Source: an uncultured Pirellulales bacterium (GTDB taxonomy: Bacteria > Planctomycetota > Phycisphaerae > Sedimentisphaerales > Anaerobacaceae). Taken from it: a stretch of 59,741 nucleotides of DNA. Position 1 is the first letter of the stretch; each line of letters starts with the position of its first letter. Made by a program: the position numbers and the translations under genes. This document shows positions 1 through 59,741 of this stretch, one piece after another. The notes under the pieces are model-generated. The model was given only the letters and a program-made list of their open reading frames with translations. It did no database searches and was not told the DNA's origin. The stretch lies in contig CAYVIT010000002.1 of the NCBI GenBank assembly GCA_964451425.1, positions 25,750 to 85,490 of the forward strand. Reading direction: 5' to 3'.

Positions 1-145
1 ACATCGAAAGAAGCAGGCCCGCAATCAAAGCCAACAATGAATTTATTCTGGTGCCTAACATATTCGTGATTCTTTGTTTGTGTATCACGGCTCATTAATG
101 TCGCGATACCCTAACAAAGCTCTGTCGCTCATGATTTTAGGAGTT

Positions 146-227
146 GTCATTGCGAGGCCGCAAAATGCGGCCGCGGCAATCTTAAGCCCTCCAAAGTTTG
201 AGATTGCTTCGCTGCGCTCGCAATGAC
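146..227. repeat. 82-nt repeat element with 11-nt terminal inverted repeats, copy 1
   Basis: GTCATTGCGAG ... CTCGCAATGAC termini and an internal hairpin GCCGCAaaaTGCGGC. It matches 22488-22569 in inverted orientation with 4 mismatches by my count. Confidence 0.85.
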
Positions 228-293
228 AACTAACAAGCCGATTACAACAATCAATTAACCTGCGACAAACCAATAGTGTTACGTTGTCGTGCA

Positions 294-875
294 TTATCTT
301 TGCACGGCTACTTTTACGGAAGCTAATAGCTCCCGGCCGGTCCGGCTTATTGTTTCGGATTTTCCGAACAACTGGTGTCTTTCGAGAATCTTCGGGTTGT
401 GGTCATAATATCTTTGCACGGCCTCGATACCACCCTCGGCAGCTCCCGTGGTTTTATACCGGCCTTCCAGGAGCCATGAGCTTACTTCGTCATCGTACTC
501 AGCGGGATAGATAAGGGCCACGGCGCATTTATCGTCGCTGTACTTAGCGAAATGAACCTTGGCGCGACAGGGCGGGGCGGTCTTGACGGCCCAATCAACA
601 AGTGCCTTAAAGTCCCGCCTGGCGGTATCGAGGTCGGTTGAATAGAAGAACATCCCGGCTTCAAGCTGGAAGATTTCGGCCCTTACGCCTTTCAGCTCAA
701 GTTTGCCATCGGGCCAGGCCCTGTGTATTTTGTAGACCTTGCAGTCCTTATATTTTTCGCTTTCGAGCAGCTCAGCGACTTCCTGTGCGGTAAAGCCGGT
801 GCCCACGTGGTCACCGAAGTCGAAAATGTATAAGCCGACGTATTTTTCAGATTTTTCAAGTTTTTGCAGTTTCAT
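294..875 (-). CDS. hypothetical protein, 193 aa, no family recognised
   Basis: ATG-initiated ORF. No signal peptide and no motif I can name. The 82-nt TIR repeat lies 66 nt downstream of its stop. Confidence 0.5.
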   Translation of the reverse strand: MKLQKLEKSEKYVGLYIFDFGDHVGTGFTAQEVAELLESEKYKDCKVYKIHRAWPDGKLELKGVRAEIFQLEAGMFFYSTDLDTARRDFKALVDWAVKTAPPCRAKVHFAKYSDDKCAVALIYPAEYDDEVSSWLLEGRYKTTGAAEGGIEAVQRYYDHNPKILERHQLFGKSETISRTGRELLASVKVAVQR

Positions 876-1114
876 AGTTACTATATTATAACCAGAATTT
901 CATGCAAGGCACGTAATTTTTGCTGCTGAAAGACTCGTTTTGATATATTGAAAGGCGATGTTAGTTTAGAGGCTATAAAAAAACCAATTAACCTAATAAA
1001 AAATACTGCTTTGCGGACTGTTTTGAACAGATTTCTCGACTCCGCTGTGCTCCGCTCGAAATTACAGTATAAGTTTTTTAGACGCTCTTGATTTTTGTGG
1101 TTCAAAGTTTAGTT

Positions 1115-2323
1115 CTATTTTAGTTTTAGTTTGGCGAACTTTCGTTTGCCGACCTGTATGATCATTCCGTTTGCCGGCGTGATTTCTGTATTAGGGTCAG
1201 TAACTTTATTGCCGTCGATGCTGACGCCGCCTTGGGCTGCCAATCTTTTTGCCTCGCCGCCGGTTTCGACGAGATTACAGGATAATAACAATTGCTTAAC
1301 TGAAATATCTGTATCGGCTATAACCACTTCCGGTATGTCGTCAGGAAGTTTTCCCTGTGCGAAGACTTTGTCAAATTCGGCGGCTGCGGTTTCGGCAGCC
1401 GCTTCGTCGTAAAACTGGGAGACAATGTTTTTGCCGAGCAGGACTTTTGCTTCCTTGGGGTGTGTTTTTTCGGGATTGACGAGTTCGGCGATTTTCTCGG
1501 TTTCGAAGTTCGTTAGAAGCGTAAAGTAATTTTCAATCATATCATCGGAGATGCTCATAACTTTGCCGAACATATCGTTCGGCTCGTCGGTAACGCCGAT
1601 GTAATTATCCTTTGACTTACTCATTTTTTCCTTGCCATCCAGTCCGACAAGGATGGGCATAGTTATTACAATCTGGGGCGATTGTCCGTATGCACGCTGG
1701 ATGTCCCTGCCTACAAGGTTATTGAAGGTCTGGTCCGTTCCGCCGAGCTCGACGTCACTTTGTACGATAACGGAATCATAACCCTGCATGAGCGGGTATA
1801 GGAATTCGTGCATGAAGATATCTTCGTCGGCGCGGAGGCGTTTTTTGAAGCTATCTCGCTGAAGCATTTGCGCCACTGTTTTTTTGGCAACGAGCTGGAT
1901 TATTTCGACGGCGGTCAACTTTTCAAGCCATTCGCTGTTGTACCTGATTTCGAGTTTATCTGCCGATGTGTCGAGGATTTTGCCTGCCTGCTCGAAGTAC
2001 GTTTTTGCGTTTTGTTCGATTTGCTCTGGTGAGAGCATCGGCCTGGTCGCGTTTTGGCCTGAAGGGTCGCCGATTCGGGCGGTGTAGTCTCCGATGATAA
2101 GAACGGCCTTGTGGCCGAGGTCCTGGAATTGGCGCATCTTTCGCAGAACGACGGTGTGGCCGAGGTGGATATCGGGTGAGGTTGGGTCCAGGCCAAGCTT
2201 GATGCGGAGCTGTCTTGGGGATTTGGCCGCTTCGGTGAGCTTTTCGGCCAGCTCGGCTTCGCTGTAAATTTCTACCGTGCCGCGTTTTAATAATTGAATT
2301 TGTTCTACGATTTCTTCAGCCAT
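1115..2323 (-). CDS. tyrS: tyrosyl-tRNA synthetase
   Basis: Class I HIGH-type motif (PDIHLGH), KMSKS motif (EKMSKSK), and a C-terminal S4-like RNA-binding tail (RLAAQGGVSIDGNKV). The 402-aa length fits TyrS. Confidence 0.95.
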   Translation of the reverse strand: MAEEIVEQIQLLKRGTVEIYSEAELAEKLTEAAKSPRQLRIKLGLDPTSPDIHLGHTVVLRKMRQFQDLGHKAVLIIGDYTARIGDPSGQNATRPMLSPEQIEQNAKTYFEQAGKILDTSADKLEIRYNSEWLEKLTAVEIIQLVAKKTVAQMLQRDSFKKRLRADEDIFMHEFLYPLMQGYDSVIVQSDVELGGTDQTFNNLVGRDIQRAYGQSPQIVITMPILVGLDGKEKMSKSKDNYIGVTDEPNDMFGKVMSISDDMIENYFTLLTNFETEKIAELVNPEKTHPKEAKVLLGKNIVSQFYDEAAAETAAAEFDKVFAQGKLPDDIPEVVIADTDISVKQLLLSCNLVETGGEAKRLAAQGGVSIDGNKVTDPNTEITPANGMIIQVGKRKFAKLKLK

Positions 2324-2440
2324 ATAGTTTCTCTATAAATTTCTGTTTCCTAAAAGACAGCATCATAAACCAAAAGCGGGTAATAAGCAAGAATCGGTTC
2401 GAGCTTGTAGGGGCATGGTCCATTGTTTGTCATATAGCCT

Positions 2441-2989
2441 TTATCCTGAGACGCCGCCGGAGACGATAAATGACATCGCCTTTGCACTGTCAATTTCCAG
2501 CGGTTGAATCGAATCCTTTTTAAAAAGCAGGACGTTGCCCGCGAAATTGTACGACTGGGGCAAATACACGGCGACATAATCCGTCAGGCCGATGCTTTCC
2601 ATTGTCTGGCTTGTAACAAAGCCCATCACCTTTGCACCGCCGACGCCGAGGGACGCAATAACGGGTTTGTCGAATTTCTTTTCCTCGCCTGCGAAGGCCT
2701 CCACAATGTCCTTGATGGAACCATAGAGCAATTTGACCAGGGGGAGCTTTGTGAATACCTTTTCCACAATCCCAAATAGTTTTCTCCCTAAAAAGTTTGA
2801 GGCGAGGAGGCCGATAATGAAAATAGCTGAAATTGTCGCTAAGATACCCAGCCCGGGGAAAGGTATTCTAAGCAGGTCACGAAATACTTTATCCAGGCCG
2901 GTAAATGCCCAAAGCAATATAAAAACCGTTACTAAAACAGGTACACAAATTAACAGTCCCCTGAGGAAATACTTTACAATGGTTTTCAT
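2441..2989 (-). CDS. DUF502-family membrane protein
   Basis: Two N-terminal TM segments with an IPFPGLGIL motif between them and a soluble C-terminal half. This is the architecture I associate with DUF502. Confidence 0.55.
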   Translation of the reverse strand: MKTIVKYFLRGLLICVPVLVTVFILLWAFTGLDKVFRDLLRIPFPGLGILATISAIFIIGLLASNFLGRKLFGIVEKVFTKLPLVKLLYGSIKDIVEAFAGEEKKFDKPVIASLGVGGAKVMGFVTSQTMESIGLTDYVAVYLPQSYNFAGNVLLFKKDSIQPLEIDSAKAMSFIVSGGVSG

Positions 2990-3012
2990 TTTAAGACTCC
3001 TGATAGAATTTT

Positions 3013-3909
3013 TTAGCTGAGGAATTTCAAATATATATAAATACCGTGTCCTATTATGGTCGCGAGGGGAATGATCAAAACTTTAATCGTGTTGGCGGCC
3101 GGGCCGGCGTGGATAGTTCCATTTTCCATTATTCTGGGATTACCGGGCAGGTCATCAAGCATCACCGCATAGGAGGGGCGAATGGGGTCGTAAAGTAAGG
3201 GCTCCTGGGCCTGGTCTTCGAGCTTTGCAGTGTCGTGTGTTTTTGCGACGGCCTCGTATGTCATTGCTTCGGGAGTATTGAATTCAAAAGTAAGTTTATA
3301 GACGGGTTTTTTGTTGACTTCGGTTTTTGTTTTTTCTTTTGATTTTAGCCGGCCTGTAGTTTGTTCGCCAAGGGCGAGCAAGCGATTTGCTTTGAGGCCC
3401 TTCCTGATTCCCCCAAAGATTAACAACAAACCAACGAAGGGAAAGAGAACGGGGATTAAACCGGCAAAACCGACGGGTTTTCTGCGCATGCCTTTGATAC
3501 GTGAAATCTGCGGATTGCCCTGCAGGTGCTCGATGGTGACTTTTTGACCTTCTTTAAGTTGTCGGCCTGTATTGAAAGAGAGGCCTTTGTATTCTGCGCC
3601 GTCGGGGCCGGTGAAAGTATAATGAATCGCATAAACGGGTGTGCCTTTTCGATGTTTTGAGCCGCCCGCACTGAATTTGGTTTTTTCGCTGTAAAGGACT
3701 TTGCCTTCGTTGGTATCGAGCGGGCCTCGAAACCGGTTCCAGCTTGTCAGGTCGGCGTTTACGGTGAAGGCCCATACGAAGACGAGGCCGAAGCCGAAGA
3801 TGAACCAGCCGAATTGATTTAGGAAGCCGCCGAAAAGGATCCTGATGCGGACCAATAAAGGGACATCCCTCGGCGGCCCGGCCAGATTAAGGATATTGTG
3901 AACAGCCAT
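3013..3909 (-). CDS. membrane protein with two DUF3592-like beta-rich domains
   Basis: The layout is TM, ~100-aa soluble domain, TM pair, second similar domain, C-terminal TM. The family call is from memory only. Confidence 0.4.
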   Translation of the reverse strand: MAVHNILNLAGPPRDVPLLVRIRILFGGFLNQFGWFIFGFGLVFVWAFTVNADLTSWNRFRGPLDTNEGKVLYSEKTKFSAGGSKHRKGTPVYAIHYTFTGPDGAEYKGLSFNTGRQLKEGQKVTIEHLQGNPQISRIKGMRRKPVGFAGLIPVLFPFVGLLLIFGGIRKGLKANRLLALGEQTTGRLKSKEKTKTEVNKKPVYKLTFEFNTPEAMTYEAVAKTHDTAKLEDQAQEPLLYDPIRPSYAVMLDDLPGNPRIMENGTIHAGPAANTIKVLIIPLATIIGHGIYIYLKFLS

Positions 3910-3911
3910 TA

Positions 3912-4439
3912 TTAACTCCTTTGTTTCTTAGCGGCTTTTTCTGCTCCAATCTTTTTCCAGGATAGAATCACTGTCAGTAAATACAGGATAAGAGCCGGAA
4001 TAAAAAACGCAAGACATAATAATTCTAACTGTTGCTTCGTTATGATTCTCCACAGAGGTATTGATTTATTTGGCCAAAACAGGCGTACATCGGGGTGGTA
4101 AATGCTGTCGATTACGACGTGCAGCCAAACGCCAAGAATACCTGAGATAATCATCTTCCAGAGGCTGGTTTTGTAGGGTAATCGGAGTATTTGCATTATT
4201 TTTTTGAAGACGTTTCGCAGCGGCCAGGCGGCCAGCGCCCAGATGATGCCTGCCGCAGTCCCTAATAAGAGAGTGTGAATATATCTGTGGATGGGGTAAT
4301 GAACATCAAGCAGCGCTATAATCAAAACCTCAACGTCGACAATTACGTTGGCCAGGAGAAAGACAGGGATATCAATCCACTTTCTAAAAGCCAGGCCGAT
4401 AAAGCCGCTCGGTCCAAAATGATATGGCGTATAGGGCAT
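3912..4439 (-). CDS. polytopic His-rich membrane protein (possible membrane-bound metal-dependent hydrolase)
   Basis: About five TM segments with conserved-looking His residues (MPYTPYHFGP, HYPIHRYIH, YHPD). It lies 2 nt upstream of the next gene, so it is probably co-transcribed with 3013-3909 and 2441-2989. Confidence 0.4.
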   Translation of the reverse strand: MPYTPYHFGPSGFIGLAFRKWIDIPVFLLANVIVDVEVLIIALLDVHYPIHRYIHTLLLGTAAGIIWALAAWPLRNVFKKIMQILRLPYKTSLWKMIISGILGVWLHVVIDSIYHPDVRLFWPNKSIPLWRIITKQQLELLCLAFFIPALILYLLTVILSWKKIGAEKAAKKQRS

Positions 4440-4540
4440 TTGAATGAGCCTTCAAGGAATAACAATTGAGTAAGAAATTATTTTCTGTGAGCTTACTTTG
4501 TGGTTTTGGGTGTGTCAAATGTTAAGGGTAGGGGGCGCAT

Positions 4541-4564
4541 AAAAAAACCGCCCGAAGTGAGCGG
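4541..4564 (-). terminator. intrinsic terminator (minus strand)
   Basis: The minus strand reads CCGCTC-ACTTC-GGGCGG followed by TTTTTTT: a 6-bp stem with one G-U pair, a 5-nt loop and a 7-T run. Confidence 0.6.
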
Positions 4565-4978
4565 TATCAGAAGAAGTAAAAAATCCAGGGGGGTTAACAT
4601 AAGGCGATATAACTCAGTACAGCGAGGAACAAGATTCGCCTTTTGTTCATTGTAAACGGAAGCCAGATTTCATAATAAAATTTTGTCATCGCCCTTCTGG
4701 AAGCCAGAACCTTTAAATTCTTAATTCTTAAATTACAATGTTATTATACCCGAAAAGAGTAGTCGAAATCAAGAAAAAAATTATTTATGTGAACATAAGT
4801 ATTTATTATTTAAGACATTACGACAATGGAATCCCGCGATTTTTTTGGGTTGCTACCGAAGCCTGAAATCCGAAAACATATCTCAAATCTTTAGGATATC
4901 AGCCGGCACGATAAGTAATACAGTTATAGGTCTTTTAAATATGGTCACCTGACAAGAGCTAATCAATAATCATACGAC

Positions 4979-6211
4979 CTAAGCTAATTTGTTTGCGGCT
5001 TCTGCGACAAGTCTGCCTATCGGCAGGTGCTGTGGGCAGCGGGCTTCCGCCAGACTAAAATCAGTGCTCAACAGTTTGTTTCTTACCTTGCCGGGGATTT
5101 GAGCAAAAAGCTGTTTTGCTTCTTCATGTTCGCCATAGCTTTTATGGTACATTAAATAGCGCATAATGTCACTGATATAAGGTGTGTCCGGCAGGGCTGA
5201 GTTGCAGATGTTTGCACAGCCGGCACAATAACCATCGCAGGTTGCGCGGGCGTATTCTGTGAGGGCCTGCGTGTCGGCCTGAGTGAGTTTTGTTTTGTCG
5301 AGGGCGGCGGCGACATTTGAACTTAGCTCACGGATGCTCTTCATTCCTACACAGACTGCAGTAAACCTTTTGTCCTCCAGGACGGCTTTTATCTTTGCCT
5401 GCTCTTTGGTAAAACCCCGCTGCAGGAAGTGGTCGGTGAGTTTTTTGTCCTCATCGGTTGTAATCTTCTGGCCCATTCCGAGCGTTTTTATTGCCATAAT
5501 TCCCTTGCCTGCTTTGTGGCAGGCATCAATGGCGGCGTTCAGTTTTTTATCCTGCATTAAACGGAAGTTATAGATTGTCATTACGACTTCAATCCAGTCG
5601 AGTTTGGCGGCGGCGGCAAGGACGTCGGCCATATTCTGGTGGGTACTGATGCCAAAATGCAGAATCAGTTTGCGTTTCCTTGCACTTTGGGCCCATTCCT
5701 TCAGCTCGTTTGTTAAAAAGGCAGGGTTAGAGCACTGATGGTAGCCATAGTACAGGTCAATGTAATCCGTGTTCATTCTCTTCAGCGAGGTCTGAAGGCG
5801 CTTTTCCACATCTGCGACTGTTCTTGCGCCGGATGCCTTGCTGGCAATGAAAAACTTCTTTCGTGCCTTCGGGTTTTTCGCCAGGATTTTACCTATGCCA
5901 AGCTCACTGTTTCCACCTGTATAATTGTGTGCGGTATCCCAGTAATAAACGCCCCACTGAGGAGCTTTTCTTAAAACTATCTGGTTGGCAATGAGGTCTT
6001 GATTTCCGCCCACGCACAGGCAGGGGACCTTAACGCCCGTTTTACCCATTTTTCGTTTGGGTACCTGTGGGTACTTTGGTTTTTTCGCTGTGTCGTTTGT
6101 CTGGCTTTGTGCGGCTATGCTATCAGCCGAAGCGAAAACGGAGCCCAGGCTGGTGGCCCCCACAGTCTTCAAAAAATTTCTTCTATTGATTTTATTGTGT
6201 TTTTCTTTCAT
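4979..6211 (-). CDS. Tat-signal aldo/keto reductase with C-terminal Cys-rich (putative Fe-S) extension, paralog 1 of 4
   Basis: Twin-arginine motif NRRNFLKT. AKR active-site context (WDTAHNY..GNSELGIG, SKASG, STHQN). C-terminal CDGYCAGCANIC ... RCPQHLP. I prefer the ATG at 6211 with GGAG upstream over the GTG at 6229 used by the track. Confidence 0.8.
   Translation of the reverse strand: MKEKHNKINRRNFLKTVGATSLGSVFASADSIAAQSQTNDTAKKPKYPQVPKRKMGKTGVKVPCLCVGGNQDLIANQIVLRKAPQWGVYYWDTAHNYTGGNSELGIGKILAKNPKARKKFFIASKASGARTVADVEKRLQTSLKRMNTDYIDLYYGYHQCSNPAFLTNELKEWAQSARKRKLILHFGISTHQNMADVLAAAAKLDWIEVVMTIYNFRLMQDKKLNAAIDACHKAGKGIMAIKTLGMGQKITTDEDKKLTDHFLQRGFTKEQAKIKAVLEDKRFTAVCVGMKSIRELSSNVAAALDKTKLTQADTQALTEYARATCDGYCAGCANICNSALPDTPYISDIMRYLMYHKSYGEHEEAKQLFAQIPGKVRNKLLSTDFSLAEARCPQHLPIGRLVAEAANKLA
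5029..5113. repeat. 85-nt block identical between AKR paralogs 1 and 2, copy A
   Basis: GCTGTGGGCAGCGGG...GAGCAAAAAGCTG is identical to 6283-6367 at an offset of 1254 nt. The flanking coding sequence is visibly diverged. Confidence 0.85.
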
Positions 6212-6232
6212 CGTATTAAACTCCAACACCAG

Positions 6233-7483
6233 TTAGGCTAACTTGGTAACCGCTTCTGCGACGAGGTTGCATATCGGCAGATGCTGTGGGCAGCGGGCTT
6301 CCGCCAGACTAAAATCAGTGCTCAACAGTTTGTTTCTTACCTTGCCGGGGATTTGAGCAAAAAGCTGCCTTGCTCTATTTTGGTCGCCATAGCTGTTGTA
6401 GTACATCAGATAGCGCATAATGTCACTGACGTATGGTGTGTGCGGTAATGCGGCGTCGCAGATGTGTGCGCATCCGGCGCAATAACCGGTGCAGGTTGCG
6501 TGGGCATATTCCTTGAAAATCTCGATGTCCGTTTGTGTAAGCTCTGTTTTATCCAGGACGGCAGCGACGTTTTTAGTTAAGACAGCGACGTTTTCCATCT
6601 GAACGGGCGCGGCACTTATCCTTTTGTCTTGTAATACAAGTTTTATGGCAGCCTGCTCCGGACTAAAGCCCCGCTGTATAAAGTTACTGACGAGCTTTTT
6701 ATCTGCTTCCGTTTCAATTGCGAGCTTGAATCTGCTAATAGTAGTCCTGCCAGTCGTTTTCATTGCAATAATGGCAATCCCGGCTTTGTGGCACGCTTCA
6801 ATGGCGTCCATAAGTTTAGAATCCTGCATCAGGCGGAAGTTATAACTTGTCATAACCGCATCAATCCAGTCGAGCTTGGCAGCGGCGGCGAGGCAGTTGG
6901 CCATATTTTTATGCGTTGTGAAACCAAAAAACCTTATGAGCTTGCGTTTCTTCGCACTTTCGGCCCATTGCTTTAACTCATTTGTAAATTGGCCGGGATC
7001 GGTTGCTCCGTGCGGGGCATAGTACAAATCAATGTATTTTGTATTCAGTCTTTCCAGGGAGGCCTGAAGGCGTTTTTCGACATCAGCGACCGTTCTTGCT
7101 CCGGAAGCCTTTGTTGCCAGGAACAAGTCTTTTCGGACTTCCGGATTATTCATAAGGTATTTACCGATACCGAGCTCGCTGTTTCCGCCTGCATAACCGT
7201 AAGCTGTATCCCAATATTTAACACCCCACTTAATGGTGTTCCTTAGAACGACCTGGCTATCAATAAGGTTGAACATTGTCCCGAGGCCCAGACATGGAAC
7301 CTCGACGCCGGTTTTGCCGAGCTTTCTTTTGGGCATCTTCGGGGCGCTGGATTCCTGCGGGTTTTTTTCAGTGTTTGAGCTTACCGGCTTTGTGGAGGTG
7401 AAAACAGAACCCAATCCTGCTGCGACTATTGTGCTATCGCGGATAAACTTACGCCGAGTTACTTTGTTATCGTTATTATTCAT
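6233..7483 (-). CDS. Tat-signal aldo/keto reductase with C-terminal Cys-rich extension, paralog 2 of 4
   Basis: Twin-arginine motif TRRKFIRD, AKR motifs (WDTAYGY..GNSELGIG, TKASG, TTHKN), and the tail CTGYCAGCAHIC ... RCPQHLP. Its stop lies about 21 nt upstream of the paralog 1 ATG. Confidence 0.8.
   Translation of the reverse strand: MNNNDNKVTRRKFIRDSTIVAAGLGSVFTSTKPVSSNTEKNPQESSAPKMPKRKLGKTGVEVPCLGLGTMFNLIDSQVVLRNTIKWGVKYWDTAYGYAGGNSELGIGKYLMNNPEVRKDLFLATKASGARTVADVEKRLQASLERLNTKYIDLYYAPHGATDPGQFTNELKQWAESAKKRKLIRFFGFTTHKNMANCLAAAAKLDWIDAVMTSYNFRLMQDSKLMDAIEACHKAGIAIIAMKTTGRTTISRFKLAIETEADKKLVSNFIQRGFSPEQAAIKLVLQDKRISAAPVQMENVAVLTKNVAAVLDKTELTQTDIEIFKEYAHATCTGYCAGCAHICDAALPHTPYVSDIMRYLMYYNSYGDQNRARQLFAQIPGKVRNKLLSTDFSLAEARCPQHLPICNLVAEAVTKLA
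6283..6367. repeat. 85-nt block identical between AKR paralogs 1 and 2, copy B
   Basis: See 5029-5113. Confidence 0.85.
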
Positions 7484-7648
7484 CGTTTATTTCCTTTCCT
7501 GGTAGGTTTCTGATGTAGTTTTTGGTATCTGTCGTGCACAAATTAACGTTATCTGCCTTATTCTTTTATAACTGCTTATCCATACGATATATCATTATTG
7601 TACGTTAGGGTCTCCATGCCGGGATGTATTATTGCAGAATCTCTGAAA

Positions 7649-7996
7649 GGGTCAAGTCATTTATTTTTTGGCCTGTATGTAGTGTAGGTATGTGCGGCTG
7701 GTTATCCTTGTAGCTGTGCTCAAATACGGGATTTGAAAAAGCGCTTAGGCCAGCTTGCGGACTGCTTCAGCGACCAATTTAGCTATCGGCAAATGCTGCG
7801 GGCAGCGTGTTTCTGCGTGCGTGTAATCGATGCGCAGCAGTTTATTTCTTATGCCGGACGGAAGTTTAGCGAAAAGGTTCCTTGCTCTATTCCTGTCGCC
7901 GTAACTGTTGTAGTACATCAAGTAGCGCATAATGTCACTGATGAAAGGCGTGTCCGGCAGGGCGGAGTCGCAGATGTATGCGCAGCCGGCGCAATA
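7649..7996. repeat. segmental duplication, copy A (3' end of AKR paralog 3 plus downstream non-coding sequence)
   Basis: It matches 9143-9490 at a constant offset of 1494 nt. I count about 5 mismatches in 348 nt by eye. Confidence 0.85.
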
Positions 7997-9034
7997 ACCG
8001 CTGCAGGTTGCGAGGGCATGTTCTTTGAGGGTTTCCATATCTTGTTTTGTAAGATTGGTTTTATCGAGGACGGCCGCGACGTTTTGTGCTAAGATACTAA
8101 CATCCTGCATGCCTACACAGGCTGAGCTAAATCTTTTGTCCTGCAATACGGCCTTTATTTTTGCCTGTCCTTCAGTAAAACCTTTCTGCAGGAAATGTCC
8201 AGCCAGTTTTTTATCTTCTTTAGTTTCAATTTTTTCCTGTGGACGTCCCTGAGTTTTCATAGCGATAAGACCTATACCTGCTTTATGGCAAGCCTGAATT
8301 GCATCCTGTAGTTCGTTGTCCTGCATTATCCGATAACTGTAAGTCGTCATTACCACGTCAATCCAGCCGAGCTTGGCAGCGGCGGCGAGGCACTTGGCCA
8401 TATTTTTATGGGTGCTGAAACCAAAAAATCGTATTAGCTTTCTTTTCTTTGCACTTTCGACCCACCGCCTTAAATCATCGGTCAGCTTTGCGGGGTCAGA
8501 TAATCCGTGGCCGACGTAGCCGGAACCTGCCTTTCGGTCCATGATGTAGTAGATGTCGATGTATTTGGTGTTCATTCTTTTCAGGGATGCTTGAAGGGCG
8601 TTTTCCACATCGTTGATGGTAACGGCATCCGATGCCTTGGTGACAAGAAACAGTTTCTTTCGGGCGTCAGAGTGCTTCGAGAAGAATTTGCCTATGCCAA
8701 GCTCACTGTTTTCGCCGGCATAGTCGGGTGCTGTGTCCCAAAGACGGACTCCCCACTGGAAACATTTTTCTAATATTGTCTGGTTCTCAACCAAATTGAA
8801 TAGCGCGCCAAGAGCCAGGGAGGGGACTTCAATGCCTGTTTTACCCAACTTTCGTTTCGGCACCTGCGGATATTCGGGTTTTTGTGCTTTTCCTTGTGCG
8901 TTCGGGTCAGCAGCATTTAGCTCCTTTTCTTCATTGCTCTTGCATCCGTGAAGAAAAGAACTTAGTCCTGCTGCGACCATCGCGCTATCGTGGATAAACT
9001 TGCGCCGAGTTACTTTGTTATCGTTATTATTCAT
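7745..9034 (-). CDS. Tat-signal aldo/keto reductase with C-terminal Cys-rich extension, paralog 3 of 4 (chimeric)
   Basis: The N-terminus MNNNDNKVTRRKFI is shared with paralog 2. The last ~84 aa are identical to paralog 4. AKR motifs are present. Confidence 0.8.
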   Translation of the reverse strand: MNNNDNKVTRRKFIHDSAMVAAGLSSFLHGCKSNEEKELNAADPNAQGKAQKPEYPQVPKRKLGKTGIEVPSLALGALFNLVENQTILEKCFQWGVRLWDTAPDYAGENSELGIGKFFSKHSDARKKLFLVTKASDAVTINDVENALQASLKRMNTKYIDIYYIMDRKAGSGYVGHGLSDPAKLTDDLRRWVESAKKRKLIRFFGFSTHKNMAKCLAAAAKLGWIDVVMTTYSYRIMQDNELQDAIQACHKAGIGLIAMKTQGRPQEKIETKEDKKLAGHFLQKGFTEGQAKIKAVLQDKRFSSACVGMQDVSILAQNVAAVLDKTNLTKQDMETLKEHALATCSGYCAGCAYICDSALPDTPFISDIMRYLMYYNSYGDRNRARNLFAKLPSGIRNKLLRIDYTHAETRCPQHLPIAKLVAEAVRKLA

Positions 9035-9142
9035 CGTTTATTACCTTTCTTGATAGGTTTCCGATATACTTTCGAAGTATCTGCGAAACCACAAATTAAT
9101 AGCGCCTTGGTACCAGTATTTATTGTTGCAAAATTTCGGAAT

Positions 9143-9490
9143 GGGTCAAGTCATTTGTTTTTTGGCCTGTGGGTAGTGTAGGTATGTGCGGCTGGTTATC
9201 CTTGTAGCTGTGCTCAAATACGGGATTTGAAAAAGCGCTTAGGCCAGCTTGCGGACTGCTTCAGCGACCAATTTAGCTATCGGCAAATGCTGCGGGCAGC
9301 GTGTTTCTGCGTGCGTGTAATCGATGCGCAGCAGTTTATTTCTTATGCCGGACGGAAGTTTAGCGAAAAGGTTCCTTGCTCTATTCCTGTCGCCGTAACT
9401 GTTGTAGTACATCAAGTAGCGCATAATGTCGCTGATGAAAGGTGTGTCCGGCAGGGCGGAGTCGCAGATGTATGCGCAGCCGGCGCAATA
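9143..9490. repeat. segmental duplication, copy B (3' end of AKR paralog 4 plus downstream non-coding sequence)
   Basis: See copy A. The identity breaks down abruptly after about 9490. Confidence 0.85.
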
Positions 9491-10513
9491 AGTGCTGCAG
9501 GTTGCGCGGGCGTATTCATTTAGGGCATCTCTATCTGCCTGCGTAAGTTTGGTTTTGTTCAGAACGGCATCGATGTTTGTAGTTAAAAGAGAAATGTTCT
9601 GCATTCCGACGCAGACGGCGCTGAACCGTTTGTCCTGCAGGATAACTTTTATCTTTGCCTGTTCCTGGGTGAAGCCTCGCTTCTGGAAGTGGTCGAGGAG
9701 CTTCTTGTCCTGTTCGGTCTCTACCGGCTGGATACGTCTGACTCCGCGAGAGAAGGCTTTCATCGCAGTAAGACCAATGCCGGCTTTATGACAGGCCTCA
9801 ATAGCAGCCTGCATATCATCATTCTGCATAACCCGGAAATTGTAAAGTGTTGTTATTGCATCAATCCAGTCGAGTTTGGCGGCAGCGGCGAGGCATTTGG
9901 CCATATTTTTGTGGGTGCTGAAACCAAAAAAACGTATCAGTTTGCGTTTCTTCGCACTTTTGGCCCACTGCTTTAATTCGTCTGTGAGTTGTGCGGGGTC
10001 AGACAGGCCGTGACAGGCATAGTATAAATCGATGTAATCGGTATTCATTCTTTTCAGAGAGGTCTGAAGACGTTCTTCGACCTTCTCGGCGGTTATCGGC
10101 CCCCAAAAAATTGCCGTCTTGCTTACGATGAATAATTGTTTTCGCGCCTTCGGATTCTTCGTGATGAATTTGCCTATGCCAAGCTCTGCGTTTCCGCCTC
10201 CATAGTTGTGAGCGGTGTCCCAACAGGTTACGCCGGACTCGAAGGCTTTTCTTAAAACGATTTGCTTATCAGTAAAACTAAAGTCCCCGCCCAAAGACAG
10301 GCACGAAACCTCAACGCCTGTTTTGCCGAGCTTTCGCCTTGGTATCTGTGGAGGTTTAGGTTTTTTTGCTTGTTCGGGAGCATTAGGGTCAATGGTCTTC
10401 AGGTCGTCCTGGCCGGTTATCGCTTCATCCGAAGCAAAAACGGAGCCTAATCCTGCTGCTCCAATAGTCTTCAGGAAATTTCTTCTGTTGATTTTATTTA
10501 GATTTTCTTTCAT
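9239..10513 (-). CDS. Tat-signal aldo/keto reductase with C-terminal Cys-rich extension, paralog 4 of 4
   Basis: Twin-arginine motif NRRNFLKT, AKR motifs (WDTAHNYGGGNAELGIG, STHKN), and the tail CSTYCAGCAYIC ... RCPQHLP. The ATG at 10513 with GGAG upstream lies 20 nt after the polyferredoxin stop. Confidence 0.8.
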   Translation of the reverse strand: MKENLNKINRRNFLKTIGAAGLGSVFASDEAITGQDDLKTIDPNAPEQAKKPKPPQIPRRKLGKTGVEVSCLSLGGDFSFTDKQIVLRKAFESGVTCWDTAHNYGGGNAELGIGKFITKNPKARKQLFIVSKTAIFWGPITAEKVEERLQTSLKRMNTDYIDLYYACHGLSDPAQLTDELKQWAKSAKKRKLIRFFGFSTHKNMAKCLAAAAKLDWIDAITTLYNFRVMQNDDMQAAIEACHKAGIGLTAMKAFSRGVRRIQPVETEQDKKLLDHFQKRGFTQEQAKIKVILQDKRFSAVCVGMQNISLLTTNIDAVLNKTKLTQADRDALNEYARATCSTYCAGCAYICDSALPDTPFISDIMRYLMYYNSYGDRNRARNLFAKLPSGIRNKLLRIDYTHAETRCPQHLPIAKLVAEAVRKLA

Positions 10514-10533
10514 CACATTCAACTCCAAAAAGA

Positions 10534-12273
10534 TTAATTCTTGAGTAACAACTTTCTGTCCATACTTCTTGTCTCGCCTTCGGCGGAGACTCTAACGGCT
10601 TTTTTGCCGCTTACGGGGCATTCGTGTTCGCAGACGCCGCAGCCGATACATTTTTCGATATCCACATAGGGCCTCTGGAGTCGAACTTGGATTTCAATTT
10701 TACCGCCGGCAGGCGGGATTTTTTCGAATCGCTCGTCAGGTGAGATTACGACAGTGTTTTCGGTGTTTGCCGTGATTTTCCTGCGATCACTGCCTCGGAC
10801 AACACAATAATAGTCGCCGGTGGCGAATTTGTCAGGGACGATGGACGTTTCGATTTCTATAGTGTTATCGGTGATTTGTTTTACCGTTAAAATACCATCT
10901 CTTATTGTATTGAAACACTCTTCGGTGTAAATTGCCTTGGGACTTAGGGGGCAGTTTTCCTCGCAGACTATACAGGGCTTGTCCATCGCCCAGGGCAGAC
11001 ACCTGTTTCGGTCAAAGAAGGCGGTGCCGAGCTTGATTGGCCCGGTCTCGGCAAATTCATCCAGTCCGTGTTTTTCGGCGAGGGTAATCGGCCTGATGGC
11101 TGAGGTAGGGCAGACTTGGCCGCATGCAACGCAGTTCAACTGGCAGCCGCTTGAGCCGATGCGGTTGTTGAGGACAGGGGTCCAGAGATTCTCCAGGCCT
11201 CCTTCGATGCCGCCCGGCTGGAGAACGTTTGTAGGGCAGACACGCATGCACTGGCCGCACTTTATGCATCTTTTTAAGAATTCCTTTTCCGCCAGTGCAC
11301 CGGGGGGACGAATGACTTTGTGATACCAGTTGTCGCCCAGTTTGTTACCGAGCCTGACAGCCGGTACTGCAACAATGCCGCCGGCAAGTGAAAGCACAAA
11401 ACCTCTGCGAGAGATGTCCGGGTTGGTGATTTCACCTGCCGGCGAGGGTGTGGTTTGATAGCTAATCAGTTCGTCTTTGCAGTCCTGGCGACAGTTGAAG
11501 CAAAGCACGCATTCACTAATCCTTATGTTGCCGCTGGGTTCGCAGCCGCCTTCGCAGGAGCGCTCGCATAATTTGCAGTTTGAACATTCAGCCTGGTTTT
11601 TGCCGATTCGCAGGATAGCAAACCTTCCGAGGATGCCGAACAATGCGCCGAGGGGACAAATAAATCTACAGTAGAAGCGGGGGATGACAAGGTTGAGGAG
11701 GACCGCTGTGAAGAAAATAAGGAGTATCAACCAACCCGCCTCATAAAAGCGAGGTGTTGCTGAGACAAAGTTAACGCTTCTATCGGCAATGGACAGTAAT
11801 GACTGAAAAGAACGGGTTACCAGCGGTATGGGGTCGAGCAGACTTGTTTGTAAGGTGGATCCGATCGATGGAAAGGCGGCCATAAACAGAAAGAATATGA
11901 GAATGATATATTTTATACACTGGGCCTTTCGGTATTTGTTGAGCTGTATTCTTTTAGCGAGCTTTGTTTTTCGATGGGCCAAATATCCGACGAAGTGATG
12001 CAGTGAGCCGAATGGACAGACCCAACTGCAAAAGAACCGGCCCAATATTATGGTCAATATAACAGTTACGAGGGCCCAGAGGAGGGGCCAGTAAAGTGTA
12101 TGTGTAGTCAATATTGTCCCGATTGCCACCAGGGGGTCGAGCTGCAGGAACCAGTTAACGGGCCAGGAGCGGAGCTGCCAGAATTTTTCTCCTACTGTGG
12201 CGACTATACAGAACCAGACAAACAACGAGAAAAAGAAGGTCTGACTTATGCGTCTGACTGTTACAATTTTCAT
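10534..12273 (-). CDS. integral-membrane polyferredoxin, NapH/NosR-like
   Basis: The N-terminal half has about six TM segments carrying two CX3CP motifs (CSWVCP, CRFICP). It is followed by several ferredoxin-type motifs (CSNCKLCERSC, CIKCGQCMRVCP, CVACGQVCP, CIVCEENCP, CIGCGVCEHECP). I chose the ATG at 12273; a GTG at 12279 is also possible. Confidence 0.75.
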   Translation of the reverse strand: MKIVTVRRISQTFFFSLFVWFCIVATVGEKFWQLRSWPVNWFLQLDPLVAIGTILTTHTLYWPLLWALVTVILTIILGRFFCSWVCPFGSLHHFVGYLAHRKTKLAKRIQLNKYRKAQCIKYIILIFFLFMAAFPSIGSTLQTSLLDPIPLVTRSFQSLLSIADRSVNFVSATPRFYEAGWLILLIFFTAVLLNLVIPRFYCRFICPLGALFGILGRFAILRIGKNQAECSNCKLCERSCEGGCEPSGNIRISECVLCFNCRQDCKDELISYQTTPSPAGEITNPDISRRGFVLSLAGGIVAVPAVRLGNKLGDNWYHKVIRPPGALAEKEFLKRCIKCGQCMRVCPTNVLQPGGIEGGLENLWTPVLNNRIGSSGCQLNCVACGQVCPTSAIRPITLAEKHGLDEFAETGPIKLGTAFFDRNRCLPWAMDKPCIVCEENCPLSPKAIYTEECFNTIRDGILTVKQITDNTIEIETSIVPDKFATGDYYCVVRGSDRRKITANTENTVVISPDERFEKIPPAGGKIEIQVRLQRPYVDIEKCIGCGVCEHECPVSGKKAVRVSAEGETRSMDRKLLLKN

Positions 12274-12319
12274 AATCACACTTTCAAAGCTGTGAAGGTT
12301 TTCGATCTATTGTGATAAG

Positions 12320-13732
12320 TTAATTTCCAATCATTATTTTTCCAAGATGGTACCAGCCGTCATCCTGCTTTCCGGATATAGCAAGTTGGACTTTAGGCTT
12401 ATTGGACTGCGGCTCAAGGATGCCGATTTGCAGGTCGTATTGGCCCGTAGGCATATCAGATGGAACCAGAACAGAGTCATCATAGAGGTTATCACCCGGC
12501 AGCCAGGTTGTGATATCGGCGTTGGTTACCAAGATTTCAGTTTTTTTGTCGTTTTTCAGGCGAAGAGCGAGAGGGAATTTTTTGTAACACGGTGCAACGC
12601 CCTTATTGTCCCACCAGGAAGTGAAAGACAGCTTACTGTTTGGATTCAGTGCTGCCGGGTATGTAAACTTGCGAAGCACAAGTCTGTACCCCATTTTCCC
12701 GAGCCACCTGTTGACGGCAGGCCACCATTCTTTCGGGACCGGTGAGGACTTGGCGTTGAAGGAAGAGATGTGCCATTTGAGGGACTCGTCAATAATATAG
12801 TCCACGTCCCAGCCCATATCCTTCCAGTGCTGCATTACCCAGCATACCTCAAGTGTCACGGGGGCTTTTTTCCAGGCATCTTTAACACCGAAATTGATTA
12901 TTGCCTGCGGATAGTAATCGTTCATGTGCGACCAGTTGGCACTGAATCCTCCCATATCTCCGAGACAATCGACCCTCCAGCCGACGTCCGCACTTGAAAG
13001 GGCGCATCTGTTTGTTTTCTTATCGGTAAGGAGCATGACGAGATGTGTTTTCTTAAAGGAGTCGATATAGGCGTCGACCAGTGCCTGTCTCGTTTTATCT
13101 GTCAATAGAGCAGAGCCTGCCCCTTCGCCCCAGGCACCGACAATAGAAACGTCGACGCTTTCAAGGTCTGGGTGGCCGTCATAGTGTTTGCCCAGGATTT
13201 TTACCATCTTTGTGAAGTGCATAACATAGCGTGGGTCTTCCGGGTCAACCTGCCATTTTTTCACCGGTAAATCTTTTCTCTCGCCGACCATTGCACGGTA
13301 CCAGTCGGGGACATCATTTTCCGTTCCCGTGCCGTATGGGGCGATGCGCAACATAAGGGTCTGCTGTCTCTGGTGAGCTGTTTCGAGGGCTTTATCTATC
13401 AGGTCCCAGCGATATTTGCCCATATTCGGTTCGATGAACTTCCAGTAAATTCGGAAGTACGCTATGGTTGTCATCGGATAATCTTTGTTTTCCAGATTGC
13501 CATCGAATTCCTGGTAAACAATGGGCTTGCCCTCGGTCCAGCGTTTTGCTTGATTTAGGGTGTCTCCGTTGAATCTCTGAAAGGTCATAAAGCCGATTCC
13601 GGGATTGGTGAGGATGTCGTCGATTTCCGTTGGCCGAACGGTAACTGTTTCCTGCGCAAAGACCGAAGTAAAGGACAGGCCTATTAGTATGATTGTGACT
13701 GAGAAGACTATGATTAAACGTGAAATATGCAC
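12320..13732 (-). CDS. secreted TIM-barrel glycoside-hydrolase-like protein (DUF4874/DUF4832-like)
   Basis: Sec signal peptide ending VFAQ. Motifs NPGIGF, WKFIEP..GKY.W and GAWGEG resemble clan GH-A barrels. GTG start with AAGGAG 8 nt upstream. The family name is from memory. Confidence 0.5.
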   Translation of the reverse strand: MHISRLIIVFSVTIILIGLSFTSVFAQETVTVRPTEIDDILTNPGIGFMTFQRFNGDTLNQAKRWTEGKPIVYQEFDGNLENKDYPMTTIAYFRIYWKFIEPNMGKYRWDLIDKALETAHQRQQTLMLRIAPYGTGTENDVPDWYRAMVGERKDLPVKKWQVDPEDPRYVMHFTKMVKILGKHYDGHPDLESVDVSIVGAWGEGAGSALLTDKTRQALVDAYIDSFKKTHLVMLLTDKKTNRCALSSADVGWRVDCLGDMGGFSANWSHMNDYYPQAIINFGVKDAWKKAPVTLEVCWVMQHWKDMGWDVDYIIDESLKWHISSFNAKSSPVPKEWWPAVNRWLGKMGYRLVLRKFTYPAALNPNSKLSFTSWWDNKGVAPCYKKFPLALRLKNDKKTEILVTNADITTWLPGDNLYDDSVLVPSDMPTGQYDLQIGILEPQSNKPKVQLAISGKQDDGWYHLGKIMIGN

Positions 13733-13808
13733 GACAAGTTCTCCTTCGGTTTTATTTGAATCTGAAATTCTTATTCGTTATATATAATTGTTGTTTCATA
13801 GGCAAGTT

Positions 13809-14804
13809 TTACACTGTTCCCATTATCGGCTTGAGTGACTCTAAGTCGGTTGTTCCTGCGCCGGCGGTTTGGGCTTTTGCAAGGTAGGGCAGGTCCGCGG
13901 GTTTCAAGTCCAGGAGAGTGCAGCCATAGGAATCCGCAGCTACCATGTCGCAGCTTGCAATGACTGTGTTTGCCCGTTTCAAATCCGACACGGAGCCGCC
14001 GGTCGGGCCGTTGGTCATCATAACTTCGGTACCATCGAGTATGACCAGTGTCGGTTTTACCATCATGGCCAGCTCGGCGATGATGGTGTTGATATCCTGG
14101 TGAAAGATGTTGCGGCGTCCGCCCAACAGGCCATAGAAGTTTTTCATTGTCATTGAGGCGCCGGCCCTTGCGTGGTGTTTGACGGGTGTGATTCCAATCA
14201 GTTTATCGACCTTGGCAAACGGGCCAAAGAAGATAGGCCAATTCTTAATGAGTTTGCCGCCCTCAAGAGTAGTGTGCCTGAAATGATATTCTCGTGGCAA
14301 TATGACCTTGGCACCGGCCTGGCTTGCCGCTTTGCCAACGCCGCTCAACATGAAGCAGCTCGCGGGGTCGTTAATCGGATTGTCGGTAACGATGACCTGT
14401 GCGGCTCCAGCTTTGAGACAGAGCGTTACGACCTGGGCTACGAGTTCGGGCTGGGCAGTGGCGCCGAGCATTGGCGGTGAAGCAAATGCAACATTCGGCT
14501 TTATCGCGACCGTTTCGCCTTCCTTGACGAATCTTTCTATGCCGCCGAGCAGCTCTATCGCTTTGGTAACGGTTTGTTTTCTGTCCGGGCCTTCGACTAT
14601 GCTTATTGTGTCACCGGCTTCGTGGGGAACTGAAAAGTCGGCTAAAGTAACAAGGTCTTTGCTTTTTGCACTGAGTCTCGATGGGCCTTTTCTGTCATAA
14701 AGTAGATAGGAAACTGTACCCGCGGCGGCGATTGAAAGTCCCGCTTTGCCGGCGCGGGTAAGGAGCCGCCTTCTGTTAAAGTATTTGTCGTTTGGATTAG
14801 TCAT
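13809..14804 (-). CDS. Tat-signal DUF362-family protein
   Basis: Twin-arginine motif NRRRLLTRAG. The motifs VAIKPNV and ILDGTEVMMTNGPTGG are typical of DUF362 as I recall it. Its start overlaps the upstream stop by 8 nt (ATGACTAA). Confidence 0.6.
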   Translation of the reverse strand: MTNPNDKYFNRRRLLTRAGKAGLSIAAAGTVSYLLYDRKGPSRLSAKSKDLVTLADFSVPHEAGDTISIVEGPDRKQTVTKAIELLGGIERFVKEGETVAIKPNVAFASPPMLGATAQPELVAQVVTLCLKAGAAQVIVTDNPINDPASCFMLSGVGKAASQAGAKVILPREYHFRHTTLEGGKLIKNWPIFFGPFAKVDKLIGITPVKHHARAGASMTMKNFYGLLGGRRNIFHQDINTIIAELAMMVKPTLVILDGTEVMMTNGPTGGSVSDLKRANTVIASCDMVAADSYGCTLLDLKPADLPYLAKAQTAGAGTTDLESLKPIMGTV

Positions 14805-15798
14805 TGCTCATTGCCTTTGCCTGGCTGAGTTTGTTAATGAGTATTGTTGCTAATTTTTCCGCGTACTGTTGATTCTCTGCCTCGTGAATGCCGACAACAA
14901 ATGGCCCTGTTGCAAAGACAATTTCAGTTGTGTCATAGAAGTCGACAACTTTTCCTTCCAGGGCTTTAGTGATTGCCGGCTTTGCCACGCCGCCGTTTTC
15001 TATTAAAAACTTATGATAGCTTTTAGCTACAAGCCGGGCATCCTGTGGGTCCGGACGTCTGCTGAGGAATGCGGTAATGGTCTCGTCACCGAATTTGTAT
15101 TGTGCGGTAAAAATGTCAGTGAATCCTTCAAAGCCAAATGCACTTGCCAGATATAATTTGTGGCTGCCGGCGGCGAGGTTCTCATGTGGGAAATAACTTA
15201 ACTCAGGGATTTCGGTATCAGCATCAGGCGGTAAATTCGCCTGAATCTTTTGAGCGGTTTCTATCATTGCTTTGAATAACTCGTCCGATTTCGAGGAGGC
15301 GATAAATTCGACATAGTATTTGCCGTGGACAAAATACGGAGCATTGGTAGTTCTATAGCCAAACTGCATATCCGGCAGCATCTCGACATCGGGCCTTTTT
15401 TGTACGCTATAAACGGAAAAAGCGTTTTTGATGTTGGCCATATCAAAGATGAAGAGTTCCATCCATAGATTCTCATCGCTCTTGCTTAAGAATCGGGCGC
15501 TTGAGAGTTTTACGAAGCCGGATTCGATGTAAAGAGGGGCTTTTCCGTTAATTTTTTCATAAAGATTGTCAGCAAGATAGGTTTCTTCAGAAAGTGTTTC
15601 AAAACCGGCAGGGACGAGGGAGGTTAGAGATATTTTTTCCGTCCCCGGGCCTGAGAGGACTGTGCCCACACCAAACCGGGTCATATCGTAGTCGGATTGT
15701 GTTATCAATATGGTAATTGCGATGAGTATGAGAACCACCAGTAAGGAGAGGCCCACAATAGATTCGAGTTTTTTGGGTTTGCCTTTAATCGAATCCAT
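14797..15798 (-). CDS. N-terminally membrane-anchored protein of unknown function, first gene of the cluster
   Basis: A single TM segment (IVGLSLLVVLILIAITILI) is followed by a soluble domain. The ATG at 15798 is preceded by GGAG at 6-nt spacing; the track uses a TTG at 15819. Confidence 0.55.
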   Translation of the reverse strand: MDSIKGKPKKLESIVGLSLLVVLILIAITILITQSDYDMTRFGVGTVLSGPGTEKISLTSLVPAGFETLSEETYLADNLYEKINGKAPLYIESGFVKLSSARFLSKSDENLWMELFIFDMANIKNAFSVYSVQKRPDVEMLPDMQFGYRTTNAPYFVHGKYYVEFIASSKSDELFKAMIETAQKIQANLPPDADTEIPELSYFPHENLAAGSHKLYLASAFGFEGFTDIFTAQYKFGDETITAFLSRRPDPQDARLVAKSYHKFLIENGGVAKPAITKALEGKVVDFYDTTEIVFATGPFVVGIHEAENQQYAEKLATILINKLSQAKAMSND

Positions 15799-15824
15799 AG
15801 CTAACTCCAATAATGGCAATTTAC

Positions 15825-15885
15825 CTGTTAGAAGTCCTTCATTGGAAAATTTCTAACAGCGATTGCTTGACCCTAAGGTTCAAGC
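15825..15885 (-). promoter_or_regulatory. structured leader or operator region of the cluster
   Basis: There is a near-perfect palindrome GCTTGA-N9-TCAAGC at 15865-15885, at the predicted transcription start. A perfect 9-bp inverted repeat CTGTTAGAA/TTCTAACAG lies at 15825-15833 and 15851-15859. Confidence 0.45.
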
Positions 15886-15887
15886 GG

Positions 15888-15916
15888 ATTATAGTTTCAG
15901 TCTGAATTTTTGTCAA
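15888..15916 (-). promoter_or_regulatory. sigma-70 type promoter, perfect consensus
   Basis: The minus strand reads TTGACA - 17 nt - TATAAT. Confidence 0.6.
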
Positions 15917-15942
15917 TATTGGATTTTTCAGGTTAAGAGCAG

Positions 15943-16701
15943 ATGCGAACTATAAGAATAGCTATGGCCCAGATATTTTGCCTCGATGGTGACCGCAGCG
16001 GTAATTTTGTCCGAATTGAAAATGCGATTCGGGAGGCCAAAGCCGGTGATGCTGATATTATTTGCTTTCCTGAGACGGTGATACTCGGTTGGGTAAACTC
16101 TGATGCACACAAGAGGGCATTTCCAATTCCTGGTGAAGATTCTGAACGTCTTTGTGAGTTAGCTAAAAAATATGAAATCTTTCTCTGCGTCGGTCTTGCG
16201 GAAAAAGACGGAATGAAGCTGTATGATTCGGCTTTGTTAATTGACGAGAAGGGGCGTATTGTTCTTAAACACCATAAAATAGACATATTGACGGATTTGA
16301 TGACACCACACTACACGCCGGGCAAAGAGGTCAATGTGGTGGATACTGAATTCGGGAAAATCGGGGTGCTAATCTGTGCGGATACACATTCAGATGAAAT
16401 TCTGGAGCGAATGACCGAGCTGAAGCCGGATTTTCTGCTGGTTCCATACGGATATGCAGAGAGGGAAAAAAACTGGCCGGAACATGGCAGGAAACTTGAG
16501 AAGGTTGTCGTTAAAGCGGCGAAGATAACAGGAGCGTTTGTTGTCGGAACCAATGTTGTCGGAGAAATAACCAAAGGACCCTGGAAAGGTCGGATATTCG
16601 GCGGACACAGCGTTGCGGCCGATAAAAACGGTAAAATACTTACAATTGGCACAGACCGAGACCGTGAGATAAAGATTGTTTCTGTAAGGACAAAAAGATA
16701 A
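15943..16701 (+). CDS. carbon-nitrogen hydrolase (nitrilase superfamily)
   Basis: The Glu-Lys-Cys triad contexts are present: ICFPET, LKHHKI, GVLICAD. The 252-aa size fits. Confidence 0.8.
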   Translation: MRTIRIAMAQIFCLDGDRSGNFVRIENAIREAKAGDADIICFPETVILGWVNSDAHKRAFPIPGEDSERLCELAKKYEIFLCVGLAEKDGMKLYDSALLIDEKGRIVLKHHKIDILTDLMTPHYTPGKEVNVVDTEFGKIGVLICADTHSDEILERMTELKPDFLLVPYGYAEREKNWPEHGRKLEKVVVKAAKITGAFVVGTNVVGEITKGPWKGRIFGGHSVAADKNGKILTIGTDRDREIKIVSVRTKR

Positions 16702-16819
16702 TCGCTTAAAGGTTAATTTTACGGTGTAAAGACAGTTTTTTCTGAGTCGTGCCGGTCGGCTCTATCAGAGTTGCTCAGGGCAAAGAAAATACTGTAAAAA
16801 AATAAGATTTCTAATGGGA

Positions 16820-16849
16820 TTGACAAAATAGTCCAGATGGTGCTATAAT
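16820..16849 (+). promoter_or_regulatory. sigma-70 type promoter with extended -10 upstream of tatA
   Basis: TTGACA - 18 nt - TATAAT, with TGc immediately before the -10 (TGcTATAAT). Confidence 0.5.
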
Positions 16850-16878
16850 ATAATTTTTGATAATAATAGGAGACTAAT

Positions 16879-17154
16879 ATGACTGGATATATACATTATC
16901 TGGCTTTTTGGACGCCGGGTCCGCTTGAACTTGCAGTTATTGCTATTGTCGCTCTGTTGTTGTTCGGCAGGCGGCTGCCGGAAATCGCCCGCAATGTCGG
17001 CAAGAGTATGACCGAATTCAAAAAGGGCATTAACGAAGCCAAGGAAACCAAAGACGAAATCGTAAGTGACGTCCGGAAGGTCAGTAACGACATAGTGGAT
17101 GAAGCCAAGGACGCCGCCGGGCTGAACGAAGACGATACGATGGGTGCAGATTGA
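16879..17154 (+). CDS. tatA: twin-arginine translocase subunit TatA/E
   Basis: TM helix followed by LLFG..LPE..R..G....FK and an amphipathic, acidic tail. AGGAG lies upstream of the ATG. Confidence 0.9.
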   Translation: MTGYIHYLAFWTPGPLELAVIAIVALLLFGRRLPEIARNVGKSMTEFKKGINEAKETKDEIVSDVRKVSNDIVDEAKDAAGLNEDDTMGAD

Positions 17155-17212
17155 TTATTGGTAATTGATAATCCATACAGCCATTTATCAATAATCAGTG
17201 ATCAATTTTGAT

Positions 17213-18247
17213 ATGGGCGAGAGCAATAAGACAGACGACCTTTTTGATTCTACGATGAGTCTGGGCGACCACCTCGAAGAATTGCGGATGCGGATGATTC
17301 GCGCGATTCTTGGGCTGGGTTTATGTTCCATCATCTGCCTGGCTTTCGGCCGTTCCATAATAAGGTTTATGGAAGGTCCCTACGATGATGCAACTGCCAA
17401 GCTTCTGTTCAACATTGATATGGAGTTCCAGGTTGATTTAGACAAAGGCACCATGTCTGAAGGCCTGCGGCAGGCATTCAAGGATAACGGGGCGGCATTG
17501 TCTGCCGATGTGAGGGTTAAACAGAAAGGGTATCTGTTCAGCAGCAGAAGATGGCTGATAGACGACGGTGAAGAGAGCAGATATTCTGTCAAGAAAGAGA
17601 AGGCCAAGGTCAAGGAAGAGGAGGCTAAGTCGAACAAAGAGGAGGTCCGGCTAAACATTTATAAACTAAAGCCGCTCCAGGTGATTGCGGTAGCGGCCGG
17701 TTTTATCAGCTATATGAAGATTGCTTTAATTGCGGGTTTGTTGCTCTCATCTCCGTGGGTTTTTTATCAGTTGTGGATGTTTATTGCAGCGGGACTCTAT
17801 CCGCACGAAAAACGCTACGTTAACATCGCAGCCCCTTTTTCAGCGGTATTATTCGTTGGCGGAGCACTTTTTTTTCTTATAGTTGTCGCGCCTTTGACTT
17901 TGAAATTCTTAGTATCGTTCAATCGGCGAATACTGGACGTAAATTCGCAATTTACCTTTCAGCACTATATATCCTTTGTGAGTCATCTTATGTTGGTATT
18001 TGGGCTGGCTTTTCAAACACCGACGGCCATTTTCTTTTTGAACAGGACGGGCCTGGTTTCCATAGCGGCTCTGAACAAATCTCGGAAGTTTGTTATTCTG
18101 GCCATCTTTATCGTAGCGGCGATGGCTACTCCGCCTGATGTGATTTCGCAGGTAACGCTTGCAATTCCGTTGTATTTGTTGTTTGAATTGGGGATACTGC
18201 TCAGTTACATCTCAAGTCGAAGAAGAAAATCACAGGACGAGAAGTGA
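17213..18247 (+). CDS. tatC: twin-arginine translocase subunit TatC with enlarged first extracytoplasmic loop
   Basis: The motif HLEELRMR is near the N-terminus and PWVFYQLWMFIAAGLYPHEKR follows TM2. It has a six-TM layout. About 100 aa of charged sequence lie between TM1 and TM2. Confidence 0.85.
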   Translation: MGESNKTDDLFDSTMSLGDHLEELRMRMIRAILGLGLCSIICLAFGRSIIRFMEGPYDDATAKLLFNIDMEFQVDLDKGTMSEGLRQAFKDNGAALSADVRVKQKGYLFSSRRWLIDDGEESRYSVKKEKAKVKEEEAKSNKEEVRLNIYKLKPLQVIAVAAGFISYMKIALIAGLLLSSPWVFYQLWMFIAAGLYPHEKRYVNIAAPFSAVLFVGGALFFLIVVAPLTLKFLVSFNRRILDVNSQFTFQHYISFVSHLMLVFGLAFQTPTAIFFLNRTGLVSIAALNKSRKFVILAIFIVAAMATPPDVISQVTLAIPLYLLFELGILLSYISSRRRKSQDEK

Positions 18248-18299
18248 CAGGTCCGGCCATCCGAATTTGCTCAATCACGACTCGTTAACGCTGGTGAAA

Positions 18300-19706
18300 T
18301 TAGTCGAGGATGATTTCGTCTTGATATTCGGGGACGGTGACGTTCCAGCCGGTTTGCTTTCTGACGAAATTGCCAAAGCTGTGCGCGCTTTCGGTCTCAC
18401 CGTGTATAATGAATACTCCTTTTGGAGGGGCCTCTAGTTCTTTTAGCCAATCGAGCAGCTCGTTTTTGTCTGCGTGTGCGGAGAAGCCGTGTATGCGGGC
18501 AATTTTTGCCTCCACCCTGCGCTTCTCACCGAGTATCCGGACTTCTTTTATTCCATCCACAATTGACCTTCCGAGTGTGCCGACTGCCTGGTATCCGACG
18601 AACATAATCGTGTTTTTCGGGTCGGAGATGTTATTTACAAGGTGAAACTTCACTCTGCCGCCGGTGCACATCCCTGAGCCGGCAATGACCATAACCGTCC
18701 CTTTTATATCGTTGATTGCCTTTGACTCATCGGCTGTTCCTGCCATTTGCAGTCCCGGCAGGTCGAAAGGTGACTTGTGTCGTTTGATATATTCGGTCAT
18801 TTTTTTATCAAACAATTCGGGATGGTTCTCGAAGACCTTTGTAATCTTTGAGGCCATTGGGCTGTCTAAAAAGACCTTCAACTCGGGGATCTGATTTTTC
18901 AGACGTAACTCGTTGATATAATATAAAACCTCCTGAGAGCGTTCGAGCGCGAAGCTGGGCACGATAATGTTGCCGCCTGCTTTTATTGTCTCGTTTATCA
19001 CCTTGCCCATTGTCTTTTCCACATCGGCGACTTCCTCATGCACTCTATCTCCATAGGTGGACTCAATGAGGACATAATCAGCGTAGTCGAAGACGGTGGG
19101 GTCGCATACGATGGGTCTGTTCGGCCGGCCGATGTCTCCCGAGAATAAAATAATCCTCTCCTGCCCATCCTGGTGGACCTTGGCTCTAATTATGGATGAG
19201 CCCAAGACGTGACCTGCGTCGTAAAAGGTGGCTTCGATACCGTCGCCGAGATTTTGAGCTTCTCTGTAATCAATATACGAAAACAGCGGAAAGCATGCCT
19301 CGGCATCTTCAATAGTATAGAGGGGGACTTCAGGGTAGGGGCCTTTGCGACCCTGCTTTTCGTGCCTTTTGCGTTTGTGCTCGGCGTCCTCTTCCTGAAT
19401 CTTGGCGGCGTCGAGCAATATAATCTTGGCAATCTCAGCAGTGGCAGTGGTGCAATAAATGTTTCCCTGAAATCCCTCTTTAACGAGTTTGGGTAATAAA
19501 CCACAATGGTCGAGGTGAGCGTGGGTTAAGAGGACAGCGTTTATACTTTTCGGTTCTACAGAAAATGGGTCCCAGTTTCTGGCCTGCAACTGTCGTTCCT
19601 GGTAGAGCCCACAATCTATGAGAATCCGAGTATTATTTGCTTCGAGGAGGTGCCGGGAGCCTGTAACGTTCTGAGCGGCGCCGAGAAAATGTAATTTTAT
19701 TTGCAT
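18300..19706 (-). CDS. beta-CASP family metallo-beta-lactamase-fold ribonuclease
   Basis: The motif HAHLDHCG is present. The ~470-aa length fits an MBL plus beta-CASP plus RNA-specificity-domain layout. Confidence 0.75.
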   Translation of the reverse strand: MQIKLHFLGAAQNVTGSRHLLEANNTRILIDCGLYQERQLQARNWDPFSVEPKSINAVLLTHAHLDHCGLLPKLVKEGFQGNIYCTTATAEIAKIILLDAAKIQEEDAEHKRKRHEKQGRKGPYPEVPLYTIEDAEACFPLFSYIDYREAQNLGDGIEATFYDAGHVLGSSIIRAKVHQDGQERIILFSGDIGRPNRPIVCDPTVFDYADYVLIESTYGDRVHEEVADVEKTMGKVINETIKAGGNIIVPSFALERSQEVLYYINELRLKNQIPELKVFLDSPMASKITKVFENHPELFDKKMTEYIKRHKSPFDLPGLQMAGTADESKAINDIKGTVMVIAGSGMCTGGRVKFHLVNNISDPKNTIMFVGYQAVGTLGRSIVDGIKEVRILGEKRRVEAKIARIHGFSAHADKNELLDWLKELEAPPKGVFIIHGETESAHSFGNFVRKQTGWNVTVPEYQDEIILD

Positions 19707-20012
19707 ATTTATAAAACCTCATGCTTTAAATGATTTAAAAATTTTTCATACAGATTCTACATAAGATAATGCTTTTCAACAAGCTAATTCCGCGGGCAGT
19801 TCAAACCTGTTTTTGTTACTTAGTTTCGGATGCCAAAGTCAATTAGCTGAGCAGAGCAGATTTGTTTGAGGCGCTGAGGACGAAAGTACGGGGAAAATAG
19901 TGTTGGCCGAAGCCGCATTAGAATATATAACAGGAATCGAATGGGTGGTTTGATTGTATGAGTGGTTTGAGTCAAGGATAATTGGAAATTCAATTTGAGA
20001 TTGTGAACAGCC

Positions 20013-20420
20013 TCATTCTTTTTCTGGCGTAAGTGGCTCTTCTTCGAGGTCAGGCATGCCGTATTTTTCCGGATTCACTATTGCATAGTAATAGGTCAGC
20101 TCAGAGAAATCAGCGCTTTGCCGGGTTGTGATTAGCTTAATATGCTTTTTGGTTGTCAATTCGTTTAAGGTGTTGCGTGTTTGTTCGGGAGTCATTCCCA
20201 ATATCCGGCTTAAAACAGGTACGCGTATACCTGTAACATCGTTTCTGTGGAAAAACAAATAAGCGTATGTAAGCTTGCTTTCAGAAGAAAGTTCAGCGGT
20301 ATTTATCAGTTTAAAAGTTAGGGTTAGGTCTCCAATTTTTGCGTATTTTGGAGTTTTATGGCTTTCTCTGTGAAGAAAGTCTACAAAATCCCTGTATAAG
20401 GATAATGTCTTGAGCTTCAT
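20013..20420 (-). CDS. hypothetical protein with probable winged-helix DNA-binding domain
   Basis: The segment VLSRILGMTPEQTRNTLNELTTKKHI looks like an HTH. The gene looks AT-richer than its neighbours and is flanked by long non-coding regions. Confidence 0.45.
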   Translation of the reverse strand: MKLKTLSLYRDFVDFLHRESHKTPKYAKIGDLTLTFKLINTAELSSESKLTYAYLFFHRNDVTGIRVPVLSRILGMTPEQTRNTLNELTTKKHIKLITTRQSADFSELTYYYAIVNPEKYGMPDLEEEPLTPEKE

Positions 20421-20986
20421 AGTAAATCCCTTTTACTTATTATCCGGGTTATGCGATTAACGACGTTAACACTCTATCTAAAGTATACGATTTGTTTCCA
20501 GGATTAGGCAAGTCCGACGAACCAAATCAAGCAAAAAAACGCCGATGCTTTTGCAGGGCTGATAATACCGGCTTTAGATGGCTAATATTCGGCTCTGAAT
20601 TGTTGCCTTTTTATGTAAAATGTAAACATGGAAAGATTGGCGGAAAAGATACGGGAAAGTCACTTTAGTATTAACGGTTTTAATTGTAAGCGATGCTTGT
20701 ATTATAAAAGTTTTTTAACGGTTTCTTGGGCAAGGTTACGGATTGTTCCCTAAAAAGCCATATAAATTTCTAATTATAAGCCGGTACATGTTGCAGCTTC
20801 AGGTTAAAGCTGTATCAGGAGGTGTTGAGATGTTCTATGAAACCGAACCTGTGAAGCCTTCATTGTATCTATAGAGTAACAAGATAAAATTCAGCGGGGG
20901 TATAGCGTGCGCAGAGTTAATTTGGTATTCTATTCAAAGTAAAAGGATTAATAGCGAAGCTAAGTGTATAAAGAAGGATGTGTTGG

Positions 20987-22267
20987 ATGAAAAGGTATGG
21001 ACGGTTGGCGATTGAAGGCGGCCGCTTTTTGGTCGTATGCGTATTCTTGTTAGTTTCTGTAGCGCAGGGGCAGGAGTGGCCAAGGTTCCGCGGTCCGAAC
21101 GGGCAGGGTATCAGTTACGACAAAACAATACCCGTTAAGTGGACGGAAAAGGATTATAACTGGAAGGTCGAGCTGTCGGGGGAAGGCCATTCCTCGCCTG
21201 TTGTCTGGGGGGATAAGGTCTTTGTAACATGCGGAGACCAAAAGGCCGGTCGCGGTATGCTTTTGGCTCTTAATGTTTCGGATGGTAAGGTCTTGTGGCA
21301 AAAAGAATACGCACTAACAAAGTATCGTATGAACAGCAGCAATAGTTATGCCACAGCGACGCCGGCTGTGGATGGTGACCACGTCTATGTACTCTGGGCT
21401 ACTACAAACGAGACAATCCTGGTGGCATTAGACCACGACGGTGAGAAAATCTGGGAGCGTACGTTCGAAGGTGTGCGTTGTCAGCACGGCCCGGGCATTA
21501 CGCCGGTTGTGGTTGACGATATCGTGGTCTTTACCCACGAGCATGAGAAAAGCGATAAAGATGCTCGAAGTGCCTGGATAGCAGTCGACTGTAAGAGCGG
21601 CAAAACACGATGGGAGCTTGAGCGGCAAACCAGTCCCAAAACGTCATATTCAACGCCCTGTCTGTATTCATCGGGGGCTGATACACCGCTGTTGATTTTC
21701 ACCAGTCTTGCACACGGCATGACCGGTGTTGACCCGGGCAGCGGGGCGGTGGTATGGGAGGCGAAGTCGGCGTTTATAAGTCGTGTTGTAAGTTCGCCTG
21801 TCGTGGCGGGTGAACTGTTAGTCGGCACCTGCGGCGACGGTGGCAGCGGGAAACGCTTGATAGCGATACGACCCGGCAAAGACGGCAAATCCACTGAACC
21901 CACAGAGGTATACAAGATTGACAATAGTTCTGCGCCGTATGTACCTACCTCATTAGCCAAAGATGGTTTATTGTTTACGTTTCATGACAGGGGGGATGTT
22001 TCCTGCCTGCGCAGTGCCACGGGTGAACAATTGTGGCGTGAAAAGCCGGCCGGCCCATTTTATGGTTCACCGGTGTGGGTGAGCGGCAAACTGTACTGTA
22101 TTACGAGGAAGGGGGAGGTTGTCGTAATCAAGGCGGGTTCCACATACGAGCTGCTTGCGGTCAATCCGTTGGGTGAGGAGAGCTACGCTACTCCAGCCGT
22201 GGCTGGGGGGAGAATGTACATGAGGACTTATTTACATCTTATTTCCATCGGAGGCAAAAAAGAGTAA
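20987..22267 (+). CDS. secreted PQQ-like (BamB-like) beta-propeller repeat protein
   Basis: A signal peptide is followed by WPRFRGPNGQG and repeated G.V.W motifs typical of PQQ-like propellers. I prefer the ATG at 20987 over 20978. Confidence 0.7.
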   Translation: MKRYGRLAIEGGRFLVVCVFLLVSVAQGQEWPRFRGPNGQGISYDKTIPVKWTEKDYNWKVELSGEGHSSPVVWGDKVFVTCGDQKAGRGMLLALNVSDGKVLWQKEYALTKYRMNSSNSYATATPAVDGDHVYVLWATTNETILVALDHDGEKIWERTFEGVRCQHGPGITPVVVDDIVVFTHEHEKSDKDARSAWIAVDCKSGKTRWELERQTSPKTSYSTPCLYSSGADTPLLIFTSLAHGMTGVDPGSGAVVWEAKSAFISRVVSSPVVAGELLVGTCGDGGSGKRLIAIRPGKDGKSTEPTEVYKIDNSSAPYVPTSLAKDGLLFTFHDRGDVSCLRSATGEQLWREKPAGPFYGSPVWVSGKLYCITRKGEVVVIKAGSTYELLAVNPLGEESYATPAVAGGRMYMRTYLHLISIGGKKE

Positions 22268-22325
22268 GGAGTAAAATCTGCGACTTGCAGAGGTAAGCCT
22301 CGCGGTCAACAGCATATCTTTTTCG

Positions 22326-22352
22326 CAGGCTTAGTCAAAAAGCCTGATTTTT
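22326..22352 (+). terminator. intrinsic terminator
   Basis: CAGGCTT-agtcaaa-AAGCCTG followed by aTTTTT. Confidence 0.65.
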
Positions 22353-22397
22353 AGGTAAATAATGGGCTTTAGGGAGCTATAAAAAATCATTTTTTTC

Positions 22398-22426
22398 TTG
22401 CTTGTATGCCCAAATAGACATATAAT
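22398..22426 (+). promoter_or_regulatory. sigma-70 type promoter upstream of lexA
   Basis: TTGCTT - 17 nt - TATAAT. Confidence 0.5.
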
Positions 22427-22487
22427 ATAGTGGAGTTGCTTAAAGACCTTAACGGAATAGTGCTTTGTCGCAACTCAGTTGGTGGAT

Positions 22488-22569
22488 GTCATTGCGAGCG
22501 CAGCGAAGCAATCTCAAACTTTCGAAGGCTTGGGATTGCCGCGGCCGCATTTTGCGGCCTCGCAATGAC
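22488..22569. repeat. 82-nt repeat element with 11-nt terminal inverted repeats, copy 2 (in the lexA leader)
   Basis: Reverse-complement match to 146-227. It lies between the predicted lexA promoter and the lexA ATG. Confidence 0.85.
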
Positions 22570-22604
22570 TACCTGTTTGTTATAGGGGCTCCTGGGAGAA
22601 GATT

Positions 22605-23219
22605 ATGGAAGCTTTAACGGAAAAACAGCAAAAGATTCTCAGGTTTATTGAGAAGAGGCTGGGAGAGAACAATCCGCCGAGCCAGCGGGAAATCGCCCGG
22701 CAGTTCGGTCTGGCGCGGAACGCTATTCGTCAGTTCGTAAGCTATCTTAAGAAGAAAGGCTATCTGGTGGATTTGGGAGGCCATCGGGGACTGAGGCTGT
22801 CTAAGGAATACCTCTACAGGAAAAAAGAAAGGGAAGGTGTCCCTATTGTGGGCAGGGTGGCGGCGGGGGAGCCGATACTGGCGGAAGAAAATATCGAGGG
22901 ATATGTAGACCCGGGGGAATTTTTCGGCCAATCGAAAGACAGTTTTATTCTGAGAGTTGCCGGGGACAGTATGGTTGACGAGGGTATTATGGATGGTGAT
23001 TTTGTGGTGGTTGAGCCGGCTTCGACGATTAAGAACGGCCGGATTGGGGTGGTGATGCTGGATGATGAAGCGACCGTTAAGAGGATATATATCCAGCGTA
23101 ACCGGATAGCCCTGAAATCGGCCAACCGTGCTGCGGGTTACAGGACCAGATATATCAAGGGAAGCGACAAGAGTATTCGTATAATCGGCAAGGTGACAGG
23201 CTGTCTTAGAACCATATAA
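22605..23219 (+). CDS. lexA: LexA repressor
   Basis: N-terminal winged HTH (SQREIARQFGL), an Ala-Gly cleavage site (VAAGEP), a Ser (GDSM) and a Lys (TVKR). Confidence 0.9.
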   Translation: MEALTEKQQKILRFIEKRLGENNPPSQREIARQFGLARNAIRQFVSYLKKKGYLVDLGGHRGLRLSKEYLYRKKEREGVPIVGRVAAGEPILAEENIEGYVDPGEFFGQSKDSFILRVAGDSMVDEGIMDGDFVVVEPASTIKNGRIGVVMLDDEATVKRIYIQRNRIALKSANRAAGYRTRYIKGSDKSIRIIGKVTGCLRTI

Positions 23220-23285
23220 ATTAAAGGCAAGAGATGCCTTGCCCGGCCCGGCCAGGGATAACAGGCCGGTTGTGTTTGAATGGGA

Positions 23286-23305
23286 ACAGGTTGTTTTGAA
23301 CCGGT
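23286..23305. promoter_or_regulatory. inverted repeat upstream of umuD (candidate operator)
   Basis: ACAGGTT-N6-AACCGGT, with 6 of 7 arm positions complementary. It ends 13 nt before the umuD ATG. Confidence 0.25.
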
Positions 23306-23317
23306 GATAAGTGCGAA

Positions 23318-23749
23318 ATGAATACGAAGGTCCAGACAGTTTATATTTCGGATTTGTCTACCAAGTATCGGCAGTCGTTGTTTGACGGGAGGGTGTCTGC
23401 GGGGTTTCCATCTCCGGCTGCCGATTACGAAGAGGACAGGCTTGACTTGAATAAGCACCTGATTAGGCATCCGGCGGCGACGTTTTTTGTCAGGGTCATC
23501 GGCGACTCGATGATTGGAGCGGGCATTCACTGCGGCGACCTTTTGGTTGTCGACCGCAGCCTTGAGGCCAGGGACAAGAGCGTGGTGATAGCGGCTGTCA
23601 ACGGAGAGCTGACGGTCAAGAGAATCAGAATCAGGAATAAGAAGATAACATTAGTACCTGAAAACGAGAGCTACAGTGCGCAGGAAATCGGCGAGAATGT
23701 GGAATTTGAGGTGTGGGGGGTAGTGACCAGCGTTATACACGAACTATGA
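23318..23749 (+). CDS. umuD: translesion polymerase V accessory protein UmuD (S24 peptidase)
   Basis: Ala-Gly site (VSAGFPSP), GDSM and TVKR motifs, and 143 aa. Confidence 0.85.
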   Translation: MNTKVQTVYISDLSTKYRQSLFDGRVSAGFPSPAADYEEDRLDLNKHLIRHPAATFFVRVIGDSMIGAGIHCGDLLVVDRSLEARDKSVVIAAVNGELTVKRIRIRNKKITLVPENESYSAQEIGENVEFEVWGVVTSVIHEL

Positions 23750-25002
23750 AAGAGATATTTGCGCTTGTTGATTGTAATAATTTTTATGTTTCCTGCGAGC
23801 GGATATTTAATCCGAAGTTGCAGGGCAGGCCGGTCGTTGTGTTGTCCAACAATGACGGCTGTATTGTGGCCCGCTCCAACGAGGCAAAGGCGCTGGGTAT
23901 CGGTATGGGGGTGCCGGCTTTTGAGGTGGAAAAGATTTTAGAGGAAAATAACGTTGAGGTGTTTTCGTCAAACTATGCCCTTTATGCCGATATGTCCAGC
24001 CGAGTGATGAAAACACTGTCGAGGTTTGCCCCTGATATAGAAGTTTACTCGATTGATGAAGCTTTCCTGAACCTTGCGGGGTTTAAGTGCTCTTTGCGCG
24101 ATTACGGCGGGAAGATTTGTCGAACCGTCAAGCAGTGGACGGGTATTCCGGTGACGGTTGGTATCGGCCGGACCAAAACGCTGGCCAAGATAGCCAACCG
24201 GATTGCCAAACACTCGGGTAATGGGGATGGTGTTCAGGATTTGACCGAGTCTGCTTCTCTGAACGAGATACTTGCTGCAATACCGGTGGAGAAAATCTGG
24301 ACGGTGGGAATCAAGACGACTATAAAACTGAAAAGAGCAGGGATTGAAACAGCACTGGACTTACAAAAAGCAGATATAAACTGGGTCAGGCAGAAGTTTG
24401 GCGTTGTGGGGGTAAGGACGGTATATGAGCTAAGGGGGATGATCTGTTATCCTTTAGAGCAGAATCCGCCTGCCAAAAAATCAATTGCCGTATCGCGGTC
24501 CTTTGGCAAGCCCGTCGAATCTATCGAGAAGCTAAAAGAAGCGATAGCCAGCTATTGCTCAAGAGGGGGAGAGAAGCTGAGGCAGCACGGATTGGCCGCC
24601 GGCTTAATGACGGTCTACGTGACAACCAGCCGATTTATAGAAAACAAATACTTTAATTCCCACACTATAGAGTTTGACGTTGCTACGAGTGACACGATGG
24701 AGCTTATCAGGGGGGCACTGTGGTGCATAGGGAAGTTATATCGCAGGGGCTTTTTGTTTAAGAAGGCGGGGATTGTGTTGAGCGGTCTTGTATCTGAAAA
24801 ACGGATTCAGGGGAATTTGTTTGACAGCGTCGACAGGGAAATATCTCAGCGGCTTATGCAGGCGATAGATGCCGTCAATACCAGGTTAAACTGCCCGCTT
24901 CGATGGGCGGCGGAAGGATTGGGCCAGCCGTGGAGGGTCAAGTTCAACCAGCGCTCTTGTCGCTATACGACCCGATGGGACGAGCTGCCGCCGGTGGCAT
25001 AG
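23746..25002 (+). CDS. umuC: Y-family DNA polymerase UmuC
   Basis: It starts MKEIFALVDCNNFYVSCE, with SIDEAFL and a Y-family layout. The ATG overlaps the umuD stop (ATGA). Confidence 0.85.
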   Translation: MKEIFALVDCNNFYVSCERIFNPKLQGRPVVVLSNNDGCIVARSNEAKALGIGMGVPAFEVEKILEENNVEVFSSNYALYADMSSRVMKTLSRFAPDIEVYSIDEAFLNLAGFKCSLRDYGGKICRTVKQWTGIPVTVGIGRTKTLAKIANRIAKHSGNGDGVQDLTESASLNEILAAIPVEKIWTVGIKTTIKLKRAGIETALDLQKADINWVRQKFGVVGVRTVYELRGMICYPLEQNPPAKKSIAVSRSFGKPVESIEKLKEAIASYCSRGGEKLRQHGLAAGLMTVYVTTSRFIENKYFNSHTIEFDVATSDTMELIRGALWCIGKLYRRGFLFKKAGIVLSGLVSEKRIQGNLFDSVDREISQRLMQAIDAVNTRLNCPLRWAAEGLGQPWRVKFNQRSCRYTTRWDELPPVA

Positions 25003-25104
25003 GGACAGGGCATCTTTTAGGCCGGAAGCCGGATTTACAAGTTCTAAACGAGTCAGACATCCAGATGCAACCGGAGAACTCCTGTGTCTTTCTAAAATGT
25101 GGTT

Positions 25105-26019
25105 TTAAACAGTCTCTGCAAGGGCACGGTTCATACGCTGGATGGCCTCATCAATCTCGGCATTGCTTTTGAATCCGATGACAACAGCATCGAGCGGGAC
25201 ACGCTGCATGGCGAAGCGTATGGCCTTTTCACGGTCTTCAGGGTTTATGAAATCGCCGTTACCTATCATTTTCATTCCGATGATGCCGTGTCTATTCTTG
25301 CGCATTATCTTAATTTGCTCAAGCACAGCAGAGACGTGTGTTACATTGCTTTTAGCGTCCCATTTTTCTGTGGGTGTGTCGATATGTGAGCCTTGTGGAT
25401 TAATGCGAACCAGATTGACATCCACCCAATCCAATTGGGCGGCTTTGGTCAATGCGGGCAGAGTATGACATGAGACACCGTGGGCTCGTATGATTTGCTT
25501 TTCCTTGGCTTCTTCAAAGGCATCCAGCAGGCGTTTGTGGCTTTCTTGCCAATCGTTTTTGACGGTGCAATGAATGAGCAGGCTGTCGATGTAGTCGACG
25601 CCCAGTTCCTTGCGGTAACGGTCGAGCACCTCAAGAGGTTTTTCGGGACGGCCTGGCATTTTTGACTGAATAAAGAGCTTTTCGCGGGGCAGACTTTTTA
25701 TTGCATCGCGAATCATCGTGTGGGTCCTGTAGCTTTCCGACGTGTCGATATATGTGATACCCTGGTCGTAGGCATACCGTATGAGGCTGTTGAATCCTTC
25801 AGACCCCAGGGCCCGCTGAATACTGCCGCCTATACTGCCTGTTCCGATACCGAGGCGGCTGAGTTTTAGGCCGGTCTTGCCAAGGGTTACCTGGTCGACG
25901 GCTGTCGGTGTGGATTTCCTGGTGGTCTTCTCCAATGCACAGGAGGACAAGAAGAGACCTCCGGTCAAAGCCGCTGTGTTTTTGATAAATTGACGCCGAG
26001 TGATTTGTTTTTTACGCAT
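25105..26019 (-). CDS. Tat-signal lipoprotein-type aldo/keto reductase without Cys-rich tail
   Basis: TRRQFIKN followed by a lipobox-like LSSC. AKR motifs (IDTSESY, QSK, SCH). At 304 aa it lacks the C-terminal extension. Confidence 0.75.
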   Translation of the reverse strand: MRKKQITRRQFIKNTAALTGGLFLSSCALEKTTRKSTPTAVDQVTLGKTGLKLSRLGIGTGSIGGSIQRALGSEGFNSLIRYAYDQGITYIDTSESYRTHTMIRDAIKSLPREKLFIQSKMPGRPEKPLEVLDRYRKELGVDYIDSLLIHCTVKNDWQESHKRLLDAFEEAKEKQIIRAHGVSCHTLPALTKAAQLDWVDVNLVRINPQGSHIDTPTEKWDAKSNVTHVSAVLEQIKIMRKNRHGIIGMKMIGNGDFINPEDREKAIRFAMQRVPLDAVVIGFKSNAEIDEAIQRMNRALAETV

Positions 26020-26156
26020 ATTGCAAACTCCTTAATATGAGTATGAGCAGTTTTGTTCTTGTAGTATAGTACCCTATTGCTTTTGGAAACACAATAACCT
26101 TTGATTCAGCGTAGCATATAGATGGGCACTTGTTGTACATTCACCATTTATAATAG

Positions 26157-26230
26157 TGGGCGATACAGGACTTGAACCTGTGACTTCCTGCGTGTAAAGC
26201 AGGCGCTCTAACCAACTGAGCTAATCGCCC
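26157..26230 (-). tRNA. tRNA-Val (anticodon TAC)
   Basis: The reverse complement folds as a canonical cloverleaf: GGGCGAT acceptor stem, anticodon stem-loop CCTGC-TTTACAC-GCAGG and T-loop TTCAAGT. CCA is not encoded. Confidence 0.9.
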
Positions 26231-26353
26231 AGGATTTGAGTGCAAAAATACAGTTTTTTAGAGCTTGCGTCAATATTTTTGATGTTTTATTATTAGCAGG
26301 GCAAAAGTTTTGTTCGTTCGTTTATAGGAAGATACGCAGTTAGAGGTGTTTTT

Positions 26354-26866
26354 ATGACAATACTTGAGGCGATACGGAATCGATATTCGTGCCGGGCGTA
26401 CAAGGACAAGCCGATTGAGCAGGACAAGCTGGACACGATTTTTGAGGCGGCCCGGCTGGCTCCTTCAGCGATGAATACTCAGGATTGGCGTTTCGTGGTA
26501 GTAACCGATAAGGAAATCCGGCATCAGGTGGCTGAGCATACGAACCGGCCGGAGGTCTTCCAGAAGGCGGGTGCTATCATAGCGGCGTGCAGTAACAGCG
26601 ACCATGTGATGCGATGCGGTCAGGCAATCGGGCCTATTGACGTTGCCATCGCTCTTGAGCATATAGCGCTGCAGGCGACGGAGTCAGGGCTGGCAACGTG
26701 CTGGATTGGTTCTTTCGATACGGATAAGGTCAGAGCCATACTGGATATTCCTGCCGATGTAGCGATTATTGAACTGATGGCGATTGGTTATCCAGCCGAC
26801 AGTAAAAAGGAACCACAGCGAGAGCCGATAGAGAAAATCGTTTGTTATGAGAAGTGGAAGTTCTGA
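26354..26866 (+). CDS. nitroreductase family protein
   Basis: The start R.S.R.Y and the motifs APSA.N.Q.WRF and GY are characteristic. The 170-aa size fits. Confidence 0.8.
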   Translation: MTILEAIRNRYSCRAYKDKPIEQDKLDTIFEAARLAPSAMNTQDWRFVVVTDKEIRHQVAEHTNRPEVFQKAGAIIAACSNSDHVMRCGQAIGPIDVAIALEHIALQATESGLATCWIGSFDTDKVRAILDIPADVAIIELMAIGYPADSKKEPQREPIEKIVCYEKWKF

Positions 26867-26895
26867 TTTTTCACTATAAGTCAGCTAAGAGTATT

Positions 26896-26923
26896 TTGAA
26901 TTTGGCGGATTGTTGTGTATAAT
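26896..26923 (+). promoter_or_regulatory. sigma-70 type promoter upstream of tRNA-Ala
   Basis: TTGAAT - 16 nt - TATAAT. The -10 ends 20 nt before the tRNA 5' end. Confidence 0.5.
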
Positions 26924-26943
26924 TGCTTCTGTGAAGATAGATA

Positions 26944-27014
26944 GGGGACGTAGTGTAACGGGAGCACACCGCGGTCGCATCGCGGAAATGAGGGTTCGAT
27001 TCCCTTCGTCTCCA
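26944..27014 (+). tRNA. tRNA-Ala (anticodon CGC), compact 71-nt form
   Basis: Hand-folded cloverleaf: acceptor GGGGACG/CGTCTCC with a G3-U70 pair, A73, D-arm GTGT-AACGGGA-GCAC, anticodon arm CCGCG-GTCGCAT-CGCGG, a 4-nt variable loop, and T-arm GAGGG-TTCGATT-CCCTT. Confidence 0.75.
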
Positions 27015-27122
27015 TTTCATTTCTGCATTTTCAAACAGTTGTATGAGTTTGGTGGATTTGCATAAGAATAGGTAGAAACTTGTACTGCTGAACAGTAATT
27101 TGTGATTTAGAAGGGGCGAAAA

Positions 27123-27575
27123 ATGGAACGGTTCGAATCTTTTGAAGAGGTTCTTGATTTTGCAATCGAGCGGGAGACGGAGTCTCAGGATTTTTATATG
27201 AAGCTGGTTGAGCGGATGGATAATCCTAAGATGCAGGACGTCTTTGAGAAGTTTGCCACCGAAGAACTGGGACATAAGATGAAGCTGGAAGCAGTCAAAT
27301 ACGGACAGATATTGCTTGGACAGAAAGATGTTGAAAGCCTTAATATAGCAGATTACGTGGTTGATGTGGAGCCTCGGCCGGATATGGATTACGCTGAAGC
27401 ACTGGTTTTGGCGATGAGGAAAGAAAAGGCGGCGTACAGGCTGTATCTTGACCTGGCAGCGGTGGCTGAGGATGAAGAGTTGACGGATATGTTTTTGTCG
27501 TTGGCTCAGGAAGAAGCAAAGCACAAGCTGAGGTTCGAAATTGAATATGATGATACGGTCTTAAAGGAGGATTGA
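27123..27575 (+). CDS. rubrerythrin/ferritin-like diiron-fold protein
   Basis: Two E...ExxH-type helices are present: ERETESQDFY ... EELGHKMK and MRKEKAAYRLY ... QEEAKHKLRFE. Confidence 0.65.
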   Translation: MERFESFEEVLDFAIERETESQDFYMKLVERMDNPKMQDVFEKFATEELGHKMKLEAVKYGQILLGQKDVESLNIADYVVDVEPRPDMDYAEALVLAMRKEKAAYRLYLDLAAVAEDEELTDMFLSLAQEEAKHKLRFEIEYDDTVLKED

Positions 27576-27669
27576 AACTCAGAAATTAGGTGTGAATAAA
27601 GTTTGATAGGGCTGATGCTTTAGTTTATTATATACGGGAGGTATAAAGTTATTTTTGGAGGTACTTGTT

Positions 27670-28023
27670 ATGGTAATGGCGTTAACCTGTAAGTTGTTTC
27701 CGTGCTGGCCGATTGCGCCGCTTTTGGGTGGAGGTGTACTGCTTTTTCTTTTGGGGATTGCGGGGGTCGTCTTTTCGATCGTCATGCTTATCGACTGTTT
27801 GAAGCGGCCTGTGTCTAAGTTTTATTACCCACTGACAAAAGGCGGTGAGTACGACAAGCTGATATGGGCGGCTGCGATTTTACTGTCACTATCGTTTTAT
27901 TTTGTCGGGGCAATAGTGTACTTCTTTGTTATCTGGAGAGGAAAGCCGGAGACCAGCGAGCAGGGTCAGTCGCAACCTAAGAGTACAATTGCGGACAGTC
28001 AAAAGTCGGAAGGTGAAAGTTAA
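27670..28023 (+). CDS. small membrane protein with PLD-N-terminal-like (PLDc_N) domain
   Basis: Two TM helices flank the motif LIDCLKRP....K..W. GGAGG lies 8 nt before the ATG at 27670. Confidence 0.5.
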   Translation: MVMALTCKLFPCWPIAPLLGGGVLLFLLGIAGVVFSIVMLIDCLKRPVSKFYYPLTKGGEYDKLIWAAAILLSLSFYFVGAIVYFFVIWRGKPETSEQGQSQPKSTIADSQKSEGES

Positions 28024-28035
28024 AATATATTGAAT

Positions 28036-28098
28036 AGCCGACGACAGACGACAGAAGGCAGAGGACAGACGACGGACGACGGACGAAGGACGAAAGAA
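28036..28098. repeat. 63-nt thymine-free GAC/GGA-rich low-complexity tract
   Basis: No T occurs on the plus strand between 28036 and 28098. The tract is built from degenerate GAC, GACG and GAAG units. Confidence 0.8.
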
Positions 28099-28105
28099 TG
28101 AAGTT

Positions 28106-28136
28106 GAGATTGCTTCGCTTTGTTTGCAATGACAAC
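28106..28136 (+). repeat. solo arm of the 82-nt repeat family
   Basis: GAGATTGCTTCGCTTTGTTTGCAATGACAAC aligns with 200-230 (GAGATTGCTTCGCTGCGCTCGCAATGACAAC). Confidence 0.7.
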
Positions 28137-28202
28137 CATTTGTGTAGAGTCGATTTTTTAATGCCCTATGGTTTGATTGGGATATATTAAGGACAAGAGA
28201 CA

Positions 28203-28442
28203 ATGGATGCAGGAATGTATGAGCTTATAGAGAAGATTTGGCAGGGAGTGAGCTTTATCGCTATCGGCGGGGCGGTGGCGTTGATATTTTTCTTTGTCTT
28301 TGCTCCGAGCATCCTCGGCTCAAAGACTATACATAAGCAGCTTAAAGACCTGGGCAGGCAAATCGAACAGATGAACGAACAGCTCAAACAAATAGCCGGC
28401 CATCTGAAAAAGGGAAAAGATAGCGGAGAAAAGGGGCGTTGA
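28203..28442 (+). CDS. small single-TM protein with charged coiled C-terminal tail
   Basis: 79-aa ORF with an ATG start, one TM helix, and a Lys/Gln/Glu-rich tail. Confidence 0.4.
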   Translation: MDAGMYELIEKIWQGVSFIAIGGAVALIFFFVFAPSILGSKTIHKQLKDLGRQIEQMNEQLKQIAGHLKKGKDSGEKGR

Positions 28443-28538
28443 GTGCATTTGGAAAATATTTGCACGCTGGAGGGAATTTCGTGATTTTGGTTTTGGCTTA
28501 AGGAAGGTGCTTTGATTCCATTGCACTGAGCCTCTTTG

Positions 28539-29405
28539 TTATTTTATCGAATCATCGGGGGGCAAGCCGAGCTTTTTATATAACTGCCTTCGTCCGGCTT
28601 TGTCGCCGTCGAGGATTGCTTGGGCGTATTCGGCGACTTCTTTGGCCTTTGCACGCGGGACGACAATAACGCCATCTCCATCGGCCACTATGACATCGCC
28701 GGGCTCAACCAGTACCCCGCCACATACGATAGGGCGGTTGACGGATTCGATTTCGTTTCTGCCCGGCCGGATGCCACGACCTACCTTCCTGAAATACAGG
28801 GGGACTTTTTCGGTGGCGACTTCATCGGTATCGCGGGCGGTGGCATTGGTGACTACGCCGACACATCCCTTCAGGTACCAACCCATAATGTTATTGGAGC
28901 CGATGGAGCCAACGTCACTTTCGGGGGCATCGTCGATGACCAGGGCCGTCCCCTTTCGGATGAGCGGAACAAACGGTTCGGGTGAAAGCTTGCTATACCA
29001 CTGGCCGACCCACTTGTCAAATGCCTCGGTCTCCATAGCCGGTGCCGGGGATTTGTTCGTGGGGACATAACGGGCGGTAACGGCGATGCCGATGAATCGG
29101 TGATTGAAATGTATGGTGTCTTTCCAGGCGGCGTGAATTTCCGGCGACATAAGACCTGTATTTCTCAGACCGACCTTGTCCATACCGTCGGAAACGTCGG
29201 CGACCCGCAAGCCCTTAAAAAGTTTCAGGATTTGCTCGTCGTCTTCGGTGCTGTAAACCTTTGTCGGGATGAAGTTTTTGCCGGCCCTTAGTTCTTCGAT
29301 TTCAGGCTTTGGGTCTGCGGCTGTCGTAAAAAGGGTACAGCCCATCAGCACGATTGATGCTATAACGATTGCCGTTACGGTTGTTTTTTTGCCTCTGTTG
29401 TTCAT
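28539..29405 (-). CDS. RraA-family (RraA / HMG-CHA aldolase-like) protein with lipoprotein-type signal peptide
   Basis: MNNRGKKTT..IVLMGC signal with a lipobox. RraA-like motifs are present (VGVVTNATARDTDEV, GDVIVADGDGVIVVP). GAGG lies 5 nt before the ATG at 29405. Confidence 0.6.
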   Translation of the reverse strand: MNNRGKKTTVTAIVIASIVLMGCTLFTTAADPKPEIEELRAGKNFIPTKVYSTEDDEQILKLFKGLRVADVSDGMDKVGLRNTGLMSPEIHAAWKDTIHFNHRFIGIAVTARYVPTNKSPAPAMETEAFDKWVGQWYSKLSPEPFVPLIRKGTALVIDDAPESDVGSIGSNNIMGWYLKGCVGVVTNATARDTDEVATEKVPLYFRKVGRGIRPGRNEIESVNRPIVCGGVLVEPGDVIVADGDGVIVVPRAKAKEVAEYAQAILDGDKAGRRQLYKKLGLPPDDSIK

Positions 29406-29544
29406 TTTTGCCTCTTGAATGGTTAATGTCATAATTTACGATTGAAACGGTACGCCAATACTATAAGGTTTTCGGCTTTTTTTCAAGATAAAAAAGTAAA
29501 GGGGGTGATTTACAATCTATAGTGTACCATTTACAATTATGCAG

Positions 29545-29575
29545 TTGAGAGCCTTCGCTGTGTTTAGAATGACAA
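29545..29575 (+). repeat. degenerate solo arm of the 82-nt repeat family
   Basis: TTGAGAGCCTTCGCTGTGTTTAGAATGACAA. It is similar to the arm consensus, but the ATTGC/GCAAT stem is lost. Confidence 0.45.
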
Positions 29576-29617
29576 AAAGCTAAGGGCAGTAGAAAGGGTC
29601 CTTTGGGAACAGATGAG

Positions 29618-30040
29618 ATGCTCGAAATAACAAAAGACATATTTATCGATGAGGGCCAGCTTGTATTCAAGGCGTCCCGAAGTGGCGGGCCGGGGGGGCA
29701 AAATGTGAACAAGGTCAATACGCGGATTACGCTGTTTTTTGATGTGGCAGGCTGCGAGGGCCTTTCCGATATGCAAAAGCAGCGAATACTTGCCCTGCTG
29801 TCAACGCGTGCTAACAAAGATGGAGTCATAAGGGTTGTATCGCAAAAGTTTCGGACACAAAAAGCTAACCGCAGGGCTGCCGTCGAGCGGTTACAGGAGT
29901 TATTAAGAGAGGCGTTAAAGACCAGACCTGTACGGAAAAAGACAAAAGTGCCGGAGCGTGCAAGCCTGCGGCGTTTGGAGGAAAAGAAGCGACGGGGTAT
30001 GTTGAAAAGACAAAGAGCGGAGAAGGATTTTGAGTTTTAA
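29618..30040 (+). CDS. arfB: alternative ribosome-rescue factor ArfB (peptidyl-tRNA hydrolase)
   Basis: GGQ motif in SGGPGGQNVNKVNT and a basic C-terminal tail. It is 140 aa from the ATG at 29618. Confidence 0.85.
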   Translation: MLEITKDIFIDEGQLVFKASRSGGPGGQNVNKVNTRITLFFDVAGCEGLSDMQKQRILALLSTRANKDGVIRVVSQKFRTQKANRRAAVERLQELLREALKTRPVRKKTKVPERASLRRLEEKKRRGMLKRQRAEKDFEF

Positions 30041-30138
30041 TTAGTTGGTGTTTGCTCGGTAGTGTTTTTGGCGAATTAAAATGTGATGGGGCAGGGACTG
30101 GGGAGTTTGGGATTAGCGGCTTGAAATCGTAGTGACAA

Positions 30139-31362
30139 TTATCTGCGTCTACGGGTGGTTCTTTTAATTTTGTCGTAGGCGGCCTCAATTGAATTCAATT
30201 CTTCTTCGAGAGGGTATGTAGCAAGCTGCAAATCCGGGTATTTTTTGGCTAATCGTATCAGGGCTTGGAAGTCGCTTCTTGCTTCTCGTAGGATTTTGAG
30301 TATCTTGGGTGTGGGGTGCTCGTATTCGAGCTGCTGTGTTTTCAGGTCAACGGATTTTCTTATTCTTGCTATTTGTGCCTTTGCCCTTTTTAGTTCCAGT
30401 CGGGCATTCTGCAAATCTTTATTCATTACGATCTGAGCGTCTTCGGCCTGCATGTGCCGGAGAAGCTCCTGCCGGGAATCGAACACGTTGTCAGCAATGC
30501 CGCATTTGACGGCATCCTGTGCGGTCAGGGTCAGCAAGGCCCCTTTTTTGCTCCAGACGTGAACGAAATCCTGCTGAGGATTTTTGTTGGCTGGGTCAAT
30601 AAACAGATTTTTACTGTCCTGGGAAACCTCTATGACTTCAATTTCCCTGTCCGCCATTGCCATAGCGAGTATGCCGGGCCGGCCGTGCTGCTCGGCCATT
30701 GATGCAAGATGGGTACGCCAGGAAGAGATAAGCTTTTCGCCTAATTCTTCACCGAGGACCTCTTTAATCTCTTTCGGGCCGGATGCGGACTTTGCTATTA
30801 GTGAGGCGGCGCCTATGACGGCGTTGTCGGCCATAAAAATCTTATCGCAGGCAAAGGCGGCGGCGGCACCGCCGGATATGGCACCCCGGTGTCTGCCGCC
30901 TGTGATAAAGGCGATGACCTGGCAGTGTTTAGTTTTCGAAATTTGTCCGCAAATCTGCTGGATTCGGTCGAGCTGCCCGCCCGGAGTGCTTATCTCAATC
31001 AGGATAAATAACGGGCCTTCATCTGCGGACTGGCTGATTGCCTCCTTCAATACCTGGGCCTCGATATGAAGCCTGATATGGTCGTCGAGGGTAATGATGA
31101 TTACCTTATTGTTCCTGCCAAGATGGTCCGGTGTAATCCTCCACTGGGACAGGTTGAGGGTGAGCCTGCCTTTTTCCTTGGTGTGAACGATGGTTTTGCT
31201 GCCTTGGGTCTGGCTGGTTGCGTAGCCGTGCAGGATTTCAAGAGTCTTGCGGTTTGTGAATGTGTCGGCCAGGCAGGTTAAGCTGAAGACAGAAATAATG
31301 AGCGAGGCCATAAGGGCCGTTACTTGTTGCTTTTTTATATTAATAAACGCTGTTTTTTTCAC
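30139..31362 (-). CDS. ClpP-class / NfeD-like exported serine protease homolog
   Basis: The motifs EISTPGGQLD and GGAAAAFACDKIFMADNAVIGAA resemble ClpP/NfeD-type proteases. The start is uncertain: GTG 31362, ATG 31311 and ATG 31443 are all in frame. Confidence 0.5.
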   Translation of the reverse strand: MKKTAFINIKKQQVTALMASLIISVFSLTCLADTFTNRKTLEILHGYATSQTQGSKTIVHTKEKGRLTLNLSQWRITPDHLGRNNKVIIITLDDHIRLHIEAQVLKEAISQSADEGPLFILIEISTPGGQLDRIQQICGQISKTKHCQVIAFITGGRHRGAISGGAAAAFACDKIFMADNAVIGAASLIAKSASGPKEIKEVLGEELGEKLISSWRTHLASMAEQHGRPGILAMAMADREIEVIEVSQDSKNLFIDPANKNPQQDFVHVWSKKGALLTLTAQDAVKCGIADNVFDSRQELLRHMQAEDAQIVMNKDLQNARLELKRAKAQIARIRKSVDLKTQQLEYEHPTPKILKILREARSDFQALIRLAKKYPDLQLATYPLEEELNSIEAAYDKIKRTTRRRR

Positions 31363-31478
31363 TATTTTTATTATAACAAATCCAGGTCGAGATTGGAATA
31401 GATAACAGGTTTGAAAATGCGTTGAATTTGTGGTAAAAAGCATTCGAGTTCGCGTGAACCTATATTTAGGGTATTTGT

Positions 31479-34400
31479 ATGGCAGTTCAATTTATTCTTG
31501 GCAGAAGCGGTACGGGAAAGACCAGCTATTGCATAAAAGCAATTATTAATGAGCTGCTTGAAGCTGGTGATGAGCAGCCGTTGATTTTACTGGTTCCGGA
31601 ACAGGCCACCTATCAGGCGGAGCGGGCAATCCTTGCTGATAACAGGATAGCCGGTTACCACGGATTGAATGTGCTTTCTTTCGAACGTTTACAGTTTTTA
31701 CTGTCGGGAAGACATACGGCGAGGCCTATGCTTTCGCGCATCGGCCGGCAGATGATAGTTCACCGGATATTGAGAGACAACGAGAGTAAATTAAAAATAT
31801 TTGGTTCATCTGCGTCGTGGACCGGGCTGGGCCGCCGGATGGCGAACACGATTACCGAACTGCACCAGTATGCAAAGACGCCGGACGATATTGACCAGTT
31901 ACTGGGTGAATTGGCCAAGGACGAACAGAATAATTTAGCTGTATTGAAATTTGCCGATATCGGACTGATTCTCAAAGAGTATCTGGAGTTTATCGAGGGC
32001 AAATTTATTGACCCTGATATTCAATTGAACCGTGCGTGCGGAGCAGTGGGCAAAGCTGCCTTTGTTAAAGGTGCAAAATTATGGGTTGATGGCTTTGCCG
32101 GCTTTACGACAGCGGAGCTTGCAATATTAACTGAACTTCTAAAGACAGTCTCAGATGCACAAATTGCGCTTTGCCTGGACACGTCTACTATCGATTTGGC
32201 AAATCCAGATGCTGCGAAGTTGGACCCTGTTGGTATATTTAGTCCGACAGAACGAACGTATACTGCTCTTGTCGAAATAATTAAACAGTGCAAACTTCAA
32301 ATGGGAAAGCCCGTAATTCTTGATGAGCCGGTCAGGTTTTCTTCATCTGAACAGCTTGCTCATATCGAGCAAAATGTATTTGAACTAAAGAATCAGAAAA
32401 TTCCCGCAGAGGATAATATACGCATCATATCGGCACCGAATGCTCGTGCCGAAATACGGTTTGTAGCAAGGCAGATACTTGGGCTTGTTAAGGAAAAGGA
32501 TTATCGATATCGGGACATTGCGGTTATCGCATCGGATATTGACCGGTATGAGCACTATATACGGGCGTATTTCGATGATTATGGCGTGCCGTTTTTTATT
32601 GATAAGCGAAAATCATTAAACCAGCATCCTGTGGTACTGCTTATCAGTTCGGCGATGAAGGTGGTAACGGGCGGTTTTTCTCAAGGTGATATATTCACAT
32701 ATCTTAAAACAGACCTTGTGCCAATAGAGCGTTGTGATGTCGACGTGCTGGAAAATTATTGTCTGGCATTCGGCATAAGTGGGAGCGACTGGACAAGCGG
32801 GCAGGAGTGGAGTTTTGCGGGACACGATGGTAATGACGAGCAGCGGATAAATGAAATTCGGCTAAAGGCTGTTGGGCCATTACTTGAGCTTCGAGAAAGG
32901 CTTTGTCCGGTTGATAATCCGGTAAAGAAAATGAGCGCAGATGAGTTTGTGCGAGCTATCTATGATTTTCTAAATACGCTGGGTGTAAGACAAACAGTCA
33001 GGAAGTGGATTGAGGAGGCGGAAAAAAGTAACGATAAGCAAACCGCTGTCGAGCATCGCCAATTTTATGATAAGCTTATTGATATTTTTGACGAGCTTGT
33101 GGATGTCTTTGCCGGCCAGAAGATGAGCTGTCAGGATTATCAGGCGATTCTGGATTCTGCTTTTTCGCAATTGATGCTGGCCTTTATACCGCCGACCCTC
33201 GACCAGATCCTTGTCGGTTCGATTGAGCGCAGCCGGCACCCCGATTTGAAGGCGGTTTTTCTAATAGGGGCAACACAGAGGCAGTTTCCCGTGCCGGTCG
33301 GTTCGGACAGTATATTGAGCGATGACGACCGAAAGTCGGCTGATTCGGCGGGGTTTGAGCTGGCGGCAACGGTAAGTCAGGAGCTTGTGGAGCGTCAATA
33401 TCTGGCCTACATCGCATTTACACGACCATCTGAGTTTCTGTGTGTTACGTATCCTGTAACCGATGATAAAGGCAGCGGCGTGACGCGCTCGCAGTTTATA
33501 GACAATCTTGAATCATTGTTTGAAAATCTGAAAGAAGAATCAATTGCTGGTGAGCAAATTGCAATCGAGAAGGTCCACAATAAGAGCGAGCTTGTCGATT
33601 TGCTATGCAGCGAGCTTGGTAAAGACACGTCTCGTGGCTTGCTTGAAGGTTCACACGAGCAGTTTAGTGAATTGCTGGATGAAATGTCCGCCGATGGCGA
33701 GCTTGCCGAGTCAGGCTTGGATGTGCTCTCAGCGATTAATTATGACAACCGTACGGAGCTGGATAATGAGGTAGTTGGTGAGATTTTTGGTGAGCGGATA
33801 AGAAGCTCTGCAAGCAGACTGAGTACTTTTGCGGCGTGTCCCTATCAGTATTTCGCCAGATATGTGCTGGACTTGAAAGAGCGTGAAGAGTTTAAACTGG
33901 AGCCGCTGGACCTGGGTAATTTCTACCATCGAGTTCTGGATGAGCTGCAGAAGAAGCTTGGTGAAGAAAATACGGATTTTGCGACGGTTGAGGATAAGGA
34001 ATTATTAAAATTACTAAACGAGCAGATATTGAATTTTACGCAGACGGATACCTTTATTTCCAACTTTGTCCGCCGCAGTGCTCACAATACATACATCATA
34101 AATTCTGCGGCTGAGGTTCTCGAAGATTGCGTTTTTGCTGTAGCGAAAATGGTACGCGCAGGCAGCTTCAGGCCGACACTTTCCGAAGTTTCGTTCGGCG
34201 AGGTTCGGGACGCGCAGGGCAGGATTGGTAAGTATGAGCTTGTGTTGGCGGATGGTCGCTTGTTGTCTCTGGATGGTAAAATCGACCGGCTTGATATTGT
34301 AGAACTCGACGGCCGGAAATTTGCAGCCATTTTCGATTATAAGCGTCGAGGGGGGTCCTTTAACTGGTCAAAGTTTTACTATGGCCTCGATATGCAGCTT

Positions 34401-34919
34401 CCAATTTATATGCTCGCCGTCAGGAATGCTGATAAGCCGAGGGTGAAGGATGTTGTCGGCGCGTTTTATATGCCGGTTGAGACGATAGTTGGACACGCTG
34501 CTCTCGATGAATTGTCACTGAAAGCGGAAAAATATGAGTATAAAGCGAAGGGAATATTCAATGGCGAATTTTTCCAGCAGCTTGATGCTTCTGCAAGCTC
34601 CGGCTGGAGCAGATTTTATAATTTCCGCATCAGCTCAAAAGATGTCCAGTATGGTGACTATGGAAAAAGTGGAGCATTAAAGCCGGACGATTTTGATAAA
34701 GTTCTTGAATTTGCAGAGAAAAGAATAGTCGAGCTGGCGGCAGAGTTTCTCTCAGGTGAGATTGAGGTCAGACCGTACAGACTTGGTACGATGTCGCCAT
34801 GTGGTTACTGCAAATATAAGCCGGTTTGCCGATTCGATTGGCAGATAAATGATTACAACTCATTAGAACCACTAAGCAAACTTCAGGTGCTCGAAAAAAT
34901 AGGGATGGTTGATGGCTGA
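31479..34919 (+). CDS. addB: helicase-nuclease AddAB subunit B
   Basis: N-terminal GRSGTGKT. C-terminal nuclease domain with Fe-S cysteines (CPYQYF ... CGYCKYKPVC). It is 1146 aa and overlaps addA. Confidence 0.85.
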   Translation: MAVQFILGRSGTGKTSYCIKAIINELLEAGDEQPLILLVPEQATYQAERAILADNRIAGYHGLNVLSFERLQFLLSGRHTARPMLSRIGRQMIVHRILRDNESKLKIFGSSASWTGLGRRMANTITELHQYAKTPDDIDQLLGELAKDEQNNLAVLKFADIGLILKEYLEFIEGKFIDPDIQLNRACGAVGKAAFVKGAKLWVDGFAGFTTAELAILTELLKTVSDAQIALCLDTSTIDLANPDAAKLDPVGIFSPTERTYTALVEIIKQCKLQMGKPVILDEPVRFSSSEQLAHIEQNVFELKNQKIPAEDNIRIISAPNARAEIRFVARQILGLVKEKDYRYRDIAVIASDIDRYEHYIRAYFDDYGVPFFIDKRKSLNQHPVVLLISSAMKVVTGGFSQGDIFTYLKTDLVPIERCDVDVLENYCLAFGISGSDWTSGQEWSFAGHDGNDEQRINEIRLKAVGPLLELRERLCPVDNPVKKMSADEFVRAIYDFLNTLGVRQTVRKWIEEAEKSNDKQTAVEHRQFYDKLIDIFDELVDVFAGQKMSCQDYQAILDSAFSQLMLAFIPPTLDQILVGSIERSRHPDLKAVFLIGATQRQFPVPVGSDSILSDDDRKSADSAGFELAATVSQELVERQYLAYIAFTRPSEFLCVTYPVTDDKGSGVTRSQFIDNLESLFENLKEESIAGEQIAIEKVHNKSELVDLLCSELGKDTSRGLLEGSHEQFSELLDEMSADGELAESGLDVLSAINYDNRTELDNEVVGEIFGERIRSSASRLSTFAACPYQYFARYVLDLKEREEFKLEPLDLGNFYHRVLDELQKKLGEENTDFATVEDKELLKLLNEQILNFTQTDTFISNFVRRSAHNTYIINSAAEVLEDCVFAVAKMVRAGSFRPTLSEVSFGEVRDAQGRIGKYELVLADGRLLSLDGKIDRLDIVELDGRKFAAIFDYKRRGGSFNWSKFYYGLDMQLPIYMLAVRNADKPRVKDVVGAFYMPVETIVGHAALDELSLKAEKYEYKAKGIFNGEFFQQLDASASSGWSRFYNFRISSKDVQYGDYGKSGALKPDDFDKVLEFAEKRIVELAAEFLSGEIEVRPYRLGTMSPCGYCKYKPVCRFDWQINDYNSLEPLSKLQVLEKIGMVDG

Positions 34920-37900
34920 GAAGAAGATTAAATGGACTGAGCAGCAGCGACGGGCGATTACGGCACGCGACAGCGACGTTCTGGTGACCGCCTCAGCAGG
35001 GACCGGAAAGACAGCGGTATTGTCCGGCCGGTGCGTCGACATAGTATCGGACAAGGCTATATGTCCTGACGTTTGGAGCATGCTCGTATTGACATTTACG
35101 GAGATGGCGGCAGAGCAGATGCGCTCGCGGATTGCAGAGCAGTTGAGGGCGGCATTTTTAGAAAGCGGTGACCCTCATCTTCGATACCAGCTTGTATTAC
35201 TGCAGGGGGCAGACATAAGTACGATACATTCGTTTTGCAAGCGGCTTATTACGGAATATTTCTATAAGCTCGGCCTTGACCCAACTTTTCGCGTAATCGA
35301 CGCAGACGAGTCCGGATTACTCAAGGCGGAGGTACTGGAGAAAACTATCGACTGGGCATGGGAGCAGAGTAACTTGGTACCGGCCCTGCAGCAGCTTCTG
35401 TCGCGGCGCGACCTTCGCACAAATGATGGTTTTCTGTCAAAGATAATCGAGCTTAGCGATTTTCTGGACACCGTAGTTTCACGGCAAAACTGGTACCAGC
35501 GTTCGGCTCGGCTGGCCGAGGCGGCCAATCCCTTTACGACCGACCTGGGCCGGAAGCAAAAGCAGATTATTGCTGAGAAATTACAGCATATCCTTAATCA
35601 ACTTCGGCACTGTCAGAGGCTATATAAAAATGATGGCGGAGCCGGTGACTGGAGTGGGAAGTTTGAAGCGAGCCATATTCAGCCGGTTTTGGAATGCAGC
35701 AAGCTTTTGAAAGCCGGCGATTGGGACGAGTGTGCTGAGGCGATAAGGAATTATATCAAGCCAACAACATATAAGCCAAAGGATGTGCGTGACGAGATCG
35801 CTTCGCTTATCCAGCGAACAGCGAAAAGGGCGGTGGAGGGCTTCAAAGAGCTTTCGGAGCTTGCCATAGTTAATCCTGATTATCTGGATAGGGTCGGCAG
35901 GGCGGCAGGCCTGCAGACAAAGGTCCTCGTTGAGCTTGTGAAAAAATTCGACCGATTATACAGTGACGCCAAACGAGATATTAACTGTCTGGATTTTGCC
36001 GACCTTGAACATTATGCTCTAAAGCTTTTGAATGATGAAAAGTCTTCGCAGGGTGAGCTATCGCCGTCGGAAACGGCATTGGCACTTCGGCGCAGGTACA
36101 AATACATTTTTGTCGATGAATATCAGGATATTAATCCCGTCCAGCAGGCGATACTCGATATGCTGAGCTGCGAAGGAAATGTTTTTGTTGTAGGCGATGT
36201 CAAACAGAGTATTTATGCCTGGCGGGGAGCAAAGCCGGAGATTTTTATCGAACGTCTCCAACCGGCATCGGTTGAACTGGCCAAGGTGCCAAATGGATTG
36301 CGGGTTGACCTGAATGACAATTTCCGTTCGGCTAAAGGGATTCTTGATTTTGTCAATAAGATATTCGCAAGGATAATGACAGCTTCGTTTGCGAAGATTG
36401 ATTACGATGATTCGGCAAAATTGAGACCTGCCCTTGAAGGCGAATCCAAAGTACAATCGCCTGGCGACATTAAACCAGTGGTTGAGTTTCACGTACTGGA
36501 TGAAAAAGGCAGAGACCAGGATTCAGAAAACGAGCAGAATAACCGGATAGCTGACGAGGAGAGTTTGAACGTTATCAGTTCACGCCAGCGACAGGCGGCA
36601 ATGATTAGCCGGCGTATCAGGCAAATGGTCGGGGCCGATACTGGCAAGCCGGAGTTTCAAATTTATGATAAGCAGAAGGATTGCCTGCGGGATGTTCAAT
36701 ATCGTGACATTGTGATACTGATGCGTTCTCTGGCAAGAAAGGCCAACGATTATGTGGAGGTGCTTCGGCTGGCCGGTGTCCCCGTTAGCTGTGAAGCCAC
36801 GGCGGGATATTTCGAGGCTACTGAAATCAGCGATGTCGTGGCGCTGCTGAAAGTTCTGGACAATCCCCAGCGTGATATCGAATTGGCGGCTGTATTGCGG
36901 AGCCCGTTTTTTAAGATTAGCGATACCGAATTGGCGAAGTTAAAAATCCACGGCAAGGCAGATGAAAATAACAGAAACTTTTACGGCTGTGTTCTTGAGT
37001 ACAGCGAGAGTGGGCCGGATGCGAAGCTGAGTAAAAAGCTCAAGGGGATACTAACTGTGATTGAGAAGTGGAGGACAGTTGCCAGGCGCGGCAACTTAGC
37101 TGATTTGATATGGCAAATCTATCGGCAAACCGGATTCTTGTCATTTGTTTCTGCGCTGCCGAACGGCCAGGCACGCAGGGCCAATCTTCTTAAGCTGCAC
37201 GATAGGGCAATCCAGTTTGAGGGATTTGCGAGCAGCGCCGGCAATTTGTCACTTTCTCGCTTTGTTGAGTTTATTGAGAAGCTTCAGGAGCTGGGACAGG
37301 ATTGGGCGCCTGCCGAGCCGGACGCTTCAGCGGGTAATGCTGTCCGTATTTTAAGCGTGCATAAAAGCAAAGGACTTGAATTTCCGGTTGTCTTTTTAGC
37401 TGAGCTGGATAGTCAATTCAATAAAAGGGATATTTATAGTGACTTTCTTGCCGATGCTGATGATACGTTGGGGCTGCAAATTATTGACACTCCATCAAAC
37501 ACTAAGCTGCGTTCGCTGGCACATCAGGTTATCGCAGAACAGAAGCTCTCAACAGCACTTGCCGAAGAAATGCGTATCCTTTATGTGGCGACAACGCGGG
37601 CCAGAGAGCGGCTTATTTTAAGCGCCTGCGAAAGGCAGCAGCACTGCCGCGACGTTGTTTGCGATGGTTTTCTCTGGGGCGAGGAACGTATTGCTGATTG
37701 GCAGCTTCGGCGATGCCGAAGTCCTCTCGAGTGGATTCTTTACGGACTTTGCGACCAGAAGATTTTACACGAAGGCCTGAATACCGGTATGACACCGCAA
37801 GCCAATGATGATTTATTCAGATTGAAACTTTACGACCAGCCGCAATTAAAACAACTCTCCGAGTTTGTAATCAAAATAAAGACCGACAGAGGTTTAGCTC

Positions 37901-38700
37901 CGCCACCTCTGGGCGGGGCTCGTTTAGCCCTCAACCCTGCGGTGGGGGTCAGAAGACTCTCGCAAGTGAAAAAGTCTCTCGCCTGGCGTTATGGGTTTGA
38001 AGATTCAGTAGTGCTTTCCGCGAAACAATCGGTTACAGAATTAACGCATCGCAGCAATGAATATGTGAGAATAGATTATTCAAGGGCGTTGGACCGATTG
38101 CCGACTTCTGTGTCGGCTGCTGTAACCGGGTTGGCCGAACATGTGGAAGGGCGATTAATCGGCACAGCCACACACATTGTAATATCCGAGCTTGACTTGG
38201 CCAAGCCCGTAAATAAAGAAGCTGTTGAAAAGGCAATTGAGAGGCTTTTGGACGATGGTGCTATAAACGAAGCTGTTGCTGAGCATATTAATACAGGTTC
38301 AATAGTTAAGTTTTTTGAAAGTGAATTGGGCAGGAATGCTCTTGAGCAGTACTCGAACGTTCGGCGTGAATGGCCTTTCACATTTGCGATGCCGGCAACT
38401 TTCGTTGCTCATACCTCATCGCTCGACGCTCGAATCACCAGTCAACAATCACCAATCACCGACGACGAAGTCGTCATAATTCAGGGCTTAATTGATATGC
38501 TAATCCAAACGCCACAGGGTTTGGAGGTTATTGATTTCAAGACCGACAGGATAACTGCGGGTGAAGTTTCGCAGCGAGCCGAGCTTTATAGAAAGCAGTT
38601 GGAGCTTTACGGCAGGGCGGCCGGTGCAATTTTGAAGGACAAACTGCTGGGCAAATGGTTGTATTTTCTGACGCCGGGTTGTGAATTTAAGGTCGAATAG
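34912..38700 (+). CDS. addA: helicase-nuclease AddAB subunit A (UvrD/Rep-type helicase plus RecB-type nuclease)
   Basis: ASAGTGKT, DEYQD, and a C-terminal GLIDML...VIDFKTD nuclease motif. The ATG at 34912 overlaps the addB stop by 8 nt. Confidence 0.85.
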   Translation: MAEKKIKWTEQQRRAITARDSDVLVTASAGTGKTAVLSGRCVDIVSDKAICPDVWSMLVLTFTEMAAEQMRSRIAEQLRAAFLESGDPHLRYQLVLLQGADISTIHSFCKRLITEYFYKLGLDPTFRVIDADESGLLKAEVLEKTIDWAWEQSNLVPALQQLLSRRDLRTNDGFLSKIIELSDFLDTVVSRQNWYQRSARLAEAANPFTTDLGRKQKQIIAEKLQHILNQLRHCQRLYKNDGGAGDWSGKFEASHIQPVLECSKLLKAGDWDECAEAIRNYIKPTTYKPKDVRDEIASLIQRTAKRAVEGFKELSELAIVNPDYLDRVGRAAGLQTKVLVELVKKFDRLYSDAKRDINCLDFADLEHYALKLLNDEKSSQGELSPSETALALRRRYKYIFVDEYQDINPVQQAILDMLSCEGNVFVVGDVKQSIYAWRGAKPEIFIERLQPASVELAKVPNGLRVDLNDNFRSAKGILDFVNKIFARIMTASFAKIDYDDSAKLRPALEGESKVQSPGDIKPVVEFHVLDEKGRDQDSENEQNNRIADEESLNVISSRQRQAAMISRRIRQMVGADTGKPEFQIYDKQKDCLRDVQYRDIVILMRSLARKANDYVEVLRLAGVPVSCEATAGYFEATEISDVVALLKVLDNPQRDIELAAVLRSPFFKISDTELAKLKIHGKADENNRNFYGCVLEYSESGPDAKLSKKLKGILTVIEKWRTVARRGNLADLIWQIYRQTGFLSFVSALPNGQARRANLLKLHDRAIQFEGFASSAGNLSLSRFVEFIEKLQELGQDWAPAEPDASAGNAVRILSVHKSKGLEFPVVFLAELDSQFNKRDIYSDFLADADDTLGLQIIDTPSNTKLRSLAHQVIAEQKLSTALAEEMRILYVATTRARERLILSACERQQHCRDVVCDGFLWGEERIADWQLRRCRSPLEWILYGLCDQKILHEGLNTGMTPQANDDLFRLKLYDQPQLKQLSEFVIKIKTDRGLAPPPLGGARLALNPAVGVRRLSQVKKSLAWRYGFEDSVVLSAKQSVTELTHRSNEYVRIDYSRALDRLPTSVSAAVTGLAEHVEGRLIGTATHIVISELDLAKPVNKEAVEKAIERLLDDGAINEAVAEHINTGSIVKFFESELGRNALEQYSNVRREWPFTFAMPATFVAHTSSLDARITSQQSPITDDEVVIIQGLIDMLIQTPQGLEVIDFKTDRITAGEVSQRAELYRKQLELYGRAAGAILKDKLLGKWLYFLTPGCEFKVE

Positions 38701-38936
38701 GCTTGTACTTGCTCGCAAACGAGGGTGTATGCTCAATTTCTATTGAAATTATATGTGTATTATGGTATCATTTATGTAATATCGAACCGGCCATTTCGAA
38801 GCTGAAAAACAGGAAAACCGAGTAATAGAATAAATGCAATCACGCTCATAATTATAAAGGTAATTTTGCAGGAGAGGGTAGGCAGGGCTGTCGGGCAAAT
38901 CATTGATGTCGTTTCTAATATAACAGGTGTAACTTG

Positions 38937-40556
38937 ATGAAAAGCTGGCGTTCAATAATGATGTTAGTCGCGTCGGTTACTTGTTTCATTTTTATCTGGG
39001 GCGATTCGGCTGCTTCTTTAGCTCGGCCGCTGACCCATGTAAAAATCGAGACGCCTAATGCCCCAGGCCTTGCTCAGCAACTGCTCGAAGGCGGTTTTGA
39101 TGTTCTTGAAGGTTCCATTACGCAGAATTGGTTTGAGCTTATTGTTACCGGTTCGGAACTGGAAATGCTCACACGAGAAGGCTTTGAATTGCAAATTATT
39201 GCGGCCGGTCGCCCTTTCAGGCAGATCCAGACCGAACAACTAACCACAATGTCAGTGCCGACAGGCTACCTGGAGCTGTCAGAAATCCTGGCCGAAATGA
39301 ACGATGCGGAAGAAAATTACCCCTCGATATGCAAAGTCGTAGACCTTACGGAGACCTATGGTATGCCGACTACATTCGAAGGGCGTCACATATTCGCCAT
39401 TAAGATTTCAGATAATGTGGCTGAGAACGAGGACGAGCCGGCTTACCTGGTAGTCTGTGAGCACCACGCACGTGAGATAGTGACGCCGGTGATCGGATTA
39501 TATGCCATCGAGCAATTCACGAGCCAATATGGCATAGACCCAACGATTACCGCTCTGGTAGATGAGTACGAAATATGGATTGCACCGGCCTGGAATCCGG
39601 ACGGCTACGAGTATGTCTTTAACGTTGACAATTTGTGGCGGAAGAACCGCAGGGTCTTTCAGGAAGGCGTAGGCGTCGACCAGAATCGTAACTATCCTTT
39701 CGGATGGGACTCGGTATGCGGCGGCAGCACGCTGGTAACCTCACTGACTTACCGTGGTCCCGAAGTTGCTTCGGAGCCTGAAACCCAGACAATGCTCGTC
39801 TGGTCTCAAGATCGACGCTTCGCTAAGGTGCTGGACTTTCACTCCTTCGGACAGGAAACGCTTTATTCGTATGCCTGCCTGCCACATCCGTTCACGAATT
39901 TCTGGGAGGAGGAGGCGGTGGGGATTTCCATAGCGTCAGGTTATGGCGACTCTGTGAGGTTACCCACGGCGGAAGGAGAGCACTTCGAATGGCAGCTCGC
40001 TATGATGGGGGCCCATGCTTTCCTGACGGAGACACACTGGATGTTCCAACCGCTGTATTTTAGTGCTCTGAATGAAGCAGCACTGGTATTTCCCAGCTTG
40101 CTCTGGCAGCTTCAACGTCCTATCCCACTGGGCGGCCGCGTTACCGACGCCTTCACCGGTCAGCCTGTCGCGGCCGCGATTACATATCTCGATATCGGCT
40201 TTGAAAACGGAGAAACTAACGGCAGTGATGAACATTTCGGTCGATACCATATATTCCTTCCTGACGGAACGTACAACCTTGAATTTTCCGCCACCTCATA
40301 TCACGCCCGGACCTGCGTGGTTGACATAGTCGCCAGTAGTGCCGGCGTCCTCGACGTGACTTTGGTCCCGATGGCTGATATTGACGAAGACAACGATGTA
40401 GATATGGCTGACTTTGCAATATTTTCTTCAACCTGGTTGAGCGATCCGAACCGGATACAATGGAATCCTGCCTGTGATATAAGCATACCTGCTGATAATT
40501 TCATCGACATACAGGACCTTGCCAAATTTGTCACGTACTGGCTAGCGGGCATTTGA
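38937..40556 (+). CDS. secreted M14 zinc carboxypeptidase with C-terminal dockerin-like module
   Basis: Signal peptide, HHAREIVT (HxxE zinc motif) and NPDGYEY. A CarbopepD-regulatory-like domain is followed by DIDEDNDVDMADF ... DIQDLAKF repeats. Confidence 0.75.
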   Translation: MKSWRSIMMLVASVTCFIFIWGDSAASLARPLTHVKIETPNAPGLAQQLLEGGFDVLEGSITQNWFELIVTGSELEMLTREGFELQIIAAGRPFRQIQTEQLTTMSVPTGYLELSEILAEMNDAEENYPSICKVVDLTETYGMPTTFEGRHIFAIKISDNVAENEDEPAYLVVCEHHAREIVTPVIGLYAIEQFTSQYGIDPTITALVDEYEIWIAPAWNPDGYEYVFNVDNLWRKNRRVFQEGVGVDQNRNYPFGWDSVCGGSTLVTSLTYRGPEVASEPETQTMLVWSQDRRFAKVLDFHSFGQETLYSYACLPHPFTNFWEEEAVGISIASGYGDSVRLPTAEGEHFEWQLAMMGAHAFLTETHWMFQPLYFSALNEAALVFPSLLWQLQRPIPLGGRVTDAFTGQPVAAAITYLDIGFENGETNGSDEHFGRYHIFLPDGTYNLEFSATSYHARTCVVDIVASSAGVLDVTLVPMADIDEDNDVDMADFAIFSSTWLSDPNRIQWNPACDISIPADNFIDIQDLAKFVTYWLAGI

Positions 40557-40731
40557 TAATCGGTAATTGGTAACTGGCAATGCGTACATTCGTTCAATTA
40601 TTGATGCGCGGATTTTGCTATGCGCGCAATTTACACCTGTTGTGAAGAGATAATGGATTGACGGCTCACGCAGGAATGGCAATCTTATGACAAGCGTCAC
40701 AAGTTGAGTTCAGAGATTTTTCTGTTTGGTC

Positions 40732-40759
40732 TTGCCTGTTTCAATTCTGTTTGTATAAT
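40732..40759 (+). promoter_or_regulatory. sigma-70 type promoter upstream of pfp
   Basis: TTGCCT - 16 nt - TATAAT. Confidence 0.45.
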
Positions 40760-40812
40760 AACCAGTTTGTGATTGGAAAGTAATATAAGTCTTTTTGAAG
40801 AGAGTTTACGAA

Positions 40813-42075
40813 ATGGCAGATGCACCAAAAGCAAACCCCGTTAGAAATAATACATCCCGAAAATGGGGAATTTCTAACGGGGCAAATGCAGTAGTAGCAC
40901 AATCGGGCGGGCCGACCGCCGTGATAAATGCGTCGTTGGTGGGTGTCATCGAAGAGGCACACAAACATCCGCAAATCCAGAACCTTTATGGTTCGCTTCA
41001 CGCCGTGGTCGGTATGGCAAACGACCAGTTCATCGATTTGAAAAAAATATCATCTGATACACTGGAAAAAGTGGCTGCTTCACCGTGTTCGGCGCTGGGT
41101 TCCAGCCGGGATAAGCCGGATGAGGAATATTGTGCAAAGATTCTCGATGTTTTCAAAAAGCGTAATATTCGATACTTCTTCTACATAGGCGGCAACGACT
41201 CAGCTAATACGGCTCATATTCTCAACAGGATGGCCGATGACATAGACTTTGATATTCGGGCGTTTCATATTCCCAAGACTGTGGATAACGATTTGCTGGT
41301 TACAGACCATTGTCCGGGCTTTGGGACGGCTGCGAAATTCGAGGCCTGTGCTTTGATGGGTGACGATTTGGATAACCGGACACTGCCGGGTGTAAAAATT
41401 GATGTGATTATGGGCAGGCATGCAGGTTTTATGACGGCGGCTACTGTGTTAGGTAAGCAAAGAGATGATGACGGGCCGCATCTGGTATATGTTCCCGAAA
41501 GGCCGGTTTCAATGGATAAATTCCTTGGCAATGTAGATAGCGTCTTGAAAAAGCTGGGCCGCTGTGTTGTTACGGCCAGTGAGGGTATCTGTGACTCCGA
41601 TGGCATAACCTGGGCCAAGAAACTGGCTGAAAAGGCTGAAACCGATGCGCACGGCAATATACAACTTTCCGGCACGGGTGCTCTGGCGGACTTTCTGGCC
41701 GGCCAGGTAAAGAGCAAGCTCGGCGCAAAGCGGGTGAGGGCCGACACGTTTGGGTATCTGCAGAGGAGCTTTGCGGGTTTGCAATCAGAGGTCGATGTTC
41801 GTGAAGCGCGATGGTGCGGTCGTCTCGCGGTTCAGTTTGCTATGGAAGAGGACAACGGTTCAGTCGCGATTAAACGCCTTGGTAACGGGTCCGATTATAA
41901 GGTTGAGATGTTTCGCACCGAGCTTAAGAACGTGGCCGAGAAGACAAAATCGATGCCGGATGAGTTTATTAACGCCCAGGGCAACGGCATAACCGAAGCC
42001 TTTATCGAGTACGCAATGCCGCTGACGGGCGGACTGCCGAAAACAGAATTTCTTGGAAACCGTCCAAGAATATGA
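40813..42075 (+). CDS. pfp: 6-phosphofructokinase, probably PPi-dependent
   Basis: The motifs SGGPTAVINAS, GGNDS (Asp where ATP-PFKs have Gly), PKTVDND (Lys where ATP-PFKs have Gly) and MGRHAG are present. I took the ATG at 40813. Confidence 0.7.
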   Translation: MADAPKANPVRNNTSRKWGISNGANAVVAQSGGPTAVINASLVGVIEEAHKHPQIQNLYGSLHAVVGMANDQFIDLKKISSDTLEKVAASPCSALGSSRDKPDEEYCAKILDVFKKRNIRYFFYIGGNDSANTAHILNRMADDIDFDIRAFHIPKTVDNDLLVTDHCPGFGTAAKFEACALMGDDLDNRTLPGVKIDVIMGRHAGFMTAATVLGKQRDDDGPHLVYVPERPVSMDKFLGNVDSVLKKLGRCVVTASEGICDSDGITWAKKLAEKAETDAHGNIQLSGTGALADFLAGQVKSKLGAKRVRADTFGYLQRSFAGLQSEVDVREARWCGRLAVQFAMEEDNGSVAIKRLGNGSDYKVEMFRTELKNVAEKTKSMPDEFINAQGNGITEAFIEYAMPLTGGLPKTEFLGNRPRI

Positions 42076-42172
42076 TAACTTTACTTGATCTGAAAAACAG
42101 GACGTTTCTTTGCCGAATTCTGAAGGGGGTAGTGCAGATAGTGGCCTTACGAGATTAAATGGCGATTAATTA

Positions 42173-43030
42173 ATGAAGAAAAAAAAGAAGACAAAAAAAG
42201 TGATATCGCGTGAACTGGGTTTAGAGGTGGGTTCTATCTGCGGCAGGTATTTCCTTAAACTGAAGCATCTTCATTACGGGTATTGGACGGATGGCATTGA
42301 AGTGGATATTGCAAATTTACATTTGGCACAGGATGAATATGTCAAATTTGTCATCTCGCATATTCCTGATGCTGTGAAAACCATCCTGGATGTGGGTTGC
42401 GGCACAGGTGAAATAGCCGAGACGTTACTGAATATGGGATACGAGGTGGATTGTGTTTCTCCCTGTCCTTTTCTAAAGAAGCAAGCCGGCCAACTTCTGG
42501 GAGACAGGACCCGTATCTTCGAGTGTTTTTATGAAGAAATGCAAACGGGCAAACGATATGATATGGTCATGTTCTGTGAAAGCTTCCAGTATATTGATGT
42601 TGAACAAGCCCTGTCAAAAACTAATGAGTTCTTAAAAGACGGTGGTTTTCTGTTTATAAGTGACGTTTTCAGAAAAGACATCAAAGCCAAGGGTGTGATG
42701 GGCGGCGGGCACAAGCTAAGTAAGTTTTATGACCTTGTTGAGAAATTTCCTTTTAGACTTATTGAGAACGTGGATATTACTGAAGAAACCGCACCCAATA
42801 TGGATTTATTGGGCGATGCGCTGGAGAATGTCATCCAGCCTGTTGTGGATGTCGGCGCCCGCTTTTTTGAGAGCAGATACCCAATCGCTACAAAATTCCT
42901 AAAATGGAAATACAGGAAAAAAATAGAGAAGGCCCACAAGAAGTATTTAGAGGGAGGCAGAACCGGCGAAGACTTCAAGAAATACAAGTCTTATCAACTT
43001 TTTGTTTATCAAAAAGAAGGTAAGCAATAA
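42173..43030 (+). CDS. class I SAM-dependent methyltransferase
   Basis: Motif I ILDVGCGTGE and the following acidic loop (YEVDCVS). Confidence 0.7.
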   Translation: MKKKKKTKKVISRELGLEVGSICGRYFLKLKHLHYGYWTDGIEVDIANLHLAQDEYVKFVISHIPDAVKTILDVGCGTGEIAETLLNMGYEVDCVSPCPFLKKQAGQLLGDRTRIFECFYEEMQTGKRYDMVMFCESFQYIDVEQALSKTNEFLKDGGFLFISDVFRKDIKAKGVMGGGHKLSKFYDLVEKFPFRLIENVDITEETAPNMDLLGDALENVIQPVVDVGARFFESRYPIATKFLKWKYRKKIEKAHKKYLEGGRTGEDFKKYKSYQLFVYQKEGKQ

Positions 43031-43145
43031 ATTGATCTGCACAGCGATGCTAATCCCAGTCGATGTTTTATTTGTTCTTTGATGTATTTTCCAACTTTGC
43101 CGGCTCAATCTTTGCGAATTGCTTCCATATTCAGACCTTTACTTA

Positions 43146-44915
43146 TCAATCTTCGGGGCTGAAAACCGCGATTTCAGCTAAGCCGATGTTTTGTGTTTCC
43201 GACTTGACGGCGGTGATTACAAACTTGAGCCAGGAAACTTTTTTGGGTGGGAAGGTGATTTCTTTGGCAGCAGAAGCGTCATCGGGCAGCTCACCAAAAT
43301 TTATCGAGTTGCCATCGCTGAAGATGAGCTTACCGGCGGTAACCTGGTCGGCGTGTGTGTTAGGCCTGTCAAAAAGCCAGATGCGATTAATAATTTGTGG
43401 TTTATCCCAATTCAATCGCAGCGTTGCCGATGTCTTTTCGCCGTCAGCAGCCCATTCGGCTGATATGTCTTCAGGGTAGCCGCCAACTATGCCATCAATG
43501 GCTGCCTCAGCGGTGTAGCCTTTGTAGGTTGATGAGGCAGTTACCGTAGCTTTTCGAGCGATGTTGCTATTGCTCTTAAGCGGGTCTTTCTGCTGCTTTT
43601 GGTTCTGCTTTTTTTCGTACTGTCGGTACACCGTTGGATTCAGCAGTTTGACCTGTTGCAGGACCAGGCCGTAGCGACTGCCCGGTGGTTTGGCCTTGAA
43701 TCGGATGTTATTCCAGCCCTGACTGAAGTTGCCTGAATAGCACAGCCAAAGCGTATACCCGTCTTTGCTGATGAATTTTGAGGGGAAATTGAGGAAATAA
43801 CCCTGTTCGCCGAACTCTTTCATATATGTTACGAGCTTCCATGGGCCTGTAATCCTATCGGATTCAAGGATATAAGAATTCATCTTTGCGACCGTCGGCC
43901 AACCATCCGTTACGCACATCAAGTATTTCTTGAGAGGTGCGTTATAGGTAATTGTGACGCAGCCCATATTATTGTTCCATTCCAGCAGTGGCTTTATATC
44001 TTCAAAATCATACGACCAGGCGGGATTGCCCATATTATCGTATCCGGCTAAGTATTCATATTTGGATTCGTCGTTGATGTTTTGAATGCTTGGTTTGACT
44101 CGCGTAAGGTAAATCTGGTCTCCGGATATCCAACTCAAGTTGGCATATCGAGGCTTTGGGTCGTTTTCTTCAGCTCCATAACCGACCAGGTAAGCTTTAC
44201 CATCTGGTGAATGCTCCATATTTTTTCCGAAGTCGACGAATTTTGGTGAGCCGATTTTTAGCGGACCCATAAATTTTGCGGGTTCAGGAAAGAGGGGCTT
44301 GGTTGGTGTGTGTGGGGAGTCTGTCCAGGTCTTGCCATAGTCGGTTGAGATTCGGAATCCCGGAATGGGGCCTAATACCGGCCAATTCCATCTCATTCCA
44401 TTGTGCATGATGCTTCCAGCAGGGCCTAAACAATAAGTGCCGTAGTACCAAACGCCATTGTGAACGAGACTTCCGCACGGATAGCGTCCCTGGTAGGGAT
44501 GCGGGTCGCCTTTAGTCGTGCCGAGGGCCTTGATTTTGAGATTGAGCGGGTCGTTGCCAATCATTACGGCCTGGCCGGTGGTTGCGTTACGGCCACCGGA
44601 GCTGGATCCCATTCCATCGGTTTGTCCGTCGGTCCATGGGGAATACAGATTGTCGTCTGTGGCCCAGGAAGGATACCACGTGTCCGCTGCTCGATAGTCG
44701 CTATGAACGCCCGTAAATAATATACCGACGAGTTCTTTGGATTGCTCGAAGGGAATGTCATCGGGAGGCTCTGAGGGCCAAAGCGATGGTCCGGACTTTG
44801 GCGTATACTTGACGATTCTCTCATTTGCAAAGATAGTGCTTGATAAAACAACTATCAGTAAGCCGGTAAGCAGCAATGTGCCGGCTTTTGCTGCTGTGGT
44901 AATTGCTGTTTTCAT
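43146..44915 (-). CDS. secreted beta-propeller/glycosidase-like protein with C-terminal discoidin-like (DUF7402-like) domain
   Basis: It has a signal peptide and a Trp/Gly-rich N-terminal ~430 aa. The C-terminal ~140 aa (ATVTASS...AIDG...W...IWLFDRP) resemble carbohydrate-binding beta-sandwich domains. Confidence 0.4.
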   Translation of the reverse strand: MKTAITTAAKAGTLLLTGLLIVVLSSTIFANERIVKYTPKSGPSLWPSEPPDDIPFEQSKELVGILFTGVHSDYRAADTWYPSWATDDNLYSPWTDGQTDGMGSSSGGRNATTGQAVMIGNDPLNLKIKALGTTKGDPHPYQGRYPCGSLVHNGVWYYGTYCLGPAGSIMHNGMRWNWPVLGPIPGFRISTDYGKTWTDSPHTPTKPLFPEPAKFMGPLKIGSPKFVDFGKNMEHSPDGKAYLVGYGAEENDPKPRYANLSWISGDQIYLTRVKPSIQNINDESKYEYLAGYDNMGNPAWSYDFEDIKPLLEWNNNMGCVTITYNAPLKKYLMCVTDGWPTVAKMNSYILESDRITGPWKLVTYMKEFGEQGYFLNFPSKFISKDGYTLWLCYSGNFSQGWNNIRFKAKPPGSRYGLVLQQVKLLNPTVYRQYEKKQNQKQQKDPLKSNSNIARKATVTASSTYKGYTAEAAIDGIVGGYPEDISAEWAADGEKTSATLRLNWDKPQIINRIWLFDRPNTHADQVTAGKLIFSDGNSINFGELPDDASAAKEITFPPKKVSWLKFVITAVKSETQNIGLAEIAVFSPED

Positions 44916-44939
44916 ATTTTCTCTCCTCCGAAATGGTCG

Positions 44940-45863
44940 TTAAGTAAACAATGCTTCCACGAATGTCTCCGGATTGAACTCTGCGATATCTTCCGGTTTT
45001 TCGCCGAGGCCGACGAATTTTACCGGTATGTCGAGCTGGTCTTTAATAGCGATGACTATTCCACCTCGTGCGGTGCCGTCCAGTTTTGCCAGGAATATTC
45101 CTGTTACGTTAATTGCTTCTGTAAACATCTGTGCCTGGATGATGGCATTCTGGCCTGTAGTGGCATCGAGGACCAGCAAGACTTCATTCGGGGTGCCGGG
45201 GATTTTTCGGGCCACTACGTCGCGAATCTTGGTCAACTGCTGCATCAGGTATTTTTTTGTATGCAATCGGCCGGCTGTGTCAATAATCAGGATATCTGTG
45301 TTTCTTGCGACAGCGGCTTCACAGGCATCGAAAGCAACTGCAGCCGGGTCGCTGCCGGTTTTGTGTTTTACGATTTGGACGCCGATGCGCTCGGCCCAGA
45401 TGCTTAACTGTTCTACGGCGGCGGCACGGAACGTGTCGCAGGCAGCGAGAAGAACCGTTTTGTTATTCTGAGTTAAAATATAGGCAAGCTTGGCGATACT
45501 TGTGGTTTTACCGGTTCCGTTGACACCGGCGACCAGGATGACGGTAGGGGGAGTTTGAGCGAGAAGTAATTGTCTGTCGCGGTCCGGCCAATAGCTTTTG
45601 ATATGCTCCTTGAGAAACGGCAGTATTTCGTCTGTCGTTGCGATTTGCCTGCTGCGGTATGCTTCACGCAGACCGGATATGAGCTTGTCTGTCGTTTCTA
45701 CGCCGATATCGTCGCTTATCAGCGTTTCTTCCAGCTCATCGAGCAGGGCTTCATCGATATTTCTGCCCAGAGTTAGTACTGACGAAAGCGAAGAGGTAAT
45801 TTTATCGCGTGTTTTGCCAAGACGGTCTTTGAAATATCCTGCTGTCTTAGTGAATATTCCCAT
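44940..45863 (-). CDS. ftsY: signal recognition particle receptor FtsY
   Basis: GVNGTGKTTSIAKLA, DTAGR and TKLDG-type (AKLDGTARGG) motifs. It is a short form lacking an acidic A domain. Confidence 0.9.
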   Translation of the reverse strand: MGIFTKTAGYFKDRLGKTRDKITSSLSSVLTLGRNIDEALLDELEETLISDDIGVETTDKLISGLREAYRSRQIATTDEILPFLKEHIKSYWPDRDRQLLLAQTPPTVILVAGVNGTGKTTSIAKLAYILTQNNKTVLLAACDTFRAAAVEQLSIWAERIGVQIVKHKTGSDPAAVAFDACEAAVARNTDILIIDTAGRLHTKKYLMQQLTKIRDVVARKIPGTPNEVLLVLDATTGQNAIIQAQMFTEAINVTGIFLAKLDGTARGGIVIAIKDQLDIPVKFVGLGEKPEDIAEFNPETFVEALFT

Positions 45864-46046
45864 AACTGTTTCCTTAAAACAGCGTATAGCGTATATAAAA
45901 TAGTGATGGGCGTAAAGCGAAAACCGTTGAAACTAAAATTACCCAGTTTTACTTTTGTCGCTATCGGTCTTTAACTTCTTATGGTGACAATCTGTTTGTC
46001 TATATGTTGAAATTTGCATTTTTTTGATTTTTTCTTCAAGTTTGTT

Positions 46047-46074
46047 TTGACAAACCGGAAGAAACACGTAATAT
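46047..46074 (+). promoter_or_regulatory. sigma-70 type promoter upstream of dnaA
   Basis: TTGACA - 16 nt - TAATAT. Confidence 0.45.
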
Positions 46075-46208
46075 TTTATATGTATGTAGAGCATGGGCAG
46101 AGGGGTTGATTTGTTTTTGCCCTCGTAAAAGTTTCTAACAAGGATGTTTCTGATGGTCAGTTGTTGTTTGCATAGAGTTCGGATTAGTTAGGTCTTTCAC
46201 AAAGGAGG

Positions 46209-47549
46209 GTGGTCTTGGCAGCCCGGGAAGTTGAAGACATTTTCGCTGATATTCTTGACCGTGCAAAAGCTCTTGACCCAGCCAGTGTGCGGAGGTGGTT
46301 TGAGAAGTTAACAGTTATTCAGCTTAGCGGAGGTTCGCTCGAGATTGGTTGTCCTGATGAGGCAACTGCTCAATTCTTATGCGACAACTGCAAAGACAAC
46401 TTTACCCGAGCCGCACAGCAAATAACCGGCCGTCTTGTTACAGTGGAATTCAACGTTGTTCCCCCTGGCGATACCGGCCGTGGCTCTAAGCGAAGCGTTC
46501 TCGGTCCTAAACTTCATCCTGATTATACATTTGATGATTTTGTAGTTGGGCCGAGTAACCGGCTTGGGCACGCAAGCTGTGTTGCGGTGAGTCATTCGTT
46601 GGGTAATACTTACAATCCGCTTTTTCTCTACGGCAGTTCCGGCCTGGGAAAGACTCACCTTTTGCACGCCGTCTGCCATGAAGTGAAACAGAAACTTGAT
46701 AATGTGGTCATTCAGTTTTTGAGCTGTGAAGATTTTGTCAACAGATTCATAAGAGCGATAGAGACGGGGAATTTGGCAGGCTTTCAAAGCCAGTTTCGTA
46801 CTGTCGATGCACTGGTTATCGACGATGTTCAGTTTCTGCGAGAGCGAGAGCAGAGCCAGGAAGAGTTCTTCCACAACTTTAATGCCCTTTACAACAATGG
46901 TAAGCAAATCATCCTTAGTGCCGACAGCCCACCCGGCAAGATTCCTTCACTTGAAGAACGTCTTATCAGCCGATTTAACTGGGGCCTGGTCGCCAGAATC
47001 GACCCGCCCAGCTACGAGACCAGGGTTGCTATAGTGCAAAAGAAGGCCCACGTTCGTGCTATAAATATATCCGATGAAATAGCTGAATATATTGCCCATA
47101 AAGTACAAGCAAATATCAGGGAGCTGGAAGGCGCATTGACAACTCTCTATGCCGTGGCAACTACTACGGGCAAGCTGATTACACTTGAGCTGGCTCAGAT
47201 AGCTCTGGAAGGTCAAATTGAGTCAGCGGCCAGGCATATCAGTATTACTGATATTATCGATGTGGTCACCAGGTATTTCGACGTTCGTCTTGCGGATTTG
47301 CAGAGCAAGAGACGCAGTCAAAGCATCACTATGCCCCGCCAGATTTGCATGTATTTGGCGAGAAATCTAACTAAACACAGCCTCGAAGAAATAGGTGGAC
47401 ATTTGGGCGGCCGAGACCATACGACCGTTATGCACGCGTGCAGTAAGATTAGCGAGGCTGAGCGCAGCGACAAACAAATGAATGTATTACTGGCTGAACT
47501 AACCAAACAAATTACGAAAGTCCCAACGACACAAATTCCTCAGCATTAA
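46209..47549 (+). CDS. dnaA: chromosomal replication initiator DnaA
   Basis: Walker A GSSGLGKTHLL, a sensor region, and a C-terminal DNA-binding helix (RDHTTVMHA). The track start is a GTG at 46209. A TTG at 46215 is better spaced from AAGGAGGG. Confidence 0.9.
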   Translation: MVLAAREVEDIFADILDRAKALDPASVRRWFEKLTVIQLSGGSLEIGCPDEATAQFLCDNCKDNFTRAAQQITGRLVTVEFNVVPPGDTGRGSKRSVLGPKLHPDYTFDDFVVGPSNRLGHASCVAVSHSLGNTYNPLFLYGSSGLGKTHLLHAVCHEVKQKLDNVVIQFLSCEDFVNRFIRAIETGNLAGFQSQFRTVDALVIDDVQFLREREQSQEEFFHNFNALYNNGKQIILSADSPPGKIPSLEERLISRFNWGLVARIDPPSYETRVAIVQKKAHVRAINISDEIAEYIAHKVQANIRELEGALTTLYAVATTTGKLITLELAQIALEGQIESAARHISITDIIDVVTRYFDVRLADLQSKRRSQSITMPRQICMYLARNLTKHSLEEIGGHLGGRDHTTVMHACSKISEAERSDKQMNVLLAELTKQITKVPTTQIPQH

Positions 47550-47666
47550 CGAATTAATCCACGTGATTGGCGGTTATTGGATACGGGCTTGTATCAGGTA
47601 CTATATGAGGCAAAAAAGAATTGTGTGAGCAAAAAAGTTGTTTGGACTAACCGAGTGATGGCAAAT

Positions 47667-47697
47667 AAAAAAGGCTGTGATAAAGCTCACAGCCTTT
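47667..47697 (-). terminator. intrinsic terminator, probably bidirectional (dnaA and PEP-CTERM gene converge here)
   Basis: AAAGGCTGTGA-taaagc-TCACAGCCTTT, with a 6-A run on the plus side that gives a T run on the minus strand. Confidence 0.65.
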
Positions 47698-47722
47698 GAA
47701 TTTCATAATCTATGATACCAAT

Positions 47723-48442
47723 CTATTGTCTGCGTTTTCTTAACAAAGCCAATGAACCTAAACCGAGCAGGAGTATCGTAGCCGGCTCTGGAATCTGGCC
47801 ATAGAATTGGAACGTTTCAGACAGATATCCTGTGCCGTTGGTACCGCCAGTTACTGAAAAAGACTTACGAACATATATCATGTTTAATGGGTCGAATTCA
47901 GTGTAAGCACTGATAAAGGCATCGCCGTCACCTTCCTGCTTGGAGGTGCTTAATGATGAACCCAGTAGGCTTCCACCTGGGAACTGACCATCCCAGACAG
48001 TTTCGCCGCCATTGACAACACCAGTACCCGTGGTAAATGCTCCAAGAAGATACAACGAGACATCCTCTATTGAAAAGGCATCGGGCACAACAGATACAGT
48101 GAAATTAAGACTTGGAACGGTTATTATCTGGTCGGAGCCAGCCTGCCAAGAGAGCAGGAAACGTAAACCGTAATCGCCGCTTACGTCGTCTCGGCCGCCC
48201 TGTATAAAAACCGTATCAGCGCTCGGATCGATCGCACCTCCGCTTCCAAAACCGAACACCTCAAAGTCAGCAATTATTAAGTCCCCGAACGCCAATCCGC
48301 CAGCTGGCAGAGAACTGATCGGGACCGGGTTACCAGTTATAGGAACCCAAACTGCTTGCGCGGAACTTGCAAGTAGAATGCTAATTGAAAGACTAAGGAA
48401 AAATAACGTTGACTTCTTTGTGCTCCTCCGGTTGCTTTTCAT
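47723..48442 (-). CDS. PEP-CTERM sorting-domain protein, cassette copy 1
   Basis: Signal peptide MKSNRRSTKKS...SSAQA and a C-terminal IPEPATILLLGLGSLALLRKRRQ. I took the ATG at 48442. Confidence 0.8.
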   Translation of the reverse strand: MKSNRRSTKKSTLFFLSLSISILLASSAQAVWVPITGNPVPISSLPAGGLAFGDLIIADFEVFGFGSGGAIDPSADTVFIQGGRDDVSGDYGLRFLLSWQAGSDQIITVPSLNFTVSVVPDAFSIEDVSLYLLGAFTTGTGVVNGGETVWDGQFPGGSLLGSSLSTSKQEGDGDAFISAYTEFDPLNMIYVRKSFSVTGGTNGTGYLSETFQFYGQIPEPATILLLGLGSLALLRKRRQ

Positions 48443-48501
48443 AATTTCACCCAATTCCTTTTCCTCAAAACAATACGTCACTGTTTTCCAAAGGGATTGA
48501 T

Positions 48502-48517
48502 AGGCGTATATACACCT
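48502..48517. promoter_or_regulatory. 16-nt palindrome in PEP-CTERM leader (one mismatch)
   Basis: AGGCGTATATACACCT lies between the predicted promoter and the ATG. Confidence 0.35.
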
Positions 48518-48540
48518 TCGCACCCTCTCTAATAAACTAT

Positions 48541-48570
48541 ATTGTACAGTGGGGACAGCAGCAGAGTCAA
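48541..48570 (-). promoter_or_regulatory. sigma-70 type promoter of PEP-CTERM cassette 1
   Basis: The minus strand reads TTGACT - 18 nt - TACAAT. Confidence 0.5.
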
Positions 48571-48898
48571 CAAAAAAATCAAAATTTTTTTAAAATTTTG
48601 TGTTTTTTTCAGCTAAAGAAGGTGATTTTCCTAAAAACGCGTTTTTGGGGCAAAAACGCAACATCGATTTTGCTAACTCGCGAGATTCGGTATTAAAGCT
48701 GGTTTCTGGCGCTAAAGGCGAACTTATCTCCTTTATTTTGGAATTGCAAGGCCGTGAAAAATTCATATATCTGAAAACAAGCCAATTAAGTTGCCGAATT
48801 GGCAGTTAAATTAGATTTTATGCTCTGTAGGTGCGGTGAGGACAAAAAGAATGGTGCGAATAAATAGCTTTTAGAACTTTCGCTCAGTAGCGGCAAAT

Positions 48899-48929
48899 AA
48901 AAAAGGCTGTGATAAAGCTCACAGCCTTT
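48899..48929 (-). terminator. intrinsic terminator, duplicate of 47667-47697
   Basis: The hairpin AAAGGCTGTGA-taaagc-TCACAGCCTTT is identical, with a T run on the minus strand. Confidence 0.65.
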
Positions 48930-48962
48930 GAATTTTATAAATTACTCTACTCAATGACAAAA

Positions 48963-49685
48963 CTATCGTTTTCGTATTCTTAACAAAGCTAATGAGCCTA
49001 AACCAAGCAAAAGTATTGTAGCAGGCTCGGGAATCTGGGTGTACATTTGGAATACCTCATTGAGTTTTGCAGTACCGCTGAGGCCGCCAGTGACGGTGAT
49101 ACCATTGTTTAACCATATTTGCTTGATCTGGGCAAAGTTAGCGAAGGCTCTTATGTCGTCGTTGGTGCTGCCTACCTGCCAGGCAGTGCTCAGATTAGCA
49201 AGTAAACCGCCAAAAGGCAATGGCGCGTCATATAATACTTCACTAACGTTTACTAATCCTGTGCCTGTAGCACCAGGAAGGGTAATGATATTCCAGGCGC
49301 CATCAATATACATTGATTTGTAAGTGGGGAGTACGGAAACCTTGTAGTCTATATTCGCACTAATGGATTGGCCTGAACCGACATCCCAGGCAAGTAGAAA
49401 TTTTAATCCGATGTAACCCGTATAATCGTCCATTCCACCCTGTACAAACAATGTATCTGCGGTTGGTGCAATCACGCCACCAGTGGTTATAACTTGATCC
49501 AATTGGAAATCAGAAAATAGTTTGTCTTTTACCACTAATCCGCCTGCTGGAATGGAGCTTAGTGGTATAGGATCACCGGTCAACTCCAACCATGTTGCTT
49601 GCACAGAGCTTAAAAGAAAAATGCTGATTAAAAGACTGATGGAAAATAACGCTGACTTCTTCATACTCCTCCGGTTGCTTTTCAT
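48963..49685 (-). CDS. PEP-CTERM sorting-domain protein, cassette copy 2
   Basis: Signal peptide MKSNRRSMKKS...SSVQA and a C-terminal IPEPATILLLGLGSLALLRIRKR. I took the ATG at 49685. Confidence 0.8.
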   Translation of the reverse strand: MKSNRRSMKKSALFSISLLISIFLLSSVQATWLELTGDPIPLSSIPAGGLVVKDKLFSDFQLDQVITTGGVIAPTADTLFVQGGMDDYTGYIGLKFLLAWDVGSGQSISANIDYKVSVLPTYKSMYIDGAWNIITLPGATGTGLVNVSEVLYDAPLPFGGLLANLSTAWQVGSTNDDIRAFANFAQIKQIWLNNGITVTGGLSGTAKLNEVFQMYTQIPEPATILLLGLGSLALLRIRKR

Positions 49686-49744
49686 AATTTCACCCAATTC
49701 CTTTTCCTCAAAACAATATGTCATTGTTTCTAAAAGGGCTTGAT

Positions 49745-49760
49745 AGGTGTATATACACCT
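49745..49760. promoter_or_regulatory. perfect 16-nt palindrome in PEP-CTERM leader
   Basis: AGGTGTATATACACCT occupies the same position relative to the promoter and ATG as in copy 1. Confidence 0.4.
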
Positions 49761-49783
49761 TCGCACCCTCTCCAATATCCATT

Positions 49784-49813
49784 ATTGTACAAGGGGTATA
49801 GCATAGAAGTCAA
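49784..49813 (-). promoter_or_regulatory. sigma-70 type promoter of PEP-CTERM cassette 2
   Basis: The minus strand reads TTGACT - 18 nt - TACAAT. Confidence 0.5.
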
Positions 49814-49975
49814 CAAAAAAACAAAAATACTTTCAATTTTTTTGCTGGAAAAGGTAAATTTTCCCCGAAACACATTATTTGGAGAAATATGGATTATTGA
49901 GTCGATATTTGGGTTTTTTCGATGTATCAGGAGCTGGAATCGACCTTGAAGTCGCTTTTTGGGATTAAAACGCGG

Positions 49976-50710
49976 TCATTTCTTGTCCCGTTCAGGGATT
50001 GGAAGCCCTAATTCAGTCAGTACTTTTTTCATGTCCTCCCAAACCCTCTGGCGGTTTTCCGTTGAGTAATTTCTGAGTAGGTAGGCGGTATGGTAGGTCG
50101 GCATAAGTTTTATAGGTGCTCTGCCCAGGCCGGGATAGTATTCGTGGAATTGCCCTCGCAATTGTCCAATCGATTTGTTGGTGTTTAACAAAGTCTTGGC
50201 TGCAGGAGCACCGAGAGCTACAATAATCTCTGGATTAATAATCTCAATCTGTTTTTGGAGGTATGGGAAGCAGTTTACTATCTCCTCTGCACGGGGGTCG
50301 CGATTCTCCGGCGGGCGGCATTTTAAGATATTGCCGATAAAGACGTCGCTGCGTTTCAGTCCACAGGCTGTGATTATCTTATCCAGCAGTTTCCCGGCCC
50401 TTCCGATAAAAGGTCGGCCTTGTGCATCTTCATCGGCCCCGGGCGCTTCTCCAACAAACATTATACGGGCATTCGGGTGGCCCTCGCCCGGCACTGCATT
50501 CGTTCGCAACGAACCCAGGTCACATTCTCGGCATAGGCGGACTTCATCGGCGACTTTTTCGAGTTCGGCAGCCGAGTTGATAGTTGATTCTTTCTGTTCC
50601 GCTTGGTCACTCATACTCTTCCGCCCCTTTATTGTAAATCCACCCGTAAAAAACTCATCCATCTGAAGGTGCTGGCGAATCACTTTGTTTATGTCAACAT
50701 TTTTCTGCAT
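49976..50710 (-). CDS. family 4 uracil-DNA glycosylase
   Basis: CRECDL (Fe-S Cys), GEAPGADED, and NILKCRPP motifs. The true start may be the internal MSDQAEQ. Confidence 0.8.
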   Translation of the reverse strand: MQKNVDINKVIRQHLQMDEFFTGGFTIKGRKSMSDQAEQKESTINSAAELEKVADEVRLCRECDLGSLRTNAVPGEGHPNARIMFVGEAPGADEDAQGRPFIGRAGKLLDKIITACGLKRSDVFIGNILKCRPPENRDPRAEEIVNCFPYLQKQIEIINPEIIVALGAPAAKTLLNTNKSIGQLRGQFHEYYPGLGRAPIKLMPTYHTAYLLRNYSTENRQRVWEDMKKVLTELGLPIPERDKK

Positions 50711-50748
50711 TTCGCGAAATTGTAGTAGTATTTTTAGCGTTACGCAAT

Positions 50749-50780
50749 AAAAAAAGGCGCGTACTAAGATAAGCGCCCTT
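50749..50780 (-). terminator. intrinsic terminator after gdhA
   Basis: The minus strand reads GGGCGC-12 nt loop-GCGCC followed by TTTTTTT. Confidence 0.5.
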
Positions 50781-50802
50781 TAGTGTCTATAGTGGAATTA
50801 TT

Positions 50803-52173
<1,371 letters not shown>

Positions 52174-52202
52174 TTAATTTCTGTTTTTAGAAACTGTTAT
52201 CG

Positions 52203-52215
52203 TTAGTTATACTAA
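52203..52215. promoter_or_regulatory. TTA-N7-TAA dyad (LysR-type T-N11-A box candidate)
   Basis: TTAGTTATACTAA lies in the divergent gdhA / LysR intergenic region. Confidence 0.25.
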
Positions 52216-52325
52216 TAATAATATGATATTATAAGTTGATAAGGCCAAGAAACCGTTTAATATACTTTTTTGATAGCGTTATACAAAGGATTAATTAGTA
52301 ATACAACCCATAAGGACGGCTTATA

Positions 52326-53207
52326 ATGCATATAGAAACACTAAAGGTTTTTTGTGATTTGGTGGAGTTGCAAAGTTTCTTGAAGGCCGCTGAAAAACAT
52401 CTTCTAAGTCAATCAGCGGTCTCCCAGCAGCTTGCACAACTGGAGCTTAGACACAAGTGCCAGCTTGTCAACAGGAAGAAAAGACCTATTGAGCCGACAA
52501 AAGAAGGCCATTTGTTTTACAAGGCAGCCAAAGATGTCTTAGAAAGATATGCACAATTAAGTAGTGAGCTCAATGCCCTGAAGTCGGACGGAGCCAGTAG
52601 AATAAATATAGCTGCGATATACAGTATCGGCATGCATAGTCTGCCGGACTATGTTAAGAAGTTTATGGTCACCTATTCGGATGTTAACGTACATATTGAA
52701 TACTTCAGCGACCCCAGAATCTACGAGTTGGTATTATCTGGTGAAATTGATATTGGGCTTGTGGCGGTTCCGAAAAAAGATAAAAGACTCGATGTATATG
52801 AATTTGAGGATGAGCCGTTGCTTCTGGCCTTCAGCCCAAAACATCCCTTATCGCGCGAATCGGAGATTGATATCCACAAGGTGCAATTTGAGCGATTCAT
52901 CGGCTTTGAGAAAGACACCCCTACGCGGATATGGATAGACAATATTTTCCAGCGTTATAATATTATTGTACGCCCTGTGATGGAATTCGATAATGTTGAA
53001 ACCATCAAACGAGCGGTGGAGATAAACTCAGGGATAAGCATATTACCTGAGACAGCCATACTTCAAGAGGTCCAAAGCGGTACAATCAAAGCAATTGGTT
53101 TTTCGAATGAATCTTTTGTCAGGCCGACAGGCATAATCGTTCGTAGAGATAAGATATTAAGCCAGGCCGGACGATACTGTATCAAACTGCTCTGCAAAAA
53201 AGTGTGA
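52326..53207 (+). CDS. LysR-family transcriptional regulator
   Basis: N-terminal HTH (SFLKAAEKHLLSQSAVSQQLAQLE) and a C-terminal substrate-binding fold of typical length. Confidence 0.85.
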   Translation: MHIETLKVFCDLVELQSFLKAAEKHLLSQSAVSQQLAQLELRHKCQLVNRKKRPIEPTKEGHLFYKAAKDVLERYAQLSSELNALKSDGASRINIAAIYSIGMHSLPDYVKKFMVTYSDVNVHIEYFSDPRIYELVLSGEIDIGLVAVPKKDKRLDVYEFEDEPLLLAFSPKHPLSRESEIDIHKVQFERFIGFEKDTPTRIWIDNIFQRYNIIVRPVMEFDNVETIKRAVEINSGISILPETAILQEVQSGTIKAIGFSNESFVRPTGIIVRRDKILSQAGRYCIKLLCKKV

Positions 53208-53250
53208 AGCTCGCGGCGAAATACCAGATGCGATTCACAATATATGAGAA

Positions 53251-53847
53251 ATGCCGATTAAAGCTGTGATATTTGACCTGGATGGGACAATAACCCAACC
53301 CTACTTTGACTTTGACGTTATTCGTGAAGAAATGGGATTGGATAGGAATTCCGGCCCAGTGCTTGAATCAATGCAGAATATGACATCGCAAGAGCGTCGG
53401 CGAGCTGAAGAAATACTGCATTATCACGAGAGCCGGGCAGTGGCAGAGTCCACACTTAACGATGGAGCTAAAGAGACACTTGCGATTCTTCATAAAGCCG
53501 GTATTCATATCGGAATTTTAACACGTAATAAGCGAAGTAACGCAAAGGCCATTGCCCGAAAGCACGGCTTGCAGTTTGATGCTATTGTTGACAGAGAAGA
53601 CGGTCCGGCCAAGCCGGATGCTTTCGGCGTATTGCACCTTTGTCGGCATTTTGAGGTAAAGCCCCGGGAGACTATGCTTGTAGGCGATTATCTTTTTGAC
53701 TTACTGTGCGCAAAGGCGGCAGGTGCCTTCTCAGTACTTCTGGCCAATCACGATAGAGCCGGCGAGTTTGCTGAGCATGCAGATTTTACTATTGAAAACA
53801 TCCGCCAAATACTTCAAATTATCGAGGAAAAGAACAATCCGATATAA
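53251..53847 (+). CDS. HAD-superfamily hydrolase
   Basis: Motif I VIFDLDGTIT, motif II ILTRN, and motif IV-type VGDYLFD. Confidence 0.8.
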   Translation: MPIKAVIFDLDGTITQPYFDFDVIREEMGLDRNSGPVLESMQNMTSQERRRAEEILHYHESRAVAESTLNDGAKETLAILHKAGIHIGILTRNKRSNAKAIARKHGLQFDAIVDREDGPAKPDAFGVLHLCRHFEVKPRETMLVGDYLFDLLCAKAAGAFSVLLANHDRAGEFAEHADFTIENIRQILQIIEEKNNPI

Positions 53848-53864
53848 GAAATGAAAGTGGAATA

Positions 53865-54656
53865 ATGGATAGGAAAATAATAGCAAAAAGTCTGTTTATA
53901 TTGCTTATTGTAGTGTCTGCCTGTTGGGCTGGATGCTCCGCAAAGACAACATCTGTTGAACCTAAAGAAAAACAAGCTAATCCTGTTGATGTGGTCCTGA
54001 ACCAACTGAGCCGGAGGACTAAACAGCTTAAATTTTATGAAGCCAGGGTGGAATATAAAGTTATCCAGCCGGTCTTCGAATCGACAACGCTGAGAAAAGG
54101 TGCTTTGTATTATGCGAAGTCAGGAAGGAAATCGAAGCTTCGGGCGGATTTTAAGACTCTGAAACAGGATGACGAAAAAGAGCAAATATATCGCGAGGAA
54201 TTTATCTTTGACGGCGTCTGGTTGACCCGCATTAACTATCGAATCAAACAGGTGACTATGCATCAATTGGCTGAGCCGAATAAGCCGGTGGATGCATTTG
54301 AGCTGGCCGGCAGGAATCTGCCGATAGTCGGCTTCGCCAAAATAGAAGATTTGAAGAAACAGTTTGACATAAAACTGGTCCAGCAGGATGGGGAGCAGGC
54401 GGAAGATATCCATTTGAATTTGAAAGTAAAATCAGATTCGATATATAAAGATGACTATGTTTCTATCGATTTCTGGATTGATAAGAAATTGGGCCTGCCG
54501 GCCAGGATAAATGCTGTTTCCACGGAACAGGACATTTACCTGATAAAACTGCTAAAGCCAAAGGTCAATAAGCAAATGGAGCAGAGTATTTTTGATTTTA
54601 AGGTCCCCAAAGGATTCGGCAAAGAAATAATACCGTTGAAGAAAAACAAGAATTAA
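53865..54656 (+). CDS. LolA-like outer-membrane lipoprotein carrier/sorting protein family
   Basis: Lipoprotein-like signal (VVSACWAGCS). The ~240-aa beta-rich domain starts with the ..L..L......F.A...Y pattern seen in LolA-like proteins. Confidence 0.45.
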   Translation: MDRKIIAKSLFILLIVVSACWAGCSAKTTSVEPKEKQANPVDVVLNQLSRRTKQLKFYEARVEYKVIQPVFESTTLRKGALYYAKSGRKSKLRADFKTLKQDDEKEQIYREEFIFDGVWLTRINYRIKQVTMHQLAEPNKPVDAFELAGRNLPIVGFAKIEDLKKQFDIKLVQQDGEQAEDIHLNLKVKSDSIYKDDYVSIDFWIDKKLGLPARINAVSTEQDIYLIKLLKPKVNKQMEQSIFDFKVPKGFGKEIIPLKKNKN

Positions 54657-54786
54657 CCTTAGATTGAACAGATTGCTCGGATTAAAAAGTATTATCATAG
54701 GGAACATGGAGGAACAAATAGGAAAATTGAAACGAAAAGCAGGATCTGATATTGAAAAATCAAAAGGGAAATAGAAAGGGTTAAAG

Positions 54787-55263
54787 ATGGCGAAGGGGAT
54801 AGTTATATATTATTCGAGAAGTGGGAATACGAAGGAGATGGCTCAGATTATAGCCGAGTCGATGAATGAGGCGGGCCTCCAGACGGATTGCAAATCTGTA
54901 GACAAGGTAAAGGCCAAAAAATTGCTTGATTATGATGCGATAGTCATCGGTTCGCCGACATACTACGGGCTTATGGCTGGGCCTGTTAAAGAGCTGATTG
55001 ATGAGACAGTAGCATTTCATGGCGGCCTCGATGGAAAAGTGGGGGCGGCATTTTCCAGTGCGGGAAATATCGGCGGTGGAAACGAAACGACCATTATGGG
55101 CATAATTGAGGCAATGCTGATAGCCGGTATGGTTGTGCAGGGCGACCCAAAGGGCGACCACTATGGGCCTGTTTCCATCGGAAAGCCTGATGAAAGAGTC
55201 AAGGAGCAATGCCGGCGTAGGGGACGAAGAATCGCAGAATTAACCAAAAAAATGTTGGCTTAA
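54787..55263 (+). CDS. flavodoxin-fold FMN protein
   Basis: IVIYYSRSGNTKEMA FMN-phosphate loop and IVIGSPTYYG. Confidence 0.75.
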   Translation: MAKGIVIYYSRSGNTKEMAQIIAESMNEAGLQTDCKSVDKVKAKKLLDYDAIVIGSPTYYGLMAGPVKELIDETVAFHGGLDGKVGAAFSSAGNIGGGNETTIMGIIEAMLIAGMVVQGDPKGDHYGPVSIGKPDERVKEQCRRRGRRIAELTKKMLA

Positions 55264-55442
55264 AGGCAAAAAAACGTCCTAAGGCTGGAATACAAAGCCG
55301 GAGAGGCAAGAGCAGCCGGAAAGAATACGTAAGTTCATAATTTACAAGGGAATAAGACAGTATTGTGTTTGTCATCTTTTAGATGTTTATCTTGAAGGTA
55401 CAACAAAAAACAGCGTTTTTTTTGCAAAAAATGCTATTTTCT

Positions 55443-55471
55443 TTGACAAAACAGTTGCAGGCCGTTAAGTT
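55443..55471 (+). promoter_or_regulatory. sigma-70 type promoter upstream of the Hc1-like ORF
   Basis: TTGACA - 17 nt - TAAGTT. Confidence 0.4.
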
Positions 55472-55529
55472 TTGTGAAATTTTAAGACATTATTAGCAAT
55501 TTAAACGCGCAAAGTGGAGGTTAACTTTG

Positions 55530-55703
55530 ATGCAAGAGTATGAAGATTTGAAAGTGTTGGTTGCTGAAATTGAGTCTGACATTAGCAAGGCCGAAGGTGG
55601 GAATAAGGCAGCAGGGACGCGGGTTCGCAAGCAGATGCAGAAGGTAAAGCAGTCTGCTCAGGTTGTTCGAAGCCGTATTCTCGAAATCAGATCAACCGAA
55701 TAA
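55530..55703 (+). CDS. histone H1-like Hc1-family nucleoid protein, conserved domain only (57 aa)
   Basis: This ORF is absent from the supplied track because it is under 60 aa. It has an ATG with GGAGG 9 nt upstream. KAEGGNKAAGTRVRKQMQKVK matches the conserved core I recall from chlamydial Hc1/HctA (KAEKGNKAAAQRVR). Confidence 0.7.
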   Translation: MQEYEDLKVLVAEIESDISKAEGGNKAAGTRVRKQMQKVKQSAQVVRSRILEIRSTE

Positions 55704-55776
55704 ATTATCACAGGTGTTAACAAACGCTGTTTTTCCTGTTTAATCTGCGTAATACATAACGTGCGCAGGGTAAACT

Positions 55777-55800
55777 TTGCCACTGCTTTGTAAGTGGCAA
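55777..55800 (+). terminator. hairpin downstream of the Hc1-like ORF (weak terminator candidate)
   Basis: TTGCCACT-gctttgta-AGTGGCAA followed by TTATGCTATT. The stem is perfect over 8 bp but the T run is poor. Confidence 0.3.
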
Positions 55801-55841
55801 TTATGCTATTGCGCAGAATTTTTCTATTCTGAGGCAGTTTA

Positions 55842-56318
55842 ATGCCGCCGCCATTATTGTTTGATTTATCTCAAATAGACCTTACGAAGGAACCTGTCTT
55901 TGACAAAGAAGCTATTTATAAGGTTAATCCCCAGCGATTTGAGATGCAGCAGCTTGACGGCATCCTCTGGTATGATAGGAAAAAACTCCTGATTTTGGGT
56001 TATAAGGATGTAACAGAGGAGGAATTCTGGGTACGTGGCCACATTCCCGACCGGCCTTTGATGCCTGGTGTAATAATGGTGGAGGCGGCAGCTCAACTTT
56101 CAAGTTTTTTCGTAAAAGAGGTCTATGGAATGGAAGGCTTTATCGGTTTTGCCGGCATAGATGAGGCGAAGTTCCGCTCTATAATCGAGCCGGGAAAACG
56201 ATTATACCTGCTTGCTCACCTCACAAAATTCAAGCGCAGGAAGTACACCTGCAGTGTCCAGGGTGTTGTTGACGGCACGATGGTATTTGAAACGGTCGTA
56301 TCGGGACTGATCGTCTAA
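55842..56318 (+). CDS. FabZ/FabA-like hotdog-fold 3-hydroxyacyl-ACP dehydratase
   Basis: HIPDRPLMPGVIMVEAAAQ matches the FabZ active-site motif H.P..P.MPGV...EA.AQ. Confidence 0.65.
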   Translation: MPPPLLFDLSQIDLTKEPVFDKEAIYKVNPQRFEMQQLDGILWYDRKKLLILGYKDVTEEEFWVRGHIPDRPLMPGVIMVEAAAQLSSFFVKEVYGMEGFIGFAGIDEAKFRSIIEPGKRLYLLAHLTKFKRRKYTCSVQGVVDGTMVFETVVSGLIV

Positions 56319-56335
56319 TCCGAATTCTTCAAAGC

Positions 56336-56362
56336 CACAGAGTTCACAGAGAACACAGAGGG
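56336..56362. repeat. tandem 9-mer x3
   Basis: CACAGAGTT CACAGAGAA CACAGAGGG, in the convergent intergenic region. Confidence 0.7.
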
Positions 56363-56431
56363 ATTTTTGTTTTTGACGCAGATTTCGCAGAGAAAAGCAG
56401 CTACGAACTATGAACAACGAACTAAAAACTA

Positions 56432-57001
56432 TTAGCGTTTTCTTCTCAATCCCGATAGAATCGGGACACCCAAGCCCAGCAGCAAGAACGTTGCTGGTTC
56501 GGGGATTGGGTGCTGAGCCATCGTAAAGTCGAACAGGCCGACGGTTGGAATGTTGATATCGACCTGCAGGGTAACTAACTCACCGTTGAGCACTGGCATT
56601 GGTGAATAAAAATGCAGTACTTTAAAATCTTCTGAAAACGAATATGTACCGAACTTAGTACTACCGGCCGTTCCGTCAACAAAAGTGCTATTGCCTATTA
56701 ACTCCAGATCATAACCGGTCCAGGTTTCTCCTGTGGTATTTGTGATGGTCTTAATGAGTGTAAAAGTCGGGTCTGAATCAGTTACACCACTTATCTCGAC
56801 TTGGTCACCTTCTGAAGAGGGCGATGAAAAAAGTCTCTCCGTAATTGTCAACTGGCTGTTTACCAAATCGTAGTCCCATTGGTGATCATACCCATAAAGG
56901 TCGTCGGGGAAATAGCAGTCAAAACTGATAATACCCGCCTGAGCAATACTACAAGCGCAGATTACCGCCACCATACCGAGAACAAATGTCATTTCTCTCA
57001 T
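56432..57001 (-). CDS. PEP-CTERM sorting-domain protein
   Basis: Signal peptide ending SIAQA and a C-terminal IPEPATFLLLGLGVPILSGLRRKR. GAGGAG lies 6 nt before the ATG at 57001. Confidence 0.8.
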   Translation of the reverse strand: MREMTFVLGMVAVICACSIAQAGIISFDCYFPDDLYGYDHQWDYDLVNSQLTITERLFSSPSSEGDQVEISGVTDSDPTFTLIKTITNTTGETWTGYDLELIGNSTFVDGTAGSTKFGTYSFSEDFKVLHFYSPMPVLNGELVTLQVDINIPTVGLFDFTMAQHPIPEPATFLLLGLGVPILSGLRRKR

Positions 57002-57077
57002 GATATACTCCTCTACATTATTCCAACACCTTAAATCTCGAACTTCCCTGTGCCTACACATCAAAAGCTATTAATAG

Positions 57078-57107
57078 ATTATACACCTTTGAGCATATAT
57101 CAGTCAA
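57078..57107 (-). promoter_or_regulatory. sigma-70 type promoter
   Basis: The minus strand reads TTGACT - 18 nt - TATAAT. Confidence 0.45.
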
Positions 57108-57207
57108 GAGATTTTCCCCAGGATATCGCATAATATACGGTTTTCATACAAAATAACGTTATTTTTTGGCTAAAATGGGGTTTATAAGAGTTTTTTAAAA
57201 AAAAGGG

Positions 57208-58071
57208 TTAGCGTTTCCTTCTCAATCCCGATAGAATCGGGACACCCAAGCCAAGCAGTAAGAGCGTGGACGGTTCGGGGACAAGCAATATAGAGGCATT
57301 GTCGTGGACGTAAAAACGGTTATTGATTGGGTCTCCATTAGCCAGCATACCGGTCAATATACCTGTTGAGTTCGTTATTCCACCATAGCCATAGTTGAAA
57401 TTGCTCCCGTGTATAGTTACGACACTTTGCTCATAAACATCGAGTATATCCCCTATCGTCCCGCCGAAGATACTAAGCTGGCTGTTACCGTGGGTTATAA
57501 TGTCGTCTTCAAACGACCCGCTATAGATAGTAACTTGGCTGTAGTGCGAAGTCTCTACGGAATGCCCTACCGAGACGTTAGTGATGGTAACTTGACTATA
57601 GTCTTGAATGCTCATCCCCACTGGGTCCATCCCATATGGACCTATCGAAGCGTTTGAAATTGACGCTTGCGTATAATCTTCACTTTGGAATTTACCAATC
57701 GACCCGCCTGTGATGGTAGTTTGGCTGTTACCCCTTACCCTAAAAGTCTGTCCTGCCTTACCGCTCGAAAAAGAAACTCGGCTATCATCGTACGCATAAA
57801 AATCACCAAATATACTTCCTCCAGCAATGTCAACATGGCTGGTATCCCAAACTTCCATATAAGAAGTTACTGACCCATTAGGGAGCAAATTTACAGTAGT
57901 TGGAACATTGCTGGAATTATTCTTGACGCGAACATCGTCGTTTATTACGAAGTCAATGTCGTGCTCGCCTCCAAAATCATAAACAACCGTAGCAATAGTT
58001 TCGGGCAGCCCCAAAAAGTATGCCGCGCAGAAAGCCAACATCACCCAAATTGTTAAACTTTTGATTTTCAT
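57208..58071 (-). CDS. PEP-CTERM sorting-domain protein with ~19-aa beta-helix-like repeats
   Basis: It has a signal peptide and about eight repeats of the type (D/G)xSQVTIxGGSIG. The C-terminus is VPEPSTLLLLGLGVPILSGLRRKR. AAGGAG precedes the ATG at 58071. Confidence 0.8.
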   Translation of the reverse strand: MKIKSLTIWVMLAFCAAYFLGLPETIATVVYDFGGEHDIDFVINDDVRVKNNSSNVPTTVNLLPNGSVTSYMEVWDTSHVDIAGGSIFGDFYAYDDSRVSFSSGKAGQTFRVRGNSQTTITGGSIGKFQSEDYTQASISNASIGPYGMDPVGMSIQDYSQVTITNVSVGHSVETSHYSQVTIYSGSFEDDIITHGNSQLSIFGGTIGDILDVYEQSVVTIHGSNFNYGYGGITNSTGILTGMLANGDPINNRFYVHDNASILLVPEPSTLLLLGLGVPILSGLRRKR

Positions 58072-58149
58072 TTTCTTCTCCTTAAAAAGTGATTGATATT
58101 TTCTCCGGGTTCCGTCCCGCTTGTTCTTCTCCATCAATGAAGTATCACA

Positions 58150-58177
58150 ATTATATGCTCACGTTGCTGTAAAGCAA
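58150..58177 (-). promoter_or_regulatory. sigma-70 type promoter
   Basis: The minus strand reads TTGCTT - 16 nt - TATAAT. Confidence 0.45.
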
Positions 58178-58356
58178 GAAAAAAATGGGCTAATAAAGAG
58201 TGCAATTTGTTGTCCAAAATGCGATTTTACAGTAAAATAAAGGGTAAATGTTATAATCGGGACGACCGGTTAGCTACCGACCAAGCGGTTTGGGGTTGAT
58301 GTTGCACACCTGTCCGGCATTAACTCCAGACCGACCCGAAAAGGACAGGTGAAAGT

Positions 58357-59517
58357 ATGACATTTCTCAAAGAATTTGAAAAAAATGTCGAGGTGGTTGT
58401 CGAGGGATTGGAAAAACTTGTTGAGATAATAGAACACCAGTTTATCGTTGAAGATGTAAACACAAAAGAGATAAAGGGCATTACTCTGAAGACCAGTCTG
58501 CTAAAGGGCTTAAAAGAGAACGCAGCTTCTGATGTTTCTGTCAATCTGTATCTGACCTCTTGTCTTTGGAAAAGGGCCTTCAGCGAAATACTGATGTGGC
58601 TAACTCGGTATATGCCGCAATTTAAGAGTAAAATCGAGAAGCAATACTCCGACATCATAAAACAGGTAAATGCAATTCTCCTCGTTCGGCAAGATTTGCA
58701 GGAGTCTGGGCTACTCGATTTGCAAAACAAAATAGGAAAACTGGCAGACGATTTACGTTATTGCGCAAAAATGGCCAAAGAAGAATTAAAGCCAGCAGGA
58801 AAAGGGCCGGGAGCCAGCGACAAGGTTGGGGACAAAAAGAAGCGAAAGAAAACACCACCACAGCTTCTCAAAGAAACACGTGAGCGACAAGCAGCCAAAG
58901 AGTTGGCAAAAAACCCTAACATAACGGCTGAAAAACTTGGCAAGATTCTCGACTGCGATAAATCAACAATAGTCCGCCTGGAAGCTTTATCAGAAAAAAT
59001 TCAGCAGTATCTCAAAGGTGAAGGCGTACCTGATAAGCCAATGACTCTGTCTAATATGAAAGGCAGACTCCAATTGACCGACAATGGTCTTGAAGCTGTA
59101 CCCGACCTTGATTATGAAGTAGCATACAAGAAAGCAATTGATGAGGCCTTAGAAATCAAACGAGAATGTTATGGGCTTGAGAAATTACCGGCTTTAGAAC
59201 TCGAACCAGTCAATGGGTTAAAATATTTGTTGGAATGGTGTGCGGACTCGATAGGTAAAATAACCGCAGAAACAGAGAACAAGCAACCCAGCGGCGAGGC
59301 GGGGGACAAAAAGCCAGCGGGAATGGAGCAGGAACAGTTACCCAAAAAGAAGAGTTGGAGTAAGGAGATAATTGGCTTGGTATTCAAGAAAACATCACAT
59401 CTTGTCTTTAAAATTATTGTCGGTGTTATTGTAACTGTTATTGGCGCTTTTGTTTTGTATATTTTGGTGGAGATTGGATTGTTCGAGCGAATTAAAAACT
59501 TACTTACGACCAAGTAA
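58357..59517 (+). CDS. hypothetical Lys/Glu-rich protein with HTH-like segment and C-terminal TM anchor
   Basis: 386-aa ATG-initiated ORF. ITAEKLGKILDCDKSTIVRLE looks like an HTH. The C-terminal VFKIIVGVIVTVIGAFVLYILVEIGL is a TM segment. No family recognised. Confidence 0.5.
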   Translation: MTFLKEFEKNVEVVVEGLEKLVEIIEHQFIVEDVNTKEIKGITLKTSLLKGLKENAASDVSVNLYLTSCLWKRAFSEILMWLTRYMPQFKSKIEKQYSDIIKQVNAILLVRQDLQESGLLDLQNKIGKLADDLRYCAKMAKEELKPAGKGPGASDKVGDKKKRKKTPPQLLKETRERQAAKELAKNPNITAEKLGKILDCDKSTIVRLEALSEKIQQYLKGEGVPDKPMTLSNMKGRLQLTDNGLEAVPDLDYEVAYKKAIDEALEIKRECYGLEKLPALELEPVNGLKYLLEWCADSIGKITAETENKQPSGEAGDKKPAGMEQEQLPKKKSWSKEIIGLVFKKTSHLVFKIIVGVIVTVIGAFVLYILVEIGLFERIKNLLTTK

Positions 59518-59741
59518 AGTTTGTTTTGTCAGTCGGTAGCAAATTTAGGCATGAATTATGAAAGTGGAACAGTAGAGCAGTAGACCGCAGGTTAGTAGAG
59601 AAGGTTTTTATGTTACTCTACTTTCACCTTTCTACTGTTCACCTGCTCTTTTTTTGCCTTTGGCAAAAAATAGCTCCAAGGGAACTCGCCTTCGGCGGGC
59701 AAGTTCGAACTTTATCCGCCGTAGGCGGAACGCAATACGAA

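Follow-up and report, generated by a model that had tools for sequence, protein, structure and literature searches.

A planctomycete gene cluster centred on a polytopic polyferredoxin: a candidate extracytoplasmic electron-transfer system

What is the function of a cluster of eight genes whose products are all predicted, from their motifs, to be membrane-bound or exported? A preliminary description of the window (the whole 59,741-nucleotide stretch analysed here, from an uncultured planctomycete) had listed eight co-directional minus-strand genes and read them as a NapH-like polyferredoxin serving Tat-exported aldo-keto reductases (AKRs). An ORF check located all eight between 4979 and 15819 (Table 1), and profile HMM matches, which for the Pfam families exceed the curated cut-offs, bear out each family assignment. 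The "membrane-anchored unknown protein" is a DUF6599 protein with an N-terminal transmembrane (TM) anchor, and the Tat-signal DUF362 protein combines its family match with a twin-arginine motif. The Sec-signal, glycosidase-like TIM barrel is a DUF4832 protein with a partial GH42 match and a Sec-type signal; the polyferredoxin (PFD) is followed by four AKRs that all carry a twin-arginine motif. We propose, with modest confidence, that the cluster encodes an extracytoplasmic electron-transfer system in which PFD is the hub, the DUF362 and DUF6599 proteins are ancestral partners, the AKRs are added clients, and electrons flow outward. We know of no characterised system of this make-up.

Table 1. 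Coordinates of genes and signals in and around the cluster
Feature	Position	Strand	Basis and remarks
Intrinsic-terminator-like hairpin and T-run	4547..4565	minus	7-bp stem, 5 GC pairs, then TTTTTTT
AKR paralogue 4: Tat signal NRRNFLK, Cys5 tail	4979..6229	minus	PF00248; likely start ATG 6211
AKR paralogue 3: Tat signal TRRKFI, Cys5 tail	6233..7483	minus	PF00248
Internal promoter-like site	7628..7655	minus	TTGACC-16-AATAAT with TG; in 261-nt gap 5' of AKR3
AKR paralogue 2: Tat signal TRRKFI, possible lipobox-like LHGC, Cys5 tail	7745..9034	minus	PF00248
Internal promoter-like site	9122..9149	minus	duplicate of 7628..7655 site; in 204-nt gap 5' of AKR2
AKR paralogue 1: Tat signal NRRNFLK, AKR barrel, Cys5 tail	9239..10528	minus	PF00248; likely start ATG 10513
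Polytopic polyferredoxin PFD, NapH-NapG fusion	10534..12279	minus	2x Fer4_5 and dicluster Fer4; likely start ATG 12273
Sec-signal DUF4832/GH42-like TIM-barrel protein, accessory	12320..13732	minus	PF16116, 67.6 bits
Tat-signal DUF362 protein, LarA clan	13809..14804	minus	PF04015, 147.4 bits
DUF6599 protein, N-terminal membrane anchor (residues 21-39)	14797..15819	minus	PF20244, 147.9 bits; likely ATG 15798 (333 aa)
Sigma-70-type promoter, TTGACA-17-TATAAT	15888..15916	minus	12/12 consensus matches, 17-nt spacer; 5' of first gene
Second perfect promoter consensus	16820-16849	plus	5' of tatA/tatC, divergent from cluster
tatA	16879-17154	plus	PF02416
tatC	17198-18247	plus	PF00902

The promoter matches the consensus at every position, as had been claimed, and is the sole perfect minus-strand site within 4400-17000; by our own calculation, about 0.005 perfect matches are expected by chance in sequence of this size. 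Both internal promoter-like sites fall inside a duplicated tract of 94-100% identity, and their presence before AKR2 and AKR3 means that one single transcript is not assured. The hairpin in Table 1 is the first terminator-like element 3' of the last AKR. The DUF362 start does overlap the preceding stop by 8 nt (14797-14804). The 20-nt gap described between the polyferredoxin and the first AKR holds with the ATG at 10513, which is also the start of a database protein (P0121) 100% identical to AKR1, but with an upstream TTG the gap is 5 nt. The Tat genes on the other strand, placed about 1 kb away in the preliminary description, are confirmed by Pfam at a distance of about 1.06 kb. They are divergent neighbours of the module in about 24 related loci, and in one locus (L153) TatC, DUF362 and PFD are all co-directional.

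What kind of protein is PFD? Its sequence features place it in the known dual Sec/Tat polytopic polyferredoxin family, described as NapH-NapG fusions with three cytoplasmic and four periplasmic clusters; in one member, Sec places helices 1-4 in the membrane and Tat then adds helix 5 (Tooke et al. 2017, PMC5449189). That work concerned membrane insertion only and assigned no function or partner (PMC5449189). PFD residues 3-277 match the NCBIfam NapH model and residues 291-457 the NapG model, in both cases below the cut-off (87 against 234 bits and 71 against 269 bits, respectively). Two Cx3CP motifs (84-89 and 204-209) immediately follow TM2 and TM4, strict CxxCxxCxxxC motifs lie at 232, 257, 338, and 544, and variant four-Cys motifs lie at 379 and 427. 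Since this makes six four-Cys motifs in all, the earlier count of "at least four CxxCxxCxxxCP" is roughly right, although only two of the four strict motifs are followed by Pro. An internal twin-arginine motif, S-R291-R292-G-F-V, precedes the least hydrophobic TM segment by hydropathy (TM5, 293-311), with R309 and K312 at its end. The predicted layout comprises TM1-4, with both Cx3CP motifs and the four-Cys motifs at 232 and 257 on the cytoplasmic side, and those at 338, 379, 427, and 544 in the periplasm. The RR motif, both Cx3CP motifs, an RPPG motif, and all cluster Cys residues are invariant in 30 diverse family members (33-62% identity); the internal RR is shared by 29 of 35 close homologues and, among 150 family representatives, by most. 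The NapH-like reading therefore stands insofar as NapH-like and NapG-like halves are both present, but NapG is fused into the same polypeptide, which has an internal twin-arginine motif, and is not a separate Tat-exported partner.

Which neighbours belong with PFD? The order DUF6599-DUF362-[DUF4832]-PFD-AKR is kept on one strand in 39 AKR-seeded, species-level Sedimentisphaerales/Phycisphaerae loci and is identical in all six PFD-seeded loci, one of which has unrelated flanks. The genes are thus strongly co-conserved, with one to four AKRs per locus. In about 7 of 29 module loci, DUF4832 separates DUF362 from PFD. However, the co-occurrence in Sedimentisphaerales is mostly inherited synteny among relatives, which weighs against our preferred explanation. 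We also collected distant PFDs from unrelated metagenomes (34-59% identical to the representative P0392; 27 complete loci; neighbours within 4 kb). The most constant neighbour is a Tat-signal DUF362 protein (22/27), followed by DUF6599 (15/27), while a Tat-signal, Cys-tailed AKR is nearby in four; some PFDs adjoin an RdhA-like Fe-S protein in place of DUF362. On these neighbour counts, the core unit appears to be Tat-DUF362 plus PFD, with or without DUF6599, the AKRs appear to be clients whose family has expanded in this lineage, and the glycosidase-like gene, present in about a quarter of loci, an accessory.

The AKRs share a Tat motif and a Cys-rich tail that could accept electrons. Among 127 AKRs, 122 carry the RR motif and 118 the Cys tail. 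In 61 sequences the catalytic residues D104, K137, and H173 are invariant and Y109 is kept in at least 90%; likewise, C348, C351, C355, and C411-P-Q of the tail are invariant and C344 is kept in at least 90%. Foldseek confirmed the AKR fold of the AKR1 AF2 model, the best structures being AKR14A1; the barrel is mostly above pLDDT 90 and the tail lies at 53-78. The last ~85 residues of AKR2 are identical to those of AKR1, a gene-conversion tract, and indels among the paralogues are located in loops after beta-4 and beta-7. Several canonical nicotinamide contacts are altered: SN is ST205, a conserved Gln is Met or Thr, and YSPL is MK257T. The tail matches no Pfam Fe-S family; it is most likely a remnant ferredoxin-like domain with one [4Fe-4S] cluster. 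Its likely source is the cytoplasmic AKRs that carry a two-cluster ferredoxin domain at the C terminus (COG1453), on whose function our literature search found no paper; an AKR from one distant locus (L110) retains two full four-Cys...CP motifs. The window also encodes a Tat-lipoprotein AKR without any Cys tail (25105-26019), and periplasmic AKRs of this organism therefore need not depend on Fe-S input.

All 48 homologues compared with the DUF362 protein (31-51% identity) keep its RR motif (residues 11-12); there is no conserved Cys, and the cofactor is therefore presumably not an Fe-S cluster. The DUF6599 product, 100% identical to a 333-aa database protein (P0241), has a two-domain alpha/beta periplasmic part without Cys (AF2 model pLDDT 84; weak Foldseek matches only) and is probably a scaffold or ligand-binding subunit. 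The signal peptide of the DUF4832 protein ends in VFA-QE; its partial GH42 match scores 26 bits and its DUF4874 match is under the cut-off.

From the observed gene content, motifs, folds, and co-conservation, we infer cluster binding, wiring, direction, and substrates as follows. Sec would insert the four NapH-like helices of PFD, so that both Cx3CP motifs and a pair of [4Fe-4S]-type motifs stay facing the cytoplasm, and the internal twin-arginine motif would then hand helix 5 and the folded, four-cluster NapG-like domain to Tat for transfer to the periplasm. The resulting trans-membrane iron-sulfur chain would link periplasmic partners, to which PFD most likely carries electrons, with either quinol or a cytoplasmic reductant as donor or acceptor on the cytoplasmic side. 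Its ancestral, widely kept partners would be the Tat-exported DUF362 protein and the membrane-anchored DUF6599 protein. In the Sedimentisphaerales, Tat-exported AKRs that keep the catalytic tetrad intact and end in a Cys5 tail may have been added and amplified as clients, the tail cluster docking to the NapG-like domain. Flow toward the periplasm, reducing exported or external carbonyl compounds, is the more likely direction, and several carbonyl substrates are probable because the paralogues differ in their substrate loops. Against this explanation, an Fe-S cluster transfers single electrons while AKR chemistry is hydride transfer, and no flavin or other one-/two-electron converter is evident; the replaced nicotinamide contacts, the missing Pfam Fe-S match and moderate pLDDT of the tail, and the tail-less Tat-AKR count against it as well.

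Could the AKRs be bystanders? The functional unit may comprise only DUF6599, Tat-DUF362, and PFD, with the AKRs as unrelated periplasmic enzymes that take up NADP(H) or a different cofactor ahead of Tat export, for which the NADP-loaded, Tat-exported glucose-fructose oxidoreductase of Zymomonas is a precedent. This would agree with the constant neighbours of distant PFDs, which are DUF362 and DUF6599 rather than AKRs, and with the tail-less Tat-AKR in the window. Moreover, for 16 tail-AKR arrays a PFD is absent from at least the surrounding 2.5 kb, so the PFD-AKR link is not obligatory at the locus level, and several of these arrays share one chromosomal position, 5' of epimerase-YdjM-TyrRS, which suggests an ancestral site of the AKRs. 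We nonetheless consider this reading improbable. AKRs with RR signals and Cys tails recur beside PFDs only 34-45% identical to P0392, in other gene orders, twice on the opposite strand and once (L085) overlapping the PFD stop by 4 nt; their recurrence in other lineages and arrangements argues for a functional link over inherited synteny. The module also keeps an AKR in a different genomic context (L001, L025), and an invariant five-Cys tail that descends from a two-cluster motif needs a redox partner where, as in this compartment, soluble ferredoxin is absent. The pairing of PFD with AKRs is thus supported by these AKRs, their Tat motifs, and a tail that could accept electrons, but not as the main partnership of the family, which is with DUF362.

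The preliminary description had further suggested that the AKRs perhaps act on sugar aldehydes released by the co-encoded glycosidase-like protein; the cluster would then be a redox pathway devoted to glycan processing. Sugar carbonyls are substrates of many AKRs, and the DUF4832 protein combines a GH42-type barrel match with a Sec signal. Gut metagenomes, in addition, contain fusions of DUF362 domains to CBM9 and dockerin modules (PMC5742341). The idea finds little support, because DUF4832 is missing from about three-quarters of module loci; it is also absent from all distant PFD loci examined, the cluster holds no transporter, PUL-like genes, or other CAZymes, and we regard such a pathway as quite improbable. 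Reversed flow through the same wiring is also unlikely, though less so: the Cys-tailed AKRs, and possibly DUF362, would be periplasmic dehydrogenases of sugars or alcohols, whose electrons leave via the AKR Fe-S tail to PFD and thence the quinone pool or a cytoplasmic acceptor. AKR reactions are reversible, and the anatomy of PFD is symmetrical as to direction. NapGH is a quinol dehydrogenase, and NapH-like modules also occur with oxidases such as the ExaA alcohol oxidase (PMC8238504). Against reversal, the relatives are MAGs from anaerobic sediments. Sedimentisphaerales are probably mainly fermentative, so a high-potential quinol sink would be lacking, and in such fermentative anaerobes we favour outward flow. 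If our proposal of a PFD hub with outward flow is true, exported Fe-S-tailed AKRs are wired to a membrane polyferredoxin in anaerobic sediment planctomycetes.

Finally, how does the cluster compare with known systems? PFD shares with Q1NSB0 of delta-proteobacterium MLMS-1 (PMC5449189) five TM segments, two Cx3CP motifs, cytoplasmic four-Cys motifs, a twin-arginine motif before a weakly hydrophobic TM5 with positive charges, and four periplasmic four-Cys motifs. It differs in having, between periplasmic clusters 3 and 4, an extra insertion that makes this stretch ~65 residues longer than is usual in the family, a common trait of the Sedimentisphaerales branch. The AKRs share with AKR14A1/YghZ, Kv-beta2, and Tm1743 the (beta/alpha)8 barrel (Foldseek TM-score ~0.77, target-normalised) and the Asp-Tyr-Lys-His tetrad, but they also have a Tat signal, to which some paralogues add a lipobox, and several of their NADP contacts are altered. 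Their C-terminal tail of ~85 residues holds five conserved Cys, four of them invariant. For the DUF362 protein, the only characterised relative in Pfam clan CL0471 is the lactate racemase LarA (DUF2088) (PMC11770544). The spacing of the conserved R109/D141/H211/K221/H235 resembles that of LarA R75/H108/H174/K184/H200, a lead only. Sequence and profile comparison with LarA structures detected no match, Asp would stand in place of the first catalytic His, and the DUF362 protein is Tat-exported and adjoins a polyferredoxin. With the NapGH quinol dehydrogenase of E. coli and Wolinella, the cluster shares a NapH-type membrane Fe-S protein, a NapG-type periplasmic four-cluster ferredoxin, and the logic of feeding a Tat-exported periplasmic reductase. 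Here, however, the halves are fused and score far under the equivalog cut-offs, no napA/napB or other molybdoenzyme is nearby, and the clients are DUF362 and AKR proteins. NapH-like proteins are regarded as modules that carry electrons across the membrane for reductases and oxidases outside the cytosol (PMC8238504). Like NosR/NosZ, PceC/RdhA, and the flavinylated NapH-like clusters (Meheust et al. 2021, PMC8238504), our cluster joins a modular NapH-type Fe-S conduit to varying periplasmic oxidoreductases, and some PFD loci likewise pair with an RdhA-like protein. Those systems bear an outer, ApbE-flavinylated FMN-binding domain, whereas a Pfam scan found no FMN-bind or ApbE gene in this cluster, and a NapG-like four-cluster domain stands in that place. 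We rate the PFD cluster as a variant of the NapH-type extracytoplasmic electron-transfer systems.

Which proteins does the polyferredoxin (PFD) of the cluster serve, and which of its neighbours travel with it? The preliminary description had reported eight co-directional minus-strand genes behind one perfect promoter, with the DUF6599 stop and DUF362 start overlapping by 8 nt, and tatA and tatC close by on the other strand; ORF calls, Pfam matches and the 12/12 promoter site bear out this account. The remaining gaps, in transcription order, are 76, 40 and 5-20 nt, and those inside the array of aldo-keto reductases (AKRs) are 204, 261 and 3-21 nt, with weaker promoter-like sites in both long gaps, ahead of AKR2 and AKR3. 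Two 12/12 promoters lie about 1 kb apart, with the Tat genes running one way and the cluster of Tat substrates the other. Rfam matched no riboswitch or other RNA element inside the cluster or ahead of it; its sole matches were two tRNAs elsewhere.

Features of the window and their positions (window nucleotides)
Feature	Position	Strand	Description
Gene cluster	4979-15819	(-)	eight ORFs
DUF6599		(-)	first gene; PF20244, 147.9 bits (cut-off 27)
DUF362		(-)	second gene; PF04015, 147.4 bits (cut-off 24), profile 1-199 of 200
DUF4832		(-)	third gene; partial GH42 match alongside
PFD	10534-12279	(-)	fourth gene; 581 aa; two Fer4_5 domains and several dicluster Fer4 families
AKR1-AKR4		(-)	last genes; PF00248, 77-89 bits (cut-off 24); 416-429 aa
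Cluster promoter	15916..15888	(-)	TTGACA-17-TATAAT, 12/12
Terminator-like hairpin	4565..4547	(-)	3' of last AKR
Near-identical tract, ~350 nt	7630-8000		AKR2 3' end and downstream spacer
Near-identical tract, ~350 nt	9124-9494		AKR1 3' end and spacer
Promoter-like sites	7655..7628; 9149..9122		duplicated with the tract
Second promoter	16820-16849	(+)	perfect consensus TTGACA-18-TATAAT, extended -10 TG; 30 nt upstream of tatA
tatA and tatC	16879-18247	opposite to cluster
LexA, then Y-family polymerase	22605-25002	(+)	polymerase IMS + DUF4113
Fifth AKR	25105-26019	(-)	304 aa, PF00248
AddB/AddA-type pair	31479-38700	(+)	helicase-nuclease
dnaA	46209-47549	(+)
PEP-CTERM paralogues	47723-48523; 48963-49775	(-)	~270 aa; sorting motifs at ends

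The flanks of the cluster carry several landmarks. GC skew is steadily positive elsewhere and becomes flat or slightly negative just past dnaA (48000-52000), so that a replication origin may lie inside or close to the window. The LexA and Y-family polymerase genes look like an SOS mutagenesis cassette, and the window also encodes the helicase-nuclease pair and the two PEP-CTERM paralogues.

The window belongs to a planctomycete of Sedimentisphaerales/Phycisphaerae type known from sediment metagenomes. A scan seeded with an AKR alignment, using one genome per GTDB species, returned 77 loci, all from Planctomycetota except two contigs (L045 and L058; JAIVYN01, a 'Candidatus Aegiribacteria' MAG). 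The PFD of these contigs is 81% identical to that of the window and their AKRs with a C-terminal Cys-rich segment (tail-AKRs) are 65-70% identical; because of the former value, and because all other matches are planctomycetal, these contigs were probably misbinned, and horizontal transfer is the less likely account. The order DUF6599-DUF362-[DUF4832]-PFD-AKR is kept on a single strand in 39 loci, while 24 loci are interrupted by contig ends and 16 hold Cys-tailed AKR arrays with PFD absent within at least 2.5 kb, several of these orphan arrays occupying the window-equivalent chromosomal position upstream of epimerase-YdjM-TyrRS. Directly behind PFD, the array comprises one AKR in 14 loci, two in ten, three in five and four in two. 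Since this set was seeded with AKRs, PFD homologues were also examined directly, and the module was present in six of six, one of them with unrelated flanks and without DUF4832; the neighbourhood check called for in the preliminary description thus came out in favour of the cluster. In about two dozen loci a divergent tatC-tatA pair adjoins the module.

What remains of the module in distant lineages? A metagenome scan for PFD neighbourhoods was started from diverse representatives of the family, and its hits were ranked by a 500-aa member that shares only 39% identity with the window PFD. It gave 80 loci, whose samples were soils, peat, freshwater and marine sediments. Neighbours were counted with HMMs of window-lineage proteins, iterated once on their hits, in the 27 loci offering at least 3.5 kb on either side of PFD. 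DUF362 lies within 4 kb of PFD in 22 of the 27, DUF6599 occurs in 15, every time together with DUF362, and a Tat/Cys-tailed AKR occurs in four; five loci have none of the three. The weaker DUF362 and DUF6599 calls were upheld by Pfam, the distant DUF6599 proteins scoring 62-149 bits. From these counts we conclude that the conserved core is Tat-DUF362 plus PFD, often with DUF6599, and that the Fe-S-tailed AKR is an optional yet recurrent client, amplified in Sedimentisphaerales. The earlier proposal of a NapGH-like module feeding AKRs is partly upheld: it is reasonable and is strengthened by the independent distant co-occurrence, with DUF362 and not the AKRs as the constant partner.

The distant tail-AKRs are heterogeneous in arrangement. 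Those neighbouring PFD in five loci (L084, L085, L093, L110 and L151) all carry RR signals and Cys tails. Relative to PFD their genes are variously upstream, downstream or on the other strand; in L085 the AKR overlaps the stop of PFD by 4 nt. Many distant modules contain paired DUF362 paralogues. For example, six loci (L090, L092, L094, L097, L106 and L158) encode two side by side together with a DUF6599 gene, one paralogue near the window type and one divergent, both with RR motifs. In another locus (L153, 1-3168) tatC, DUF362 and PFD are co-directional and overlap or abut, and this links the module independently to the Tat machinery.

A search for further module partners beyond DUF362 and DUF6599 was unproductive, the other recurring neighbours being heterogeneous housekeeping proteins (spermidine synthase-like, radical SAM, Memo/AMMECR1, SDR, ETF and amidase). 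The sole exception is a reductive-dehalogenase-like Fe-S protein, which adjoins PFD in three or four of the five exception loci. In L108, L114, L130 and L135, PFD sits beside such an RdhA-like protein (PF13486 + Fer4) and a TonB-dependent-type outer-membrane barrel, with no adjoining DUF362. These neighbours suggest that PFD may serve different periplasmic clients in different lineages.

The polyferredoxin itself can be placed with some precision. In its NapH-like half, its twin-arginine motif before TM5 and its NapG-like domain it matches the PFD family of Tooke et al. (2017), which has five TMDs, a conserved twin-arginine motif ahead of TMD5 and three cytoplasmic and four extracellular clusters, which those authors call a NapH-NapG fusion, and whose fifth helix is Tat-dependent by reporter fusions (PMC5449189). 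Judged by these sequence features, the window protein is a member of this dual Sec/Tat family, and its C-terminal domain is, by analogy, best read as moved across the membrane by Tat. TM1-4 span residues 11-29, 66-84, 125-143 and 181-199, with C84x3C88P and C204x3C208P right behind TM2 and TM4 and cytoplasmic CxxCxxCxxxC motifs at 232 and 257. The twin-arginine stretch D-I-S-R291-R292-G-F-V-L-S-L directly precedes TM5 (293-311), which has the lowest hydropathy among the predicted TM helices (1.71) and the positive residues R309 and K312 close behind, and four 4-Cys motifs with CP ends follow at 338, 379, 427 and 544 in the NapG-like part. The family is large, with 1058 clusters at the 50% identity level (E<=1e-30) in a search of 1.84 billion representative proteins, and the internal RR motif is found in most of the top 150 representatives. 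In an alignment of 30 PFDs (33-62% identity) the RR pair, both Cx3CP motifs, RPPG and every cluster Cys are invariant.

One feature sets the window PFD apart from typical members. A beta-rich insertion at residues ~455-540 separates periplasmic clusters 3 and 4, whose motifs are 108 residues apart versus 41 in typical members, and this lengthening of about 65 residues is common to Sedimentisphaerales-type PFDs and a few others. We considered the insertion as an AKR-docking domain and rejected this role; the PFDs of the five AKR-neighboured distant loci lack it, and it therefore tracks lineage and not AKR presence.

The export signals were assigned by motif. DUF362 begins with FNRRRLLTRAG, and its twin-arginine pair is invariant among 48 sequences of 31-51% identity, distant members included. 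The same family has zero conserved Cys and a set of conserved polar residues comprising K102-P-N104, R109, D141, K209, H211, K221-N222, R231, H235-Q236, D257, D286 and D291. DUF362 domains are also known fused to CBM9 and dockerin modules (PMC5742341). DUF6599 has a single N-terminal TM helix (21-39) after a Lys-rich stretch and contains no Cys, which makes a role as redox carrier unlikely. Its confident AF2 model (pLDDT 84) predicts that helix and two alpha/beta domains, and Foldseek gave weak two-domain matches to TP0453, RseB and the PknH sensor (TM <=0.43, rmsd up to 18 angstroms). We rejected these matches as too weak to assign a function; at most, the model weakly resembles periplasmic proteins that bind lipids or ligands. 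A literature search on DUF6599 and DUF362 (PF04015) found no functional study. DUF4832 carries a Sec-type signal ending in VFA-QE. The suggestion that this glycosidase-like protein supplies sugar-derived aldehydes to the AKRs has lost ground, since just some seven of the 29 loci showing both DUF362 and PFD have DUF4832 between them. The GH42 match of DUF4832 is partial (profile 26-134 of 376, 26 bits), and it scores 20.5 bits for GH35, where the cut-off is 500.

Textbooks present AKRs as soluble enzymes dependent on NAD(P)H, and the periplasm has no nicotinamide pool. The tail-bearing Tat AKRs of the cluster are an unprecedented class, and our literature search on periplasmic or Tat Fe-S AKRs and COG1453 found no functional study. 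Their N-termini read NRRNFLK or TRRKFI, behind which comes a stretch rich in Ala and Gly, and the RR motif is kept in 122 of 127 full-length homologues from related genomes; in 22 of those 122 a lipobox (e.g. LAGC) follows, and these would be Tat-exported lipoproteins. In an AF2 model the barrel is mostly at pLDDT >90 and the tail at 53-78. The best Foldseek match was AKR14A1/YghZ (E ~3e-17, TM ~0.77 normalised to target), and the search returned ordinary AKRs only, with nothing informative on the tail. The positions of the Asp-Tyr-Lys-His tetrad were taken from alignment to Tm1743 and YghZ; D104, K137 and H173 are the same in all 61 sequences aligned, and Y109 in at least 90% of them. All four cluster proteins belong to the (beta/alpha)8 AKR fold family with the tetrad kept.

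Several canonical NAD(P)H contacts are replaced in the tail-AKRs. In the alignment to Tm1743, the Ser-Asn site after beta-5 (GVSNF) reads GFST205H, the Gln site after beta-6 (DQVKYN) reads I(M/T)TxYN with Met/Thr for Gln, the Tyr-Ser-Pro-Leu site after beta-7 (AYSPL) reads AMK257T, and the Lys/Arg site near beta-8 (IPK) reads VGM; the last Asn (N318) is retained. NAD(P)H may or may not still bind. The tail has the pattern Cx3Cx2Cx3C...(55 aa)...CP, in which C348, C351, C355 and C411 (of the C-P-Q motif) never vary among the 61 sequences, and at least 90% of these also have C344. The L110 AKR keeps two complete motifs, Cx3Cx2Cx3CP and Cx2Cx3Cx2CCP, and by comparison with it the tail resembles a ferredoxin-like domain with two clusters, of which one site has been retained. 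No Pfam Fe-S or Fer4 model matches the tail, so that its cluster binding is putative. The paralogues differ by indels in the loops after beta-4 and beta-7, which in AKRs shape the substrate pocket, and this suggests that the four act on different substrates.

The array also bears traces of its own history. The two ~350-nt tracts are 94-100% identical, and this indicates recent gene conversion between the tandem paralogues; the N-termini are likewise mosaic, AKR2 being like AKR3 and AKR1 like AKR4.

How might these components work together? We propose that PFD would form an iron-sulfur conduit through the membrane, with Tat placing its NapG-like domain in the periplasm. This agrees with how NapH-like proteins are seen in general, namely as modular devices that transfer electrons for reductases and oxidases outside the cytosol (PMC8238504). 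The partners of PFD would be DUF362, the ancestral one, DUF6599, with a probable role in structure or ligand binding, and the Fe-S-tailed AKRs. We favour delivery of electrons to the periplasm because the relatives are, by their record titles, anaerobic sediment organisms, of a group taken to be mainly fermentative; reverse flow through the same conduit may nevertheless occur. The AKRs may also be self-sufficient and independent of Fe-S input. The fifth AKR of the window, which has the twin-arginine motif TRRQFIK followed by the lipobox LSSC, no Cys tail and, in common with the tailed paralogues, an unusual G-M-K motif after beta-7, keeps this alternative alive, since a periplasmic AKR can evidently exist without such input; its presence suggests that periplasmic AKRs may be a wider theme in this organism. 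For an AKR wired to the conduit, the main chemical problem is the one-electron Fe-S input versus hydride chemistry with flavin absent.

We rate the locus as probable NapH-type extracytoplasmic electron transfer with uncharacterised clients. Beyond this, we put forward a reading in two parts which, taken jointly, we consider possible and on balance doubtful. Tat-DUF362 and PFD, with or without DUF6599, would form a widespread undescribed periplasmic redox module in many uncultured lineages, whose terminal enzyme, the LarA-clan protein DUF362, may hold a hydride cofactor of pyridinium or nickel-pincer type, which the iron-sulfur chain would cycle. Within Sedimentisphaerales, the PFD conduit would also power periplasmic AKRs via the Fe-S tail, not via free NAD(P)H. 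Were this second part true, it would be a new way to power AKR chemistry and would point to a 'carbonyl respiration' or electron-dumping route in fermentative polysaccharide degraders. A Tat-exported, membrane-wired, Fe-S-tailed AKR would be a new enzymological mode, and would show a way for anaerobes that degrade glycans to carry out redox chemistry where no nicotinamide pool exists. The PFD family, formerly a membrane-insertion curiosity only, gains its first candidate physiological partners, and DUF362 and DUF6599 gain a concrete context that is periplasmic, Tat-dependent and polyferredoxin-linked.

Finally, the module can be compared with known systems. The flavinylated NapH-like systems (Meheust et al. 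2021) have an extracytosolic FMN-binding domain and ApbE, whereas Pfam matched neither FMN_bind nor ApbE in the eight cluster proteins or the neighbours scanned. In the NapGH quinol dehydrogenase NapG and NapH are separate, whereas here they are fused in a single sub-equivalog polypeptide. The NCBIfam NapH match covers residues 3-277 (87.2 bits versus a cut-off of 234) and the NapG match residues 291-457 (71.2 bits versus 269), and no molybdopterin or cytochrome genes (napA/napB) were found in the cluster, its flanks or the related loci examined. For these three reasons we reject NapGH proper; the protein does combine a NapH-like and a NapG-like half, and it falls in the known dual Sec/Tat PFD family. 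The remaining comparison concerns DUF362, which belongs, like the nickel-pincer enzyme LarA, to Pfam clan CL0471 (PMC11770544). The PDB was searched by sequence and by profile with DUF362, DUF6599 and DUF4832 and gave nothing usable, and because no alignment of DUF362 to LarA could be obtained, the residue correspondence is a lead only. The spacing of LarA R75/H108/H174/K184/H200 resembles that of DUF362 R109/D141/H211/K221/H235, and if DUF362 were a redox enzyme with a LarA-type cofactor, nickel-pincer chemistry would extend past racemases.

Follow-up and report, generated by a model that had tools for sequence, protein, structure and literature searches.

NphT from Alicyclobacillus cellulosilyticus is a cytoplasmic, monomeric aldo-keto reductase (AKR) of about 290 aa with neither a signal peptide nor an Fe-S domain; it has about 798 homologues sharing its His/Lys motif, in which H144 is a Ni ligand and K200 is the covalent tether of a nickel-pincer mononucleotide (NPMN) (Nat Chem 2026, PMC13524815). 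Canonical AKRs lack this motif, and NphT acts on aldoses in a redox-neutral manner, working without an external redox partner and remaining inactive with NAD(P)(H) (PMC13524815). The main text of that paper makes no mention of Fe-S fusions or export (PMC13524815). A second group of relatives comprises uncharacterised cytoplasmic proteins of the COG1453 type, about 340 aa long, whose existence as AKR-plus-Fe-S fusions had been mentioned in the original prediction for this DNA and which we found as proteins combining PF00248 with Fer4_17/Fer4_9. Outside the cytoplasm, the glucose-fructose oxidoreductase (GFOR) of Zymomonas mobilis is a Tat-exported periplasmic sugar oxidoreductase that is independent of free nicotinamide because its hydride carrier is permanently bound.

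The stretch of DNA analysed here, 59.7 kb from an anaerobic planctomycete and hereafter the window, carries four intact open reading frames on the minus strand (4979-10528) that encode tandem AKR paralogs, all matching Pfam Aldo_ket_red (E 1e-21 to 3e-25) and 60-65% identical to one another. These are AKR4 (9239-10528; 429 aa from a TTG at 10528, or 424 aa from the likely ATG start at 10513), AKR3 (7745-9034; 429 aa), AKR2 (6233-7483; 416 aa) and AKR1 (4979-6229; 416 aa from a GTG at 6229, with a likely ATG start at 6211). The paralogs differ mainly in their substrate loops; AKR3 also has 10 aa inserted before its catalytic His, and a stretch, LHGC, that may be a lipobox. Similarity is uneven along the proteins: over the final ~85 aa of the tail (alignment columns 361-444) AKR3 and AKR4 share 96-100% identity, and in the signal region AKR2 and AKR3 share 87%. 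Like NphT, the window AKRs combine the AKR TIM barrel with the Asp/Tyr/Lys/His tetrad, which in AKR4 numbering consists of D104 (codon 10217-10219), Y109 (10202-10204), K137 (10118-10120) and H173 (10010-10012) and is present in all four paralogs. The intact catalytic core expected from the first reading of the sequence is thus there, but its catalytic His had been misassigned: the tetrad His lies in the context Y-x-x-H-G, and the His of the THxN motif is an extra invariant residue, H206 (9911-9913).

This extra His, together with K257 (9758-9760), links the array to NphT, which is the best PDB match of the family profile (9YEB, E 3.6e-37) at an identity of only 27%. We rebuilt the NphT numbering from the profile alignment, cross-checked it with 13 residues that the NphT paper names, and found that H206 aligns with H144 and K257 with K200, and that both positions are invariant in 96 of 96 Tat-type proteins, 54 of 54 cytoplasmic Fe-S-type proteins and all five window AKRs. 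The neighbouring positions are mostly conservatively replaced, with Ser or Thr at T142 in 80/96 Tat-type (N, A or C in the rest) and 54/54 cytoplasmic proteins and Met or Ile at I199 in all proteins compared; the cofactor-contacting loop residues W218 and Y219 are not conserved. As this His/Lys motif is typical of NPMN AKRs, it provides a concrete candidate for a bound hydride carrier, and on balance the residue pattern favours NPMN binding by the window AKRs. LarA would share with them this cofactor and the logic of Lys tethering and His-Ni ligation, but it has an unrelated fold, and LarA enzymes racemise or epimerise intramolecularly and have neither an Fe-S cluster nor an export signal. It counts against NPMN binding that searches for larB, larC and larE found none in the window, none in 1.03 Mb of related loci or in flanking contigs, and none beside 88 cytoplasmic AKR-Fe-S loci.

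A different bound cofactor had been suggested at the outset, namely tightly held NADP in the manner of GFOR. On such a reading the NAD(P) would be bound non-covalently, with turnover by ping-pong redox chemistry or recycling through the Fe-S cluster. NAD(P)H is the usual cofactor of the AKR family, the Pfam AKR match reaches the C-terminal part of the barrel, and GFOR is itself a precedent for Tat export of a nucleotide-loaded enzyme. However, the proposed check of the NADP-binding residues went against this idea: the window AKR family has variable replacements for the canonical Asn and Gln, which in other AKRs contact the nicotinamide carboxamide; its invariant His/Lys pair marks NPMN binders, and NphT does not work with NAD(P)(H). 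We also know of no chemical precedent for an Fe-S cluster re-reducing NAD(P) without a flavin. GFOR resembles the window AKRs in function, but it is a Rossmann-fold Gfo/Idh/MocA protein with non-covalent NADP and neither an Fe-S cluster nor a membrane partner, and we regard a GFOR-like cofactor as improbable here. Independence from free NAD(P)H, the broader point of the original prediction, is still plausible, although it had been argued without the His/Lys motif of NPMN AKRs.

Each paralog ends in a 100-aa tail (AKR4, 9242-9541; AKR3, 7748-8047; AKR2, 6236-6535; AKR1, 4982-5281; all minus strand) that is predicted to be all-helical, with the Cys-motif segment modelled at low confidence (pLDDT about 50). 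All four share the five Cys noted earlier, C344, C348, C351 and C355 (AKR4 codons 9497-9499, 9485-9487, 9476-9478 and 9464-9466) and C411, which is followed by P412 (9293-9298), but only four are family-invariant: across 43 representatives at 33-62% identity the first Cys varies and C348, C351, C355 and C411-P412 are retained, giving the pattern CX2CX2-3C...CP. The tail is not a chance extension, since 345 clusters at 50% identity contain it, in every case as the C-terminal end of proteins of about 390-457 aa. None of the Pfam Fer4 models recognises the window AKR tail, but it can be aligned motif by motif with the homologous dicluster tail of COG1453-type proteins; from motif 1 it retains Cys1-3 and from motif 2 the Cys-Pro. 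This homology, and the conservation of the ligands among orthologs, support the 4Fe-4S-type site originally proposed, and the alignment identifies the tail as a degenerate 2x[4Fe-4S] ferredoxin-like domain keeping exactly one cluster's ligand set.

The COG1453-type proteins also share a homologous AKR core with the same invariant His/Lys pair, and they differ from the window AKRs in that they have no signal peptide and carry 8-10 Cys, consistent with two clusters, whereas the window AKRs carry a Tat signal and keep just four ligands, those of cluster I, the third Cys being displaced in most cases by one position. This split has no exception among full-length members: every RR-bearing protein classified for tail type is single-cluster, and every signal-less member of ~340 aa has the 8-10-Cys dicluster-type tail. 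A TIM barrel with a [4Fe-4S] cluster and without canonical NAD(P) contacts could also be read as an enzyme lacking any nucleotide cofactor, in which the barrel binds the substrate and a polyferredoxin-fed cluster reduces it directly, as in IspG or IspH; TIM-barrel [4Fe-4S] enzymes such as IspG do exist. We consider this very improbable, because all four ligands are Cys, leaving no open iron site in the tail cluster, and because the conserved tetrad and His/Lys pair favour hydride chemistry involving a bound cofactor of the pyridinium type.

Export is very probably by the Tat pathway, judging from the N-terminal sequences. As predicted, all four paralogs have a twin-arginine signal of the form [S/T/N]RRxF[L/I]K (NRRNFLK in AKR1 and AKR4, TRRKFI in AKR2 and AKR3; the RR codons of AKR4 lie at 10481-10486), and the TAT_signal model matches window proteins including AKR4. 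Family-wide, RR was found near the N-terminus in 101 of 101 Tat-type members examined, with the consensus [MLI][DSNT]RRxF[LI]K. The genes tatA (16879-17154) and tatC (17198-18247) lie on the plus strand, divergent from the AKR operon; in 17 related loci this pair and the operon are likewise syntenic. The low-confidence model of the Cys segment would fit a misreading of these features, with the proteins staying cytoplasmic or the tail Cys binding zinc or forming disulfides after export. Against this, the Tat motif is present without exception, signal type and tail type go strictly together, and the CX2CX2-3C...CP pattern has bona fide Fer4_17/Fer4_9 domains as its homologues, so that we find such a misreading exceedingly improbable.

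The AKR genes come last in an operon whose order is conserved in Sedimentisphaerales: DUF6599, DUF362, in some cases DUF4832, a NapH-NapG polyferredoxin and one to four AKRs. In the window, all on the minus strand, a candidate promoter (15888-15916) with a perfect sigma-70-type consensus (TTGACA, 17 nt, TATAAT; 12/12) lies 69 nt upstream of the DUF6599 gene (14797-15819; 340 aa, N-terminal TM segment), which overlaps by 8 nt the gene for the DUF362 protein (13809-14804; 331 aa, RR motif and hydrophobic N-terminus). The DUF362 protein is highly conserved (75-91% identity), co-occurs in the operon and shares a Pfam clan with the LarA N-terminal domain. A DUF4832/DUF4874 glycoside-hydrolase-like protein with an N-terminal signal peptide (12320-13732) is encoded next; of 79 related loci, just 8 have this gene inside the operon. 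It is followed by the polyferredoxin (10534-12279; 581 aa), whose stop codon is 5 nt from the start of AKR4. A candidate terminator, a hairpin followed by a T-run (4547-4565), lies about 415 nt past the AKR1 stop codon.

The membrane polyferredoxin that had been seen to adjoin the array proved to be a fusion of NapH-like and NapG-like halves, matched by models for both, which lends weight to the earlier emphasis on the neighbourhood. Four strongly hydrophobic TM segments, with two CX3CP motifs in the NapH-like half (at 84 and 204), are followed by two cytoplasmic CX2CX2CX3C motifs, SRRGFVLSL, a weakly hydrophobic TM5 and four ferredoxin motifs; the RR-TM5 motif is kept in 36 of 38 orthologs. 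The same architecture, from a 4-TM NapH half with CX3CP and cytoplasmic clusters through RR before a weak TM5 to a four-cluster NapG-like domain, is found in the fused 'PFD' polyferredoxin of the delta-proteobacterium MLMS-1, which experiments identified as a dual Sec/Tat substrate (Tooke et al., bioRxiv 10.1101/111781). The four C-terminal motifs of the window protein are predicted to be periplasmic. In nitrate respiration NapGH passes electrons to NapC and NapAB, whereas the only exported redox proteins of the window operon are the AKR-Fe-S proteins and DUF362. A quinol route via the NapH-like half is doubtful, because Sedimentisphaerales have been described as devoid of a respiratory chain (PMC11266412).

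Could the window AKRs simply work as NphT does? They would then bind NPMN and shuttle hydride between two substrates in a redox-neutral periplasmic sugar disproportionation or transhydrogenation, with the tail serving as a structural or regulatory element or as a handle for folding or Tat proofreading, and the polyferredoxin serving another operon protein such as DUF362. NphT needs no outside redox partner; the window encodes a fifth, tail-less AKR (25105-26019, minus strand; 304 aa) with a Tat signal, a lipobox (TRRQFIK...LSSC) and the same His/Lys motif; and more distant tail-bearing Tat-type AKRs stand alone with no polyferredoxin nearby, which makes the partnership clade-specific. The adjacency could also reflect inherited synteny, since tyrS and tatC are syntenic too. 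However, the four cluster ligands are invariant across 33-62% identity, one ligand set was selectively kept as the second cluster disappeared, 46 of 62 informative loci have the polyferredoxin immediately before the first AKR, with the AKR genes tight behind it, and the cytoplasmic relatives retain a full dicluster ferredoxin domain typical of electron wiring. A purely redox-neutral role therefore seems unlikely to us.

Our preferred, still tentative, reading is that the window AKRs are exported, cofactor-tethered enzymes of the NphT type that exchange electrons through Fe-S. NPMN and the single [4Fe-4S] cluster of the tail would be inserted in the cytoplasm, H206 and K257 coordinating Ni and tethering NPMN in place of NAD(P)H contacts while the barrel keeps its Asp-Tyr-Lys-His proton relay, and Tat would export the folded holoenzyme. 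Hydride would then move, outside the cytoplasm, between a carbonyl or alcohol substrate and the tethered cofactor, which the tail cluster would recycle in two one-electron steps, although NPMN is not known to cycle by single electrons. Electrons would pass between the tail cluster and the periplasmic NapG-like half of the adjoining polyferredoxin, and we put forward both this partnership and transfer from cluster to cofactor as possible, with yet more reserve than the overall reading. The aldose activity of NphT and the glycoside-hydrolase-like gene within the operon hint at sugars.

That the AKR genes follow the polyferredoxin hints at a hydride enzyme coupled to an electron chain and not to free NAD(P)H. 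With low confidence as to substrates and direction, sugars or sugar-derived aldehydes would probably be acted upon, and in a fermentative host the reaction would likely run reductively, so that the array may serve as an extracytoplasmic electron sink.

The four tandem aldo-keto reductase (AKR) paralogs are intact ORFs on the minus strand: AKR1 (4979-6229, with a likely ATG at 6211), AKR2 (6233-7483), AKR3 (7745-9034) and AKR4 (9239-10528), in which the likely ATG at 10513 coincides with the end coordinate of the original prediction. Pfam Aldo_ket_red recognises each of them (E 1e-21 to 3e-25), and pairwise identities are 60-65%. Foldseek comparison of the AKR4 model with the PDB returned AKR cores only, including AKR14A1 and Kv-beta over ~300 columns (TM-target 0.74-0.78), and left the tail without a match. 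The proposed AKR core holds, as the tetrad is complete in each paralog (D104, Y109, K137 and H173 in AKR4 numbering, used throughout), but the histidine of the 'THxN' motif that had been counted with it is a second histidine, H206, and not H173. Across 96 relatives the tetrad positions carry D in 91, Y in 94, K in 95 and H in 80, with Q in 15.

Similarity among the paralogs is unevenly distributed. Over their final ~85 residues the tails of AKR3 and AKR4 are 96-100% identical. In the signal region AKR2 is closest to AKR3 (87%) and AKR1 to AKR4 (70%), and similarity is lowest in the post-signal linker and in segments matching AKR substrate loops. Such a mosaic fits gene conversion within a group of paralogs that has diverged in its substrate-binding loops. 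At the DNA level, 7606-7905 and 9100-9399 are 94% identical and 7403-7521 and 8954-9072 are 87% identical, the repeats spanning the 3' ends (or 5' ends) of adjacent AKR paralogs plus intergenic DNA. These repeats indicate recent gene conversion or duplication in which the tails and signal peptides, and not the substrate loops, were homogenised.

A twin-arginine signal had been predicted on all four proteins, and the wider family bears this out at the level of motifs. AKR1 and AKR4 carry NRRNFLK(T), and AKR2 and AKR3 carry TRRKFI, in line with the Tat signature S/T-R-R-x-F-L-K ahead of an h-region of moderate hydrophobicity. RR occurs within the first 60 residues of 101/101 members of the putatively exported (Tat-type) family; 92 of them have F at +2 and 77 have K at +4, and the consensus is [M/L/I][D/S/N/T]-R-R-x-F-[L/I]-K. 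Matches to TAT_signal and TIGR01409 back the assignment, AKR4 itself touching the TAT_signal models. Genes for the export machinery lie ~1 kb beyond the operon start on the plus strand: tatA (PF02416, 16879-17154) and tatC (17198-18247), the latter encoding a 349-aa protein with a ~100-aa Lys/Glu-rich insertion relative to the 208-position Pfam model and syntenic with the operon in 17 related loci. The window also encodes a fifth AKR (25105-26019, minus strand, 304 aa) with a Tat signal and lipobox (TRRQFIK...LSSC) and no Cys tail. It has the same His/Lys motif and tetrad as AKR1-AKR4 and is a candidate exported, redox-neutral enzyme of the NphT kind described below. At 22605-25002 on the plus strand is an SOS cassette of a lexA-like repressor followed by an ImpB/MucB/UmuC-type translesion polymerase gene.

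Using a family profile, we found the best-scoring solved structure to be NphT (PDB 9YEB, E 3.6e-37), an AKR dependent on nickel-pincer mononucleotide (NPMN); every canonical AKR ranked below it. Sequence identity to this protein is 27%. NphT holds its cofactor covalently at K200, by way of a thioamide, and uses H144 as nickel ligand; canonical AKRs have neither residue, and NAD(P)(H) supports no activity of NphT (PMC13524815). We rebuilt NphT numbering from the printed alignment, in agreement with 13/13 residues named in the paper, and in our joint alignment H144 corresponds to H206 and K200 to K257. Neither position varies among the 96 Tat-type and 54 cytoplasmic dicluster proteins aligned or among the five window AKRs. 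Other NphT cofactor contacts (D47, H106, T142 and I199) are conserved as well, the T142 position being mostly S/T with N, A or C in a minority of Tat-type members and the I199 position M/I in all members aligned. The contacts W218, Y219 and G248 are not conserved, but they fall in a loop whose alignment is uncertain. By this motif test the window AKRs are candidate members of the NphT-type His/Lys AKRs. The main text of the NphT paper says nothing of Fe-S fusions, signal peptides or Planctomycetota (PMC13524815), and in our literature search no nickel-pincer AKR was described as exported or as fused to an Fe-S domain. The silence of the paper, the 27% identity and the unconserved W218/Y219 loop weigh against the NPMN assignment.

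Sequence conservation also bears on whether a tightly bound nicotinamide could serve instead, as the original prediction had suggested by analogy with the exported glucose-fructose oxidoreductase (GFOR). The canonical contacts to the nicotinamide carboxamide (a Ser-Asn pair and a Gln), whose conservation the original prediction had proposed to check, are not kept: the Asn and Gln positions are each T or variable, and NphT itself has G and L there. Among the traits that define NPMN-dependent AKRs is a cofactor pocket that leaves no room for the AMP half of NAD(P). Membership of the GFOR family is ruled out, since the fold is an AKR barrel with no Rossmann-fold Gfo/Idh/MocA domain or Pfam match; the likeness is one of logic only, an exported oxidoreductase holding its cofactor. 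A bound NAD(P) used in the manner of GFOR would also account for exported AKRs, and we judge it quite unlikely.

The AKR tail spans 100 residues and is predicted to be all-helical. In the AKR4 model the core has pLDDT >90 and the tail 50-84, with the minimum at the Cys motif, as expected of a model built without a cluster. Five tail cysteines had been reported as conserved, and they are kept in the four paralogs and close relatives; across 43 representatives (33-62% identity), only C348, C351, C355 and C411-P412 are invariant. We accordingly dropped the five-Cys site for one of four ligands, as the first Cys is not among the invariant residues. Queried on its own against 1.84 billion representative proteins, the tail matched 345 clusters, in which it always lies at the C-terminal end of proteins of ~390-457 aa or their fragments. 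No Pfam family and no Fer4 model matched the isolated tails at E up to 10, and kinship with ferredoxins emerged only through alignment with cytoplasmic relatives.

These relatives are AKRs of ~340 aa annotated with PF00248 and Fer4_17/Fer4_9/Fer4_8, the COG1453-type AKR-ferredoxin fusions that the original prediction had named and suggested for alignment. In the joint alignment their tails read C-x2-C-x2-C-x2-C-P, ~35 residues, then C-x2-C-x2-C-x3-C-P, and the Tat-type tail retains Cys 1-3 of the first motif and the final Cys-Pro of the second, the rest being gone. In 2x[4Fe-4S] ferredoxins these four residues ligate one and the same cluster. By this alignment the Tat-type tail is therefore a dicluster domain reduced to cluster I, with cluster II lost. 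The suggested kinship thus stands, with the ligands of only one cluster left: two CX2CX2CX2-3CP motifs with 8 Cys and Fer4_17/Fer4_9 matches characterize the COG1453-type dicluster, and the Tat-type tail, though homologous, lacks them. The window AKRs differ from the cytoplasmic fusions in location as well as in cluster number. Among the full-length members in a set of 118 sequences the two traits go together without exception, those with an RR signal having the single-cluster Cys set and signal-less ~340-aa members an 8-10-Cys dicluster-type tail. Against this background it is most improbable that the signal is an artefact or that the cysteines make a zinc or disulfide site. Direct Fe-S chemistry with no nucleotide we hold to be very unlikely.

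The cytoplasmic AKRs were reached through P0173, a metagenome protein on a 1.7-kb contig and the sole signal-less protein with a single-cluster tail. The N-terminal half shares 60-64% identity with cytoplasmic dicluster AKRs, the C-terminal half is Tat-type, and there is also an insert rich in Gly and Pro; the protein may stem from natural recombination or from chimeric assembly. We set it aside as evidence of a cytoplasmic single-cluster variant, as an apparent hybrid on so short a contig. At one cytoplasmic locus (L083, 10001-13452) the AKR-dicluster gene is followed by Dak1 and Dak2 (dihydroxyacetone kinase) and a Fer4 protein, which suggests that the cytoplasmic relatives act on a polyol or triose and have a ferredoxin partner; 8 other loci have a DUF1893/TM1506 gene ahead of the cytoplasmic-type AKR. 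Literature on AKRs with Fe-S and Tat and on COG1453 offered nothing relevant, the single mention of COG1453 being in a proteomics table.

Scanning one genome per species, we identified 313 relatives, often several per genome and nearly all in Sedimentisphaerales/Phycisphaerae-type Planctomycetota MAGs. Gene order across 79 loci is [tatC, divergent], DUF6599, DUF362, (DUF4832), polyferredoxin, 1-4 AKR-Fe-S genes, further genes and a YdjM-like gene, and in 46/62 informative loci the polyferredoxin gene lies immediately 5' of the first AKR (a gap of 5 nt in the window). The operon is flanked by a perfect -35/-10 consensus ahead of DUF6599 and a terminator-like hairpin after AKR1. Part of this operon conservation is inherited synteny, since the housekeeping neighbours tyrS, DUF502 and the HldD-like epimerase are likewise syntenic; more distant Tat-type members stand alone. 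The 540 nt between AKR1 and the YdjM-like gene (4440-4978) are free of ORFs. In most related loci this interval holds an HldD-like SDR epimerase gene (~330 aa), which therefore seems to have been lost in the window. Elsewhere, dnaA (46209-47549, plus strand) and a cumulative GC skew that flattens or turns at ~48-52 kb point to a probable chromosomal replication origin region within the window, and four PEP-CTERM-tagged secreted proteins cluster near its end (47723-48523, 48963-49775, 56432-57064 and 57208-58137, all minus strand).

The polyferredoxin is a fusion of a NapH half (E 1e-24) and a NapG half (E 7e-20). Its N-terminal part has four strongly hydrophobic helices, two CX3CP motifs and two cytoplasmic CX2CX2CX3C motifs; its C-terminal part has SRRGFVLSL, a weakly hydrophobic fifth helix (TM5 KD 1.71 vs 1.9-2.55 for TM1-4) and four further ferredoxin motifs. 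The SRRGF and TM5 feature is kept in 36/38 orthologs, and by these features the gene has the dual Sec/Tat polyferredoxin (PFD) architecture. For that architecture Tat-dependent translocation of the part after TM5 has been shown experimentally (bioRxiv 10.1101/111781), so the poly-Fe-S domain and the exported AKRs are expected to share one side of the membrane.

The genes encoding DUF362 (13809-14804, minus strand, with an RR motif) and membrane-anchored DUF6599 (14797-15819, minus strand) always lie ahead of the polyferredoxin gene, and DUF362 is 75-91% identical across MAGs, exceeding AKR conservation. The LarA N-terminal domain and DUF362 fall within one Pfam clan. DUF362 has no PDB relative by sequence or by profile, and its poor AF2 model (pLDDT 51.5) gave weak, generic Rossmann-like Foldseek matches (E > 1e-3, TM ~0.2). 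LarA homologues are common in Planctomycetota. We found no larB, larC or larE in the 59.7-kb window or the contigs extending it, and no lar genes in 91 related loci (1.03 Mb, LarC-motif scan) or in 88 loci around cytoplasmic AKR-Fe-S genes, a scope of ~1.6 Mb of related loci beyond the window and its extensions. This is a weak point of the NPMN reading. Between DUF362 and the polyferredoxin, in only 8/79 loci, sits a DUF4832/DUF4874 gene (12320-13732, minus strand) for a secreted protein with weak GH42/GH35 similarity, which may hint at a carbohydrate substrate. NphT acts on aldoses (PMC13524815); with the GH-like operon gene and the Dak genes beside one cytoplasmic relative, this is a hint to the substrate.

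Sequence evidence thus supports export, AKR acid/base machinery, a His/Lys pair at the NPMN positions and a one-cluster Cys set, next to a membrane polyferredoxin with a predicted periplasmic domain. We tentatively propose, as a possible reading that we would not call probable, that these are the first nickel-pincer enzymes both exported and wired to an iron-sulfur chain, in effect NphT with a ferredoxin wire. Covalently bound NPMN would supply the hydride carrier beyond the cytoplasm that the original prediction had found wanting, and would account for the use of Tat. In the manner of a flavin, NPMN would take a substrate hydride (2 electrons) and pass single electrons to the [4Fe-4S] tail and on to the membrane polyferredoxin, the tail cluster recycling the cofactor by exchange with the NapG-like domain. 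The AKRs would then form a nicotinamide-free extracytoplasmic carbonyl/alcohol redox module of fermentative Planctomycetota, and the cytoplasmic COG1453-type proteins would be ferredoxin-linked nickel-pincer AKRs. Recycling of NPMN by single electrons from Fe-S is chemically new; its attraction is that a nickel centre could bridge two- and one-electron chemistry, which NAD(P) cannot. Nickel-pincer AKRs, discovered only in 2026, have so far been known as soluble, redox-neutral hydride shuttles (PMC13524815). Shuttling of that kind, with a cluster that takes no part in catalysis, would need no electron partner; we consider it rather unlikely. Sedimentisphaerales are described as strictly fermentative and without a respiratory chain (PMC11266412), which makes a quinol-driven role for NapH doubtful, and a reductive electron-sink role for the AKRs is only a guess.

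Proteins combining the His/Lys cofactor signature with an Fe-S domain form a widespread clade: >3,400 of them come from Planctomycetota metagenomes, and the cytoplasmic dicluster relatives add to these. In the window the same combination appears joined by Tat export and a membrane polyferredoxin. Should the cofactor assignment fail, a well-defined, conserved and exported AKR-Fe-S family would remain, worth biochemical study. If the proposal is true, it would extend nickel-pincer chemistry to catalysis coupled to electron transfer, explain how AKRs function where NAD(P)H is absent, and provide both COG1453-type proteins and a PFD-type polyferredoxin with their first assigned function. Abundant anaerobic degraders of polysaccharides, thought to live by fermentation only, would turn out to have an extracytoplasmic redox route that has gone unrecognised.
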